Assembly (NCBI RefSeq): GCF_963676685.1
Contig: NC_092347.1
Coordinates: 26,970,001 to 27,034,000 of the forward strand
Reading direction: 5' to 3'
From: Mytilus edulis
Taxonomy: Eukaryota
Length of the DNA: 64,000 nt
In this document: one piece after another, positions 1 through 64,000 of the stretch
How positions within the stretch are numbered: position 1 is the first letter of the stretch
Layout: every line of letters begins with the position of its first letter
Translations under genes and position numbers: made by a program
The notes under the pieces: model-generated
Database searches by the model: none
Seen by the model: only the letters and a program-made list of their open reading frames with translations
What the model was told of the DNA's origin: nothing

Positions 1-2257
1 TTCTTTTATATAGTTTCCCGTGTGAAACTGAAATATCCAAATCTAGAAACAGACAATTATTTCTGTTTGTATAAGATTTATTTATAGTCAATTCTCTTGG
101 TAAAGTTTGCGCAGTAAAATTAGAATACCTCCTTGTTCATCGATCAGTATGCACAATTCATGTAAATTAAGAAAAAAACCTCATTGTATATCTGAGATAA
201 TTTACTATATTAGTACATCTTATGTTTTAAAATTAAATGCACCGCTCGAACATTGTATTGGAACTCAGAGTAATGGTCTGTATACCATAAACAGTATAAC
301 TCTAGATCTTGATCAACATTAACGAAGACAAGTTTTGCTATGTTTTCCTATTCACAGAATGATGTGTGAGTTCGGAGAAATAAATGTGAAGATGATAAAA
401 TAGTAATGAAGTATAAGCTGAAAGAGACGAGAACGACTGGCTACTTTATTGGAATAAATATAAGGATGATAAAAGTGGTAATGAAGTATGAATTGGAAGT
501 GGTGGGTTTGACCGTTAAGGTTATGTTTATTGGAGTTGATGACGTGAAAACATCATGCTGATTAAACAGAGGCGATTGACACAACGAAAGGAAAATCCTT
601 ATTATGTTCATTAAAACAGCAAGTTATTGACGTTCGTTTTTTCTAATAAATTCTTCCGGTCTGTTAGCATCTGTCATGGTGAATTGTCTGCTTCTGTTTA
701 CTCTAGGCTATAAAAATGTCGACTTATGTATATAATTATTACAAAATTGTACTGAAAAAAATTGTCACCTCAAATAATGAGGACATGTGTCACCACCCAT
801 TTTGGTCTAAAACGCAGACTTGGTTCATCTTATCCCCAAGTGTCGTGTCCGTTAAATAATCACACGAGGAAGTGTCTCCTGTTATTCTTTTAAATGGAAT
901 TCAACACATCCGTGATGCAATTTTTATTCCTGTTGTTAAAATTTTGCAATCACTGAAATGTTTGTGAATAATCAGCCTCAAGAATATTTTGTCCAGGAAA
1001 ACAACTGGATTTTTGTAGGTATAAATCTAGATTTGAAAAAAAATAATCCCAAAACACAATAATTTCTATATGGATTTTTGACCTATTTCGCCATTTAGTA
1101 ATAATTAGCCGTAAAAGCGCCAATAAATCTGGACATTTTTTTTTAAATATCAGAGATTTCACAGTTAACTTTTTTGTTAACGACTTTCTTTCAAAGATAT
1201 GGAAATGTGAAATTCATTAAATATATTAAAAAAAATATATGTCATTTAAATAACTGTGATTTGACAAAATTAGAAAAATCATTATTTGAATTATAAGACA
1301 CGTATTTATTATCATTGCCAATTCAATTGCAAAATGAACTTTTCAACTCAACCTTGATGCTGTAATTTTATCATAAGAATGCATTTTCTTAAAATTTGCT
1401 GTCAAAATGATGTAGCATTCCACTCTAAAACAATAATTGCTTCTTGAAATGAGAGTTTAGAGTTCATTGATAACATCTTCAAGACATAGAATTGCTAATA
1501 ATGAACTCCCACCTAGATTTTTGTTGTTGTAAAATGGGAATTTCAAATCAATCAACCATAAATGAGCAAATAAAAAAAAATTAAATTTGATTTTCTTTAA
1601 AAAAAAATCTTTTTTTTTACCTTTTTGTTTTGAAACTATTATTTTTATTCCAAAGAAAACAAAAAGTTCATATTAATTGAGTTTCAAGTCATAATTATTT
1701 CATGTCCATGCAAATGCAACACTTGCAACGTATTTTAAATAAATAAAAAATCCTTTTTGTTTTGTAACTATTGTTTTGTATTTAAAGAAAAAAAGCATAT
1801 TAAATCTGTTTCAAATAGTAATTGTTTCATTTCCCTGTATATGCTACACTTGCAACGTATTTTAGATAAAACACAACACAAAGCACTTACCTTTTTACTT
1901 CCTTGGAAAATTTTCAATATTCTTGCTAATTAAGTCCTGAAAACATTAAAGAAAACCCCTAGCAAATGGACAAATAAACGTCCAAAGATGGAAATAAAAT
2001 CGATAAAGGATGGGTTTCTAAAAAGAGAGTCTTGCTGTCTAGTAAACCTATTATATAAAATCTAATGAGTATTATCATACATCATTTTCCTTCTGGGCAA
2101 AAAGTTTAGTGGCTTCACAATCAGTTAAAACCAAGAAGCCTTTATTGAAATATTAGCATCGATGTTTTCTTACACGATAGAAAGTGAACATCGCATAGAT
2201 GTAAAATATCACCAAGTTTTATTTGGTTCAAGTACCTTCTTCAAATAAAACCTGTAT

Positions 2258-2292
2258 CAAGGATTTGTATAGTAAGACTATACAAATCCTTG
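2258..2292. mobile_element. 35-bp palindromic micro-MITE with 7-bp target-site duplication
   Basis: CAAGGATTTGTATAGT-AAG-ACTATACAAATCCTTG (perfect 16-bp arms), flanked on both sides by CCTGTAT. The neighbouring tandem copy (~2310-2375) shows the empty site. Confidence 0.75.
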
Positions 2293-4099
2293 CCTGTATA
2301 CAGTTTGCATGTGAAATATATTTTCACCAAGTCTTATTTGGCTCAAATACCATCTGCAAATAAAACCTGTATTCAGTACATATGATACATATATATTTCT
2401 TTCAATGAGTTTTTGAAATTATCTATAAAAATCTGAAAAATGTAGAAGTGTTTTACACTTACCAGCAGTTTGTTGATTTTTAAAAAGAATCAATGAAACC
2501 ATTACTTGTTATTTTTTTAAATCGTTAATCAGAAGTATTTGTATTCATGTATAAGAAATGTAATTTTTTTAAACAGTAGACAAATTCAAATTGTTCATTT
2601 TCAACAGATATTTCTAATATAAAAATATACAAACGATATCCAAATGCATAATCAAAACAACATGCCAAAAAAAAGTATGATGACGAAAAAACTGATGGAT
2701 GAGGTGTTACTTGCTTAACGTCAAGTGCACGTGGCAAATATTTAACGAAAAGACAAACGCTGGTTTTCCCGTGTGAATGGTTAAACATTAGTAATTATTT
2801 TAGGCCCTTTATAGCCTGCTGTTCGGTGTGAGCCAATGCTCCGTGTTTAAGACCGTACCTTGACCTATAATGGTTTACTTTTATAAATTGTGACTTGGAT
2901 GGAGAGTTGTTTCATTGGCACTCATACCACATCTTCCTATATCAATTTTTAAGCATAAGCTACAGTAAGTCCACTACAGAAGTCAATATGAACTCCATGT
3001 TTTGTTCTTTGTAAACAGCGAAAGGATGGGGATGTCAGACAATTTGTAAATAAGGAGTTTTGTGATATGCTTTGAATTTATATTTAAATGAGAGAATCAA
3101 CTTATTTTAAAAGATTAATCACCAAAAAGCTGAACAATCAGTAATTTCAAAGTAAGGAATATGACAGTTGTGATCCATTCGTTTGATGTGTTTCAGCTTT
3201 TGATTTTTCCATTTGATAAGGAATTTCCCTCTGAGTTCAGTATTTTTGTCACTTTACTTTTTTCATAATTAAGGTGATATGGTTTGTTTGTAAATTTGTA
3301 AATTTCCGGTGAAGAGAATAATGTAATTGTAACAGCCCTAAGGTTGCAACTCCCTCAATTTACTTAAGTGGGTTATGTTAGTTCTGTTGGGCCTTTTAGG
3401 TTTTAAAGATCTCAAACAATTTATATGTATGGCTATTTTCAAAGATTCTTGGTTCAAGAATATCTGGTCTGGTCTAGATTATACCTGCTGATAATTATAC
3501 CAGAAATACCTGCTGAGTACCAGGAAATCATATCTTAGTATAATTTCCTGTTTAGCATGTATCATTCGTGACATTATCTGGTTGTCAAAGCTAACAATGT
3601 CAAGTCGTAAAAAGTAATTCAAATGGATGAAATGTTTTATATTGATGTATGTTCCGTGGTCTACTTAACTAATATAGAGAACTCGTAAGGTTAAAAACCT
3701 TTTCTACAGCTGTATAATTATATTAAACGGAGAATAATCAATGACAGAAAGCGTACAGATTATTTATTTATTTTCTATCTCTTTCTAATTATAAATCATT
3801 AAATGGTTGGTTGGATCAATTTTTCAAATCGTTCTGTTGAGGCTAGTTATCTGTATTCGCATGAACATCTATTGGTACAATTTTATGTAAACTCAAATAA
3901 AGCACAAAAATTAATTTTGAACAAACCAATATTTTTTAAACTTGTTAACTGCTCATTGTTCTTAAACGTGGACCAAAATACATGCAATGTTATAAATACA
4001 CACAAAACAAATATGTGATATCTTATTTAAGCCTACATTGTGTAAAGATATATAGAGGCTGTGTATTATTATATGGTCATTTTATTTTACTGTTACAAA

Positions 4100-4312
4100 A
4101 CTTTGAATATTTTTCGAAAAACTAAGGATGTTCTTATCCCAGGAGTAGATTACCTTAGCCGTATTTGGCACAACTTTTTGGTCCTCAATGCTCTTCAACT
4201 TTGTACTCGTTGGCTTTATAACTGTTTTGATCTGAGCGTCATTGATGAGTCTAATGTAGAAGAAACGCGCGTCTGGCGTATTAAATTATAATCCTGGTAC
4301 CTTTGATAACTA
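4100..4312 (+). mobile_element. Short interspersed repeat with degenerate minimal hammerhead (Penelope-pLTR/retrozyme-like)
   Basis: Same family as 6005-6146 and 8415-8557. The core is mutated: TTGATGAG instead of CTGATGAG, and the stem II closing C is changed to A. Confidence 0.7.
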
Positions 4313-4789
4313 TTAATAATCTAAATAAAGAAAATTGAATTTCAGATGAGATAATGAATTAAGTTAAGTTGATACTAACAATGGGAAATATTGACATGGT
4401 GGTACACATGTGGTAGCTATAAACTGTTACATTGACTCTAGTGAGCTTTAACTGTATGACAACAAAGGTAAATATAAACAACAAGTCATTTAAGGGTTGA
4501 AAATTATGTTCTAGTCCTTAATCTAATGCCGGACAAAGAATAATTATTTGAATTTATTTTCTCTGATTAGAATATGCAAATAAACTCGATCAACATAGAT
4601 CTGCTCTATCTGGCATTAAGTATTTGGTTGAACATTGTCGTACTCATTAGTATGAACTGCCCACATTTTCTTTTTTTTTTTTTACAAAAAAAAACCAAAA
4701 AACTGCCAGCAGAAGTTGAGGTAAACATATACAAGCATATATTTTTTCTGGATTGCCAATAGTATATACAATGATATTTTATGAATGTT

Positions 4790-6553
4790 TTAACAAAGTG
4801 ATATTGTCACTTCATATAATTTGGCGTCCTTGGTTTTACTCCTTGTTGGTGTACTACATCCTATATAGAGTTGTCCTGTTGGGGTGAATACAAGAGAACA
4901 TAGTAATACTATGTTTATGTCACTTGTTTTATAACATGTCACCAGTGTGCCAGCATTGTTCAGGATATGGAGTGTATAAGTGTTGATATCAGCTACAATA
5001 ATATTGTCTCTAGGTGTTGTCACTATGTCTCTTAGATTGAAAGGTATGTCTTTGTTGATCTCTCTATCTCCTGTATAGATATTGATTATATCGCCTCCCT
5101 GTTCCAATACTACTACTCTATATCTGTTACCACGTACTCCACCATCAACCACATGAATATTACCATTACTGGTACTGGTTATTCTTAAGGGATAGGTAAA
5201 TATAGGTTGTTTATGTTGATCATGTTCATACACTCTCTCATGGTCTCCATTCTGATTCAGCAGTATTACAACTCTTCTTCCTTGTTTAAGGAAGTCTCTA
5301 TTATTACCTTCTTCTAAAATTTTATTGTCACTAGTGATATGGACTGCTGTAGGGTAGAATGGTGACAGATTATATACAGTGTCTGCAAGTTTACCCGTAC
5401 TACTGATTACCTCTTTGATTCTTAATCCCTCAGGACAAAGAAGTAGATTATTTGATTGAGTAACAGCCATACCATACACACTGATATTATAACTGGATAG
5501 AACCTTTATGTTGTTTCCATCAAGTTTTACTTTTTGAACTAAACAAAAACCACCAGAACTTATCCAGAAAGTCTGTTCAATAGATGAGCTAACAAATGTT
5601 ACAGCCTCTAATTCTAGTTTGATATTGTTTATTTATTTCCAGATGAACATGCGGTTCATAAGTAAGATTTTCATCAAATTCCAACACCCCAATGTAAGCC
5701 TGAGTGACCTCTTCTGGAATGAAGTTTGGTAAAGAGCCATAACTTGATCTTGGTTGGGGTATTTGAATGTCAATAGATTTTTCTAAATTATTTACTTCTG
5801 TAAAGAACTTGGAGGCATCACTGATTTGAATGAATTCCTGGACTTTATTGTTTTTGTTGTCAGCTTGTTTTAGTAAAACTGAGACAGCATTTAAGTCAGT
5901 TTTGATCATGTTAGAAACAGAGTTGTGATTCTAAGAACATCTTCCTTTACCTGGTTGTATTTATAATTTTCTGATGATAAAAGTTGGCTAAGCTGTTCTT
6001 TTTTATATTTTGGGTTCTCAATGCTCTTCAACTTTGTATTTGTTTGGCTTTTTAACTATTTTGATCTGAGCGTCACTGATGAGTCTTATGTAGACGAAAC
6101 GCGCGTCTGGCGTATAAAATTATAATCCCGGTACTTTTGATAACTAATTATATACAATTACTTTCCTTTTCCTTTGAATTTTCCTTTGTCCTTTTTTCAA
6201 TTTGTCTTTAACATCGTATCCTTCCTGAATTTCTGTTCGATCATGTTTGTTGTGAATTTTTGGTACATAGGTTGGACATAGAAGACTTTCACATGTCTTA
6301 CAATACAGACATACATATTGTTCAACATGGTCCTGACGGGAAATGTTTGCAAAATTTTCTTATTAAGTCCAATTTCTTTGATATCAATTAATCTGTGATC
6401 CTATGCTGTTTTTCCCCTTAAACATACCTTCTTACAATGATTACACAATAAAAGACCACACTCTAAACACTTCCATTTAATGGGTCTATCACTTTCACAT
6501 AATCCACAATTGACAGGAATTTGTCCTTTTCGGACTGATTGTGAAAATGCCAT
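4790..6553 (-). pseudogene. B-box/coiled-coil/NHL-like beta-propeller (TRIM-like) pseudogene, copy A
   Basis: MAFSQ..CGLCE..CLECGLLLCNHC (B-box1), a second B-box remnant (CLYCKTCESLLC..H..H), a coiled coil and an NHL-like C-terminus (4790-5479). Stops at ~6401 and ~5932, frameshifts, and a repeat insertion at ~6005-6146. Confidence 0.8.
6070..6113 (+). ncRNA. Minimal type I hammerhead ribozyme
   Basis: Stem I GCGTCA/TGGCGT, core CTGATGA, stem II GTCT-TATGT-AGAC, GAA, palindromic stem III ACGCGCGT, cleavage triplet GTC (after 6107). Confidence 0.8.
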
Positions 6554-6747
6554 TTTATTACACTTCAACAGGTGTATTATTTTCCTTGTTTGTAACCTAG
6601 GCCTCCTTGACAAACTTATCCCAGGTTTTTAGAAACATTTTTCGATCTATGATTACTCATTTCTCAGTTTATAAATAAAGTGTAGTATGAATAAACTTTA
6701 AATCAATATTTAAAGTTAAATGACTGTTTAAAACAAGTGGTATACAT

Positions 6748-6910
6748 AATTGTTTTACATTGTCTTTTCGGGGCCTTTTATAGCTGACTATGCGGTATGG
6801 GCTTTGCTCATTGTTGAAGGCCATACGGTGACCTATAGCTGTTAATGTCTGCGTTATTTTGGTCTTTTGTGGATAGTTGTCTCATTCACACCACATCTTC
6901 TTTTTTATAA
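6748..6910 (+). repeat. Abundant ~160-bp interspersed repeat matching the 3' end of the Penelope-like fragment at 12525-13697
   Basis: GGGGCCTTTTATAGCTGACTATGCGGTATGGGCTTTG...CATACCACATCTTC. Related copies at ~2795-2945, 13535-13697, 38628-38785, 45300-45700 and 51330-51700. Absent from the duplicated segment at ~8985. Confidence 0.75.
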
Positions 6911-7219
6911 ATCTAGCAAATGATATGTTGGAGTTTAAATGGACGTATGAATAGGTGTACATGAATATATAAGATATTATTTGAATTTATTTTCTCTGAT
7001 TAGAATATGCAAATAAACTCATCATATATCTGCTCTATCTGGCATTAAGTATTTGGTGGAACATTGTCTTACTCATAAGTATGAATTGCCCACATTTTCT
7101 TTTTTTTTTGCTAAAAAAAAACCAAAAAAACTGCCAGCAGAAGTTGAGGTAAACGTATACAAGAATATATTTTTTTCCTGGATTGCCTATAGTATATACA
7201 ATGATATTTTATGAATGTT

Positions 7220-8672
7220 TTAACAAAGTGATATTGTCACTTCATATAATTTGGCGTCCTTGGCTTTACACCTTTTTGGTGTACTACATTCTATATAGAG
7301 TTGTCCTGTTGGGGTGAATACAAGAGAACATAGTAGTACTATGTTTATGTCACTTGTTTTATGACATGTCACCAGTGTGCCAGCATTGTTCAGTATATGG
7401 AGTGTATGAGTGTTGATATCAGCTACAATAACATTGTCTCTAGGTGTTGTCACTATGTCTCTTGGATTGAAAGGTATGTCTTTGTTGATCTCTCTATCTC
7501 CTGTATAGATATTGATTATATCGCCTCCCTGTTCTAACATTACTACTCTATATATGCCACCACGTACTCCACCATCAACTACATGAATATTACCATTACT
7601 GGTACTGGTAATTCTCAAGAGATAGGTAAATATAGGTTGTTTATGTTGGTCATGTTCATACACTCTCTCGTGGTCTCCATTCCGATTCATCAGTATTACA
7701 ACTCTTTTTCCTTATTATAGTCTCTATTATTACCTCCTACTAAAACTTTATTGTCACTAGTGATATGGACTGCTGTAGGGTAGAATGGTGATAGATTATA
7801 TACTGTGTCTGTAAGTGATTACTTCTTTGAGTCTTAATCCCTCAGGACACAGAAGTAGATTATCTGATTGAGTAACAGCCATACCATACACATTTATATT
7901 ATAACTGGATAGAACCTTTATGTTGTTTTCATCAAGTGTTACTTTTTGAACTAAACAAAAACCACCAGAACTTATCCAGAAAGTCTGATCAATAGATGAG
8001 CTAACAAATGTTACAGCCTCTAATTCAGTTTCATATTGTTTATTTAATTCCAGATGAACATGCGGTTCATAAGAAAGATTTTCATCAAATTCCAACACCC
8101 CAATGTAAGCCTGAGTGACCTCTTCTGGAATGAAGTTTGGTAAAGAGCCATAACTTGATCTTGGTTGGGGTATTTGAATGTCAATAGATTTTTCTAAATT
8201 GTTTACTCCTGTAAAGAACTTGGAGGCATCACTGATTTGAATGAATTCCTGTACTTTATTGTTTTTGTTGTCAGCTTGTTTTAGTAAAACTGAGACAGCA
8301 TTTAAGTCAGTTTTGATCATGTTAGAAACAGAGTTGTGATTCTAAGAACATCTTCCTTTACCTGGTTGTATTTATAATTTTCTGATGATAAAAGTTGGCT
8401 AAGCTGTTCTTTTTTATATTTTGGGTCCTCAATGCTCTTCAACTTTGTATTTGTTTGGCTTTTTAACTATTTTGATCTGAGCGTCACTGATGAGTCTTGT
8501 GTAGACGAAACGCGCGTCTGGCGTATAAAATTATAATCCTGGTACTTTTGATAACTAATTATATACAATTACTTTCCTTTTCCTTTGAATTTTCCTTTGT
8601 CCTTTTTTCAATTTGTCAAATTTAACATCGTATCCTTCATGAATTTCTGTTCGATCATGTTTGTTGTGAATT
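7220..8672 (-). pseudogene. TRIM/NHL-like pseudogene, copy B (tandem duplicate lacking most of the B-box region)
   Basis: ORFs 7796-8320 and 7220-7690 are nearly identical to copy A. It has its own frameshifting deletions and the same hammerhead-repeat insertion. The 5' part is replaced by a repeat at 8675-8905. Confidence 0.8.
8481..8524 (+). ncRNA. Minimal type I hammerhead ribozyme
   Basis: Same architecture as 6070-6113 with an intact core. Cleavage predicted after C8518. Confidence 0.8.
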
Positions 8673-8674
8673 TT

Positions 8675-8905
8675 ATGCTGCCACATGTGGACCAGGATCT
8701 GCTTACCCTTCCGCAGCACCTGAGATCACCCCTAGTTTTTGGTGGGGTTCGTGTTGTTTATTCTTTAGTTTTCTATGTTGTGTCATGTGTACTATTGTTT
8801 TTCTGTTTTTCTGTTTGTCTTTTTTCATTTTTAGCCATGGCGTTGTCAGTTTGTTTTAGATTTATGAGTTTGACTGTCTCTTTGGTATCTTTCGCCGTCC
8901 CTCTT
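8675..8905 (+). repeat. Interspersed repeat, probable 3' UTR of a Penelope-like family
   Basis: GCTTACCCTTCCG.AGCACCTGA motif also found (reverse) at ~46500-46560, next to a Penelope-type RT C-terminal remnant. Confidence 0.55.
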
Positions 8906-9127
8906 TTATAAATAATGTGTAGTATGAATAAACTTTAAACCAATATTTAAAGTTAAATGACTGTTTAAAACAAGTGGTATACATAGATCTAGCAAATGAT
9001 ATGTTGGAGTTTAAATGGACGTATGAATATGTGTACATGAATATATAACATTTATTATTAATAAACACACATTTAATTTGATTAAAAAGCTGTTGTGATC
9101 AATGATGGTAATAGTAAAATCAATAAA

Positions 9128-9598
9128 GATCTGACTAGTGTGACCAGGGGATATCGAAGGTCTAGCTAGAAGTCAGTCAATTAAGATCTGACATACTTAG
9201 AAGTATTGTGACCATGGGGATATCAAATGCCCAATGAAATGTAGAGTTAGAGGAAGCCTTCAAGGTCTTGCTCATAGTCAGTCAGTATGGATCTGACTCA
9301 GTGTAGCCAGGGGATATCAAATGCCCGATGAAATGTCGATTGAGAGGAAGGTCTTGCTAGTAGTCAGTCAGAATGGATCTGACTTAGTGTGGCCAGGGGA
9401 TATCAAATGCCCGATGAAATGTCGATTGAGAGGAAGGTCTTGCTAGTAATCAGTCTAATAAGATCTGACGTAATGTGGTCAGGGGATATCAAATGCCCGA
9501 TGAAATGTCGAGTTAGAGGAAGGTCATGCTAGAAGTCAGTCAATTAAGATCTGACTTAGTGTGGTCAGGGATATCAATATCGACTGAGAGGAAGGTAG
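9128..9598. repeat. 86-bp tandem repeat, ~5.5 copies
   Basis: GATCTGAC anchors at 9290, 9376, 9462 and 9548, with degenerate copies upstream. Confidence 0.85.
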
Positions 9599-11063
9599 CA
9601 ACTATATTTGCTTGTCATAGGCCCTTTTGAAAAGATTTTATATGTACAGGTCTTATTTTTATATATGTAACAATGTTGTTCTAACATAAAACATTTTCAT
9701 TGATCTGTTCAAATAAACCTTCATCATGGAACCGATAACGTATGGAAAAACTGTTAATCTTCCAAGCGGCTGAATCAAGACGGTATTAGTAAAATAATTA
9801 TTTAAAAATTCTACATTATAAACATCTGTCTTAAAATACAACAGTAAAGTAGATTTTGTATTTAACGGCCACATTGATTTGAACCTATCTTTAATGACAG
9901 AATATTAATCCAATCCAAAGTCATATTCAGCCTAATAATTCACATTCGGTTATGTCAAATAAAAAAATGTCCTGCTGTCTGTGAGACAGATCTCCCATAA
10001 CCGCCAATCAAATCAGGATGCAGTCTTTTAACTTTTAATGAAATACTTCAATTTTACCATTATAAATCTGAGACAAATCAAATAGAATAGATGGCGTAGG
10101 TAGGATTTGGATTTCATGCGAGATAAACTTGAGAAAAAGAATTAAATGTAACGACAAATGGTAGAAATTATGTTAAAATTATTATAAAGTCTGATGGTCA
10201 AGTTCATTTGACACTTAGAGATGCTACTCTCACACAACAACCTCAATTCTACGACCAGAAACACTGCTATATTTTTTTACACATTCAATGAAAAAACAAC
10301 AGATATCAAACTTTAATATGCAGAAACGAATTTCACGAAATATGAACTACATGATACAATTCAGGACATACCTTGGTCATACCAAAATTAATGTACATGA
10401 TCAATATTCATACTGATTTAAATAATCATACATTTCAGAACAATATTGGGCCAACTTTAACCACTGAACAGCATCCATTGAAATATGTCGCCTTCTCATT
10501 ATTGTCCGACAATAATATTTCTTTTGTTTAAACATGTTTAGTACAAAACAATGCCAGTTAAAGAAACCATCGGATCACAAACAAAAAGAGGAGGAGACGA
10601 CGGTATAATTTCGCAGAAAATATTCGAGGTTTTCATATAAGCGAATCAAGGGCAACATGCCATATACAAAATAACTACAAAAACAAGCAAACTAGTAGTG
10701 ATACGTCCACAAACTATTTCATATCACATAGGATTAGAAAATGAAAAAATGATTACATAGTCAGAAAAATAATACAGAGCACATTCAGACAATCTTGTTT
10801 TATTGATTAGAAAATTCGAAAACACACACAATACATTTGCAACTGGTAACCTTTATGGAGTGACAAACAGAAAGAGCTTCTATAGAAACGTCAGTTTAAT
10901 CTTACAGTAAAGAATGGTCACACATGAACATTTTACCGGTTTACTAATAGAAATTATAATATGACGTGCTTCTTTCGCTTTGTAAACAACATTGTGATAA
11001 AAATTCTCGATATATCTATACTTATACACAGACTCAGAGATAAACATAATAATGGCTGTTACA

Positions 11064-11290
11064 AGTGGGTCTCATTGGGGTCTAAGTGTGACGCGGGATT
11101 GCCGATTTTTTGTAAGCGTGACACGTGAAAGTCAAATTATTCTGCCGTGAAAACGGGAAATGAAGTCTAGCGGGACACGGGAAATTACAAAAAAATGAGA
11201 ATTGCTTACGTACATAGTGTAAGCGGGATATGGGAATCTGACAAAACAGTAAGCGGGATTCGGGATCAGAACCCCCCAATGATACCCCCT
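11064..11290. mobile_element. MITE with internal GCGGGA repeats
   Basis: Imperfect TIR AGTGGGTCTCATTGGGG / CCCCAATGATACCCCCT, with (T)TACA(A) repeated on both flanks. Confidence 0.65.
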
Positions 11291-12524
11291 TACAATATAC
11301 TTCCCACGTAAATATACATGTATTGGAACCTATTTGCAGACTCTTTGCCAATTTTATTGTTTTTAAAAAGTGCAATTAAAAAAGACCAAATAACTGTTAT
11401 TCTTATTCGGATGCATAATAAAAAGAAGTAATGCACAAGAGCTCGGAAAAATCAACAAACAAAAAAAAATTCCGCGAAGTCTATTAATTTTTTTGGCGCA
11501 TTTAGGTCATTTCAAAAAATGACGTCATACAAATAAAACCGCTAAAGTTGAAAGTTTTCTTTTACGTGAACCATCGAAATTCGTATGATATTGTATTAAA
11601 ACTGATTTTTGAGATAGGTTTTGTTTTGTTTTGTATTCTATTGCATTATTTGCATATTTACTAATTTCAACAAGTCAACATGGCGGCTCCTTATAGTTAC
11701 GAAATGTCAACTTTGGATTTGACGGAAGCTCACGAGAAAATCCTGTAAATTTAAAATGGCAAATTTTGGGTTTTAGAATTAGAAGAACTAAACAGGTTTT
11801 CTCCTAGCGGTTAGTCACGAAATTACCCATGCAAGCTACGGATTTATTAAGATGTATTTTTAATTTGTATATAAGTTATAGTGACGAATTAGAAATGGAC
11901 ATATTGTGTAGACACCTTTCTATTGTTGAAATATTACTATATGTTGCCTTCTAGATGTCCTTAATATGTTCTTGTCGTTTGGTTGCTGTCTTATTGACGT
12001 ATAACCTACAATCATACATTTTTAGTTCCTCTGAGTGTACTTTTAAATCGGCGCATGAAAAATCATAACTAAACTGGTTATTGTGTATAGATTAATTGTC
12101 TTTCTTTCCCTCAATAATGCAAGGAAGATGAACCAAAGAGAGATTTACACAGGCACTTGTTTCTATCCATATTTAATACATATGAACAGTTGACCTTCCC
12201 ATGTGGAGTTGAACCTTAATTAAAAATATTATATATGTAAACAGAAAATAATGTTACACTTTTCAATCTTTAACGTCCCCTCCCCTCCATTTTTTTACTG
12301 TACCAATTTTAAAGACATGTCGCTTCTAAACAAAATCTGATTGATCTGCAGCTTATCCCCCAAACCTGTTTTGATACAACTTAAATATGTTCCTCATTAA
12401 ATTCGATCCCAAAACTTAAAAGGCATACATATCTAGATAGTCGTAATTAATTCCATTGAGCACGAAACTAATCAAAATCAGATTTTATTTATTTGGATAT
12501 TCTAAAATACATTTCTTTTTCTGC

Positions 12525-13697
12525 AGATTGTTATTTTCCCTTTTTGGATGGTGATTTCCCATTGGCATCATCTTACGATGTTTAAATTTTTAGTTTCTTT
12601 TAACTAGTTCGCTATGTTCGTGTCTGTTTTGACGTTTTTGATTTTAACGAACGTAATCTATGTATTACTGGTAAATTTTAAGCCAGGGATTTCGTTACCA
12701 CAAATTACTTAAAACATTTACTAAATTCTTCCATAGATATAAAGATTTGGTTTTGAAGTTCAAACGGGATAGCACATCCTATTTTTTTTTTATGGAAATG
12801 TTATTTACCGTGCCCGGAAATTTAGAAACGATCCTGGTAAACTTATCGATCCTTGAAATAAACTTATTCTATAAAAGGTTACCAATTCAACACTGTAATT
12901 AGATCATTGAATATTGTTTTATTGATATTAATATTGATTATGTCAGTAAATTAAAAGCAAACTAAATATTATTGTTATATTCATATACACATTCATGGAT
13001 CTACAATCTGTCGATATCCGTATCTTGGCATTGCACAAGGTCGTGTTTTTCCTCTGACTGTTTATGACGTGTTTACACTTAATTCATTGGATGTTGGATG
13101 TGTACTGATTGATAATTTAGTCTTAGATGCATGATTTTTTTATTAGTTGTTAGTGGTTTTGATCTAGCTCTCAGTAACTTCGGGTATTCTCAGACCAGTA
13201 ATTAGTGTCTTTTTTTAGTTTGGATATAAAAGTACCCGGCCCCGTCCACTATGTGTTTTTGTTAGATGTATGTTATTTGTATCTGATAAATTAAGCCTTT
13301 TTCAACTGATTTTTATAGTTTGTTCTTGTGTTGTACTGTTACACCACTGTCCCAGGTTGGGGGAGAGGGAGGTTGGGATTCCGCAAACATGTTTAACACC
13401 GCCACATTCTGCATGAATGTGCCTGTCCCAAGTCAGGAGCCTGTAATTCAGTGGTTGACAATTGTTGAAGTGTTACATATTTGTTTTTCGTACATTTTTT
13501 GTATGTAAATTAGGCCGTTAGTTTTCTCGTTTGAATTGTTTTACATTTGTAATTTCGGGGCCTTTTATAGCTGACTATGCGGTATGGGCTTTGCTTATGG
13601 TTGAAGGCCGTACGGTAACCTATAGTTGTTAATTACTATGTCATTTGGTCACTTGTGGAGAGTTGCCTCATTGGTAATCATATCACATCTTTTTTAT
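12525..13697 (+). mobile_element. 5'-truncated Penelope-like retroelement remnant
   Basis: Degenerate translation FPFLDGDFPLASSY..LVRY.RVC.DVFDFNERN..SQGFRYHKLLKTFTKFFHRY resembles the PLE RT C-terminus. It is followed by a long non-coding tail ending in the ~160-bp repeat. Confidence 0.65.
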
Positions 13698-15274
13698 GTT
13701 CGCTACACTCGGTGATATTTTTTAAATTTTATATGGAATTACACTCCTTTCAAAATCTAGGGTCCGCCCATAAAGAGTACTTTTGAACTGTGCAGTATAT
13801 CTGAGGAAGTTATTGCACACCTTTGCTGTGCATTATCCAGATTATAGCACAGTAAGAACAAAGAGATTTTACCCATGTCATGTGTTAAGTATCCTTCCTT
13901 AACACATGACAGAGGCAAAATTCCTTTGATCTTACTGTGGTATAATCTGGATAATGCACGGGTCAGGTGTGCATTAACTACTTCAATAATTGCACAGGTC
14001 AAGTGAACTTCACGTCCTTGACAGATGTTTATTGTACAGTACTTTGCGTTTGTTGATTCCATTGCTACTACAAATATTTGTTTTTCTCCATTTTGTAAGA
14101 AATATCAAGTGGATACATGTATCTATACTCGGACATAAAAATCAGTCACTTGATAAAACATCAGAATAGAAAACATACAAAACAAATGTAGTAGTATTGC
14201 AATCAACATAATACAAGTCTAAATAAGATAAAGAACACAGGTTGATTTAATACTAAAATTATTTTTCCATCAATATAAAAAAAATTGTCATTAAAAAAAA
14301 AATGAAAATAAAGTATCATCGACATCTTCCTATTATAGTCTTGATATGTAAGTTATCAGTGTCACAACATGACACAATGAAAACTAAAAAAAAAAACCCG
14401 CCTTTTCATACATTTCTATGTACGGCTTAAAAACAACTTAAAATAACAATTCAGTGTTAAAAATTGAACACAAAATCTGTGAGGTTCACATCTTCGTTAC
14501 AAAATTGAACACGAAGTTTTGAAAAGAGCTGTTACTTGGCAATCCCCGATATTTTCCTTCTGGTTTTGAAACATTAAATGCATTTTCTGTATTTTCAATA
14601 TTAACTTGCTCAGGAAAGATTGCACGAGTATCGGTTAATGGTTTGGGATCCTCAAGTTTTATCTGCTTATTAGATGGATTCAAAATGTTAGAGACATCTT
14701 TTAGCATAGAATCCGCAGGTCTTTTGTAGGTACGAACAGCCTTTTCACTCCTGTGACCTGTTCTATCCATTATCATCTGCTCACTGACTCCTGCTTGGTA
14801 CAATCTAGTTGCAAGTGTTCTTTTCCCCGAGTGGTTACTAAAATTCCCCTTTAATTCTCCCTTTTGGCATATTGTCTTCATGAGTGACCCTAATCTATTA
14901 GCACCCAGTATGTGGTCAAACTTAACAGAACCATCTGATAAAACAGGTCTACGATAAAAAAAAAAAAAAAGGACTGCTAACAGATTTATCAATTTCGAAT
15001 ATTGCATTCATATACATCTGATACGATTTTAGGGTCTGACAATCCTTCTCTAAATATTGTCCGACATATTTTGGTGCAATATAGCGATGGCGTAGCCCTC
15101 CATTATACGTTTTATTATCCTTACCCCGGAATTCAATATAGTTTCCGTTATCATCTTCTCCTAATTGTATTTGAGAAATTTGCAGATTACGGTGTTCGTC
15201 ACGACCACGTAGACCAAAATATTTACAGTTGTAGAAAAAAACAGTATGCAATAAACTTTCGGATGAATGATTAC

Positions 15275-15371
15275 TAACTAAGCATTTACTAATATACTGT
15301 ATATTCATTTCAGGTATCAGTCATCCTTATTATTAAAGCTATAAACCTAGGAAGATGTTGACTCTCATTTA
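15275..15371 (+). repeat. 5' LTR (97 bp)
   Basis: Direct repeat of 20711-20807. Begins TAACTAA and ends CATTTA. Confidence 0.92.
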
Positions 15372-15413
15372 TGACTGATACTCAACTAACAGCTTAACCA
15401 CAGTGAATTTACA

Positions 15414-18400
15414 ATGCCAGTTCTACAGTGCCCTATAGACGGCTGTAATTGGAAATCTCAGGACCTGGATGAAGCATTTGCTGCTGCTCTAACCACTGCT
15501 CTACAGATTCATGACAAAACCGTCCACCCACCTCTGGCTCAACCGTCAACGCACAAGTTAAAATTAGACCCACCTTCTATAGCCACAGGATGTGATCCAG
15601 ATCAATGGTCTGCATTCACTAGACAGTGGAAGATGTATAAAACAGGGATGGCGATCACAGACAATGTCTTGCCCACAGCCCTTTTCTACTGCTGTGGCAC
15701 TAATCTGCGTACAGATATTATGCGTGACCTTCAAGGTGATGTTGCTAGTATGCTAGAGACAGATCTTTTAAAGGCAATCAAAAGGCTAGCTGTCAAAGAA
15801 GAAAGCACACTTGTCCAACGCATAAAATTGAACAGGATGACTCAATCACCTGGTTCAAATATCAGAACTTTTTTGGCCAGTCTCAGAGGCCAAGCATCAC
15901 TGTGCCAGTATAAAGCAACGTGTAAAGAATTAGGTTGCAACCATATATTTGACTATAGTGATGAGATAATAAAAGACAATTTAGTAAGAGGTATTGCAGA
16001 CCCAGAAATTATGTCTGACCTGCTAGGTGACTCCAAGACAGATAGAACATTAGAAGAGACTGTATCATTTATTGCTCAGAAAGAGCAGGGTAATGTCACA
16101 AGGAGTGCAGTAGGAGATTCAACTAGTGCTATGAGTGCCACATGTAATACCCAGAAGCGACCACAAGCAGCTGGAGCCAAATGTTGGGCTTGTGGTGGTC
16201 CTGCTCATGGACAGAGGAATGATCGCAAGGCCAGGTCTAGATACTGCGAAGCTTGGACATTCACATGTTCTAAATGTACAGTCAAAGGCCATTACACCAA
16301 ATCATGCAGCAAGTGCACTACCTGTGGCGTATGGGGCCACCGTGATGCATCTTCTAGAATCTGCACTCAAGGTAAGGGCCACAGGAACCCGCCCAATCAA
16401 GGGAAATCAACCAAAGACCAAGAACAAGAACAAGTTGGTTATATCTATGAGCAGCTGTGCACTACATCTGAACAGACAAACCAAGTATTACGTCTTGAAC
16501 ATCACATATTTGATGGACACTGGGTGGCGAGACCCTCAAAACCACATCCAATGCTCCTGGTGAACATGACACCCCTACCTGAGGACCATTCATCGTTTGG
16601 ACATCCCATTCAAGACACCTCTCAGCTTAAGACAATCACTATGTCCATGGTGGCTGATACAGGATGCCAGAGTTCAATCATACCTTTACAATCTGCAAAC
16701 AGTCTTGGAATAACAGAAAAGGATCTCCTTCCAGTAAAACTTGTGATGCGTGGAGCTATAAAGGAAGACCTCGGTGTAATTGGAGCAGTCGCAGTAAGTG
16801 TTACAACAAAAGACACTACTAGCAGTGCCATGTCAACACGTTTATTGCGTTATGTCTCTGATACCAAGGAAAAAGCTTTCATTTGCAGAGAAGCACTCAT
16901 ATCTCTGGGAATTATTCACACTAACTTTCCTAATGTATCAACAGTCACATCTCCAAACATTGCTGCATCTATGGAAAACTCTGAAGATGTAACCTGCTCT
17001 TGTCCTAGACGTCGACCTTCACCACCACCTGTTCCCACATCTTTACCACCCGGTCTGAAGGCCACAGAGGAACATATAGAGTCACTAAAAGAGTGGTTTC
17101 TTGATTACTATGGTGCTACAACATTTAATGTATGTGAACATCAACCTCTACCACTTATGAATTGTGAGCCTCTTCAACTCCATGTTGATCCAAATGCCAC
17201 ACCGGTAGCCGTCCACAAACCAGCACTTGTTCCTATCCATTGGCAGGATAAAGTTTATGCTGATCTTGAGAGAGATGTTCGCATTGGTGTACTGGAACAA
17301 ATAAGTCAAAACACACCTACAACTTGGTGCTCAAGAATGGTTGTAACCAGCAAGGCTGATGGCACTCCAAGGCGGACAGTAGACCTACAACCACAAAATC
17401 GACATTCTGTTCGGCAAACACATCATGTCCCAAGTCCTTTTCATCTAGCTGACCGTGTCCCTCAAGGTATGAAAAAAACAGTGACAGATGCTTGGAATGG
17501 GTACCACTCAGTGCCTGTTCGTGAAGAAGATCGCCATTTCACAACATTCATCACACCATGGGGGCGCTACAGGTACAAGGTTGCTCCACAGGGATTTATG
17601 GCCAGCGGTGACGCTTACAATCAACGATTTGATGCTATAATATCAAAATTCAACGACAAGGTTAAATGTGTGGATGACACATGTATGTGGGCGAACTCCA
17701 TTGAAGCAGCATTTTTTCAGGGATGTGAATGGCTCGACCTGTGTGCTCGTAACGGTATTACATTAAACCCAAAGAAGTTTTAATTTGCTCAAGACACTGT
17801 CAATTTTGCAGGACTTACAATCACCCCAACAAACATACGACCAAGTACTAAGTTCCTAGATGCAATTAGCAACTTCCCAACACCAACTGACATTACTGGT
17901 GCAAGAGCTTGGTTTGGGCTAATAAACCAAGGAGCATATGCATTTGCCATGGCAAGACAAATGAAACCTTTTCGTGCTCTGTTGAAACCATCCACCACAT
18001 TCTGCTGGACAAATGAATTAGATGAAGTATTTCACAAGTCAAAAGAGATCATTATTCAGGAGATGAAGGAAGGTGTTCGTCTTTTTGACCCTGCTCGTAT
18101 GACATGCCTAGCTACCGACTGGTCTGTTGACGGAATTGGATTCTTTTTGATGCAGAAGTACTGTCAGTGCTCAAGTAAAACCCCTACCTGCTGTAATGAC
18201 GGTTGGAAACTATGTCTAGTTGGCAGCAGATTCACACATCCAGCAGAAAGTAGATATGCTCCTATTGAAGGTGAGGCATTGACTGTTGTGTATGCACTTC
18301 ACCAAACACGCTACTATGTTCTTGGTTGCAAAGACCTTCTTGTTACAACTGACCACAAGCCACTACTACAGATTCTGAACGATCGATCACTCACAGACAT

Positions 18401-20265
18401 CGACAACAGACGACTTCTCAACCTCAAAGAGAAAACTTTAGGGTACAGATTCACAATTCTTCATGTACCAGGCAGAAAGAACCTTGGGCCAGATGCAGCG
18501 TCACGGTATCCTGTTGGACCACCAGATCGTCTGAACTTACCTGGTGAAGCACCTGAACTTGATTCCCTAGTTAACATGACTGCTCATTATCATGATACAC
18601 TTACCAGTCTATGTCTACATAAAGAGGATAATGATACAGCTAATGACGCCTCCACAGTCGCTGCTGCCACTTGTGCCTTGAATGCTGTTATCACAGTTGT
18701 TACTTGGAACATGGTTCGTGAGGCCACTGCATCAGACCCTACATTTGTAAATCTAATCAGGCAGCTGGAAGCAGGGTTCCCAGAAGACTACAAGGAGCTA
18801 CCAACAGACTTGCGTCCTTACCATCGCTTTGCATCCGTTTATGCACCGTGGATGGTGTAGTTCTTATGGGCCAACGAATTGTTATACCTCCAGCTCTTCG
18901 CAAACCAGTACTCAATGCTTTACACGCAGCCCACCAAGGAGTCAGCGCTATGCGTGCGAGGGCCATGGACTCTGTATATTGGCCTGAGATCACAGTAGAT
19001 ATTGCCCGGGTGAGAGACCAGTGTGTTCACTGCCATCAGATGGCTTAGTCAAACCCTATGCAGCCACCATCTGCCATAACACCTCCAGATTATCCATTCC
19101 AGATGATTTGCAGTGACTACTTCACATATAACAGTAATGACTATGTAGTTATTGTTGACAGGTATTCAAACTGGCCAATGGTATACAAGTCTGAATCAGG
19201 TGCCGAAGGACTTGTCAAGAGACTTCGTGAGACGTTCGTGACATTTGGAATCCCAGAAGAGTTGACGTCTGATGGAGGTCCACAGTTCAAAGCAGGGAAG
19301 ACTCAAGAGTTTTTAAAGGCCTGGGGAGTTCGTCATAGACTTTCATCAGTTGCAAACCCACACGCTAACTGCAGGGCTGAGATAGCGGTAAAAACAGTAA
19401 AACGCATGCTGGTGGACAACATTACTGCTGTTGGATCTCTGGATGTTGACAAATTCCAGAGAGCCTTACTAATGTACAGAAATTCTATTGACCCAGAGAC
19501 AAAAGCATCACCAGCATTGATTCTGTTTGGACGACCCATTCGTGATGCCATTCCCATACTGATGGGTAGATATTCTCCACATGAAACATGGACTGAGTTA
19601 ATGTCTCATCGAGAGATGGCTCTTGCCAAATGTCATTCAAGGGAACATGAACGGTGGAATGAACACACTCATCACCTGCCAACACTACAGGTTGGAGATC
19701 ATGTATACATACAAAACTTGGTAGGCAACCATCCCAGGAGATGGGAACGTACAGGAACAGTTGTTGAAGTACGCCAATACCACCAGTATGTTATACGTGT
19801 AGATGGTACAGGCCGAGTAACTATCCGCAACCGCCAACACCTTCGAAAGTTCACTCCTTTTCAAACCAACCAAACACAAGGTACTTTGATGGCACCTACT
19901 GCAGTTCAACATCAAGAAGTGATCTTGAGCTCTCCATCTACACACAAGTGCCCAAGATTCCAGTGTCTTTATCACCAACAAGAATCTTAAGTCAACCAGC
20001 TGCATTGAATGAGACACCAATTATAGTCCCCACTCAAAAACAGGCGACGCAGACTCAGACAATTCAACAGCCTTCACAAATAGATTTGGACCAGTCATTC
20101 CACCAGACCCCTGAAACAGATGTACCTTCAACGTCTAGAATACCACGTGCTCTATCCCGTCTTCAGCCACATAATAAAGCTGGAGAAAAGGAACTATTGA
20201 CACCACGAAGACCGAGCCGCCGCAACACAACAGAACATAACATTGATGAATCAGGAACTGATTAA
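15414..20265 (+). pseudogene. Gag-Pol polyprotein with stops and frameshifts
   Basis: Zinc knuckle CSKCTVKGHYTKSC, protease VADTG, RT DAWNGYHS..PQG..CVDD, RNase H LATDWS..YAPIEGE..TDHKPL, integrase HAAH..CVHC, SDYF/SDGGPQF/AEIAVK. Stops at 17781 and 19046, frameshifts at ~18838 and ~19945. Confidence 0.92.
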
Positions 20266-20313
20266 TGAAATATATATGCAAAGACATTGATAAGTGAATC
20301 TAGAGACTTTGCG

Positions 20314-20586
20314 TTTAAAATTGTGAAAGGACACCATACATTTAAAATTGTGAAAGGACACCATATGTTTCAAATTGTGAGAGGACACCATACGTTTAAA
20401 ATGGTGAAAGGACACCATACATTTAAAATTGTGAAAGGACACCATATGTTTCAAATTGTGAGAGAACACCATACGTTTAAAATTGTGAAAGGACACCATA
20501 CATTTAAAATTGTGAAAGGACACCATATGTTTAAAATTGTGAAAGGACACCATACGTTTAAAATTGTGAAAGGACACCATACGTTT
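20314..20586. repeat. 27-bp tandem repeat (10 copies) in the 3' non-coding region of the LTR element
   Basis: Unit TTTAAAATTGTGAAAGGACACCATAC(A/G). Confidence 0.92.
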
Positions 20587-20710
20587 AATCTTGTTTGCTT
20601 CCAGATGACTAACAGAACATTCCTGAAGATCTATTTTCTAATAGACTTGACTTTAATTGTTTAAGTTTTTTTTTTCGTATACAAAAAAAACTTGTCCCCC
20701 GGGGAGGAGA

Positions 20711-20807
20711 TAACTAATCATTTACTAATATACTGTATATTCATTTCAGGTATCAGTCATCCTTATTATTAAAGCTATAAACCTAGGAAGATGTTGACTC
20801 TCATTTA
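20711..20807 (+). repeat. 3' LTR (97 bp)
   Basis: Directly follows the polypurine tract and is followed by the TSD ATTAC. Confidence 0.92.
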
Positions 20808-23157
20808 ATTACCAAACACAGACTTGTCCCACAATATTTCTTCCTGTTCAACTGAAATTGGATCTGCTTGTTTAAAATTTATACCATACCCATCTGATGT
20901 TAATTTCTTCATCTGTGCATCAAGTATTTCTCTAAACATCAGAAATCTGTCATCAGACTCGTTCAAAAAGTTAAGATTAGAAACACCGTGTGACCGCATT
21001 CCTATTAGAAGTCCAGTTACAAGAAGATAAAGTGTTTTCGCTGGATATTTCTCTCCATTCTTTTTTCGAACTTCTAAAACAAATTTTCCTAAAATGCTGT
21101 TAATATCTTGAACAGACAAATCCTTCAGGTTTGGTATAATTAAACCACTACCAATTTTAGAATTCTGCCAGTAATGTCATAAACATTAACTGCCCATTTT
21201 GTGGCTTTCTTTGTGTTTTTGTTCTCAGCATCTTCAATAAGTGTATCAATTTCATTGTCTGTCATTTCTGAAAACCTTGATTCGACTCCTTGTTCCTGAT
21301 CTTTAGGTTCTTCATGCTAAAATAAGATATCACATAATTTAACACATGGCAGAGGCAAAATCCAGGATGTTCCGGATGAGAACAATTAAACAATAAAACT
21401 AGTCGGAAGTTTCCGCAAATGATTATATCAAGGGTCTAAGAAGCAGATCCAGAACTTTTTATTTAAGGGGGAGGGCTGACTGACCTAAAAGGAGGGGGCG
21501 CGGGTCATGCTTCAGTGATTCCCTATATAATTTACCATTTTTTTCCACAAAAGAAGGACCCGGGACTCCATCCCTTGGAATCCCTCAAATCATGCAATAA
21601 TGGGTCTGCGCGTGGCAGATAATTCTAAAAAAAGACGTACCTTGACATTTTGGATCTTTCCGTTTTCCGAAGGAACTTGCAACCATAGATCTAAGTCTAG
21701 TCCTAGGTCAAATGAAACAGCTGAGGTGTTGATTAAATCTCCAGATGCATTCTCATCCATCACATTACTAGGAAACTCTCCAAAAAAGTCCTCTATATTT
21801 ACATTTCTCAGTTCCATTTCATCCTCCAATGTTTCTAATACTTGCGATAAGATCATATCATCCTCCGATAATTCATGATGAAATCCATCCATTTCAACGT
21901 TTTGTTGGGCGAATGTGATTTATGCGGGAAAATTGTTGACGTCATGTGTTAAAACAGTTATTGGCCAATCAAATCGGTATGTTTTAATTTGCACAGCACG
22001 AGATGACCCATTAACCCGAACTCCTTCGTCGTTCGGGTTAAACAGGGTCACTCGAGCTGTGCAAATTAAATCCCATATACCGACTTGCTTGGTCAATAAC
22101 TATAACATAGGACAGTATGACTCGCTTAAAATATAAAATTTTCATGTTCATTGAATTGCAAAGTACGGTTCAAATTCCTAATTTTGGGGGTGGGGGTGGG
22201 GGGGGGGGGGGGTGGGTACATTTCCAAAAGAACATGTGTATAGTTTTAAGTTGACATGAACATAACTTCATTGTAATTTAATCTACCTTAACAAACAGAC
22301 GAAACCTAGTATTGGACGGACGGACTGACGGACGGCAGCACAGACCAGAAAACATTATGCCCCACTACCGTAGTAGGGACATAAAATTCCTAGTCACAAA
22401 TGGCAAATTTTGTTTGAGGCTGATATTCAGACGATCCACTGTAATAGCTATTATAATTTCAATGTTCCCTCATTGTTGCACGTGACAAGAAGCCTTAGTA
22501 TCAACTTTAATAATTACTATTTTCTAGGCATCTCAATAAATACTAAATACTGTATATATAGCCGATAGCCCAGCAATACTGGTGGACCCCATATTTTATG
22601 AATATAAATATAATTGATAAACACAATATTCATAAAGCATGAGTATCAATGCACAGTAAATTAACTTTCATTAAAGAATTCAATAGAATAATTAGTAAAT
22701 TGTGTTCAAAAATATTTTGCTCTGTCATCAACAATCCCGTCGGCCAGGAAAGACCAACAAAAACGAGTTACATCGGTCAAACTCCATTTAAACTGCATTC
22801 AAAAGACTGGTGACATTTTAAATAAAGTGGAAGATGTGGCAAACCTGTGTCCAAACCCAAATGCTAGGAAGACCGTCTCGAGAGTTATATTTAGACTGTA
22901 TATAAAGTAAATATACTATACATATAAATAGACTGTAATAAGTAATAACTAAGTTACTCTTTAGTAAAATATCTGCCTTCCAAATACAAATTAGAATAAC
23001 AATTCAATTGAAAATGAACTGTATTTCACTGTTGTCCAGTCAGATGATTGGCTAGAAGTGACAAACTAGGGAAAATATTCCCACTTAATATCAATATCTT
23101 CGGCTATGCATATATCTCGTTAGAAGATTTTCTATAGGTCGTTCCTCAAAACACAGA

Positions 23158-23290
23158 TTTTGTTTCGTTTCGTTGTGTTTCGTTTCTCAATTTACATGTT
23201 TTGTTTCGTTTCGCTGTTTCGTTTCGTTTCGCTGTGTTTCGTTTCGTTTTACCATGTTTCGTTTCGTTTCGTTTCGCTCTGTTTCGTTTC
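23158..23290. repeat. (GTTTC)n microsatellite
   Basis: Visible pentamer array. It explains the spurious F/R/V/S-rich ORFs here. Confidence 0.9.
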
Positions 23291-26200
23291 TGTATCTGTA
23301 TCTGTATCTTGCCAATATAGGCACACCTTCAGTACGAAGTAATAAATCGAATATAAATCCAATCACCAATAGAATTATAATACAGTCTGTACACAATAAA
23401 AGTATGTCAATATATTCCTTCACCAATATCATATATCAAGTCTTATTCACGGAATTTAGAATATATTTACTTTTAATTAATAATAACTTACAGTCCACAC
23501 ACAACTACTACATAGCTAAATTTGACTTTCTTAAGTTTTTCTGTCCAGTGTTTAGGAGCTTGTATCTTTGCATATTATTATGCAGGATATATATAAGTGT
23601 TCTACAAGCAGGTTCAACATGCAAGCTAATAAAGCTACATAAATCACTAGTTTTGGTGCAAGCACATAATTTCACTAGATAGTATGGGTTAATTATCACA
23701 TGGGTTAGGTTTATATCCAAACTAATGTTAAATAGTTCTACCAATCTAAGACATTGCTCACGTATCACTTTTAAAAGCTTTTCTCTGTCCGGTTGCGATG
23801 TGTTGCAAGCTAGAATAACCCTCTGAATTTTCATTTATCTTTTCTCTCCAGTAAGTATAAATTTTCCTTGTAATAATTTTTTTCCATTGGAATTTTCCAA
23901 GAGGGTAAGTTAGGAAATTCTGACAGTCTGGCAGATCACATTTTAGGCATATTTTCTTTATTTGTATGAACCAGCTTTTACTTGTATGTGTTTTTAATTG
24001 CAGCTGTCTTTCTGCCAATCTCCATTCAACTGATGTTTTGTTAGCTCTGGTGATATTTCCAAAAAGTGTTAAAGCTTTAAGGTGGATTTCAGCTTCAATT
24101 GGTAGCATTCCACTTAGTATGATCTAGTATGTATATAGCAGGGTCAGCTGTTTGTTGAGATAAAGAGAGTATTTGTTTAATAATTTTCTTGTGAAATTGG
24201 TTGATTGTGTCAAAAATGCTGCCTGTCGGAAGTAGTATTTCCAAACCATGATAGGTTAATATAGGCATAACATATGTATTTAAAAAAGTTATAGCTGTTT
24301 CAGGATCTAATCCATTCCTCCCATGTAAGCCTGCGCCCATTAGACTATATAATGATCCTCTTGCCTTCTTTATGTTAATATCAACAGTTAATTTTGCCGA
24401 GTTTTTCTGACACTTTTGTATACCAATATGTGAGGAGTGATCTACAACTGGCATAGGGTTATTGTTTATATGCCAAAAAATGTCCTCTATTTCAATCGAT
24501 CTGGATGAAGTGTTTACATACCGGTAATATTACACTTTTTGTTGGTTGTAGAGTGTATCCCTCTCTCCTACTAAAATTGACTGCAATATTTACTAGCGTC
24601 TGAAGTTCTACTAGATTGTTTGCTATGATAGCAACGTCATCAGCACATGTTGGAGCACAGCAGCTAATATTGCCTATGTGTCCACCTATTCATGTGTCAC
24701 ATAAGAGGTTTAGTAGAGGGTTTACATACAACTTGTACAGATCTGCACTAATGGTACCACCTTGGCGTACACCCTGTTCTATCCCAAAGACTGCTGAAGT
24801 TTTATTTCTCCATTTTTATACAAGCTGTTGCATTTTTGTATAGACTGTCTATCAATATTATGGATTGATCATAGATTCCTGTTTGATATTATCTCCTTAT
24901 AAGATTTGAATGTACGACCACACCAAATGCCGATTTACCATCAAGTAAAGCTATGTATGTTGGTAATTTGAGATCTTTACTTTCACGCTCAAACTCTTCA
25001 ATAATTAATTCACATAACAGAGGGGTGGTGTTCTCGGTAAATGCTCTTTGTAATTGATTTTGTTTCTCCAGGATGATAGGGTTTTCCCGTAATTTAATTA
25101 TCTTTTCAATTATTTTGGAGTATATAGGTGTGACTGTTATTTCTCTATAGTTTTTCGCATATCTTGCACCACCCTTATTCTTGAATACAGGAAATAGTGT
25201 ACCAATTTTCAGAATATCAGATATACAGCCTAGTTCCAAAGATCTGTTGATAAGTAGTTGCAAATATTGTTGCAATTGTTTACCACCATATATGATATTT
25301 TCAGCGTTTACACCAAAGAAGTCGGCAGCTTTATTCCTATTTAGACATGATATTGCTTTTGAAATCTCTTCTTCTGAAATAGGGTTATGCTTGAAACGAT
25401 CTTTACATATGTCAATTATAATTTTAGCTTCTTTTTCAATAAGATCTTGTCGATATTGAGTGTCATAATTTTGATTTTGTTCCTTTTTTGCAAGCTTATG
25501 AAAGTGTGAACGCCAGCCTTCAATGATATTATCGTTGTGATAGGTATTATCATCTACATGTAATTGATCTATAAATCTAGATAATTTTCCTCTTTGACCT
25601 TTTATAATTTTTATAAAACATGTTTCTGTCTGATGTTCTGACATTAATTAGTTTTTGACGTTTATTTATTCTACGTTTAGCTACTTCTAATCTGCATTCT
25701 TTACGTAGAATGTGCGTTGTTAGTTTATTCTTTTTCAGATATATGCTATCGGATTCTTTTGGACGTCCATTTAACTTCCAGTCGTGAAAAGCAAGTTTCT
25801 TCTTTTTGATAGCTTCTTTTATGGCGTCAATCATTACTTGTAGCTTAGGTCTTTTTTTCCCCAATTTTGATTGCTGGTGCTGCAGCTTTAGTAGATTTAA
25901 CAATAATTTGATTGAGATTCTTGAAAGCGTTTGTTACATCTTCTATTGTCTCTATTGTTGGTTTGCTGTCTGGTATTTCTGAAGCAATAAGAGTCTCATA
26001 TAGCTGTGTATCAACTTTATCCCATTTGATCTTACGTTTGACAGAAGTATTACTTGAATTGATTTGTTTCACAGGATGATGATATTGAAGGATCAGTTTA
26101 ATTGGGTAATGATCTGATACATTAGATATTATGTATATATAAATTTTGAAATATAAAATAGTCAATGGCAGTGGTATCACATGCAGCCGTTTGAATGGAT

Positions 26201-26660
26201 AAAAGTGCTACTATTATATTTTGTTTCGAAATCATGCTCTTTCATGAAGTCATTGACACAGGTCTTCCTTTGTGATCATGTTGGACCATTTACAATATCC
26301 TCGTTTAAGTCTCCTCCAATAATTATTTGGTGTGATTGTTGATACGTACTGACTATTTCATGTCACTGAGCAATGCAGTCTTGAAAATCACTAGTCTAAG
26401 GTGTTGAGATGATCCTTTACAAGGCAAGTATACAGAGAGAATAATTAAATTAGGATCACTAGTGACTTCTATTCCTTGAATTCTTTCGTTACCTATTGTT
26501 AATGGTGAAATTATTATAGAGTCTAAATCTTTTTTTCCATAATATAGCTATGCCCCCATAACCTCTAGGCATCTGTGTAGCAGGGATGGGATCTAATGAG
26601 TCAACTGCCTTGCCGACACCAGTAAGCTTGTCACTTATTTCATTTAGCATCGATAACTGT
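23290..26660 (-). mobile_element. Degenerate non-LTR retrotransposon (APE endonuclease + RT, RTEX-like)
   Basis: SDHYPI endonuclease end, AISCLNRNKAAD, LDGKSAF, QGVRQGG, APTCADD. Multiple frameshifts. Ends in a (GATACA)n tail. Confidence 0.85.
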
Positions 26661-27005
26661 TCCGTTTCTCACTTTACCGGGACCCGAAATGGGTTTTTGA
26701 ATGCTATGCCTAGTAGCAATAGAAAGGGATTAAGGGCAGCCATCCTTCTGTAAATTACTTTTCCTAAACAAAAACATTTCAAATAGAAAAATTGTGAATT
26801 TATACTCTAATCCGTTTACTGGAGCTGGTGGTCCTATATTTATAGGACGGATCTTCTACAAGACAAGACAAAACAAGATGGTCTGTTAATGTGCAGTCTC
26901 ATTTAAAATTATCCCTGAAAATGTCTTAAACAAACAAAAAATGTTTTAGGATATAAATAAATACATACTTTATGAATACCCTAAAGTTTTTCCCCGTGTG
27001 AAACA

Positions 27006-27875
27006 TGTTACCTGTTACCTGTTACCTTCTGTAGATCCCTCCTCTATCAAGAGAACCTGGAGTTCATCCAGTAAAATTTTGTTGCCTTATATTTACATCT
27101 GTTTCCAGTCACTATACATTTATCTTTAAAATTTTTTATCTATTTACAGCCTATGAGTTTGGTAAACCTTACAACTTTTAAATGTTTATTTACTTTCAAG
27201 GAGCACACTACGCTTTTCATGGAGCGAGTAACACAGGCTTCTATAGTGATTGATTCCACCAAATTTATGTCATTTTTCTCCAACACATGATACCACTCGA
27301 AACGACTACAGTCCAAGATTAATTGTATCATTTTCGAGTTACTAACGCAAATGTCAGTCCATGCAACAGTTCCAATCTTTGGTACAACAATTGTATAAAG
27401 CTTTGAGATAAAAATGTCTCTAATACTTGTTAGGGCAGAGCATACGACAAGAAAATGTTCTAAATGTTCAGTTCCTTCCTCACATAGCGGACAAATTGAA
27501 GTTTTTTGACCATTTGAAAATTTTGAACGGTGGTACTGTAGAATATATGTATCCAATAGCATTTTGATCTTATAACAGGCTTTACGTATACACATTTGTT
27601 CTGAACCAGCACTTTTCCATATGTCAAAGTTTACGGGAACCTGTGTGATTTTACGTAATGGCGGACAAATTTGCATACAAGTGTAAATACGTCTATTAAC
27701 AACACCAATTTTACAGTTTTTCATATTTAGGTACCGTAATGACGGTTTTGATTTGGCTTCAGTAAACAGTTTTTCGGACCAAAAGTTATCAATACACTTT
27801 TTTACTTTCATTTTCCACTTGTATTTTGTCTCTGGTTTAAGTAAAACTTCTGAGGCACACGGCAAGTTATATTGT
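27006..27875 (-). mobile_element. 5'-truncated LINE 3' fragment (RTEX-like)
   Basis: C-terminal zinc motif CPLCEEGTEHLEHFLVVC and a (GGTAACA)n tail at 27006-27027. Confidence 0.75.
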
Positions 27876-28480
27876 GCTCCGAGACGGAGGAATATATTTA
27901 GAAAAGACGATATTTACTAACATTATACATTCATTTCGCTTCCCGGTCTATTATTTTCCCACAGAAAAATTTATAAACTTGGCCATGTGGAGAAGAATTT
28001 AAATATTTAAAAATCAAAACCACTTGAAGTATTCTGACAAATACACCCTAGCGTAAGTATATAAAACTGTCATACCTTTGAAATAAAAAGAAAGTTAATT
28101 GAGTAAAAAGGCAATGAAATTGAAAATAACCTCTGACACTATAGTTTCATGTGCTCCATTAGTCCAAATGATTATGACGTCTGGCAAGGCTATTTTAATT
28201 TTTTCTCTGGGAGGAAGGCGTCCCAGAAAAAAATTAAAATAACCTTGGCAGACGTCATAAATATTTGGACTAGTGCCCCATCTAACCTCTGTCAAAACAA
28301 GTGGCTGTGATCCAAAGTCGCAGGAAGGTGTCACAGAAAAAAATAAAGGCCAAAAAATAAATAGCATTTCAAGGAGTCATAATTATTGTATATATATATT
28401 TGTAGCCTAGCCACAGGGGTTTGATACAATTTGCTGGGTGTATTAGAAATAGCTGAATTCATTTAATGTCAAAGAAATTT

Positions 28481-28636
28481 CAAGGGGCAGATCCAACCAT
28501 CTTTTAAAGGGGGTTCCCAAATCATGATAAAAAAGGGGGGTCCAACTATATGTCCCTATTCAACTGCATTGATCATATTGATCATCAGATATATAAGGGT
28601 GTTTCCACCGCCGGGACTACCCTGGATCCGTCACTG
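28481..28636. mobile_element. MITE of the CAG(G/T)GGCGGATCC family (degenerate)
   Basis: Termini CAAGGGGCAGATCC / GGATCCGTCACTG. Confidence 0.6.
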
Positions 28637-29829
28637 AATCCCTTGTAAAAACCATATTCATTATATTCAGCAACAATCAAGATTCTACTTTGTCAACATT
28701 ATCTCCCCGTTACACCACCATGACCACCTAATTTTTATAATCGTAAAAATGGAAGCCATATTTATATAGTGCTGTCACTTCCTGTTTCCATTTCTGCAAC
28801 CCCACAATATCCACGTCTATTGTATTTAAGTGTTGTTTTTGGTCTTTTTTTGTCATAAAGGCAGCACTTGACGTGGTATAACATGTCAACACATTAAACG
28901 ATTTCTTTGCCCTAACCAAAGTGTTGTTATCTTTTTATGGTTGTGACTAAAGTACATGTAGATCTGATCGTAGATAAAATGCAGACATCAGAATGTAATA
29001 AGATAGCTGAGTAGATAGATAAAATGTAGACCAAAGATTTAATAAATAGCTGAGTAGATAGATAAAATGTAGACCAAAGATTTAATAAATTAGCCGAGTA
29101 GTTAGATAAAATGCAGACGACAATTACTGAACATCAGCATGATCAGATTTCTGACTTAGGACAGGTGCTAACAAATGCAGGGGGTTTAAACATTTTAATA
29201 GGAACCAACCTTTACCCTTACCTGAAACAATAGTGTAAAATCACAACATACTAGAAAGACATAAAATATCAATTGAAATGGCTTAACTTAATCAAAAGAT
29301 ATATTATTAAAAAAAAAAAACATACACTGAACGAATAAATTTGATCTATGTCACAATGTAAATACACATCAATAAAAATATAAAGGTGTTAAATATTATC
29401 AGAAAGACAACAATAGCATTGAACAAAATGCTGCCAAGTAGAATAACGTAAATAGGTTAATAAAAATAATTTTGCTGTAAGGTCACACAGTCTTCACTCT
29501 TTACCACAAGTCCTAAGACATTGGCTTGTAAAATTGCATATGGGCTCGTAAAATTCTCCTAAAAGCCAACAAAATACAACCTTTTTTTCTTCAAAATTTG
29601 GAGCTTCTGGCTTGTGGATTTAAAAGTTAAGGGCGAAGGCAGAAGGTATACAATCATGGAGTACGGAAATATATTTTACATAACATTAATTTTGTTGTTC
29701 AAATTACGAGAACAGAAGTTATATTTGTTCACCAAGGACAGAACATTAATACTAGTCATGCTAGTAATTAACACATCATACTTTAAAGAAAATGCTTTCA
29801 TGTTTTTTTTAATTTCAGAAGAAGTTGAG

Positions 29830-32800
29830 ATGAATTGCATAAGAAGACGTCTGTTTCAGATGGCAAAATTGTCAAGAGGGAGACAACAGAATTTTAGAAA
29901 ACAGACATTGCTCCACAGTGAAGGAGGGAATACAATGATGTCAACTTCTTACTTCTATGACAGTGAACATGCTCCCTTAATTGAGAAAGATTATACACTA
30001 GACTCAGCAGATAAGCCTCTTTTAGAAGGACTATTTACTCCAGAGACAGCTGCTGAATATTTAAGTAACCTATCTGAAGAAGAGCAGAAAAAACTGCAAG
30101 CTTATAAACTGGAATATGAAGTTACCAGTAGTATTTCAACACAGGTAACAGTTAGTCCTTGTATATATACACATGGAAAAAAGTATTGCAACACCTTGAT
30201 TTTTAAAACTTGAAAAATCAGCCTCTTTTTTTGGATGAAATATAATAAAATATGTGTATAATATTATTGAAATATAGTTTATGATAACATTGGCATTGAA
30301 ACGAACAAAAAATATTTGAAAAAAAAATGATTTATACAACCACAATTTTAATAACAAAATGAAGTGTTTTTTGTACAAAAAAATGCATTTTACAACTTTT
30401 ACTGTCCATAGTCGAACTTTACAATGTCAGACATTTCAAAATTAATCTTTAGATGACTGTTCACATCATGGTTGATCGTTATACGCCAAAGAATTAGTAC
30501 TTTGTGCGCAGCCTCCATTCAAACAGATAACCGCATCTTAATGTCTTCTGATTCCTGTCATAAATCGACTAATTTGTTGCTAAGGTAGCAGCAACCATTT
30601 CTGATGAAGGGCATTGTTTATTTCATGATGTGTTTGAACTGGGGTGTCCTTTCGCGCACTTTCCGCCCAATAGTGTCCCATATATGCTCGATATGGTTCA
30701 AAGCTGGGCTACGATCAGGCCAAGTAAGATGAACCAAATTTCATTTGAACATTGGATCTTCCTCCACGATGCTAATTTCCAACTTTGGCATGCTCTGCAC
30801 TACATTGGATACGGAAAACTGTGTGTCTGTTCGTTAGCAAAGGTCTCCGAAATGGTCTTATCGCACGAAAACCAGTAGCTATGAGTTGATCTCGAACAGT
30901 TCTTGTTAAAAGGCTCCTGTATGGCCACCACTCTCTTTTTAGGATTGTCTTGTATGCAATGGGTTTCCTTCTGACCAACCTTCATTCTGCTTGATTTTCT
31001 CAGGCAAATGGTATAGGGGTCTTCATTATCTCGGAAGGGTTTTAACAGCGTTTATTGCCTGATTTTTATTCTCAAAACGACTTATAGTGGAATGGTGATG
31101 ACCAACAATACGTGCAGTTGTTACAGCGACATCCCTGCTTCTCTTATGCTGATAATCTGCCATCTTGCTGCAGTTAAGAGTTGTCAAGGACCCATTACAA
31201 GGTGTCAATCACATTTAAAAACTTGGTTATTTAAAGTGTTAAAAACAATGAGGGTAAAAACATCTGTTTTGTTGTTTATGGGTACAGTAGCTGCATGTGG
31301 AGATAAAAATTTATCGAGTCAATATTTATTGATTAAACGCAGGTGATACTTAAATGATGTTTAACTAGTTCTATTTTACCAAATTATATCACAAAAAGAT
31401 AAAGAGTGTTTTTTTAATTTCAATTTCAATTTGGTGTTGCAATACTTTTTTCCATGTGTATAGTTATAAGTCACATTTTTTTTATTCTTTGTAAATAGTT
31501 CTAAAACACAACTAATACTCCTTGATTAATTTTTATTCGACTGTAAACATTTTTTGTGGTCGTATATTGGTATGACGTTGGCGTCGTCGTCGTCCGAAGA
31601 CACATTGGTTTTCGCACTATAACTTTAGTATAAGTAAATAGAAATCTATGAAATGTAAACACAAGGTTTATGAACACAAAAGGAAGAATGGGATTGATTT
31701 TGGGAGTTTTGGTCCCAACAGTTTAGGAATTAGGGGCCAAAAAGGGGCCCAAATAAGCATTTTTCTTGGTTTTCGCACAATAACTTTAGTATAAGTAAAT
31801 AGAAATCTATGAAATATAAACACAAGGTTTATGACCATAAAAGGAAGGTTGGGATTGATTTTGGGAGTTTTGGTCTTAACAGTTTAGGAATAAGGGGCCC
31901 ACAGGGTCCAAAATTAGACTTTTCATCAAAAAATGAATAATTGGGGTTCTTTGATATGCTGAATCTAACCGTGTATGTAGATTCTTAATTTTTGGTCCCG
32001 TTTTCAAATTGGTCTACATTAAGGTCCAAAGGATCCAAAATTAAACTTTACAAAAATTGTATTCTTGGGGTTCTTTGATATGCTGAATCTAAACATGTAC
32101 TTAGATTTTTGATTATGGGCCCAGTTTTCAAGTTGGTCCAAATCGGGGTCCAAAATTAAACTTCGTTTGATTTCAACAAAAATTGAATTCTTGGGGTTCT
32201 TTGATATGCTGAATCCAAACATGTATTTAGATTTTTTATTATAGGCCCAGTTTTCAAGTTGGTCCAAATCGGGGTCCAAAATTAAACTTTGTTTGATTTC
32301 AACAAAAATTGAATATATGGGGTTCTTTGATATATGCTGAATCTAACCATGTATTTAGATTTTTGATGTTTTTTGGCCTGGTTATCAAATTGGTCCACAT
32401 TGAGGTCTAAAGGGTCCAAAATTGAACTTTATTTGATTTCATCAAAAATGGAGTTCTTGAGGTTCTTTGATATGCTGAATCTAACCATGTATTTAGATTT
32501 TGGATATTGGACCATAATAGGTAAATGTCCAATTTAAAATTTTTTAAAGTTTTTAAGTTTAAGTTCTTAGACCCCATTCATTCTGTGTCAGAAACCTATG
32601 TTGTGTCAACTATTTAATCACAATCCAAATTCAGAGCTGTATCAAGCTTGAATGTTGTGTCCATACTTGCCCCAACTGTTCAGGGTTCAACCTCTGCGGT
32701 CGTATAAAGCTGCACCCTGCGGAGCATCTGGTTTCTTTCTATGAATGTATTTCAAATATTGTAAGTGAATGTCATCCTGGTATTTTTTCCTGTATACAGT

Positions 32801-35800
32801 GGATTCATTTATTATCGTTGGTATCAGGGGTGGATCCAGGATTTTGGAAAGGAGGGGTGCAGTTTTTAAATTTGCCGACGTGAGCGAGGCGAAAAATTTT
32901 TGGGACATTTTTTTGGCTAAAAACATGAAATAAGTGTAATATGCATTTATGTTGTGTAGTTCCTGAAAAGTGTTAAGGGTTGGACATTTTCAATGCTGTA
33001 TTCTCCCTATATATATTAATTGCCTATCATAAAATGATAGTACGGATTTAAAGCTATTTACTGATAAATTTGATGTGGGACTTTTCAGTAAAAAAAGACA
33101 TGGAAAATTCTCGCTGGTTTGTTGTAAGTTAAGTTATCATAACCTCACAGATTTCTTGTTGTAAACAAGATATAAGTCGGGCTATTCGATGAAATTTACA
33201 ATACGACGGACACGAGCTAAAAAAGACAAGCAAGCAATATTTATCCAAATGTTTGGTTGATATGTTTCACCCAACAAAATTAAGGGATGTGATGGATTCC
33301 AAATCAACCAAAAGCTACGAATGAGTCTGAAATCATCAGACAACCAATATATGAATTAATGACGGTCGAAAAATGAAGACATAAAGGCTACTTTCAGCAG
33401 GCAGGTTACAGTCTGGTCTTGAAAAATGTATTCAATATATCAGTTCCGCGAAACAGACATTCCGGTCAGACATTCAAACCCCAGCCAAAAAGAATATACG
33501 CTCGTTTGTATTCATCATGTTCATTTAATGCTTAATAATTCTGTTGGATATTCGTTTCTAATAGCAAAAAAATGGACAAGATTATTGTTTTCAATCCAGA
33601 TACGGCCAGAATTTTTGTTTAATGCAAAAATCAATGTCAATTTTTAATCTCTCAAATATCTCAGACTGCCTCCTCAAATCAAATGTTTCGTTCCTTATAC
33701 TTTAAATCTATCTAGAGCTTATACCATGTATACTGACTGGGGAACATTATTCAGTTATAACATTATTTTAAAATAGGATGCCGATCATGGGGCGTTACGA
33801 GTAACAGTTTAACATGTTTTCGTAGGTATTTCTAAATAATATTGCTGGGGAATTTTTTTTCATGAGAGTGTACTAATATAGAGTATTAATGTTTGGCGGA
33901 CTAATGAAATAGAAGTCAATACATTCTTGCTCTATCCTGTGTCGCCTTGAAGGTGTTAAAATTGTCATGCTCAGCCTAAGCAATTTGTGACAGTAATTTA
34001 AATTTCAAAATGACTGAGAGACGTTTTTTCGATGCACTGGTCAATTCCACCTTAGTGAATTACATGACTTTCAGTTAGTATATACCAGCGAAAAATATCT
34101 TTATAAGTAAAGAATTGTCACATAAAATAAATACACAGGAAATGGGAAAGTTCACGTCGTCTAGTCTGATTAATCATTTTACAAAAAAAAAAAAAAAAAG
34201 TCCAAGCAAAGGGTATGCCCTCTATGCCCCCCTCTGGATCTGCCACTGGGTATTAATTTTAGTGGATTGCTGAAAACTTGCATATTCATGGATACTTGAT
34301 TTCGTGGTTTTGACAATCTCTTTATACAAAGCCTATTGAAAATATGTTATTCGGTGTATGTTTGAATTCGTGGTTCAACAAAACCTATTGAAAATATGTT
34401 ATTCGGTGTACGTTTGAATTTGTGGTTCAACTGTACACATGAAACCCAAGAAAAATTGGTATCCAATGAATAATAATGAATCCACAGTAATAAATTTCGT
34501 TTTTTATCACTGTATTCTGTGAGGAAAGAGGTAAGAGAGCATGTAAAAATATGGATTGTGAAATGTGCAAAGGTATTTCAAAACTTCAGTTTACAGTACT
34601 ATATATGTTTACTTAATACTTATATTAGCATGCTTAGGGTTAAGTTTACACATATATGTCACTATTATCCCTTGTTATATATCAACAGATTTTAAAGAGT
34701 GTACCTAGGATTTGGTTTATAACAGGTTTCCCTGTTGCATTGGGATCAGATTACATGTTACACAGGGTTTGGGCTATACAGGTTTTCATGGTAACCAAAG
34801 CCAGTGTTCAGTTGGTACAAGTTTTTAATGTTATTCAGGGTTTGGGCAATACTGGTTTCCATGTTACCCAGTGTTGGTAAATACATGTACATGTTTTCAT
34901 GTTATCCACAGTTCAGTGGATACTTGTTTACCCAGTGTTTGATATTAACACAGGTTTTCATGCTATCCACGGTTTTGGCAATACTGGTTTCCATGTTTAA
35001 GTTACCTGTAGAAAGTGTTCGTTTAATACAGCTTTTATGTTCCCAAGTGTTTGGTTTAATACAGCTTTTATGTTCCCAAGTGTTTGGTTTAAACAAGTTT
35101 TTATGTTATCCATGGTTTGGTTGATACAGAATTCCATGTTACCCAGTGTTGGTTAATACAGGTTTACAAATGTACAAATGACCCAGGGTTTGGTTAAAAC
35201 AGGTTTTCATATTATCTTTAGTTCATTTGTACTGGTTTCCATAATCACAATCATTCAGTTAGCATTCCATAACCTATATAAAAAATGTATAATACATTGA
35301 GAGAACTTTATTGAGCTCAAATTATACCCATAAGAGCATGAAAAGGGTCACATACTATAATTTTCATCAAATGCCCCATTTTCCTCAAATCCCTAGACCC
35401 TTAAGAAACATGTATTTACATGGACATTGGTTAGTTTGAATTTATTTGTTTAATTATAGTTAAGTACATTACATGTATGTTTCATTATAATACATTATTT
35501 TGATTGGTTTACCGTACAGCAATCTCACTTCATTCTGAAAGTACTGTGAATTCATTAATTTTCATGGGTACCAATTTTCGTAGATTGAAAAAAACTTGCA
35601 TTTTCATGGATATTTGGTTTCGTGGTTATGCTGACCTGTTCATACAAAGCCTTTAGAAATTTTTTGTAATTCGTTGAACATTTGAATTCGTGGTTCACAT
35701 GTATCCAGGAAATCCATGAAAATTGGTATCAAACGAATAATAATGAATGCACAGTAACCTTCATTTCCAAATAAATGTAACATTCATGATCATCATGATG

Positions 35801-37634
35801 ACAAGAGTTTCTATAATAAAGTGCAAAGGGATAAATGATAGAAAAACTTCATAGAAACCATGTTTTCATGATCCTATCAAAGAAATGTAATTGTAAATAT
35901 TGAATACTTCTTGAAGTAATTTTATAGAGTTTTAAAAGTTGACCCTGCGTGCATTTTTAGAATGAAGCGCTTCCGTGCTTCATACAAAATTCAATCTTAT
36001 TTGTTATTGAAGTAATATTTATCTTGTATGTTATTGTAGGCACCTATAGAAATGAGAGACGAATGGTGGGCACAGTTGTTAATGACTGGACATTCTTCAT
36101 CAAGACGGAAAAACTTGTTGCGTTTCTTTCAAAAAAAGGAAAATGCAAAGTTAGTAAGAGCAAAGAAGAAAGTGGAAAATGAGAAAAAGATGGAGATACA
36201 TGATGCAGAAAAAAAAATTATGATGGGAGATCTATTGTACAATCCAATTAAGAGAAATACTATTCATTTAAAGATCTTAAGACAAACCATGGTTCATCAA
36301 ACGGATTCTAAACTAGCACAATCTATGATATTTGGTAGACCATTCGTTGTTGATATGAGCTATGAACCATACATGGGAATTAAAGAGAAGAACAGTTGTG
36401 TAGATCAATTACTTAATGGTTATGGTGCCAATAGATCTAGAAATGAACCTAGTGATCTCATATTTACCAACTGGATTCATGATAGCTTTATCTTTAAAAA
36501 GCTCAACTTTATTCAAAAAGAGCGATCTGCTTACCCTACCTTAATGATGAAATGTACTGAACAGAATTATGTGGATCTATTCCCAAAGGAAAGACTGGTA
36601 TATCTGTCACCACACTCACCTTTTGAGTTAACACACGATGACCCAGACAACATCTACATAATGGGAGGATACGTTGACTTGGGTGGCGGCAAGCAAGGAC
36701 AAAAACCAGTATCCTATGCTAAAGCTAAGCAAGAAAAAATTAGAAGTTGCAGACTCCCCTTAGATAAATATTGTGTGTAAGTTTAAGTTTGTGTGAGTCA
36801 TTTAAGAACCTCAAACAGAAATTGTGTTACCATCCTTTTCTTGAATTTCTCTAATAGACTGTTGAATAAATGTGAATACAATCCAGGTAAACTCGTAAGA
36901 GAGTCACACTATCTCTTTTTGATAAACATGATAAAGAGCTACTGAACAAAACACAACTAAAATGAAATGTGATCAGTATTTTGCATGTGAGTTCATAATA
37001 TAATGAAATTGAGAATGGAAACGGGGAAAGTGTCTAAGAGACAAAAACCAGACCAAATAGAAGAAAACAGCCCAAGGCTACCAATGGGTCTTCCACACAG
37101 TAAGAAAATCCTGTACCTCAAAAGGCAGGTCTCAGCTGGCCCTTAAACAAAAATGTATACCATGTATACTGATTCACACTATCATAGAAAAAGGAAGTCA
37201 CACTAAAATCCAAAACATAAATGAACCAAAATGAAAAAAAACAAACTTGCATGACTTACAAGACTAAAATTGGCCGTATGTTCCTGATGCAAAAATGCAG
37301 GGGGATTTAACATGTTTTGTGAGATGTCAAATCCCCCCAAACCCATAGCCAATGTAGAACTTATGTATTTTTATGCTTATTTGTGATGGGGGAAAGGAGT
37401 TAAATGTAGAATTTATGTATTTATATGCTTATTTGTAGATGGGGTACAGGAGTAAAGTCCTTAACCTTGAACCAAGTGATGAATATAATGTATGAATTTA
37501 TTGATACAAAAGACTGGAGCAGAGCATTTGAGCATGTGCCACGCAGGAAGTTACAAAGAGATGCGGATTTACGGGAACATTTATACAAAAAGCAGCAGAA
37601 AATGAATCGTGTCAACAGACGTCAATTCTTATGA
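29830..37634 (+). CDS. TRMT10C: tRNA methyltransferase 10 homolog C / mitochondrial RNase P protein 1; exons 29830-30144, 36040-36776, 37439-37634 (415 aa)
   Basis: Phase-consistent GT-AG introns, 1248 nt total. SPOUT Trm10 motifs FGRPFVVDMSY, LFPKERLVYLSPHS, IYIMGGYVD, RLPLDKY, WGTGVKSLTLNQV, W..AFEHVPRRK. Arg-rich N-terminus. AATAAA at ~37785. Confidence 0.9.
30170..31458 (-). mobile_element. Internally deleted Tc1/mariner element in TRMT10C intron
   Basis: Perfect 26-bp TIR CACATGGAAAAAAGTATTGCAACACC and TA TSD. Transposase remnants GHHHSTISR, RTVR..L...GFRA.RP.RRPLLT.RH and WPDRSPALNHIEHIWD. The middle of the DDE core is missing. Confidence 0.9.
31530..32735 (+). mobile_element. Helentron-associated (HINE/DINE-1-like) element with internal tandem repeats
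   Basis: Subterminal IR TTTATTCGACTGTA / TGCGGTCGTATAAA, (CGT)n microsatellite, ~120-140-bp tandem units, short GC-rich 3' end, T-rich flanks. Confidence 0.7.
32797..34487. mobile_element. TA-flanked MITE (C.GTGGATTCATT termini) hosting a nested insertion; related copy at ~35544-35754
   Basis: TA-CAGTGGATTCATT ... AATGAATCCACAG-TA. Confidence 0.7.
32825..34248. mobile_element. 1.4-kb non-autonomous DNA transposon, 5-bp TSD GGTAT
   Basis: CAGGGGTGGATCCAG ... CTGGATCTGCCACTG, with GGTAT on both sides. Confidence 0.75.
34705..35245. repeat. Degenerate ~32-bp minisatellite
   Basis: Recurring GGTTTAATACAGGTTTTCATGTTACCCAGTGTT-like unit. Confidence 0.7.
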
Positions 37635-38227
37635 CCAGACATTATGCCAGATGTCCTCCGAGTATATGGATGATGAGACACAGAACAATAGTTGTATTAT
37701 TAGTGGTTTCTTATGACCATTATCAAAACTTCTTGTAAATACAATTTACATACTTGTTTACTGTTATCAAGTGTGAGTGTTAATAATAAAAACAAAGCAT
37801 GTATTAAATAGTATTACCAGTTTTTCTGACTAAATTTTTTATTATTTGATGAAGAGAAATAGGATAAACAATTATGAATGCACGTCAGACAACTATAATG
37901 ATAGATATCAGGCAAACTTTTTTGTAAGCCAGAAACACATTTTATCTACAAAAGACTCATCAGTGACACCGAATCAAAAACTTTTAAAACAAGAGCGTAA
38001 AGGAACAAAAATTTTAAAAGATTTTGCCAAACTCAGTTAAGGTAATCCAATCCTTGGGTAACTTGTATCAAAGGTAGAGTTATTATATTCCTTAAAAATT
38101 TAAATAAAACACTTATATTTCTTTCAGTTAATTAAAACCCTTTTTTCTATTTTCTTGAACATCTTTTTACTAGTCTGTGATTTTGGAAAGATTTGAAGAG
38201 GAGATGATGATAAGTACCCTAACTTAA

Positions 38228-38611
38228 GGAAGTTCACTGCTCAGTTTCAAAATAAATAGCTTACCATAACACAAGAATATATTGATAGGGGATAAATTGA
38301 GGAATCAAAAAAGCAAAATAAATAGGGGTCAATGTGCTTTTTTTGGATATAAGCAATTGGAATTTTGGCAAGCAAATATTCTCTCAATTTTTCATAGCTT
38401 TATCATTGACAAGTTTAAGTTCTCAAAAACTATTAAAAAATGAATAGGATTTTATAAGACTTTTACAAATGGCTTATAATTATACATGTAAAAGATTTAT
38501 AAAAAGAAAAATGGGGGTCCATGGGCAAATTTTTTTAAGGCATTCAAATGGATAAAACCAGAGGATTTCGCAAATCGGACAAAAATTCCAAAACATGACA
38601 AGCAAACATCC
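38228..38611. mobile_element. Degenerate TTAA-targeting MITE (Kolobok-like)
   Basis: TTAA-GGAAGTTCACT ... AGCAAACATCC-TTAG. Confidence 0.5.
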
Positions 38612-39299
38612 TTAGTTTTCTCGTTTCAATTGTTTTACATTGTCATATCAGGGCCTTTAATAGCTGACTAATGCGGTATGGGCTTTGCTTATTGTTGAAG
38701 CCGTACGGTAACCTATAGTTGTTAGTGTTATTTTGGATTCTTGTGGATCGTTGTTTCATTGGCAATCATAAAACATCTTTTTTATATTAAGTTTGAATAT
38801 TGGTTTTTTGTTTGGAATTTTTTTGACTGTTTTTTCCAATGGAAACAAAACGTTATTCAATTGGAGACATATGTACTGGACATGTGACTGAAAACAGTTT
38901 CCATGCAATACCTAATGAACTGTACATTTATTCTTTCAAATTTTAATAGGATTTTACTGATGACAAATCGGAAGTCAAGCTTGATATTGACTATTTTCAC
39001 TTGCATATAATGACATTTCAATGCAACACTTAACTGTTCAACCAACATGACCAATGCCTATAAATTTGAATGATGTAAATATTGAAAAAAAAATGGAGTT
39101 CCAAGTTCCAGAAGGGTTGGTCCCTGAGAGATTAGAATCTGGCACTCTTTTCCATTCAATAACTTATATACCATTTAACCCATGCCTTTCAAAATTTTTA
39201 TATATCGTTTCTGCAGAAAAAAAGGTGCAATCCCTAAAATGTTGTATCTGTAATATAAAGGTTTTACTACAGATTCAATAAACTAAACATTATAAATGT

Positions 39300-39880
39300 T
39301 TATGAAAATGAGGTCACAGTCAGATGAACCATACTAGACATTTTCACTTAAAAATCATTTCACACACCAGATATAGTGGTCCTATCCCTCATAGTACCTG
39401 AGAATCAGAAAGAACCACAAAATATCAACATTGACCAATGGATTATCACGAGGTCAAGAACGTATAAACCTTGCAAGACAGACATGTATAACTTACAATA
39501 ATTCTACACACAAAATGCAGTTGACCTATTATAGTATTTGATAAACTGACAAAACTTTGAAAATTTATCATGGACCAATAAACCATGAGAATAAGGTCAC
39601 TGTCCTATTAACACTGCCAGACAGACATGTTCACTTATCAATCATTACAGACACCAATTATAATTGACCTATTGCTTATGGTATCTTTAGAAAAAGACCA
39701 AACCACAAAACTGAACAAGTGTTCAATGAACCATGAAATTGAGGTTAAGATCTGATGAAACCTGCCAGTCAGACATGTACTTGACAATCATTCTATACAC
39801 CAAATATAGTTGACCTTATGCTTATAGTATCTGAGAAACAGACTTGAGTAAGTAACTTTAACCTTGATCACTGACATACA
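39300..39880. repeat. Degenerate ~150-bp satellite-like array (related pieces at ~40530-40730 and 41300-41520)
   Basis: Recurring GAGGTCA..CCAGACAGACATGTA..ACAATCATT..CACCAAATATAGTTGACC. Confidence 0.65.
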
Positions 39881-40734
39881 GCACAGTAAAAATGACATAG
39901 TTCAACTATCTCCCAATAGAGCAAATACTAATAAAAACCAAGACCCTGACTACATGCACACCTCCAATATGTGCAAACAGCTTGACCATTTTGTCTACAA
40001 AAAACTCGTCTGTGACACTGAATAAAACATGTTTACACATAATGGGACTGACAGACTAAAACAACAGGGCTGCAAAACCAAAAAAACTGAAATGTTTTTC
40101 AAGCAGTTGCTGAATCCTGATATAAATATTTGGATTATATTGAATACAAATATCACTCTGTGCTTGAGATAATGATAATCATAAACTAAGAGAAAATAAA
40201 AGCATATTTTAAATATTTTATTTAAAGAATTAATATCATTTATCATGTTCATTGAATTTCATTTCTTAAAAAGAATTTAACGAAGGAAATTTCTTCAATA
40301 AAATATGAATAATACATCAACATTACATATGAATGTACCTATTTACAAAATATTTAAAGGCATTTGAAAAGCAGGAAAGGATACCGCAAGACAAATCTTT
40401 ATATGTAAAATATATGGTAAGAAATACATGTTTCACTTAACAAAGGAAGAGTACACATGATGAAATGTCTCACCTGCTTTATTGATTATACTTGACTTTA
40501 TGTTGCGAGTTTTTAAGAGAAAAGAGTTTACCTTGTATTACCCAAACTTAACATAATCAATGAACTCTGTAAATAAGGTCAAGGTCAAATGCACCCTACC
40601 AGACAAATTTGTACACTAACAATCATCCCGTACATCAAATATATTATATTGAGAAACTAACATAACCGTGAAAACTTAACATTTACCAATGAACCATCAA
40701 ACTGAGGTCATAGTCGCATGAAACTGACATTTAA

Positions 40735-41290
40735 GGAGGCTTGCAGGTATAAGATTTTCAGAAAAAAATTAAACTTTAATTTTTCATTACAAATTTTATT
40801 TATTACCTTTAGTAGTTGTTACTTTATCATATGGTACAAAAGTGATTCCAAAAAATCAGTTCGTGTTGGCCCCAGGTGACTTTTGAAATGTAGATATCAC
40901 AGAAAAAGCTCCAAATTATCGCCCTTTGGTGCAAAAATGCCATAATTGGCATTAAAATCTCTTTTTTAACTCATCGGTGACCTATATTTTTTATTGTTGT
41001 TTTCAAATAAGCTGTACATAAACTAAATAATTGTAAAATTTAAGCGATTTCTGTAATTAAGTTCTTTTTTTATTTCAATATTACCGTTATTTTTCCTATT
41101 AGTTCAACAGAAAAAAAAGGACAATAACAAAAGTGTATGCATTTTTAAATGGAAGATTGTTAGCGTAAATGAACGGTGACCCCATTTTTTAATTTCATTT
41201 TTCTTTTAAGTATAAGATAAAGTTCATTTATAGAAAAATATGGAGAAATCCTATATTAAATAAAAAAATAGATTTAGACCCGCGAGCCCC
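40735..41290. mobile_element. TTAA-flanked MITE (Kolobok-like)
   Basis: TTAA-GGAGGCTTGCAGGT ... ACCCGCGAGCCCC-TTAA. Internal CGGTGACC motifs are shared with 49007-49604. Confidence 0.7.
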
Positions 41291-41772
41291 TTAATTCTTT
41301 TAATCATTCCATACACCAAATATGATTAACATACTTCTCATAATAACTAAAAAATGCATGCAACAATGATAACCTTACATTGACCATGGCCTTGAACTAT
41401 TGAGTTGATGTGTGAAATAAAAAAAACTTAATGTTAATCACTGTTCCAGAAAATGATGTCAAGGTCAGGTGAACCCTACATAAACGTAAGTATTCAATAA
41501 ACAAAATGAAGTACTGTAGTCCTTTTTCTCATATTATGTTTTATTTATTGCATAATTTGCCATAGTTTATGACAGTTTTCTGAAAGTTTAAGTTGCACTG
41601 ACCCTTCACCACAAACATTTTTTCTGAAATATTCTTTATATATTAAATTCTTAACTTTTGGACCAACATTTCAATTGGAGAAGGGTTGCTTCACCTATCA
41701 AATGATGACAAAGGTAAAAAAATTATACTTACAAAATTAAAACACTAAGCAATACATATACACAAGATTTAC

Positions 41773-41925
41773 CAGTGGCGGATCCAGGGGGGGGGGGGGG
41801 GGGTTCCAGTTTTTTTTTTTTTGGCTGATCAATGCATTTGAATGGGAGCATAAAGTTGGAACCCCCCCCCCCCTTTTACTCTGGGTTGGGAACCCCCCTT
41901 TTTAAAATGGCTGGATCCGCGCCTG
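41773..41925. mobile_element. MITE, 5-bp TSD TTTAC
   Basis: CAGTGGCGGATCCAG ... CTGGATCCGCGCCTG, flanked by TTTAC. Confidence 0.85.
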
Positions 41926-42643
41926 TTTACTCAAATAATTGATGTTTAAAACATACACTGCTCCTTTGAGAATATCTGGTCAATGTATTCAAGATGTCTG
42001 TTTTAAAATTTATATTGAGAAATAAAGGGCTGCTTTGCCTAAATATGTATAACCTTTTTGACAACAACAAAAACAAAACAATTTGAGGTTACAAGAAAAT
42101 GTGTAGCAAACACACTTTAATAGTTAAATACAACTTCTGTCTTAAATAAAAACATATGTATTATGTGTTTGAACACATAACATCCAACTACATTTAGAAA
42201 TGTGTATTGCATGACAGTAAAGATCAGTTAAGATCATCATGTTTTTACTTATGACCATCTAACTTATTTCCCCTTTTACTAGATGAAACACTACAAATGA
42301 AAGATGTACCTTTATGTATTTGACGGTACATTTATATTACATTTTTTCACAAAGTAGATATAAGAAGATGTTGTATGAGTGCCAATGAGACAACTCTACA
42401 CGTATTCTCAATCCAAATCTCAATTGGTAAAAGTATGCCATATTATAGGTCAAAGTTCAGTCTTCAACACAGAGCCTTCAGTCTTCAACACAGAGCCATA
42501 GACATGTACACACATTTGTTCTTTATATATCATACTGCACATATTTCTTTGTTTACTGAATACATTATGGCAAATGCTTGTAGTGAAATATTCTCTACTG
42601 AATGAATCTTTTGACAAAGTAACATTATCTAAACATATATAAA

Positions 42644-45600
42644 TTATATTTGTACACATGACCCACTTTTTAACATTGTTACACATGATGCATGTATTGG
42701 ACTTGTGGGATAAATTTTGATAGGCAAGTCCCACACCATTGTTTCTACATTAATAGTAGCAGGTCCTCTCCAGCTGGCTGAATCATCCATATTTGTAGGT
42801 CTTTCTGATTCAGATATTGGATCACTTGAAGTCACGAACTCAAAATGTAGTCTCCATCTCAAACAAACTGTAAATATTAACAATAAATGTTACATTTTAT
42901 TTATCTAAGTAGGATTCAGTAGGATAAATTCCAAAAATTCTATCTGTTAATTGTCTCCCCTTTTGCATTTTTATAAAGAAATACAAATAAATCTTATCAT
43001 TCTTCGCTTGTTCAAAAATAACAGAACATTTTTGGTATTTATATCATTTGATACAGTGTATTGATGTGTTTTGGTCTATCATTTCAGCCGGCATATCTTT
43101 GTATTTGTTAGAGCAGGGAACAATGATGTGCTTGAATTATTTATATTAGTTTTAAAAGTTTCATTCCTAAATCTATTATAAAGCATTGGGTAGCTGTATT
43201 TAATTTGATATTGGTGTATTAATATGAGTATTTGTTAGTTCTAACCTATATCTGTTATGAAGCATGGAGTAGCTGTGAGTGGTATTGGTATATTGACATG
43301 AGTTTTAGCTGTATGAAGACACATTTCCTGATGTTTGACATAAGACGTCACAGCTGTTCCTTGACCAGGCTTCTTTCTACATTCTTCTGAGATTTGCTCC
43401 TCACTTTGTAATGTTACAGAATACTGAAAAATTAAAGTAGAAAATATTTGAGCCTTTCAAGATATTTGTTGTCATCAAAAAGTACATGCAGAAACATGAA
43501 TGTGTCCATAGTACTGATGACCAACTCACACTATCATTTTCTATGTTCAGTGGACTGGGAAATTGGGGTCAAAACTCTAATTTGGCATTAAAATTAGAAA
43601 GATCATACTGTAGGGAACAGGTGTTCTAAGTTTCAAGCTGATTGGATTTCAAAACTACATTGATCAAAAACTTTAACCTGAAGTAACAGACAAATCTATA
43701 GACTAAAAACATAATGCCCCTAGGTGGGACATTAATGTGTAGGAAACCCCCTAAATTAAATAAAACAAGAATGTGTCCACAGTACACGGATGCCCCACTC
43801 CCACTATCATTTTCTATGTTTAGTGGACCGTGAAATTGGAATAAATTCTCTAATTTGGCATTAAAATTAGAATGATCTTATCAAAGGGAACATGTATACT
43901 AAGTTTCAAGTTGATTGGACTTCTACTTTATCAAAAACTACCTTGACCAAAAACTTTAACCTGAAATTTGCACTATCATTTTCTATGTTCAGTGAACCGT
44001 AAAATTGGGGTCAAAACTATAATTTGGCATTTAAATTAGAAAGATCATATCATAGGGCACATGTATACTAAGTTTCAAGTTGATTGGACTTCAACTTTAT
44101 CAAAAACTACCTTGACCAAAAACTTTAACCTGAAATTTGCACTATCATTTTCTATGTTCAGTGAACCGTAAAATTGGGGTCAAAACTATAATTTGGCATT
44201 TAAATTAGAAAGATCATATCATAGGGCACATGCATACTAAGTTTCAAGTTGATTGGACTTCAACTTCATCAAAAACTACCTTGACCAAAAACTTTAACCT
44301 GAAGCGGGACAGACGGACGAACGAACGAACAGACGGACGGACGAACGGACACACAGACCAGAAAACATAATGCCCTCTACTATCGTAGGTGGGGCATAAA
44401 AATGATTAAAAATTAAAATAACAGGAGAAGATTTTGATGGAAGAACATCATGTTAAAATTAACATAAAAATTAAAAGTTGTCATTTTGTGGCAGTTAATA
44501 ATATCATGGAATAGATTTTCCATTTGAATAAAAGAAGATATGAGCCATACAGCACAAGACAGCAAACCAACAGAGAAAAAACACCTTTTAAAGACGATGA
44601 CAGATCAACATATGTTTTTTTTTTGTACAGGGGGCACACTGGCTTATTGCAAAGCATATAAAAAGACATGTTTCACTTGTGAACATATCTTTTTTCTGGC
44701 TAACTAATCTTAAAAGTGAACAGGATAAAAATAGTTTATACTTTATATAATAGTGATCAATAGCCTGATATGATCTGGGGACATTTAATAATTATGAATA
44801 AGAGTGACAGTTGTATGCATGGCAAATAGGATTTAGTTACTGGTGACCAAATATCACAATTTCTTACAAAAACTCATCCATGATTCAAAGTTTATAATTT
44901 GTATTTGGTATGCCAGATGCAAGTTTTTTTTTTAGAAAATATCCAATCTTGATCAATTTTCATAACATTTGACCAAATCTAAGGATTTCATTTCTTCCAT
45001 TTATATTTTGATTCTGTCATACTGGGACAGATTTAATTGTTTGTAGATCTTTATTTTCTACCAACCTGGACACATGGTATTGTTCCATCTGTGAAGTTGA
45101 ACACACCTACAATGTCTTCACCTAATTTATAGGCTTGCTTAAAAAGTATAAACTTAGCTACTTTTCCTTTGGCATTTGTAATATTGTATGAATCTGAAAT
45201 GAAAAAAGTTTGTTTTATTTTATTGCTTATGTATTTACATTGTATCATAGATCAAATTTATTCATTCAGTGTAATGCCACTTGTGTTAATATGCATATGT
45301 CTTTTGATTGAGTTAAGCCATTTTAATTGATTTTTTATAGTGTGTCTTTCTATGTTGGGATGTTACACTATTTTTCAGATAAGGGTGAAGGTTGGTACCT
45401 ATTAAAATGTTTAAACCCTAAGCCTTAGTCAGGAATCCTATGTACAGTAGTTGTTGTTTGTTGATCTGGTTCAAAAGTGTTTCTTGTTTCTTGTTTCTCA
45501 AATAGGTTCAACCATTGGTTTTCCCATTTGAATGGTTGTACACTAGTCATTTTTGGGGCCCTTCATAGCTTGCTGTTTAGTGTGAGCCAAGACCGTGATG

Positions 45601-48600
45601 AAGGCGTACTTTGACCTATAATGGTTTACTTGTATAAATTGTAACTTGGATTGAGAGTTGTCTCATTGGCACTAATACCACATCTTCTTATATCTATTAT
45701 ATAAAGAAAACATGTCCTTAAAATCTTGTTAAATATTAATAAAAACTTATTAAATGAAAACATGTCATTTAGTCTCTTGTGGAGAGTTGTCTCATTGGAA
45801 ATCATACCACATCTACTTATGCTTAAATGTTAAATGTTAGTATTGCTGTGTTTCTTTTCCATTTGCTTGAGGTATAGGGGGAAGGCTTAGATCTTACAAA
45901 ACATGTTTTTACCCTACCATAGTTTTATAACCTAAATTACATGATTACACATAGTATTTAATTTTTTTTGGTTCATCTATGAAATAATAATAATATGTGA
46001 ACTAAATATAAATATACAGTAAACTTTGCGTCTATCTATGGTAAACAAAAAATATGTCTGGTGTACAAAACTTTAAGTCTGGTAACTTTGATGAGTTCAT
46101 TTTCACTGACCAAATGACAAACTTATTCCAAACCAAGGTGTGATAATGAATTAAGTCTGTACAATATCATGATCAGAAATATTCTACACTTGTTGCCTAC
46201 CAAATTAAAGCTGCCCAGACTAGGCCAACTAAAATTAATTAGTAGATTTTCATCCAAATTTTTGAAAAAAATGGGGCGGGTGGGAGGATTTTATTTTTTA
46301 AATTTTATTTCATATGAAACCTTCTGGTCACGGTTTATTCATATATGCAAGTGTAATAATAAGCTTATATCATGTAAATACATCCATAAGGTGTCTTGTA
46401 TAAGACAGTAACAATCAAAACCAAGGAGTAACCAAAGACTCATAAAACCAAAAGACATTTACATCAACAGTTACAAATAATAGGTAGGAATTAACACGAA
46501 CTCCACTAAAAACCAGGAGTGAAATCAGGTGCTCCGGAAGGGTAAGCATTTCCTGCACCATATACGGCTCCTGTCATGTTATTTCTTTGTTCAGTTCGGT
46601 AATGATGGAAGGTTATTATGACTGAGGAAGAATATCACTGAGATATGATTTCTGACACACTTTTGTCATAATGGCCAATCAGCTCATGATGACGACCATA
46701 AAATTGCTTGAGTGATGACTTTAATTAGATTGATTCATAGCCCTGTCTTATCAACTTTTGAGAAAGCAGTATTTCTCGTTCAACAAATCAATGTACTTTG
46801 AGCTAGCTCTAGAGTAACGTATCAATTGAAACACATATACTCCATATGCTGGTGCCGCTTTTTCAAATTCGTAAATATATATCTCTGATTGGCAATCACT
46901 GTTACTCATGTAATTGCTGCTTTAGATACCTATTTTATAGTAAACAGCAGAAATGAGGAGAAATGCTCTCTTCATTTGGACTACCTCCATCAAATGTATT
47001 TTGCTTTCTAAGCAATGTTTTGTTGTCCTAATAAAATGAAGCAAATGCATTGGTATGCAACACGAGTACGATAAGTACAGAATAAAATGAAAACTTAAAC
47101 AGTGTTGAAATAATAGGGTTGGTCCTTAGTATGCAAGATGCAAATATAATTACAATGTAAAACATAAAGTTGTTTAATGACTCTATCGTCAGTATTGTGA
47201 CAGAGGATGTTTGCTGTTTTTCTACAAAAAACGAAAGGCATGGCTAAATCTTAATCTAAGAGCTTGCTATAAATTAATAAATAAAAAATGCGTATGTTTG
47301 TCGATTTTCTGAACTCAATATACCGTCACCAATCTAAAAAGTTCATGCTTGTGTCAATTTCTTTATTCCAGTCAAATGTGTTCCACGATTCTTACGCTTT
47401 TGGGTTTCATTCACAGTTCAAATTTCTTGACACAAAGTCATTGTATAAATAAAATAAATCCAAGGTGTTTTAGGGAGCTACCATTTGATTTTTATGGGGG
47501 GGCTAGGATGAAATTTTTTTAGCTGTAATCTCTGTCCTGCCTTTTTATTTTTCACTCTGTTCGGTCCTGCATATTTTTTTTTTTAGTTTATCCAGACTTT
47601 TTTTTACCTCAATTGTCGTCCTGACTTTTTTTTATAGCAAGTGTCTCATCCTGCCTTTTTTTTTTTACTCAAAACTCCTGTCCTGCCTATATTTTTTAAA
47701 TTTCATCCTAGCCCCCCCCCCCATAAAAATCAAATGGTAGCTCCCTTATTCACAAACATTTATGTCATTTGTGACATACGGCGATTTGCGTTTTTGGACA
47801 CAGCATATTACTCGTAACCCGAATATTTCATGCCCTTCTCGTAATCAATCTCTATTCTCGGTAAATGATGTTATCATCATAGATCAGAATATATCGACTT
47901 AATGATTTTAGTAAGAATACTCTGAGAAATACGAAAAACCGTATTTTAAAACAGGAAGTTTTACATGAAGGGAAATTATCAACGGTTACCGGTAACGGAA
48001 ATGAACAAAATCCGGAAATCAAAATTTTTTCAAAAATAAAAAAAATCGGGGCGGGAAGATTTCAGAGGGGCGGGCGGGGATGAAAATCTATCAATTAATT
48101 TTAATTGGCCCTATAAGTTAACATACACTTTTCACAACGACCTTCAACTTCAAGCTGCTGTTGTTTTGTTTTTCCTTTCAGTAGACACTAAATGTTGATC
48201 AAACTTACGTGGTGCTTTTCTTGCTGTAACTGTTGATAAAACCTGCATGGCAATATCTAGTAGCGAGTTCTCTGACTGCTGAGGTTTAAGGAATGGATTT
48301 GAGGGTGATACCTCTTCTCCCTCTGTGTACACACTTATATCATTTAAACCTGAATCATACAAGATAACATGATATACTCCCTCTGTGTACACACTTATAT
48401 CATTTAAACCTGAATCATACAAGATAACATGATATACTCCCTCTGTGTACACACTTATATAATTTAAACCTGAATCATACAAGATAACATGATATACTCC
48501 CTCTGTGTACACACTTATATCATTTAAACCTGAATCATACAAGATAACATGATATACTCCCCCTGTATACACACTTATATCATTTAAACCTGAATCATAC

Positions 48601-51600
48601 AAGATAACATGATATACTCCTTTGTGTACACACTTATATCATTTAAACCTGAATCATACAAGATAACATGATATACTCCCTCTGTGTACACACTTATATC
48701 ATTTAAACCTGAATCATACAAGATAACATGATATACTCCCTCTGTGTACACACTTATATCATTTAAACCTGAATCATACAAGATAACATGATATACTCCC
48801 TCTGTGTACACACTTATATCATTTAAACCTGAATCATACAAGATAACATGATATACTCCCTCTGTGTACACGCTTATATCATTTAAACCTGAATCATACA
48901 AGACAACATGATATACTCCCTCTGTGTACACACTTATATAATTTAAACCTGAATCATACAAGATAACATGATATACTCCCTCTGTGTACACACTTATATC
49001 ATTTAAGGTGGTATGGGTGTCTTCCTCCATCTTGGATTGTAAAAAACAGAGAATCAAAGGTCCAGATTTTCCATCAAGTTAGCAAAATTTGATGCAGGAA
49101 TGCAAATGTTTAATGTACATTTTCATTTAAAAGTACCAATTTATAAGAATATAACTTCTAAATAATGATATTTTTGCAAATGTTAATTATTTTTGGTTGT
49201 TTTTTTGTTGTTTTTTTTTTAAATTGGCATTTTAAGGGGAGGTAACTCTAAAAAAGTGCATTTTCTGAAGGATTCTGTATGGAATTTTCCTATTTTGTAT
49301 TTTAGCCGGAAAAAACGTACGGTGACCCTATCTTTTCTTTTGATATTCTCAAAGCAGTGTCTGAAAGCTATCTTTTCCTGAAGTATTTAACAATTCTATT
49401 ATTTTGTTTAGTTTCTAATCACAAAATGGGGTTTTTACCTGTATAATCCATACAAAATGTGTCATTTTGTCCCGTCCTGTAGCTTGAGAAAATGCGCAGT
49501 GACCTATCATTTTTATTATATTTTTCAACATGTATCAATAGATACAACGTTTTGACAAAGTATGAACAAATTCTATCATTTTTATTTTAGACTCCCATAC
49601 CACCTTAAACCTAAATTATACAAGATAACATGATATACTCCCTCTGTGTACACACTTATATCATTTAAACCTGAATCATACAAGATAACATGATATACTC
49701 CCTCTGTGTACACACTTATATAATTTAAACCTAAATCATACAACATAACATTATATACTCCCTCTGTGTACACACTTATATCATTTAAACCTGAATCATA
49801 CAAGATAACATGATATACTCCCTCTGTGTACACACTTATATCATTTAAACCTAAATCATACAAAATAACATGATATTATGTCAACATCTCTAACTAGACA
49901 TCATTGAGATGGGAGTCATTCAGCTTGGCCCTAACTATCATGTATAATAAATGCTTTGATAATTTTATGATTTTAATTTCAAGGCAAATTGTACTAACAC
50001 ATTTCTTTAACACAAGAGAGTTGTAGGTCTTTTCTATTATGTTTTACCCTTATCTTTGTCTGCTTTGAACATATACAATACAACTCACTAATATCCTCTG
50101 TTGTTATACAACACAGTGAATCTATTTATTCTAAACCATTGTGTTCTTATTCATCTTATTCACTTTCTATGCGCTGCCTTCAAAAAGAATTGTAATTTGC
50201 TAATACATGTACTGTATTGCAAATGCAGAAGATCCAATCCAATAAGGAAAAATCTTGAAAATATCTGTTGGGGTAAATTTGATCTTTCAAAAAAGGTAAA
50301 AAATAGAAAAACAGAAAATGCAAATATCAAACCTCATGAAAATAATCAATTTAGTATAAATTTGTGTTTTCTTTACCGTGTAATACCATAACTCTAAATG
50401 GCATTCTGATAAGTTTTGTTGGCTGATTAAATTTCTGTGCACCAATTGTAACTTTGTAAGAATACTTCACCGCCTGGCCTTTATAGGAAGGTGGAGAGTC
50501 CACAGGTATTACATCTTCATATATAACTAAAAATAAATGAAACATTATTTATAAATCTGTCCTTTATCAGGAAGATCAATAGTCTACAGGTATCACATCT
50601 TCATATATAACTAAAAAATAAAATGAAACATTATTTATAAATCTGTCCTTTATCAGGAAGATCAAGAGTCTACAGTATCACATCTTCATATATAACTAAA
50701 AAATAAAATGAAACATTATTTAAAAGCCAGTTTTTTATATTACAGACAGGTGGACTTGTCAGGTATCACATCTTCATAAGTTCATATACTGTAATAGCGA
50801 CATTATAAATAAGTAAGAGTTATCTATCCTTACATTGAATGTTGCTGTGTGCTTATCTTTAAGAGAATCTATGTAATGAATATGTGCAAGACCTGATGTG
50901 TTTGATTAAAGATGGTACCATCAATGGTATTAAGCATTTGTATATGCCTTTGGTTTAATCTAGTAAACTCGTCCAATAGCGACATTACATATACAATTTA
51001 TAAACAAAACATAATATCTTTTACAACCTCTCCCGTTATGCAAACAGAGTCTAGGTTTCTGAGATGAACAGTAGAGTTTTGCTCTTTTGAAGATGACTAA
51101 CAAAATTGAAAGAATCTTAACTAATCATTGATTTATTGGATGATATCAGCATAAATAGACATTGTATGCCTACTGTAAGGATGCAGTCTTATTTACATAT
51201 AATCTCCTGATCAATTTTACTGGAAGAGTCAAAATCTTTATTTAATAATAGTTTTGTAATCAGCAATATACTGATTTTCTGCATTTTCATCAAATATTTG
51301 TATACATATATATATACATATTTAGGCAAATGTTTTTATGTTGTGATGTTACACTATTGTTTCAGATAAGGGTGACGGTTAGAACCTACTAAAATGTTTA
51401 AACCCGCTGCATTTGTTTGCACCTGTTCTTATATGTCTTAGTGAAGAATCTGATGTTTAGTAGTTGTCTTTTGTTGATGAGGTTCATAAGTTTTCTCGTT
51501 TCTCATATAGATTAGACCCTTGGTTTTCCGTTTGAATGGTTTTACTCTAGTCATTTTTGGAGCCCTTTATAGCTTGCTGTTTGGTGTAAGCCAAGGCTCC

Positions 51601-54185
51601 GTGTTGAAGACAGTACTTTGACCTATAAAGGGTTACTTTTACAAATTGTGATTTGGATGGAGAGTTGTCTCATTGGCACTCATACCACATCTTCTTATAT
51701 CTAAAAATATCACATAAGAAATCAAATTGTATAAATTTGTATGTAGTATTGCTGCTTTATCTTACATGACTTTGATTCTCCAGCTACAAGTTTCAGATCA
51801 CAGAACAATATCCTGGGCTTTGTTGATAAAACTGTTAGTCCACGTTCACCTATAAAACATACAGAATGTAGACAACCCTAACATGCATGTACATATATAT
51901 ACCAGTAACAAAACAGATGATTTAAATTGGGTTTATCATTTTTATTTACTAAGGTCAAATGATCTGAGTGGCTACCAGATCAATTAATTAAACCTTTGTA
52001 CTAATGTTATGATGGTCAAGTGGTGTGAGTGTCTGCCTAAATATATCATTGTTATGATGGTCAAGTGGTGTGAGTGTGTGCCTAAATATATCATTTCAAC
52101 CTAGTATAACAGTCTCGCATTAAGCCCTTTTTAGCCCACTTGTGACAATATAATTTCACAATTTTCAAATTTACTTGATGTAGTTAGATATAAAAGATCC
52201 CACTTTTAAATTTTTGCGATGATTTATATTCATGATATTCACATTATTTATCTACTTGCAAAAGTTGTGGAAATAAATTGCTTGCAAAAAATTAGTTGAT
52301 TTACAGAATATCTGAAGCAGGAATTTCAAAAAATCATTTGGAAAAATAACAATGTGCACTTTACTAACTGTTGTTTTTGGCAGGAAAAGGTTTTTGTTTT
52401 ACATAGGTAACTTTGGTATTTGTCTCTTAAAAAACATTGATCATCACATGTTTAAATGTCTATAAAACTGTGAATTACAATGTATGTTAAATTTATGTTT
52501 AAATTTAATAAACAGTTAACACCGAGATACATCTCATGGACGTAAATCTCTGTGTAAATAAGAAATGCCAATGTTAAGTAGTAAAGTTGTATATCAAATA
52601 TCATTGACTTACCATAAGTAGTTACCATTATACTGACCTAATCACCAACTTCAGCTGCTACAAATTCCAAGTCCCTACTTTGCAACTTTGTCAAGGAAAG
52701 ACAAAAATTATACTTACATAAAGTTATGTATAGTTTACCTTTATTGGGTACAAAAGATGTGTCACACCCAGTAGTTGACACTTCTTCTGTTGACAGTTGC
52801 TGTGACTTAGGAAGGTGCACCCTTGATTCACTCACAGAACACTGACATATTATCTGTACACTAGACCAGGCTAGACTATCTGTATCACTATAAATAAACA
52901 CATAATATCTGTACACTAGACCATGTTAGACTATCTGTATCACTATAAATAAACACATAATATATGTACACTAGACCAGGTTAGACTATCTGTATCACTA
53001 TAAATAAACACATAATATCTGTACACTAGACCATGTTAGACTATCTGTATCACTATAAATAAACACATAATATCTGTACACTAGACCATGTTAGACTATC
53101 TGTATCACTATAAATAAACACATAATATCTGTACACTAGACCATGTTAGACTATCTGTATCACTATAAATAAACACATAATATCTGTACACTAGACCACG
53201 TTAGACTATCGGTATCACTATAAATAAACACATAATATCTGTACACTAGACCACGTTAGACTATCTGTATCACTATAAATAAACACATAATATCTGTACA
53301 CTAGACCACGTTAGACTAACAGTATCACTAATTCACTATGAATAAACACAAAATATTGTATGGGTGTTGCCTATGCATTGTACAAGGGTATTCAACAAAA
53401 TCTATAAAAATGTAATTTTATTTATGTGCAAACAATATGTTTCCAGAAATTATTGCCTTTTTTCATGAATGGATAAACTTGCAAGTTTTATAATTGCCGT
53501 TACATTAAAATATGAATAAAGATCTATGTATCAGTTTTCAAAATGCAAGTTTTTACTGTGAAACTCACCCTGTCGCATTTTTCACATTAATGTCAAAAAT
53601 TTTGGATCAACAAGAGTGAATAATGATCTCCCCTTGTAAAGCATTGAGGGGAATGAACTTAGATACCAATACACCTGTACACAGCTTGTAATCATGGTAA
53701 TGGTATATTTGCAATAGTTGAGAGTGTGGCACTATCATATTATGGGTTATGAACAACATCAGTAGACCATTGTAAGGGTTATCAAACTTGGTTTTAAATG
53801 TAAATCAATATTAATGAATACATTTAACAATGAAAATATATATAGTTATAATTAATAATTAGATTTGGTGGTTTGGTGCATGTGTTAATAAAAAAGTATT
53901 GAAGGTAAATTAACAACTAAAAATATTATAATTAATAATCTAATGTAAATAAAGGCAACAGTGGTATACTGCTGTTCGAAATTCATAAATTCATTAAGAG
54001 AAAACATATCCAGGTTACAAACTAAAACCTGTAAAACTTATAAATCATCTATAAGAGAACATATATAATATATATACTACAAACCTTGGATTTTGTGAGG
54101 TGTTACTGAAGGTAATCTGACTTTTGACAGTTTCACCAGCTAGGTATACAGACCCTCTTGGCAAACAGGCTGATACTTCTATCAT
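42644..54185 (-). CDS. RGP1: RAB6A-GEF complex partner protein 2; exons 54185-54085, 52887-52739, 51849-51766, 50526-50377, 48349-48209, 45193-45066, 43423-43246, 42867-42644 (384 aa)
   Basis: All introns are GT-AG and phase-consistent, 1155 nt total. [99 protein letters not shown] matches metazoan RGP1 as recalled. Confidence 0.95.
43490..44402 (-). mobile_element. Two adjacent HINE/pearl-like elements with ~170-bp satellite units (43490-43735; 43763-44402); fragment also at ~22240-22385
   Basis: GATGCCCCAC / GTGGGGCATAAAA subterminal IR, (GACG/GAAC)n microsatellite, and one and three tandem units respectively. Confidence 0.75.
46405..46860 (-). mobile_element. Penelope-like RT C-terminus/3' fragment
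   Basis: [17 protein letters not shown] remnant followed by a conserved non-coding tail. Confidence 0.6.
47473..47745. mobile_element. Harbinger-like MITE, TSD TTA
   Basis: Long TIR GGGAGCTACCATTTGATTTTTATGGGGGGGCTAGGATGAAATTT. Confidence 0.85.
48318..49876 (-). repeat. 60-bp tandem array (16 units) spanning the RGP1 exon 5 acceptor
   Basis: Unit = 28 nt of intron end + ~32 nt of exon start. Interrupted by a MITE. Confidence 0.95.
49007..49604. mobile_element. TTAA-flanked MITE (Kolobok-like) inserted in the 60-bp array
   Basis: TIR GGTGGTATGGG(T/A)GTCT (15/16). TTAA duplicated at 49003-49006 and 49605-49608. Confidence 0.9.
50478..50780 (-). repeat. ~84-bp tandem triplication spanning the RGP1 exon 4 acceptor
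   Basis: TTTTTAG|TTATATATGAAGATG occurs with the AG at 50527, 50611 and 50696. Confidence 0.9.
52849..53352 (-). repeat. 55-bp tandem array (9 units) spanning the RGP1 exon 2 acceptor
   Basis: TTATGTGTTTATTTATAG|TGATACAGATAGTCTA.. repeated every 55 bp. Confidence 0.95.
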
Positions 54186-54817
54186 CTCAACTAATTTATA
54201 TCACGTTTCATCTATATCTGAAGAAGATATAGAATACATTTTTTTAAAAATGTACCATTGAGTAATTTTGATCTCTAAAAAGTTATGCAAAATCCTATAC
54301 AGGGCAGGCTAAAGGAATATTCTTGAATCTTTCTTTTTTTGGTGCACAGTTATAATGCACATTTATTTATTCATGACACTTTATTTTTGCCTGTTCATTT
54401 TTATTCGAGCACAAAAAGGGCTACCAAAAGTTAAGTCTAGGACCATAGACTCACTGACCTTAATTTCTTTTAAATACAGTGAAAAGTGAATTACTAGTGT
54501 GCTGACTTTTTTTTTAGCACCGACCAAAAATGTTCCAGATTGGGATCATTTGTCTTTCTTTCTTTCTTTCTTTCTTGAAAAATCACTGAAATCACTTGCA
54601 GTACCACTGACTGTCTAGTGAAAAAACAATCTTGTTTATCGGCATGTCCTTTATGTTTGAACAAACTGCTTTCATCAACATAATAACACAATAAAACACT
54701 GCAGGCATTTATACTGTCATGAACAAACACACTTACAAGATGTAAGCATATTGGGAATCATACTTCAGTGTGTTCCATAAAATAATAAAGGCTTTATCCC
54801 ACTTTAACAGATCAGGA

Positions 54818-55231
54818 ATAACCACCAATTGGTGTATTATACCTCAATTGATGTATAATCCACCAATTGACATATATTTGTATAGACCAATTGATGTATA
54901 ATGTAATTTTTGTGTAATAAAATATGGAGTTGTACTCATAATCACATGACTGCATATATACAGTATTGATGTCCATTGACAGGTGATTACAGGTAAATTT
55001 GCCAATCAAGAATTGACAAGATACATGTAACAATAGAAGAAACTGCAAATACAATTATTCATTAAATGCAATATGTTATATCACTATACTAACCAAGGAA
55101 TGTTTGACATGTTTTCATACAATAATATGGTTTTAAGAAATCAATGCTCCATTTTGGTTGAATAATTTGGTTTGAAAAACAAAGAATTATACATCAATTG
55201 GTCTATACCATTATATGCCAATTGGTGGTTC
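54818..55231. mobile_element. Degenerate MITE with long inverted ends
   Basis: CCACCAATTG..TATAGACCAATTGATGTATAAT mirrored by ATTATACATCAATTGGTCTATA..CAATTGGTGGTT. Confidence 0.55.
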
Positions 55232-55504
55232 TTTGATCTCAAGTGTGTTTTGACAAATTTGTTATACATGTATATGGAAGTGGATTATGGAACCGCTGCA
55301 TTTTTCCATAAACTATGGAAGTGTAAATGTACATGTGTATTTCTTGTGACAGAGAGGTCCGACCTTTTCAACATGCAGTATCATGTGACGTATGTGAGAG
55401 ATGGCAACATAGATTATGTGGCACTGGTAAGTTTTTCAATTTATAAATATAAAATTTTGTTGCAACTATCATCAGGTATTAAACAAGGATATATATACAT
55501 ATCC

Positions 55505-55732
55505 ATGTGTTGGTGGTGTATACCACAGGGTAATATCATGCGTCTAGTGTATGGGACTGTCCCTTGTGGATGTCTTATGCCGCTGGCTAGCAATTTATTG
55601 TGAAAAGAAAGCCGAGTGTGTAAGCCTTTCCTGCCAGTACATAGCCTCTGTATTATCCAGACTCCAGCAGAATCCTCCTCGTGGTAACACATGGATACTG
55701 ATTACTTAGTTAGTCAGGCTAATCTGTTGGAG
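55505..55732 (+). ncRNA. HDV-like self-cleaving ribozyme at the RTE 5' end
   Basis: P1 ATGTGTT(55505-11)/AACACAT(55686-92); P2 CTCCAGCAGA/TCTGTTGGAG; P3-L3 CC-TCCTCGT-GG; P1.1 GG; P4 CTGATTA/TAGTCAG; J4/2 GCTAA with the catalytic C at 55719. Confidence 0.82.
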
Positions 55733-56102
55733 ATCTCGCAGTAGCAAGGACCCTAGAGATGCAGTGTGTAGACCCATTGGTGTGTGGATACGCCCTAGCA
55801 CTCATCAACCTTGCCCCAGTTATGGGAAAATAAACGGTCAGATAGAGGTCGTAGTCAGGGATGACTATCTATCTAGGAGAGATAACTCTGAATTGAAACA
55901 TGGGTAGATCATGACTCATAGTCGGGGACGACAACTGATCTAAAGGAAGAGAACCTTGAAAGAAAATCTCCTGGTCCTCCAGGTTGGGGGTTGAGCACAA
56001 GACCAACTATCTCGTCTCGCAAAAAAACAAACAGTAACGGAAACAAGGACAAGAAACTTAACTCGTCTCGGACACTCGGAATACCAGCAATCACATGCAA
56101 GT

Positions 56103-59100
56103 ATGAATGGTGCCAGTGAAAGCCAAGAGGAAGCTAGCAGCAGGAATGGTATTCTGAACACGAGAACAAAACTGAAGGTATGATGTTGGAATGTTCGTAC
56201 AATGTATGAAACAGGAAAACAAGCACAAATTTTAAATGAAATGAAAAATTATAAGCTCCACTTACATTTTGTACTAGGCATTAGTGAATGTAGATGGACA
56301 GGTTGTGGAAAGTCTATAGCAAGATCAGGAGAAACAATCATACATTCTGGAAGGACAGACAACAAGCATCAACAAGGTGTTGCTATAATTATGAACAAAC
56401 AAACAGCAAAATCACTTATTGAGTACAATCCTGTAAATGAAAGAATTATAAGAGCCCGTTTCCATGTAAAGAAAGGCAAAGTAACTTTTATTCAGTGCTA
56501 TGCACCAACAAATGAAGCGGAAGAGGAAGTAAAAACTGAATTCTATAACACCTTGCAAGCTGAGATCAGAAAAGTACCAACACATGATTTGACAATTGTA
56601 ATGGGTGATTTAAATGCAAAGGTTGGCAACGATAATACAGGAAATGAAAGAGTAATGGGTAAATATGGATGTGGGCAAATGAATGAAAATGGAGAACTTC
56701 TGGTTGACTTTTGTGGAATTAACAACTTAGTAATTGGTGGAACCATCTTCCCACACAAAGACATTCACAAGCTAACTTGGAACTCACCAAATGGAAGAGA
56801 CAAAAATCAAATAGACCACATTATGATCAATGGAAAATGGAAAAGATCCTTACAAGATGTCAGAGCAAAGAGAGGAGCTGACATTGCAAGTGCATGATCA
56901 CTTTCTAATAACAGCCAACATAAAGTTGAAACTTAAAAAGATGTCTTCACCAACAACCATTAAAAGAAAATTTGATATAAATAAATTGCAAGACACCAAT
57001 TGCAAAGTAAAACAAGAATTTAACCTGCAGATAAAGAACAGATTTCAGGTCCTAGAAGACACAATAGAAGAAACATCAGAACCAGCATCGATAAACAACA
57101 AATGGCTAAAAGTAGAAGAAATATACAAAGAAACCAGTGAAAAAGTCCTTGGCTATAAAAGACAAATACATAAAGAATGGATTACACAAGGAACATGGAA
57201 ATTGATTGATGAAAGAAAAGAAATAAACAACAAACTCTGTCAGACTTATTCAGAAAGAATAAAAGATAAGCTGAGGAAGGAATACTCAGAATGCAATAAG
57301 AAAGTGAAGAAAGCAACACGAAGTGACAAAAGAAAGTATACAGAAGACCTTGCAAAAGAAGCAGAAGATGCTGCATCCAACCAGAGAATGGGACAGGTTA
57401 ACCAAGTTGTAAAACAGCTATGCAACAAGAAAACTAATAAGAGCATGCCAATTAAAGACAAACAAAACAGCACATTATCATCTGAAAAAGAACAAAAGGA
57501 AAGATGGAAAGAACATTTTCAAGAAGTTCTCAATAGAAAAGAACCAGAAAATACAGTTAGCATCGATATCACAGAAACACCATTAGAATTAGATATAGAT
57601 CTTTATACGCCAACCAAACTAGAAATCCAGAGAGCACTAAAAAGTTTAAGGAATAGAAAGGCACCAGGCATTGATCAATTAAATGCTGAACTCTTTAAAG
57701 CTGATGTTAAGCAAACATCAGATATCCTTTACCCAGTTTTTAAAGAAATTTGGGAGAACAACATCATACCAGACAACTGGTCCGAAGGTGACATCATAAG
57801 GATACCAAAAAAAGGTGATCTTACTAATTGCAATAACTGGAGAGGTATCACTCTTCTCTCTATTCCTAGCAAAGTATTTTGCAAAATCCTAATTTCACGA
57901 ATTAAAACAGCTATAGACAGAACACTGCGACAAGAACAGGCAGGTTTAAGACAAGGACGAAGCTGTATAGACCACATATTTGTCCTCAGAAACATCCTGG
58001 AACAATGTACAGAATGGCAAAGAAAAATAATCATCAACTTTGTAGATTTTGAAAAGGCTTTTGACAGCTTACACAGACAGGGATTATGGACCATCTTAAA
58101 AAGCTATGGAATTCCTGAAAAACTAATACAACTCATCAAAGCCTTCTACGACAACTTTAAATGCACTGTAGACTCTGACCAAGACACTAGTTTTTTGGTA
58201 AAATCTGGAGTGAGATAAGGATGTGTGATGTCATCTCTCTTGTTTATCATTGCAGACGACTGGGTGATGAAATCAACAATGTCAAATACCAACAACGGAA
58301 TAAGGTGGACACTCACTTCAAACCTAGAGGATATAGACTATGCAGATGATCTAGCATTAGTATCCCATACTGAAAATCAAATGAAAGAAAAAACGGAGAG
58401 GTTAGAACAGAATGCCAGAATGATTGGTCTTAAAATCAACTCTAAGAAAACACAAATAATGACAGTAAACATGCTTAATACACCAGACATCAAAGTAAAT
58501 GGAGAACAACTGGAATTGGTACAGTCCTTCACTTACCTAGGTAGTATTGTAACATCAGAAGGTGGAGCTGTACAGGACATCAAAACTAGAATTGGCAAGG
58601 CAAGATCAGCCTTTCACAGACTAAGAAACATCTGGAAAACACCATCAATCAGAAAAAAGACCAAACTGAAAATCTATAACAGCTGTGTAACATCAGTTTT
58701 ACTTTACGGAGCTGAATGCTGGAGAATGACCTAAAAAGACATTAACAGGTTATCCAGCTTTCATAACACCTGCCTACGTAGAATCATGAAGATATACTGG
58801 CCAAACAAAATAACAAATGAAGATCTTCATAAGAAAACAAAAAGCCAAGATATTGAAACCACTCTGCTACAGAAAAGATGGAGATAGCTTGGTCATGTCC
58901 TAAGAAAACCACAAGGAGACATGACCAAAGTTGCATTAAGATGGACACCAGAGGGAAAAAGGAAAAGAGGACGACCAAAAACAACATGGCGTAGAACAAT
59001 AGAAACAGAGATGAAAGAGAGAGGTTACACCTGGGGAACTATTGAGAAAAAAGCAGAAAACAGAGAGGAGTGGCGGCAACTTGTCCTTGCCCTATGTGCC

Positions 59101-59121
59101 AAAAGGCATAACAAGGACTAA
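56103..59121 (+). pseudogene. RTE endonuclease-reverse transcriptase ORF, disrupted
   Basis: WNVRTM, LGISECRW, CYAPT, MGDLNAKVG, NQIDH, KAPGID, NWRGITLLS, FVDFEKAFDS, DYADD. Stops at ~56181, 58216, 58732 and ~58886, frameshift at ~56893. Confidence 0.92.
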
Positions 59122-59198
59122 GTAAGTAAGTATATATACATATCCATATATAATTAATGAGCTAAAGTAACTATAGAAAGATAAAATAAGACAATATA

Positions 59199-59526
59199 CA
59201 GGGTTCTTGCTAAGCATTTTTGAAGGCGAGTCCAGGGACTTGTCATTTTTAGCCACGATGAGTCCAACAGCAAGAAGAAAATATTTTATTGCAATATAAT
59301 GTAATATTTTAGTCTCCATTTCCTAACAGAGCAATGAAATGACATTAAATTCAGATCACTTTTAAACTTTTGCTCTTAAATGATGATATTTGTGTTTAAC
59401 TATGTTCAGTTTATACAAAATATTTCAATCTTGATGCATCCGTGGACTCACCAGTTTGGAATATGGTGAGTCCAGACAGATTTTGATGAGTCCAGGACTC
59501 ATGGACTCGCCTTAGTGAGAACCCTG
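59199..59526. mobile_element. MITE, 6-bp TSD AATATA
   Basis: CAGGGTTCTTGCTAAG ... CTTAGTGAGAACCCTG, with internal GAGTCC/GGACTC repeats. Confidence 0.7.
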
Positions 59527-60530
59527 AATATATATAACTAAGTTAGTATGAATGTTTTCTCATATTTAGTATTATGTCCTAGTACAAGTAGATTTATATA
59601 TATAAAAAATATCAATGTAAGGGTCACTCCTTGTTAGTCATTTATTTTATATTGATGTTTATATTGTTCACATGTGATTATATTTATAATATATAATTTG
59701 AATTTTAGGTATAACTCTTCAAGCTTACAAAGACGCCTGACATGGCAATGACCTACAATTCATTTGCACACCCTGTGAACAGATCAACTGGCCAGCACCA
59801 GAGCCTTTGAATTCACAGAAATATATCCTCATAGCAGCAAGACAACATAATAACATTAGCAGTCTGGGTACTTACTTAAATGAGTGATTTTCTAAATCAC
59901 TGATTCAAGTAACATTATTTCCATAAAGGTTGAAAGTAAGAGTTGTCTTTCTTTAATAATCACCTATTTAAGTAGTACAAAATAATCACTAGAAGAAGTG
60001 ATTTAATTTTACTGTAGCTTTAAATATAGAATACTAATGATCCAGGGACTAATTATGTTTCTAAACTTATCAGAACCAACATCTGTGTTGTCTAGAATGA
60101 CCAGGTCATTTCAGGTAATGACCCTGTACTGAATCTAGGATAATGACATAAAAATCACTTGTTTAAGTATCATACCTTAATTTCCTTCCCAAAAATCACT
60201 TCTTTAAGTATCATTAATTTAATAACCCCCACTAATTTCAACACCCCCGAACAGTGAAATTTTTATCGCGAACAGTAGAATTTTATTACATACTGACTGA
60301 TTAGTCTTCCAGTTGTTTTACATTTAAAAATACAATGTAGTGCTGAAATTCCGAGAAACCTTTTTCCTAATAGCAGTAACACAGAATACATCATAAATAA
60401 ATATTCAGTGAATGTAAACAGACTTCAACATATGCAATGTCATACAAATAATTTAGTCTTCAGTTGTTTTACATTTAAATCAAAGCCGCTGAAGGCAGTT
60501 AACCAAAAACCAGGCAAAAGTAATTATGTG

Positions 60531-60694
60531 CAGTGGCGGATCCAGAAATTTTCATAAATGGGGGCCCACTGCCTGCCTCACAGGGGACCTGCTCCAGTCA
60601 TGCTTCAGTGATTCCCTATATAATCAACCAAATTTTTTCTCAAAAATAGAAGGGGGGAGCGAGCCCACTGAAAAACCCTCTAAATCCGCCTCTG
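60531..60694. mobile_element. MITE, 5-bp TSD ATGTG (related copy in the Crypton intron at ~21440-21588)
   Basis: CAGTGGCGGATCCAG ... AAATCCGCCTCTG, flanked by ATGTG. Confidence 0.8.
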
Positions 60695-61074
60695 ATGTGG
60701 AATTAATATTCATATATTGTACATTTATGTTTATTTAATGAATTAATTATTAAGGCAAATAATTTATATGTTATCAAGGTTTCAATAGCAATGAATATAT
60801 AAATGTATATTTTTTATGGTGAGTCTGCAGTGGTACAAGTTCGCAATGATTGTAGTTGTTCTAGTTGGTAGTTAACGTTGCCACTTGGTTTTAATTGACT
60901 GTTAGTAGTACGTGTTGACTTAATACGAACATGTAATAGTATGAATGGACTGGTTTCCCTGTAAAGAAAACTGAGTATGTGTTCTATAGTACAATAGTTA
61001 TGCGACACAAATCAGACAAATGTTCACTACTACAAGGATCAAAGGTGAGGTCTGACTGACCTGCCCTTAGTAAA

Positions 61075-61580
61075 TTTAAATGATTTGTTATATTGTCCCA
61101 TACATGAATATATATGGTTTAGGGGTGGGGATCTCGAGGGTTTTCAAGTTCTCAAACAGGAAGGGGTAGGGTGACCCCAGCGACTTCCCCTATATTTCAT
61201 TTGATTTGTTATATTGTTCCATACTGTCATACATGAATATATATGGTTTAGGGTGGGGATCTCAAGGGTTTTCATGTTCTCAAACATGAAGGGATAGGAT
61301 GACCCCAGGGACTTCCCCTATATTTCATTTGATTTGTTATATTGTCCCATACATGAATATATATTGTTTAGGGGTGGGGATCTGGACCGTTTCGTAAGTT
61401 CCCAAACAGGAGGGGTTGGGTCACCCCATGGACTCCCCTTATATTTCATTTGATTAGTTATATATATAGTCCCATACATGAATGTATATGGTTGAGAGGT
61501 GGGGATCTCATCAGTTTCAAAGTTATCAAACAGGAGGGGGTAGAGTGGTCCAAAGGACGCCACCTATATAACATATGATT
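61075..61580. repeat. ~120-130-bp tandem repeat, 4 copies
   Basis: TGATTTGTTATATTGTCCCATACATGAATATATATGGTTTAGGGGTGGGGATCTC unit. Confidence 0.85.
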
Positions 61581-62786
61581 TGCCTACATTCAGGTAGTTA
61601 TTTGTGAAAATAAAGTAAGAATCTTCCAGCTACTTTAACTGACCCTTCAAAATTGAGAAAAAAAATACCCCTTCAAAATTGCAGTAATATGTTTACACTT
61701 TAAAAGCATCTTACATGCATTATCAACATTTATCACTGATAAAGAAAAATTATACTGTGACCAGGAACATATATATTGTTAGCTATATATACATGCATAG
61801 ATATACTGCTCCCAGCTGTCACATTGTATTGGATTTTGTGACATTAAAATTTGTCAAAAGTAATTTCGAGTTTCTGTTTAAAATATTTTCTGCTTTTTCT
61901 TTCTTTTACATATATCTTTCGGTTTTCAATTCTAGTGTTTATATTCATTTACCATGCATAGATGTATTTTGTCACCTGCCTGGATTCGCCAAAAACCCGG
62001 AATTACTTTTATCCGCTTCCGGAATCGGATCTGCAATTGTAATTGTCTTTTCACGGCAGCCATTGTCATTGTGTTCCAATGTTGTTTTTGTCAGTCAGAT
62101 ACGATTTTACTCGTATTAACACATTTTTTGTCGGCGATTTTCTGTATATAGCTAGCGATTGAACAAAATTGACATCGTTGTCATGAATAATAATGATTAA
62201 AATAAGTTTTGAGATCGTTTATTTGGAGACTTTGGCGAAAAGGTTTGCAAAGCTATTTTTAATTTTCTTTCAAGTGGAACTGAGACTACTATAACTGTGA
62301 TAAAGTTGTCTCAGAGTGGAAGGCCCGTCGGTTGTGGCTAGTAACCAAGTAGAAAGTGGAAGGTCGCGGACCTCGGACCACCGCTAATTTGAACCCTTGC
62401 CTCCAAATTGAAAAGATACGAATTTCGTTTTCTAATTTGAAATTGCCGCCAACAGCATGAACAGTTGAACTTATTATATAATAGACTACTGACGTAGTTG
62501 TACTACGTATTGACTACAAACAATATTCCTACGACTTTTGCCATTTGGGAAATCTAAACTACTTGTCTTAAAAGATTTTCGGCGATTAAATATTTCGTAC
62601 AATTGTTTTTTGACATCTTAGCCAAAAGCACAGGCGATAATAAACTACATAAGAATTCCTAATGAGCACTACTTCCTATGTGCAACTTCAAAAGTTTTGG
62701 GTGATTCAACGATCATTTAAGGTTTTTCTAGTCATATTTTTTGTAATCCAGAATTAAAAGAATTAAAAAAGTGTTCAATTAGTTAT

Positions 62787-63256
62787 ATATCGTCGCTGTT
62801 ATGCAAAAACCTCGTATCTAAGGTTTTCATAATTTTACACCAGGCAATAAAAATTGATTTTTTTTATCGATTATTTAGAATTAAATATTTATGTTCCAAT
62901 GTATGCAAAAATATCGTATCTTCTAACCAATCAATTACCAAGGCGAGCAAAAATTTCTGCACCTATATTGTATTTTCTAAGCTATACATAATATATTAGA
63001 CAAAACTGAACCTGTTATAATCTCAGCTGCTAGTGCCATCTTTTTTTTCTTTTGAGATATGATATTTTCGCACAACAAAATGTCTCACCAATCCGACTAC
63101 ACTTTTTCGTCACTTGTCAGAATTCGGGTTAATGATTGGTTAGAAGATCAGATATTTTCGCATTCAGTGGAACATACATATTTAATTCTTAATAATCGAT
63201 AAAAAGATTTCCGCAAAAAATTGAGATACGAGGTTTTTGCATAACAGCGACGATAT
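62787..63256. mobile_element. MITE with perfect ~30-bp TIR in TA-rich site
   Basis: ATATCGTCGCTGTTATGCAAAAACCTCGTATCT / AGATACGAGGTTTTTGCATAACAGCGACGATAT. Confidence 0.85.
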
Positions 63257-63721
63257 ATAACATAGTAGCCAGCTAGATAATAACAATGGCAAGTATTTCA
63301 GCATTTATTGGGTAGACCACAAATCTAGAGTGCTCGCATAATGCAGATTAACTGCATAAAAATTTAATGTAGTGCTGAAATTCACAGAAACTTATTTCCT
63401 AGTAAGGTAATTACATACATTGTACAGACAGTTACAAACTTAGTCCTCGATCAATACCTTGAAGTCACAATATCTTGTAGTCCTGAAATGAACAGAAACT
63501 TACAAAAAATGTATAACCTAGTAGCAGCTAGCTATAGACAACATAACACATCGTAAATATTCGGCGAAATTGTAGACTGACTTCAACATATGCAATTATA
63601 TACACACAACGCAACACTATACTAAAAAATAAAAATCAGGGCGAACATACTGGGGGCGAACAGGTATTAGGACGAACAGTCTCAGGGCGAACCGGTATTA
63701 GGATGAACAGGAACTAGGGCA

Positions 63722-64000
63722 AACCCAAATTTAGCTGATTGTACTTGTTCTAGGATATGACCGTGCATGTTGTAATAGAAGTGTATTTGTTTTTTCTTTG
63801 TTGAGACTCTTAAGATGTTACATTTGTCAGGGTGGAATGACATGAGCCAGTCGTGTTCCCATTTAATAGCTGCTTCTATGTCTTCTTGAAGCTTAATACA
63901 ATCGTTTTGGCAGGTAATAGGCCGGTAGATAATGCTGTCGTCTGCAAAGAGTCTTATTTGGCTGTGTTTAAGGTAGTCAGGTAAATCATTGATGTAGATA
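63722..64000 (-). mobile_element. CR1-like LINE RT fragment (runs off window)
   Basis: YINDLPD..IRLFADDSIIYR..LQEDI...W...WLMSFHPDKC. Confidence 0.85.

Follow-up and report, generated by a model that had tools for sequence, protein, structure and literature searches.

Probable self-priming in a Gypsy-type retrotransposon of Mytilus edulis, with genomic traces of primers led by host exons

An LTR retrotransposon found in the window (the whole stretch of 64,000 nucleotides analysed) very probably starts reverse transcription from a segment of its own LTR, judging from sequence comparisons within and between families, and aberrant genomic copies of the same family (family A) make it very probable that RNAs in which host exons are spliced to this LTR have primed some of its copies. 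That such spliced RNAs, made up of host exons plus the first 10–15 bases of the LTR exon, are the main source of primer is a weaker claim that we consider probable on balance. Self-priming itself is known; what is new is a variant of it with genomic evidence that points to host-exon-led primers, and no earlier description of host-exon primers was found in the literature searched, most subscription papers and Repbase lying outside its coverage. To our knowledge, self-priming has been proven only for Tf1 of fission yeast and has been assumed to need the transcript’s own 5′ end. Copies fixed in the mussel genome indicate that a primer can also lie downstream of a splice acceptor and be headed by host exons.

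Anatomy of the element and its primer site

The element (15275–20807, plus strand) lies between target-site duplications (TSD) of ATTAC (15270–15274 and 20808–20812) and is bounded by LTRs of 97 bp with TA..TA termini (5′ LTR, 15275–15371; 3′ LTR, 20711–20807; 96/97 positions identical). Its gag-pol region (15414–20265; protease-like, RT, RNase H and integrase) was recognised from ORFs and from Pfam matches to RVT_1, RT_RNaseH, Integrase_H2C2 and rve, and the PR-RT-RH-IN order between two LTRs is that of Ty3/Gypsy (Metaviridae). The RT, which carries a CVDD motif, has Ty3 RT as its top match in the PDB (E 2e-19), followed by a caulimovirus-type sequence (6e-14). The TG..CA termini and tRNA primer site that are usual, but not universal, in Ty3/Gypsy are replaced here by TA..TA and by a primer site that begins TG(A/C/T). 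gag-pol of the window copy contains two in-frame stops (17781–17783, 19046–19048) and two frame changes; uninterrupted frames of ~1600 codons in several copies elsewhere indicate that the family is young, and TA..TA ends with TSDs of their own (5 bp) recur in other copies. No Chromo match was obtained at E 0.1 with the 1622-aa uninterrupted family ORF or the window’s C-terminal frame. The plus strand also carries an ATTAAA that may be a poly(A) signal (15332–15337), a 27-nt tandem array of at least 11 units (20258–20648; repeat family D3) in the 3′ untranslated part, and a polypurine tract adjoining the 3′ LTR (20701–20710). A protein labelled Mytilus edulis matches the RT at 97% identity, which is consistent with the mollusc lineage named in a preliminary description of this DNA.

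The retrotransposon has split a Crypton-like element (minus strand, 14489–15269 and 20813–21919) with QRICH1, DUF3504 and Phage_integrase (tyrosine recombinase) domains. Elsewhere the window contains tandemly duplicated NHL-repeat exons (4210–8563, minus strand), an ORF with a tRNA m1G methyltransferase domain (36040–36777, plus strand), Rgp1 exons (43244–45251, minus strand) and decayed LINEs near 24–26 kb, 56–59 kb and 64 kb. No host gene spanning the window copy was identified among the 112 of 152 ORFs scanned, a scan that short exons would escape.

The preliminary description had proposed an 11-nt primer site at the LTR boundary (15371–15381), exactly complementary to 15314–15324 within the LTR, extendable by one G-U pair and lacking a tRNA-type TGG. 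The sequence bears out the exact reverse complementarity, T15382 can indeed pair with G15313, and the junction after the 5′ LTR has no TGG, but the site is one base shorter than described. Because the LTR pair (96/97), the TSD of ATTAC and the same ends in other copies make A15371 the last base of the LTR, the primer site proper directly adjoins the LTR and comprises 10 nt (15372–15381, plus strand), pairing with a self-primer segment at 15314–15323 (plus strand); T15324 adds one pair, with the final base of the LTR. Within the window the 11-mer of 15314–15324 occurs in the two LTRs only and its complement at 15371 only. The 10-nt match was reached by none of 5000 shuffles of the LTR, and the predicted fold of the pairing has a z of about -2.7, with 2/200 shuffles equally stable.

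Covariation across the clade

Related elements form a distinct RT clade, with 42–98% identity to the query versus 24–35% for other Gypsy elements of the genome, and in an RT tree (54 rows, built with no named reference set) the clade stands apart from other Gypsy on a stem of 1.33 with support of 100/99. Sixty-five clade loci were taken, most of them fragments or repeats of a family. The relatives are mollusc-labelled or come from metagenomes or animal-associated MAGs, where they are probably on host contigs; none was found among the viral contigs searched. L170–L190 were assembled into bacterial MAGs from samples of marine animals, where their contigs are probably host contamination; another clade member, L087, was assembled as a head-to-tail repeat of 5.36 kb in which no LTR pair was recognised.

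In the 14 clade families with a 5′ junction the primer sites all differ, and each pairs over 9–14 nt with its own LTR, in a segment that ends 42–74 nt before the LTR end. For each family at most 4/5000 shuffles were as good as the family match, and positions 3–10 of the pairing show two to four pair types each across families. Primer site and LTR segment thus change together, as the check for covariation proposed in the preliminary description had anticipated. Eleven of the 14 junctions were set by LTR pairs or contig-end overlaps; for L073, L170 and L189 the complementarity screen itself supplied the position, which makes these three circular as evidence for the match. L190 and L083 were left unresolved by tandem repeats. 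In the basal clade member L086 (1–260) the junction pairs over just 5 nt, after TTTTAG, and this element is possibly an exception or a variant with an LTR intron. As controls, 20 other Gypsy loci of the genome were taken, of which 11 had resolvable LTR ends; their own-LTR match was 4–7 nt, and they were mostly TG..CA elements with TGG-type sites, the rest having other sites.

Priming by a host tRNA, a tRNA fragment or a small RNA, with the LTR match as a by-product or a structural hairpin, is very improbable in view of these 14 differing sites, each matching its own LTR, of the junction without TGG, and of the primer copies described below, which agree with the LTR variant at every base. The explanation keeps some room because the tRNA screen covered only part of the host set (seven distinct sequences, from arrays of few types). 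A genome search for the exact 10-mer ahead of a T-loop motif gave two sites, neither of them in a tRNA.

Host exons in aberrant copies and the structure of U3

A pattern search yielded 22 family-A LTR/primer-site junctions, of which 14 run on into the element and eight into foreign DNA. In the latter, here called misfired copies, the LTR is matched without error as far as the AG at 15312–15313, bar single later mutations in two old copies. The primer copy accordingly measures 10 nt in the window’s type, and in a variant whose LTR carries a 5-nt insertion it measures 15 nt; where the host exon itself ends in G or CAG the match extends 1–3 nt past the AG. Full-length copies of the 5-nt-insertion variant (n = 6) match over just 11 nt, and the perfect match in misfired copies therefore argues that their primer sites were written from the primer. 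Together with the covariation in 14 families, this overwriting of primer sites by exact copies of the element’s own LTR variant supports self-priming without a tRNA, as originally suggested.

Six of the eight foreign pieces were traced, on the opposite strand, to host sequence elsewhere in the genome: four with 99–100% identity to single loci on other chromosomes, one with 82% to a Rab-like gene and one with 86% to a three-copy repeat. They are two C3 exons that lack the intervening GT..AG host intron of 2.4 kb (L104, on contig C6), a first-exon-like piece from C2 (L096, on C3), the first coding exon of a copine gene on C1 (L111, on C13), an exon from C4 (L103, on C6), exons 1 and 2 of the Rab-like gene on C1, joined (L217, an old copy on C3), and the repeat on C11 (L095, on C2). 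Copine and Ras domains were confirmed downstream. The pieces in L109 and L220 have genome matches only to themselves. All six traced pieces end where the host has GT and are joined at the AG of the LTR (15313|15314), and from this we conclude that spliced RNAs of host exons and LTR very probably primed these copies. The chimeras L096, L103 and L104 return to the element further down, and TSDs at L103 and L095 indicate that the integrase finished these insertions. L144 (11 nt, then internal sequence) was set aside as a plain jump.

Family A LTRs continue with GTA after the AG, as donors begin, and template switching at this common GTA might in principle have produced the chimeras in place of splicing. 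This is very improbable: the donor consensus reaches past GTA in five of the six, with AG at donor positions +4/+5 (background 0.050, p about 2e-6), a host intron is missing from two chimeras (L104 and L217), and in family B, whose acceptor is followed by ATG and not GT, the match nevertheless stops at the AG. Full-type copies of family B (n = 11) retain a mismatch at position 10, while in its aberrant copies (n = 4) 13 nt of primer are copied perfectly, as far as the AG. Two of the four, together one duplicated insertion, were traced to paralogs in which GT stands at the joint; the foreign pieces of the other two were not traced to host sequence. L137 and L139 are chance pattern matches and were left out of the family-B counts, and L193 is decayed.

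The U3-like part of the window LTR (15275–15313, plus strand) resembles a 3′ splice site: its 39 nt before the primer segment contain a branch-like CTAAT (15289–15293, plus strand) at -22, then a T-rich tract and TTTCAG (CAG at 15311–15313), with no other AG between. Among 22 family copies the branch-like CTRAY is kept in 19, the YAG in 21 and the AG-free zone in 20, against 13 for the TATA-like TAATATA, so that the TATA-like promoter of the preliminary description is not favoured by conservation. A similar acceptor-like layout, with a tract of 47–63% T, is present in families B, C, L072, L073, L078, L177 and L189. The Inr-like TCAGT (15317–15321), which had been said to overlap the pairing segment, lies inside it. 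A transcript 5′ end at 15314 behind a TATA/Inr promoter finds no support in family A, where six of the eight misfired copies have host exons joined at 15313|15314 and none of the eight has a primer whose end is that of a capped start.

In seven other families the match instead reaches the A of YCA(G/C)TT, after which comes a single C (exactly so in six; L170 has a short insertion). Two of these Inr-type families have no AG, most are less T-rich, and judged from their junctions they would fit transcripts with a capped start as in Tf1, the C being a copy of the cap. Six of the seven Inr-labelled or related rows fall into one subgroup of the tree (support 87/78), with L170 apart. A perfect match up to a capped start is found in none of the full-length copies of families A (0/14), B (0/11) and C (0/4), and a CTC-like remnant lies just past the match in the primer sites of families A and C.

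In a family C copy (L194, G000:C9 near 45,480,740) the primer copy spans the whole U3; it was set aside as evidence for an unspliced primer, since fold-back of plus-strand DNA explains it equally well. In both L194 and L133 the LTR runs into its own U3 in inverted form, likely by fold-back through the self-complementary primer site. On G000:C1 (39.83–39.87 Mb) the neighbouring copine and Rab-like genes, 41 kb apart on the same strand, were captured independently, by a young (L111/L119) and an old (L217/L223) insertion, either by coincidence or because the region is a hot spot. A metagenome contig (L071) carries at its end, behind a full element, the same LTR/primer/copine-exon joint as L111, and may represent the L111 insertion in another animal or a collapsed assembly.

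Possible routes of priming and relation to known elements

The scheme that we regard as probable on balance begins with the covarying complementarity between primer site and LTR segment. The short U3 would act as an acceptor and not as a promoter, leaving transcription mostly to host promoters, most simply in cis from sense copies in early introns. The next step is seen in the genomic fossils: RNAs that had been reverse transcribed carried, 5′ of the primer segment, host exons joined at their GT donors to the AG of the LTR. By analogy with Tf1, the segment would fold onto the primer site and RNase H would cut just 3′ of it, freeing a 3′-OH; an RNase H domain is present in the element (Pfam RT_RNaseH), and both this cleavage and the copying of the primer are described for Tf1 in the available text (PMC7175516, PMC11042837). 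The fossils also show that plus-strand synthesis continues into the primer, as it does in Tf1, and here copies host exons. The unpaired tail would normally be lost, so that full-length copies keep the parental primer site; at times it jumps back into the element or is inserted unchanged. Traces of this scheme at over a third of junctions, the lack of a capped short primer and full-length copies without a perfect match together suggest that this is the main route.

Against it, the CAG could also act as an initiator, as it appears to in the seven Inr-type families, and this opens a Tf1-like alternative that we hold to be possible and less likely. Transcription would then start at the CAG just before 15314 and the capped first 10–12 nt would be the usual primer, host-exon primers being a side reaction of intronic copies whose AT-rich U3 happens to serve as an acceptor. 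The same-clade families that fit a capped start, two of them without any AG, speak for it, as does the CTC-like remnant in families A and C; long tails favour misfires, moreover, so that aberrant copies are a biased sample and may overstate the spliced route. It does not readily account for the absence of the capped-start end from the eight misfired family-A copies, for full-length copies of families A, B and C that never have the perfect match typical of Inr-type families, for the stronger conservation of the branch-like motif, the YAG and the AG-free zone relative to the TATA-like motif, or for a U3 of 39 nt.

Within the spliced route itself, a trans-splicing variant is doubtful and somewhat less likely again. 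A promoter-less LTR retrotransposon would snatch capped first exons of abundant host pre-mRNAs through an element RNA that has a branch point and an acceptor but lacks a donor; the chimeric RNA would be both message and primer, a spliceosome-made counterpart of viral cap-snatching, and the element would be related within its clade to Tf1-like elements by an initiator/acceptor switch at the same CAG. The donors belong to at least five unrelated genes on four chromosomes and are mostly exon 1 or 1+2, and no source copy was found near any donor examined: there is no family LTR within 50 kb downstream of four donors, nor any in 160 kb around the copine and Rab-like genes bar a 58-nt match of 74% (E 0.004), and copine intron 1 is only about 2.8 kb. 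However, a missing cis source in one assembly is expected under cis-splicing as well, since intronic source copies would do harm, would be rare and would not be linked to the copies that they gave rise to; trans-splicing also needs a source of transcription for the acceptor-bearing RNA, and the T/A strand skew of flanks gave no orientation signal (16/33 positive). Four raw RNA runs provided 41 reads, some carrying unspliced U3, and in so few reads neither a junction nor a start pile-up was seen. In one contig guessed to be RNA the LTR is joined to foreign sequence at 15315, a single base away from the expected joint; its two flanks were not found in this genome.

If host-exon-led primers are indeed used, host splicing and host promoters become part of LTR replication, the 39-nt U3 is explained, and 5′ exons of housekeeping genes have a route to new sites, in reverse orientation. 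Misfired copies would offer a general read-out of the primer’s 5′ end in any LTR family from sequence only, and the occurrence of initiator-type and acceptor-type families within one clade makes the switch testable.

Host exons are known to be captured by retroviruses and to be spliced into transposons in gene traps. The mussel copies are alike in that host exons spliced to a retroelement acceptor are carried into new copies; they differ in the position of the exons, which lie immediately after the primer site in reverse orientation, a sign that they had belonged to the primer. Tf1 of Schizosaccharomyces pombe uses the first 11 bases of its transcript as primer, according to the available text (PMC7175516, PMC11042837). 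Self-priming is given as known in Tf1/sushi and Tcn1 chromoviruses, and as predicted for the plant Copia TAR lineage (Houba, Osr-1), in the accessible part of PMC6317226. With Tf1/Tf2, Tf1/sushi and Tcn1 the mussel element shares a primer site complementary to its own LTR, but where the first bases of the transcript prime in Tf1, the segment in the mussel family lies behind a splice acceptor and is preceded in the fossils by host exons. The Tf1/sushi trait of a primer at the very 5′ end of the transcript would fit the seven Inr-type families; in family A the fossils have host exons 5′ of the primer. The mussel clade further differs in its TA..TA termini and 97-bp LTR, and without a chromodomain match nothing ties the element to the Tf1/sushi lineage. 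The TAR elements have a primer site complementary to their own LTR that arose independently; they belong to the Copia superfamily, and a splicing step is not reported in the available text (PMC6317226).

The clade quite possibly corresponds to one of the MolGy groups of molluscs, and its TA..TA termini or primer site may already be described in Repbase or paper supplements. The main text of the mollusc LTR survey that defines MolGy never mentions a PBS or primer (PMC6238403), and two RT motifs of the clade were not found in four of its supplements (tables). A bivalve TRIM study reports absent primer sites and, in its available text, gives no mechanism (PMC6934838). Like the Troyka/Kuafuorterviruses, the mussel clade is an LTR lineage from aquatic animals that has a long branch and unusual termini; in the accessible parts of their descriptions these have CG..CG termini, a 3-bp TSD and an I/V/LADD motif (PMC12440569, PMC11673190), whereas the mussel element has TA..TA, a 5-bp TSD and CVDD.

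What the first reader, a model, noticed from the sequence alone, without database searches (positions are those of the whole stretch)
37351..53352. Recurrent tandem amplification of intron-exon junctions in two housekeeping genes
Seen: five unrelated tandem duplications each straddle a splice junction and extend only into the intron. They lie at the RGP1 acceptors of exon 2 (55 bp x9), exon 4 (~84 bp x3) and exon 5 (60 bp x16), the RGP1 exon 7 donor side (x2, decayed), and the TRMT10C last-exon acceptor (x2). Young arrays keep the AG in every copy, while the two old decayed copies have lost AG or GT. Inference: either a mutational process focused on splice junctions, or a selection filter plus strict exon definition that lets the spliceosome ignore up to 15 near-identical decoy acceptors. 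I do not know of a description of this as a general system, but I cannot search the literature.
Basis: partly seen in the sequence, partly recalled or inferred. Interest (0 to 1): 0.82.

Follow-up and report, generated by a model that had tools for sequence, protein, structure and literature searches.

The report
Splice-junction minisatellites in mussel RGP1
Two neighbouring mussel housekeeping genes carry five short tandem duplications made of their own exon edge plus splice site. This kind of repeat is already known from amphioxus as a "mirage" minisatellite, and here the copy next to the exon is the one spliced in the assembled RNA.

Summary
RGP1 (minus strand) has locus-specific tandem arrays at three acceptors:
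- Exon 2: 55 bp x9.
- Exon 4: 85 bp x3, plus a decayed fourth copy.
- Exon 5: 60 bp x15-16, split by a MITE.

Each unit is the intron's 3' end plus the exon's first 33-53 nt. A decayed x2 copy covers the exon-7 donor. A x2 copy covers the last acceptor of the TRMT10C-like gene.

RNA contigs from two studies and the Mytilus protein models use the exon-proximal acceptor. The decoys are not fully silent in annotation. The 60-bp unit is in frame, and two M. galloprovincialis annotations carry a 404-aa isoform with exactly one extra 20-aa unit.

The kind is already described: amphioxus "mirages" (PMC3087553, PMC3902484) and the human F7 intron-7 VNTR (PMC1557585). I found no paper on it in molluscs. 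This scan has noted it before on other pieces of this same genome (15 notes).

Most likely these are ordinary slippage or unequal-exchange duplications. They survive because one intact junction stays attached to the exon body.

The local excess over a filter-only null is 4 seen against 0.24 expected (P about 1e-4). The locus was picked after the fact, and the P value is about 0.1 after correcting for the windows read. The genome-wide test could not be run.

The parts
52845..53350 (-). 55-bp junction minisatellite of nine copies. Eight are decoys and the ninth is the real intron-1/exon-2 acceptor (AG at 52889-52888, exon 2 = 52887-52739). The unit is 14 nt of intron end (tgtttatttatag) plus 41 nt of exon start ([13 protein letters not shown]).
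   Evidence: TRF. Sequence and copy list. RNA contigs join at 52889/52887. Unique in the genome. The decoys form one homogenised group (CTAAC[A/G/C]TGG, GATATTA) that is distinct from the real copy (CTAGCCTGG, GATAATA).
50474..50806 (-). 85/86-bp junction repeat at the exon-4 acceptor: two decoys, the real copy, and a decayed fourth, most distal copy (50806-50760). Exon 4 = 50526-50377. The unit is about 31 nt of intron plus about 53 nt of exon ([17 protein letters not shown]).
   Evidence: RNA contig piece 50375-50526. Unique in the genome. The decoy exon parts contain stop codons and are out of frame (85 nt).
48317..49006 (-). Proximal block of the 60-bp junction minisatellite at the exon-5 acceptor, 11 copies including the real one (ttcag|GTTTAAATG, exon 5 = 48349-48209). 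The unit is 27 nt of intron plus 33 nt of exon ([11 protein letters not shown]). It is in frame and open for the four decoys nearest the exon. The fifth decoy has a 1-nt deletion.
   Evidence: RNA contig piece 48209-48347. Unique in the genome.
49605..49876 (-). Distal block of the same 60-bp array (4-5 copies, 94%), cut off from the proximal block by a transposon insertion.
49007..49604 (.). MITE of about 598 bp inserted into one unit of the 60-bp array. Terminal inverted repeats GGTGGTATGGG(T/A)GTC, TTAA target-site duplication (piggyBac-like). It shows that the array predates the insertion.
   Evidence: Sequence. DNA contig depth of 1e4-2e5 in two other organisms.
43148..43294 (-). Decayed x2 duplication of the exon-7 end plus donor. 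The real junction is atatag|gttagaact (last exon base 43246). The copy about 70 nt downstream reads atttag|gaatgaaact, so GT has become GA.
   Evidence: local alignment score 26 over about 70 nt. Probe score 21 against 8-14 at the eleven junctions without a duplicate.
37351..37453 (+). 52-bp x2 duplication of the last acceptor of the TRMT10C-like gene. The real site is ttatttgtag|ATGGGGTACAGG (exon starts at 37439). The upstream copy reads ttatttgt-gATGGGGGAAAGG, so its AG is lost.
   Evidence: The tRNA_m1G_MT domain lies in the preceding exon. That exon's donor is TGTGT|gtaagt at about 36773.
42644..54185 (-). RGP1 (RAB6A-GEF complex partner 2) gene, 8 coding exons: E1 54185-54085, E2 52887-52739, E3 51849-51766, E4 50526-50377, E5 48349-48209, E6 45193-45066, E7 43423-43246, E8 42867-42644. 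Ten of its 14 junctions carry no duplication.
   Evidence: The M. edulis protein XP_071171536 (P0366) matches, including the KLVAGESKS variant.
52005..52095 (.). Purely intronic 45-bp x2 duplication, about 155 nt upstream of exon 3. This is a non-junction array in the same gene, used as a local control.

Best explanation
These are "mirage"-type junction minisatellites: ordinary local tandem duplications that happened to span a splice junction and then expanded.

The steps, marked shown or inferred:
- Origin (inferred). Each array began as one duplication of 50-90 bp, by replication slippage or unequal exchange between short direct repeats.
- Tolerance (shown for the outcome, inferred for the cause). 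Such a duplication leaves one complete copy of "intron end, splice site, exon start" joined to the rest of the exon. The normal mRNA can therefore still be made.
- Site choice (shown). Assembled RNA uses the exon-proximal copy.
- Why that copy (inferred). The real acceptor is the one closest to the exon body and its donor, as expected under exon definition. Use of the 55- or 85-nt decoys would shift the frame and should be removed by nonsense-mediated decay.
- Expansion (inferred from variant patterns). The extra copies then expand and homogenise among themselves like any minisatellite.
- Decay (shown). Older copies lose their AG or GT.

The 60-bp array is in frame. Use of its nearest decoys would add 20 aa per unit, and in M. 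galloprovincialis this form is annotated as an isoform.
For: - The units are made of the gene's own junctions and occur nowhere else in the 1.37-Gb genome.
- RNA contigs from a PacBio run and an Illumina run, from different studies, join exons 2-3-4-5 at the last copy of each array.
- All 384-aa Mytilus proteins agree with this, including those also found on Logan transcript-sized contigs.
- In the 55-bp array the decoys share variants that the real copy lacks. The most distal copy of the 85-bp array is the most decayed. Amphioxus BflGb6 shows the same pattern of interior homogenisation with the boundary copies excluded.
- A high-copy MITE with a TTAA duplication sits inside the 60-bp array, so this is real, aged sequence.
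- The 404-aa M. galloprovincialis isoforms from two assemblies carry exactly one extra unit. That unit is identical to what the penultimate acceptor in this window would give.
- Published precedents report the same anatomy with undisturbed splicing.
Against: - Four TRF-detected junction arrays on 16 junctions compare with 0.24 expected from the density of non-junction arrays (18 in 127.6 kb).
- Four of the six arrays in the transcribed 18 kb are junction arrays, against about 6% expected by my own arithmetic.
- A plain filter does not predict this clustering.
- Contigs cannot show rare isoforms, so the silence of the decoys is not proven.
- Copy-number variation, which is a hallmark of minisatellites, could not be checked.
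Confidence: 0.68

Rival explanations
1. Splice junctions are mutational hot spots for short tandem duplications in this genome. Possible causes are transcription- or splicing-coupled DNA damage, R-loops or fork stalling at exon/intron boundaries of genes expressed in the germ line. On this reading the arrays are over-produced at junctions, not merely tolerated there.
For: - The local excess is 4 seen against 0.24 expected (Poisson P about 1e-4).
- Five of 16 junctions have a duplicate, against 8-11% of random probes.
- An M. coruscus model (P0363) carries a separate 27-nt duplication that ends at the last base of exon 7. This is the junction that bears an older, decayed duplicate in this window.
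- Earlier notes of this scan report many such arrays in the same genome. Those notes are unchecked.
Against: - The locus was chosen because it looks like this. After correcting for about 800 windows read in this genome, P is about 0.1.
- The same null gives about 1.5% of junctions a straddling array. That means thousands genome-wide, so their frequency alone is expected.
- The unit boundaries show only ordinary short direct repeats.
- No test was possible on an unbiased exon sample.
Confidence: 0.2
2. The arrays are kept because they do something. They might act as decoy acceptors that tune splicing speed or NMD-coupled expression, or as a source of alternative protein forms through the in-frame 20-aa units of exon 5.
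For: - The 404-aa isoform is annotated in two M. galloprovincialis assemblies.
- The four decoys nearest exon 5 are open and in frame.
- All decoys of the 55-bp array carry TCTAAC, a branch-point consensus, 38 nt before the next AG.
Against: - No RNA contig and no Logan-derived protein shows a decoy in use.
- The older copies decay and lose their AG or GT as neutral sequence would.
- Unit lengths of 55, 85, 52 and about 70 nt are out of frame.
- The inserted peptide (VYHVILYDS) is translated intron, not conserved sequence.
Confidence: 0.08
3. The arrays are assembly artefacts or pieces of a dispersed repeat or transposon that landed next to exons.
For: The arrays are 92-97% identical, and such arrays are hard to assemble. 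DNA contigs of other organisms break at the array edges.
Against: - The units are the gene's own coding sequence and have no other copy in the genome.
- The copies differ by ordered variants.
- A MITE is inserted in one array.
- Two independent M. galloprovincialis assemblies encode at least two units.
- DNA contigs of organisms B and D lie across the 55- and 85-bp arrays.
Confidence: 0.03

Closest known systems
Amphioxus "mirage" minisatellites (Adh3, Canestro et al. 2002; globins BflGb6 and BflGb9, PMC3087553; PGBD5, PMC3902484; also RDH, presenilin and troponin C)
   Same: - Tandem repeats whose unit spans an intron/exon boundary, at acceptors or donors.
- Many copies keep AG or GT.
- The mRNA is spliced normally.
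- Interior copies are homogenised and boundary copies are not.
- The units are locus-specific.
   Different: - The host is a bivalve mollusc, not a cephalochordate. I found no publication for molluscs.
- The units here are shorter than in the globins (52-86 bp against 150-160 bp).
- Up to 15 decoys, with four arrays in one gene.
- Length polymorphism, which is shown in amphioxus, could not be tested here.
Human F7 intron-7 37-bp VNTR (PMC1557585)
   Same: The first unit of a minisatellite spans an exon/intron boundary. Identical pseudo-sites follow the real site and stay silent. The exon-proximal site wins.
   Different: F7 repeats a donor, and the choice was shown by mutagenesis to follow 5'-to-3' scanning. 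Four of the five cases here repeat acceptors. For those, the used site is the last one transcribed, so a simple first-come rule cannot explain the choice.
Intron gain by tandem duplication of an AGGT-containing segment (Rogers model; Hellsten et al. 2011, PMC3265369)
   Same: A short genomic tandem duplication creates duplicated splice signals, and the spliceosome resolves them without harm to the mRNA.
   Different: That model duplicates exonic sequence and creates a new intron. Here an existing junction is duplicated, and the extra copies simply lengthen an existing intron.
Disease-causing junction duplications in human genes (for example FGG exon 8-intron 8, PMC9052919)
   Same: A tandem duplication of an exon/intron junction.
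   Different: Those cases disrupt expression. They show that the filter is real and that not every junction duplication is tolerated. I saw only the title and abstract of this paper.

Membership tests
Mirage (splice-junction) minisatellite | The repeat unit contains the exon edge, the splice signal and the intron edge of the host gene. | tested here: met
   for the sequence. Exon limits come from RNA contigs and protein alignment.
Mirage (splice-junction) minisatellite | One terminal copy is the authentic junction used in the mRNA, and regular splicing is kept. | tested here: met
   RNA contigs of runs X19 and X17 join at the last copy for exons 2, 4 and 5. The 384-aa proteins of five Mytilus species agree. 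Rare isoforms cannot be seen in contigs.
Mirage (splice-junction) minisatellite | The unit is locus-specific and not a dispersed repeat. | tested here: met
   Whole-genome DNA searches return only the array itself.
Mirage (splice-junction) minisatellite | Length instability: copy number differs between haplotypes or individuals. | not testable with these tools
The only hint is that the M. galloprovincialis decoy units differ in sequence (TEG against RER).
Mirage (splice-junction) minisatellite | Concerted evolution of the interior copies, with the boundary copies left out. | tested here: met
   The decoys of the 55-bp array share three variants that the real copy lacks. The distal copy of the 85-bp array is the most diverged. 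In the 60-bp array the real copy equals the consensus, so the pattern is not visible there.
Recursive (ratchet) splice sites | An AG|GT site where the regenerated 5' splice site is strong enough to be used in a second step. | tested here: not met
   The exon-5 units read cag|GTTTAAAT. After joining to exon 4 (CACG) the donor would be G|GTTTAA, which misses the GTRAGT consensus at +3 to +5. This was judged by eye, with no scoring model.
Dispersed satellite or transposon-borne tandem repeat | The same unit occurs at many loci. | tested here: not met

The most novel reading that the evidence does not exclude
Mussel genomes may make or keep short tandem duplications preferentially at exon/intron boundaries, so that junctions act as hot spots. 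In-frame arrays such as the 60-bp RGP1 repeat could then feed new coding repeats into proteins through use of decoy acceptors, as the annotated +20-aa M. galloprovincialis isoform suggests.
Probability: 0.2. Interest if true: 0.6.

Novelty: new member of a known kind. Interest (0 to 1): 0.36.

Why it matters
If the arrays are only tolerated passengers, the locus is a tidy natural experiment in splice-site choice. Up to 15 acceptors, many identical to the real one over the whole 60-nt unit, sit upstream of it, yet assembled RNA shows the last one. This is the acceptor-side counterpart of the F7 donor model.

If junctions prove to be enriched genome-wide, that would point to a mutational or retention bias tied to gene structure. 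It would also offer a route for intron growth, intron gain and exon extension in a genome rich in minisatellites.

For annotation, such arrays produce spurious or minor isoforms. Examples are the 404-aa M. galloprovincialis and 393-aa M. coruscus models, which are worth flagging.

Tried and rejected
1. **Genome-wide enrichment test.** I drew about 165 exon-like hits from whole-genome searches with PF00069, PF00063 and PF00067. I did not try to get those letters another way.
3. **Pattern scan of metagenome contigs** for the junction between the last unit and the exon: no match.
4. **First word search** with representative P0014. This turned out to be a louse protein and returned mostly arthropods. 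A second search with the scallop protein reached Mytilus.
5. **The large representative search**. I used it only to get from a 79-aa exon to full-length relatives, because exon pieces are too short for the word search's length window.
6. **Dispersed repeat or transposon origin:** rejected.
7. **Recursive splicing at the AG|GT of the exon-5 units:** rejected, because the donor is weak.
8. **Other arrays in the window:** 9207-9577 near the NHL gene, and 34326-34431 and 35013-35165 upstream of the TRMT10C-like gene. None shows an adjoining exon.
9. **DNA contigs of other organisms.** They could not give copy numbers, because the repeats are skipped or collapsed.
10. **Joined models.** Searches went exon by exon by reference, or by database protein ids. 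The only joining was an in-sandbox translation across the exon 4/5 joint to read frames.
Full report
**What is there**

The window is AT-rich (30-35% GC) and lies at G000:C4:26970001-27034000 of a 1.37-Gb genome. Pfam finds Rgp1 on two minus-strand exon pieces. It finds a tRNA m1G methyltransferase domain on a plus-strand ORF at 36052-36780.

The encoded RGP1 matches M. edulis XP_071171536 (P0366). It shares the private variant KLVAGESKS with that protein, so this is a blue-mussel genome.

- 55 bp x8.8 at 52845-53330.
- 85 bp x2.9 at 50474-50722.
- 60 bp x11.5 at 48317-49006, plus x4.5 at 49605-49876.
- 52 bp x2 at 37351-37453.

**Exon limits and unit anatomy**

Transcript contigs from two RNA runs of different studies were laid on 47900-53400. 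X19 is PacBio and X17 is Illumina. They join 52737-52889, then an 82-nt piece, then 50375-50526, then 48209-48347.

After allowing for 2-nt alignment ambiguities, and reading the sequence, the exons are:
- E1 54185-54085
- E2 52887-52739
- E3 51849-51766
- E4 50526-50377
- E5 48349-48209
- E6 45193-45066
- E7 43423-43246
- E8 42867-42644

Each array unit is therefore the 3' end of the intron plus the start of the exon:
- Exon 2: 14 + 41 nt.
- Exon 4: about 31 + 53 nt.
- Exon 5: 27 + 33 nt.
- TRMT10C-like last exon: 35 + 17 nt.

The exon-5 acceptor is ttcag|GTTTAAATG.

The exon-7 donor has a decayed second copy about 70 nt downstream. The pair is 43294-43227 against 43220-43148, and GT has become GA in the copy. 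The upstream TRMT10C copy has lost its AG. A fourth, decayed copy extends the exon-4 array to 50806.

**Which copy is used**

In all three large arrays the RNA contigs use the copy next to the exon body. The same holds for the 384-aa RGP1 proteins of M. edulis, M. galloprovincialis, M. trossulus, M. californianus and M. coruscus. Several of these also occur on transcript-sized Logan contigs.

Contigs drop rare forms, so this shows the main product and does not prove that the decoys are silent.

In the 60-bp array, many decoys match the real copy over the whole 60-nt unit (27 nt of intron, 33 nt of exon). The choice must therefore depend on sequence further downstream, meaning the exon body and its donor at +141. 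This fits exon definition favouring the acceptor nearest the downstream donor. That step is inference.

Use of a 55- or 85-nt decoy would shift the frame and should be removed by NMD. This is also inference.

**The decoys are not wholly ignored**

The 60-bp unit is 20 codons long. The four decoys nearest the exon are open in the exon's frame, and the fifth has a 1-nt deletion.

Two M. galloprovincialis annotations from different assemblies hold 404-aa forms: XP_076102503-6 "isoform X1" and VDI38200.1. Each has exactly one extra unit inserted before [14 protein letters not shown]. In VDI38200.1 the insert is [20 protein letters not shown]. This is letter for letter what the penultimate acceptor in this window would give.

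No Logan-derived protein shows this form, so its abundance is unknown.

An M. coruscus model of 393 aa (CAC5376689) repeats ATPCFITDI at the exon 7/8 joint. That fits a 27-nt in-frame duplication ending at the last base of exon 7. It would be a second, separate event at the junction that carries the old donor duplicate here. I could not see the DNA, so this rests on the protein model alone.

**Origin**

Whole-genome searches with three-unit probes of each large array return only the array itself. These are local duplications and not a dispersed repeat.

In the 55-bp array the eight decoys share variants that the real copy lacks: CTAAC.TGG against CTAGCCTGG, and GATATTA against GATAATA. So one junction duplication was followed by amplification among the decoys. 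In the 85-bp array the most distal copy is the most decayed.

A MITE of about 598 bp splits the 60-bp array. It has GGTGGTATGGG inverted ends and a TTAA duplication, and very high depth in DNA of two other organisms. This argues against an assembly artefact and shows the array is older than that insertion.

**Is it known?**

Yes. A note of this scan on another piece of the same genome led me to the term "mirage", which I then checked in the papers.

[quoted passage not shown] It reports that AG/GT is kept in many units, that splicing is normal, that haplotypes differ in length, and that the boundary copies are excluded from homogenisation. It calls the mechanism unclear. It cites Adh3 (Canestro 2002), RDH and presenilin.

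PMC3902484 adds PGBD5 and troponin C. PMC1557585 analyses the human F7 intron-7 VNTR. Its first unit spans the exon/intron boundary, and its identical pseudo-donors stay silent.

The Canestro 2002 paper is not held in the library. Searches for the phenomenon in bivalves found nothing. The scan itself has 15 notes of this kind in this genome. Those notes are unchecked AI notes, and I do not count them as evidence.

**More than chance?**

Within the window, 5 of 16 mapped junctions have a local duplicate. About 11% of random 50-nt probes have one, or about 8% without the junction arrays themselves. This null is conservative because it is based on coverage.

A stricter null uses array ends. There are 18 non-junction arrays with period 30-300 in 127.6 kb (the window plus 17 other loci), and their periods sum to 1914. 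That gives about 1.5% per junction, or 0.24 expected for 16 junctions. TRF detects 4, for a Poisson P of about 1e-4.

Conditioning on arrays inside the transcribed 18 kb, 4 of 6 are junction arrays against about 6% expected. By my own arithmetic on the and 64 lists, P is about 2e-4.

Two cautions apply.
- The locus was picked because it looks like this. With about 800 windows of this genome read, the corrected P is about 0.1.
- The same null predicts that about 1.5% of all junctions carry such an array. That is thousands per genome, so frequent sightings are expected without any special process.

The clustering of four or five arrays in two adjacent genes is the only feature the filter-only model does not explain. 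A proper test needs an unbiased exon sample.

**Verdict**

The best reading (about 0.68) is that these are junction minisatellites of the known "mirage" kind. They are born by ordinary tandem duplication and tolerated because the exon-proximal junction stays functional. They then expand and decay as near-neutral intron sequence.

A junction-directed mutational or retention bias remains possible (about 0.2), and a function for the decoys is unlikely (about 0.08).

The case is a new member of a known kind, in a phylum where I found no published report. It adds acceptor-side evidence and an annotated in-frame decoy isoform.

Noticed in passing
window 49007-49604: A MITE of about 598 bp with inverted ends GGTGGTATGGG(T/A)GTC and a TTAA target duplication (piggyBac-like). 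It is very high-copy in DNA of two other organisms and is inserted inside one unit of the 60-bp array.
   Followed up: partly
window 51212-51763: Another extremely high-copy element in RGP1 intron 3. Summed contig depth reaches 9e5-4e6, with many joints and loose ends at 51653-51704.
   Followed up: no
window 52902-53350 (minus strand): All eight decoys of the 55-bp array read TCTAAC, a branch-point consensus, 38 nt before the next AG. The real exon reads TCTAGCC there (an Ala codon). The last decoy may now supply the branch point of the real exon-2 acceptor.
   Followed up: no
P0363 (M. coruscus CAC5376689), equivalent to window ~43246-43272: This protein model repeats ATPCFITDI at the end of exon 7. 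That implies a 27-nt in-frame duplication ending at the exon's last base, separate from the decayed donor duplicate in this window. The 384-aa model on the same contig lacks it, so it may be allelic.
   Followed up: partly
P0359 and P0365 (M. galloprovincialis): These 404-aa RGP1 isoforms contain translated intron (VYHVILYDS) from one extra 60-bp unit. They may be minor or spurious isoforms and are worth flagging in annotation.
   Followed up: partly
window 4790-8320 (minus strand): An NHL-repeat gene, possibly TRIM-NHL-like, on ORFs 4790-5479 and 7220-7690. The 86-bp x3.7 array at 9207-9577 upstream of it shows no adjoining exon.
   Followed up: partly
window 34700-35250: A degenerate 33-nt repeat field (ggtttccatgttacccagtgtttgg...) upstream of the TRMT10C-like gene. 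It is open in one frame for 106 aa but has no family match.
   Followed up: partly
L026-L040 (G000:C3:19.69 Mb and C1:44.21 Mb): Intronless kinase-domain ORFs repeated head to tail every 1.77-1.87 kb. There are at least 10 near-identical copies on C1 and at least 4 on C3, so these are large tandem gene arrays.
   Followed up: no

Follow-up and report, generated by a model that had tools for sequence, protein, structure and literature searches.

Sixteen stacked acceptors before RGP1 exon 5 of Mytilus edulis: a probable mirage minisatellite of an intron–exon boundary

The RGP1 locus and its acceptor arrays

We analysed a window of 64,000 nucleotides of the Mytilus edulis genome (NC_092347.1, positions 26,970,001–27,034,000; coordinates below count from its first letter). 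The window contains RGP1, a Golgi-trafficking gene encoding a subunit of the Rab6 activator (Table 1). A sequence search of solved structures with the mussel protein P0014 gave 0 matches, and a fold search returned 9ayr_B. Exon 5 is preceded by 16 stacked AG/GT acceptors on the minus strand (16/16, a count from one assembly), the number claimed in the first-pass annotation. The corresponding exon starts lie at 48349, 48409, 48469, 48529, 48589, 48648, 48708, 48768, 48828, 48888 and 48948 in a proximal block and at 49610, 49670, 49730, 49790 and 49850 in a distal block; TAG was seen at 49610, 49730 and 49850, matching the three distal units for which it had been reported, and CAG at the remaining 13. 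Intron 4 measures 2,027 nt, the acceptor spacing is 60 nt, and each unit consists of the final 27 nt of intron 4 and the initial 33 nt of exon 5. A genome search with the unit yielded 14 matches, all at the RGP1 locus, which rules out an origin from a dispersed repeat or transposon. Across the 14 units compared, divergence averaged 1.8 of 60 bases (maximum, 6), suggesting an array that is either young or homogenised.

Table 1 Features of the RGP1 locus in the window.
Feature	Position	Strand	Basis
RGP1 coding region, 8 exons, 384 aa	42644–54185	−	PF08737; top fold match 9ayr_B; product identical to P0014
RGP1 exons 1–4	54185–54085, 52887–52739, 51849–51766, 50526–50377	−	
RGP1 exons 5–8	48349–48209, 45193–45066, 43423–43246, 42867–42644	−	
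Coding exon 4, donor partnering the stacked acceptors	50377–50526	−	Gene model
Coding exon 5 from last acceptor, 141 nt	48209–48349	−	Spliced product identical to P0014; exon 5–6 read joint
Proximal array block, 11 intact acceptors and rest of split unit	48317–49006	−	TRF (11.5 × 60 bp, 97%), acceptor listing
Distal array block, 5 acceptors	49605–49876	−	TRF (4.5 × 60 bp, 94%), acceptor listing
Four units (acceptors 48409, 48469, 48529, 48589) that would add 20, 40, 60 and 80 aa to exon 5 without a frame shift	48350–48589	−	Computed joins; +20 form annotated in P0007 and P0013
One-base shortening, putting six acceptors (48648–48948) out of frame	48622	−	Sequence
Non-autonomous DNA transposon with Kolobok-type ends and terminal inverted repeats starting GG; 602 bp, to which the duplicated TTAA adds	49003–49608		Sequence, copies, flanks
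TTGAC, the best of the branch-point-like motifs; A at −31 relative to acceptor 49850	49879–49884	−	Predicted
Second acceptor-spanning array, exon 4, 85 bp × 2.9, AG/TT	50474–50722	−	TRF; 2/2 upstream acceptors give premature stops
Third acceptor-spanning array, exon 2, 55 bp × 8.8, AG/TG	52845–53330	−	TRF; 8/8 upstream acceptors stop at codon 51

The two blocks are separated by a 602-bp transposon, unmentioned in the first-pass annotation, that sits in the TTAA of one unit and cuts unit 49610 after its first six exon bases. This element has at least 40 genome copies at 97–100% identity, and TTAA flanks it on both sides at all six loci examined. With its TTAA duplication, 5′-RR and YY-3′ termini, inverted repeats and dispersed copies, it follows the rule described for Kolobok-type elements (TTAA target duplication, 5′-RR and YY-3′ termini; PMC9587614).

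The acceptor at 49850 is probably the original one, given the unique intron sequence upstream of it. The predicted TTGAC motif lies outside the repeated unit, and the units themselves offer only ATCAT at −21 as a branch-point-like motif. RNA structure does not set the array apart: a special fold masking the decoys was ruled out, as a five-unit repeat is no more stable than shuffled ones (−68.0 kcal/mol versus −65.6 ± 11.3 for 100 shuffled-unit repeats, 40% of them equally stable).

Acceptor-spanning arrays also occur at exons 2 and 4, so that three of the seven RGP1 acceptors carry one, versus 0 of 95 acceptors sampled elsewhere in the genome (short internal exons; Pfam-locus sets, mostly single-exon genes, were set aside). 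On this sample, acceptor-side arrays seem rare in Mytilus edulis, and a uniform neutral rate does not explain three in one gene. At exon 2, certain substitutions are common to all eight upstream copies and absent from the coding copy and from 16/16 relatives. Neither sister array has GT, their periods are 55 bp (exon 2) and 85 bp (exon 4), and each of their 10 upstream acceptors leads to a premature stop, so that the 60-bp (3n) period and the AG/GT junction of the exon 5 array look incidental.

Reading frames and protein evidence

Joining each acceptor to exons 1–4 and 6–8 gave products of 384, 404, 424, 444 and 464 aa from 48349, 48409, 48469, 48529 and 48589, respectively, bearing out the claim that the five proximal acceptors are in frame and stop-free; the remaining 11 lead to a premature stop at codons 170–282. 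The constant 20-aa step proposed earlier held for length, and the sequence varies (one unit has G9T and another has two changes). A frame-shifting 1-bp deletion had been reported near 48620; we place it at 48622, inside a G-run, where it could be an assembly error.

P0014 is identical to the 384-aa product, which among the acceptors only the last one yields, and the exon 5–6 joint is backed by 13 reads from three of the four RNA runs mapped on 45000–48376. In the Mytilus protein cluster, the 384-aa form accounts for 8 of the 14 members and the 404-aa form for two, P0007 and P0013, both M. galloprovincialis gene models. Each of these carries exactly one extra unit, in two different alleles, and this presence of the unit in database proteins of other mussels indicates that the duplication is no artefact of the present assembly. 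One of the two independent M. galloprovincialis annotations gives the +20-aa form as isoform X1 and shows four accession numbers for it, versus one for the 384-aa form. The extra unit is absent from all three Logan members that cover the site (P0005, P0008 and P0017). A short-protein search returned 2 matches among 5 candidates (P0136 and P0139), both of the unspliced type, and in neither is exon 4 spliced to an extra unit; they start just past the point where an in-frame stop stands ahead of the original TAG acceptor, as would fit a two-copy allele. Judged from proteins only, there would be two variants of the unit and probably an allele with two copies, a hint of copy-number polymorphism. 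The in-frame extension proposed in the first-pass annotation is right in its arithmetic and echoed by two gene models, but among the short proteins searched none came from a spliced transcript that includes this unit.

Reads with overhangs under 24–33 nt match both copies, and aligners can therefore produce extra-unit models; the 404-aa models may be such read-mapping artefacts. RNA mapping on 45000–48376 was swamped by intronic repeats, and the rise in depth over its last 100 bases (5.2 and 7.8 versus 3.4 and 1.1 in the preceding bin, two stranded runs) is explained both by intronic RNA from 16 collapsed units and by extended exons. The segment F155–P180 measures 23–30 residues in 98/98 homologues, and one further unit would make it 46. 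The insertion point falls at the start of a linker that is of low confidence in the predicted model (pLDDT < 50 at 167–177) and corresponds to a segment described as flexible in yeast Rgp1 (PMC11618376), so a +20-aa insertion might be tolerated.

A probable mirage minisatellite and its rivals

We consider it probable that this tandem repeat, which covers the junction of intron 4 and exon 5, belongs to the 'mirage' minisatellites and that the last acceptor, 48349, serves most RGP1 mRNA, the next copies taking a small share at the very most. As in mirages, the unit spans an intron–exon boundary of its host gene (27 nt + 33 nt), the copies lie on the intron side with their splice signals kept (AG in 16/16), and the unit is specific to the locus (14/14 matches). 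A 60-bp stretch spanning the 3′ splice site would first have been duplicated and then multiplied through slippage or unequal crossing-over, and the transposon would later have entered a unit's TTAA. The last copy would be chosen by exon definition from the strong exon 5 donor, which has the most U1 pairs (9/11) of the seven RGP1 donors, and products of the 11 out-of-frame acceptors would be removed by decay. The copies would then be drifting passengers rather than a splicing device.

Acceptor choice might instead depend on copy number: short alleles, holding the original acceptor and one copy, would often use the original site and make a real 404-aa RGP1, and longer alleles would push that site out of reach, so that repeat length would tune the isoform ratio and the amount of productive mRNA. 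P0007 and P0013 with their two extra-unit alleles, the starts of P0136 and P0139, the flexible insertion site and the TTGAC motif, which stays with the original site outside the unit, speak for this. Against it, no full-length Logan protein contains the extra unit, both short-protein matches are of the unspliced type, short-overhang reads could have created the 404-aa models, and linker length is constrained in the homologues; we regard it as unlikely. The same low standing applies to its extension, a doubtful but possible first mirage read as protein, in which acceptor copy number would act as a polymorphic splicing dial of RGP1, two-copy alleles giving a 404-aa subunit with a longer linker and long alleles a +60-nt ladder or transcript decay. 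Counting against the main reading, drifting passengers with use of the last acceptor, are the two independent +20-aa annotations, the flexible insertion site, the rise in depth, the use of next copies at human 6-16 and CBS, and the three arrays against 0/95.

The AG/GT geometry at 16/16 sites had also suggested ratchet points, at which exon 4 would join an upstream copy, the GT would regenerate a donor and a second step to 48349 would rescue wrong-copy transcripts. Protein data are blind to this route, as its mRNA equals that of direct splicing. The regenerated donor (G/GTTTAA) was correctly called weak: its U1 duplex, a crude measure, reaches −2.8 kcal/mol versus −4.4 to −9.6 for the seven true donors, the weakest of the eight sites compared; positions +3 to +6 stay unpaired, and 33% of 611 intronic GT sites do as well. 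Recursive sites in Drosophila are described as having strong motifs in very long introns, with nearly all segments >1 kb (Pai et al. 2018, PMC6110457); RGP1 shares the central AG/GT juxtaposition but has a 2,027-nt intron with proximal segments of 60–600 nt, and young copies 60 nt apart instead of conserved sites with strong donors. The GT is moreover fixed as part of the Gly162 codon (Gly in 94/98 homologues), and the two sister arrays, with AG/TG at exon 2 and AG/TT at exon 4, cope with the same problem although they have no GT. Given this weak donor, short intron, codon and GT-less sister arrays, recursive splicing is very unlikely. Intron gain, the other earlier proposal, fares no better. 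In the AGGT model an exonic segment is tandemly duplicated and an intron created (Yenerall and Zhou 2012, PMC3443670); RGP1 resembles it in that a segment containing AGGT has been repeated in tandem, but here the end of an existing intron was duplicated and that intron only grows, no new intron was seen, and the eight exons of the gene model encode the conserved 384 aa. A variant has gain in progress, with units as 60-nt mini-exons between the AG of one copy and the GT of the next, along the lines of an intron-creating mirage model proposed in a figure legend (PMC3087553, Fig. 7). Owing to the exonic CAG, the genomic CAG/GT pairs with U1 at −5.6 kcal/mol, inside the true-donor range; it nonetheless lacks pairing at +3 to +6, the new exon is needed by none of the gene models of the 139 proteins compared (0/139), and the tandem-duplication model proper, as set out in PMC3443670, concerns exonic segments. 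We give this reading hardly any credence.

Comparison with known arrays and significance

Read as a mirage, the RGP1 array is ordinary, a member of a class already described in lancelets and humans. Amphioxus mirages are reported from the globins BflGb6 and BflGb9 (Ebner et al. 2010, PMC3087553), from Adh3 (Canestro et al. 2002, cited through PMC3087553) and from PGBD5 and troponin C (PMC3902484), and by these accounts they leave splicing intact at both boundary types (PMC3087553, PMC3902484). Like the RGP1 array, they are tandem units of an intron 3′ end and exon start, with 81–100% identity and with splice signals that most copies keep intact; the allele-dependent copy number and normal mRNA described for them may hold for RGP1 as well. 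From the cases as described there, RGP1 differs in its mollusc host, 16 copies, 3n period, four stop-free upstream copies, one-unit extension in sister-species gene models, transposon split and three arrays per gene. Human donor-spanning VNTRs occur at F7 intron 7 (37 bp), 6-16, CBS intron 13 and LMNB2 (Borensztajn et al. 2006, PMC1557585). There, too, a minisatellite stacks identical splice sites and the site nearest the exon wins, with the next two copies also used in 6-16 and CBS (PMC1557585). These sites, however, are donors, the true one being transcribed first, whereas in RGP1 all 15 decoys are transcribed before the true acceptor.

Our literature search found no paper describing acceptor-spanning arrays in molluscs, and the RGP1 case at most extends the range of mirages to this phylum. 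Models of a '+20-aa isoform X1' at such arrays need checking. Because the exon 5 array is in frame, its use would be visible without decay, and the RGP1 arrays make choice among identical acceptors directly testable. Its three acceptor arrays in different phases also make RGP1 a naturally occurring system in which to study how a spliceosome selects the final acceptor among as many as 16 that are almost identical.

Architecture of the RGP1 acceptor arrays

The host gene lies on the minus strand and comprises eight exons, with a spliced product of 384 amino acids that matches P0014 exactly, a protein that its source lists as Mytilus edulis RGP1. A Pfam search of the gene product (Rgp1) and a fold search (best match, the yeast Ric1–Rgp1–Rab6 structure) agree with this identity. 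Expression was confirmed in four RNA runs at a depth of a few reads, and 13 reads from three of the four runs cross the exon 5–6 joint. RNA reads piled on a short inverted-repeat element in intron 5 come from other copies of the element, and some skip it.

All 16 acceptors reported before exon 5 by the first-pass annotation are present in the sequence, as are the three TAG units and the one-base frame shift; the five proximal sites are indeed in frame. Each unit joins 27 nt from the 3′ end of intron 4 to the opening 33 nt of exon 5, and a genome search found the 60-bp unit at the RGP1 locus only. Without the transposon that splits one unit, the array measures 959 bp (16.0 units; mean, 1.8 differences per unit). 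Unique intron sequence lies upstream of the most distal acceptor (49850), which was probably the original acceptor. The transposon has at least 40 genomic copies of 97–100% identity (1,991 first-look candidates); its ends obey the Kolobok terminal rule as described in PMC9587614, and by these sequence features it can be classed as a young, high-copy, Kolobok-type miniature element. Computed folding of the array RNA revealed nothing unusual.

Exons 2 and 4 also carry acceptor-spanning arrays, in which all ten upstream acceptors lead to premature stops. The eight upstream copies at exon 2 all share changes, including an Ala to Thr codon, that are absent from the coding copy and from 16/16 related proteins. 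As judged from the gene structure, RGP1 is spliced to the last of nine (exon 2) and the last of three (exon 4) acceptors, with no GT there, so no special mechanism is needed at exon 5. In P0011 (a 393-residue M. coruscus RGP1 model), exon 7 ends with nine doubled residues, so the RGP1 gene of that species may have a duplication across a donor.

Coordinates of arrays, duplications and other elements (window positions unless stated)
Feature	Coordinates	Details
RGP1 exon 2 array	52845–53330	55 bp × 8.8; nine acceptors, AG|TG
RGP1 exon 4 array	50474–50722	85 bp × 2.9; three acceptors, AG|TT
Transposon in exon 5 array	49003–49608	602 bp; TTAA on both sides, GG...CC ends
Inverted-repeat element	47470–47745	RGP1 intron 5
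Donor-spanning tandem duplications	L083:1760–1991; L114:1668–1932; L144:1641–1982; L173:1621–1760	Two kinase and two Ras-family exons; coding-strand coordinates within genomic loci
Neighbouring tRNA m1G methyltransferase gene (PF01746), presumably TRMT10C-like	37351–37453	52-bp two-copy duplication across last-exon acceptor; upstream copy has lost its AG
Non-LTR retrotransposon	56184–59121	Frames for endonuclease and reverse transcriptase, disrupted by frameshifts and stops
LTR-retrotransposon-like frames	15390–19990	Reverse transcriptase and integrase-like part, stop-interrupted; inserted beside the tyrosine-recombinase remnant listed next
Tyrosine-recombinase remnant	14486–15320	
B-box/NHL-repeat gene, presumably TRIM-like	4790–8341	Two broken copies in tandem
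Single-exon kinase genes	Contig C1, 44.21–44.23 Mb (L032–L041); contig C3, 19.69 Mb (L027–L030)	Near-identical, head-to-tail, ~1.8–1.9 kb spacing

Frequency of boundary arrays

We sampled 100 short internal exons (40 kinase and 60 Ras; matches ≤300 nt on the 14 large contigs) down lists of 137 and 150 matches, skipping paralogues that were near-duplicates and leaving the ends of the lists unsampled. With splice sites assigned by a simple heuristic, upstream copies were found at 0/95 called acceptors and clear downstream copies at 4/98 donors (L083, L114, L144 and L173; two more, L096 and L100, are weak), and 19 of 2,000 random intronic positions lay at a comparable repeat edge. The detection test recovers all three RGP1 arrays. 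Acceptor arrays stand at 3/7 in RGP1 versus 0/95 sampled elsewhere (Fisher P = 2e-4; P = 0.003 without the exon that first drew attention). Decoy acceptors, being transcribed ahead of the true acceptor, may cost more than decoy donors, which fits the donor-side bias and leaves the cluster in RGP1 unexplained.

Use of the upstream acceptors

A genuine, copy-number-dependent RGP1 isoform with 20 additional residues from an upstream acceptor appears unlikely. Exactly one extra unit occurs in 2 of 14 Mytilus cluster proteins (both M. galloprovincialis gene models, two alleles); the same unit is present in three unspliced-type fragments, two of which begin directly after the place of the in-frame stop preceding the original acceptor; in a two-copy allele the upstream acceptor would be the original one, keeping its predicted TTGAC branch motif, consistent with these two starts. 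The extra residues would enter where a low-confidence linker begins, after strand 149–158 of the predicted structure, and PMC11618376 describes the corresponding yeast linker as flexible. However, 8/14 cluster members have 384 residues, no fragment in a short-protein search (2 hits, 5 candidates) joins exon 4 to the extra unit, the repeat peptide is present in only 5 of 139 fetched proteins, and segment F155–P180 spans 23–30 residues in 98/98 homologues. Short read overhangs match either copy, so aligners can be misled; some read excess at the repeat end (a few reads deep) is explained by intronic or extended RNA alike. The in-frame extension proposed at first pass has in its favour the in-frame sites and the one-unit form in two gene models, against three of three cluster members in Logan covering the site that lack the unit.

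Recursive splicing, also proposed, is highly improbable. The regenerated donor G|GTTTAA scored −2.8 kcal/mol versus −4.4 to −9.6 in the seven true donors (U1 pairing energy, a crude measure), lacks any U1 pairing at +3 to +6 and is equalled by one third of 611 intronic GT sites. The GT belongs to the codon of Gly162 (phase 1), which is conserved in 94/98 homologues, and every normal mRNA forms the same junction. Fly recursive sites, as reported in PMC6110457, combine strong motifs with very long introns, and almost all of their segments are >1 kb; PMC10156609 mentions a wider size range. Intron gain through mini-exons is likewise highly improbable: the AGGT model, as set out in PMC3443670, requires a duplicated exonic segment giving a new intron, and no such case was found at the array.

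Origin and meaning of the array

We consider it quite probable that this is a mirage, a minisatellite whose unit spans an intron–exon boundary, in which exon definition selects the last acceptor, distal products decay and the nearest copies may leak. A 60-bp duplication across the acceptor would have been expanded and homogenized as in other minisatellites, and later hit by the transposon, whose insertion is seen in the array. None of the other six RGP1 donors forms as many U1 pairs as the exon 5 donor, from which exon definition would pick the nearest acceptor; use of distal ones would introduce stops and lead to decay, and there may be some leak to the one or two copies closest by, nearest copies also being used in the human 6-16 and CBS donor arrays described in PMC1557585. 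Amphioxus mirages, as presented in PMC3087553 and PMC3902484, share this anatomy and apparent harmlessness; no mollusc description of such arrays was found in the literature searched. The RGP1 array is real and belongs to the known mirage kind.
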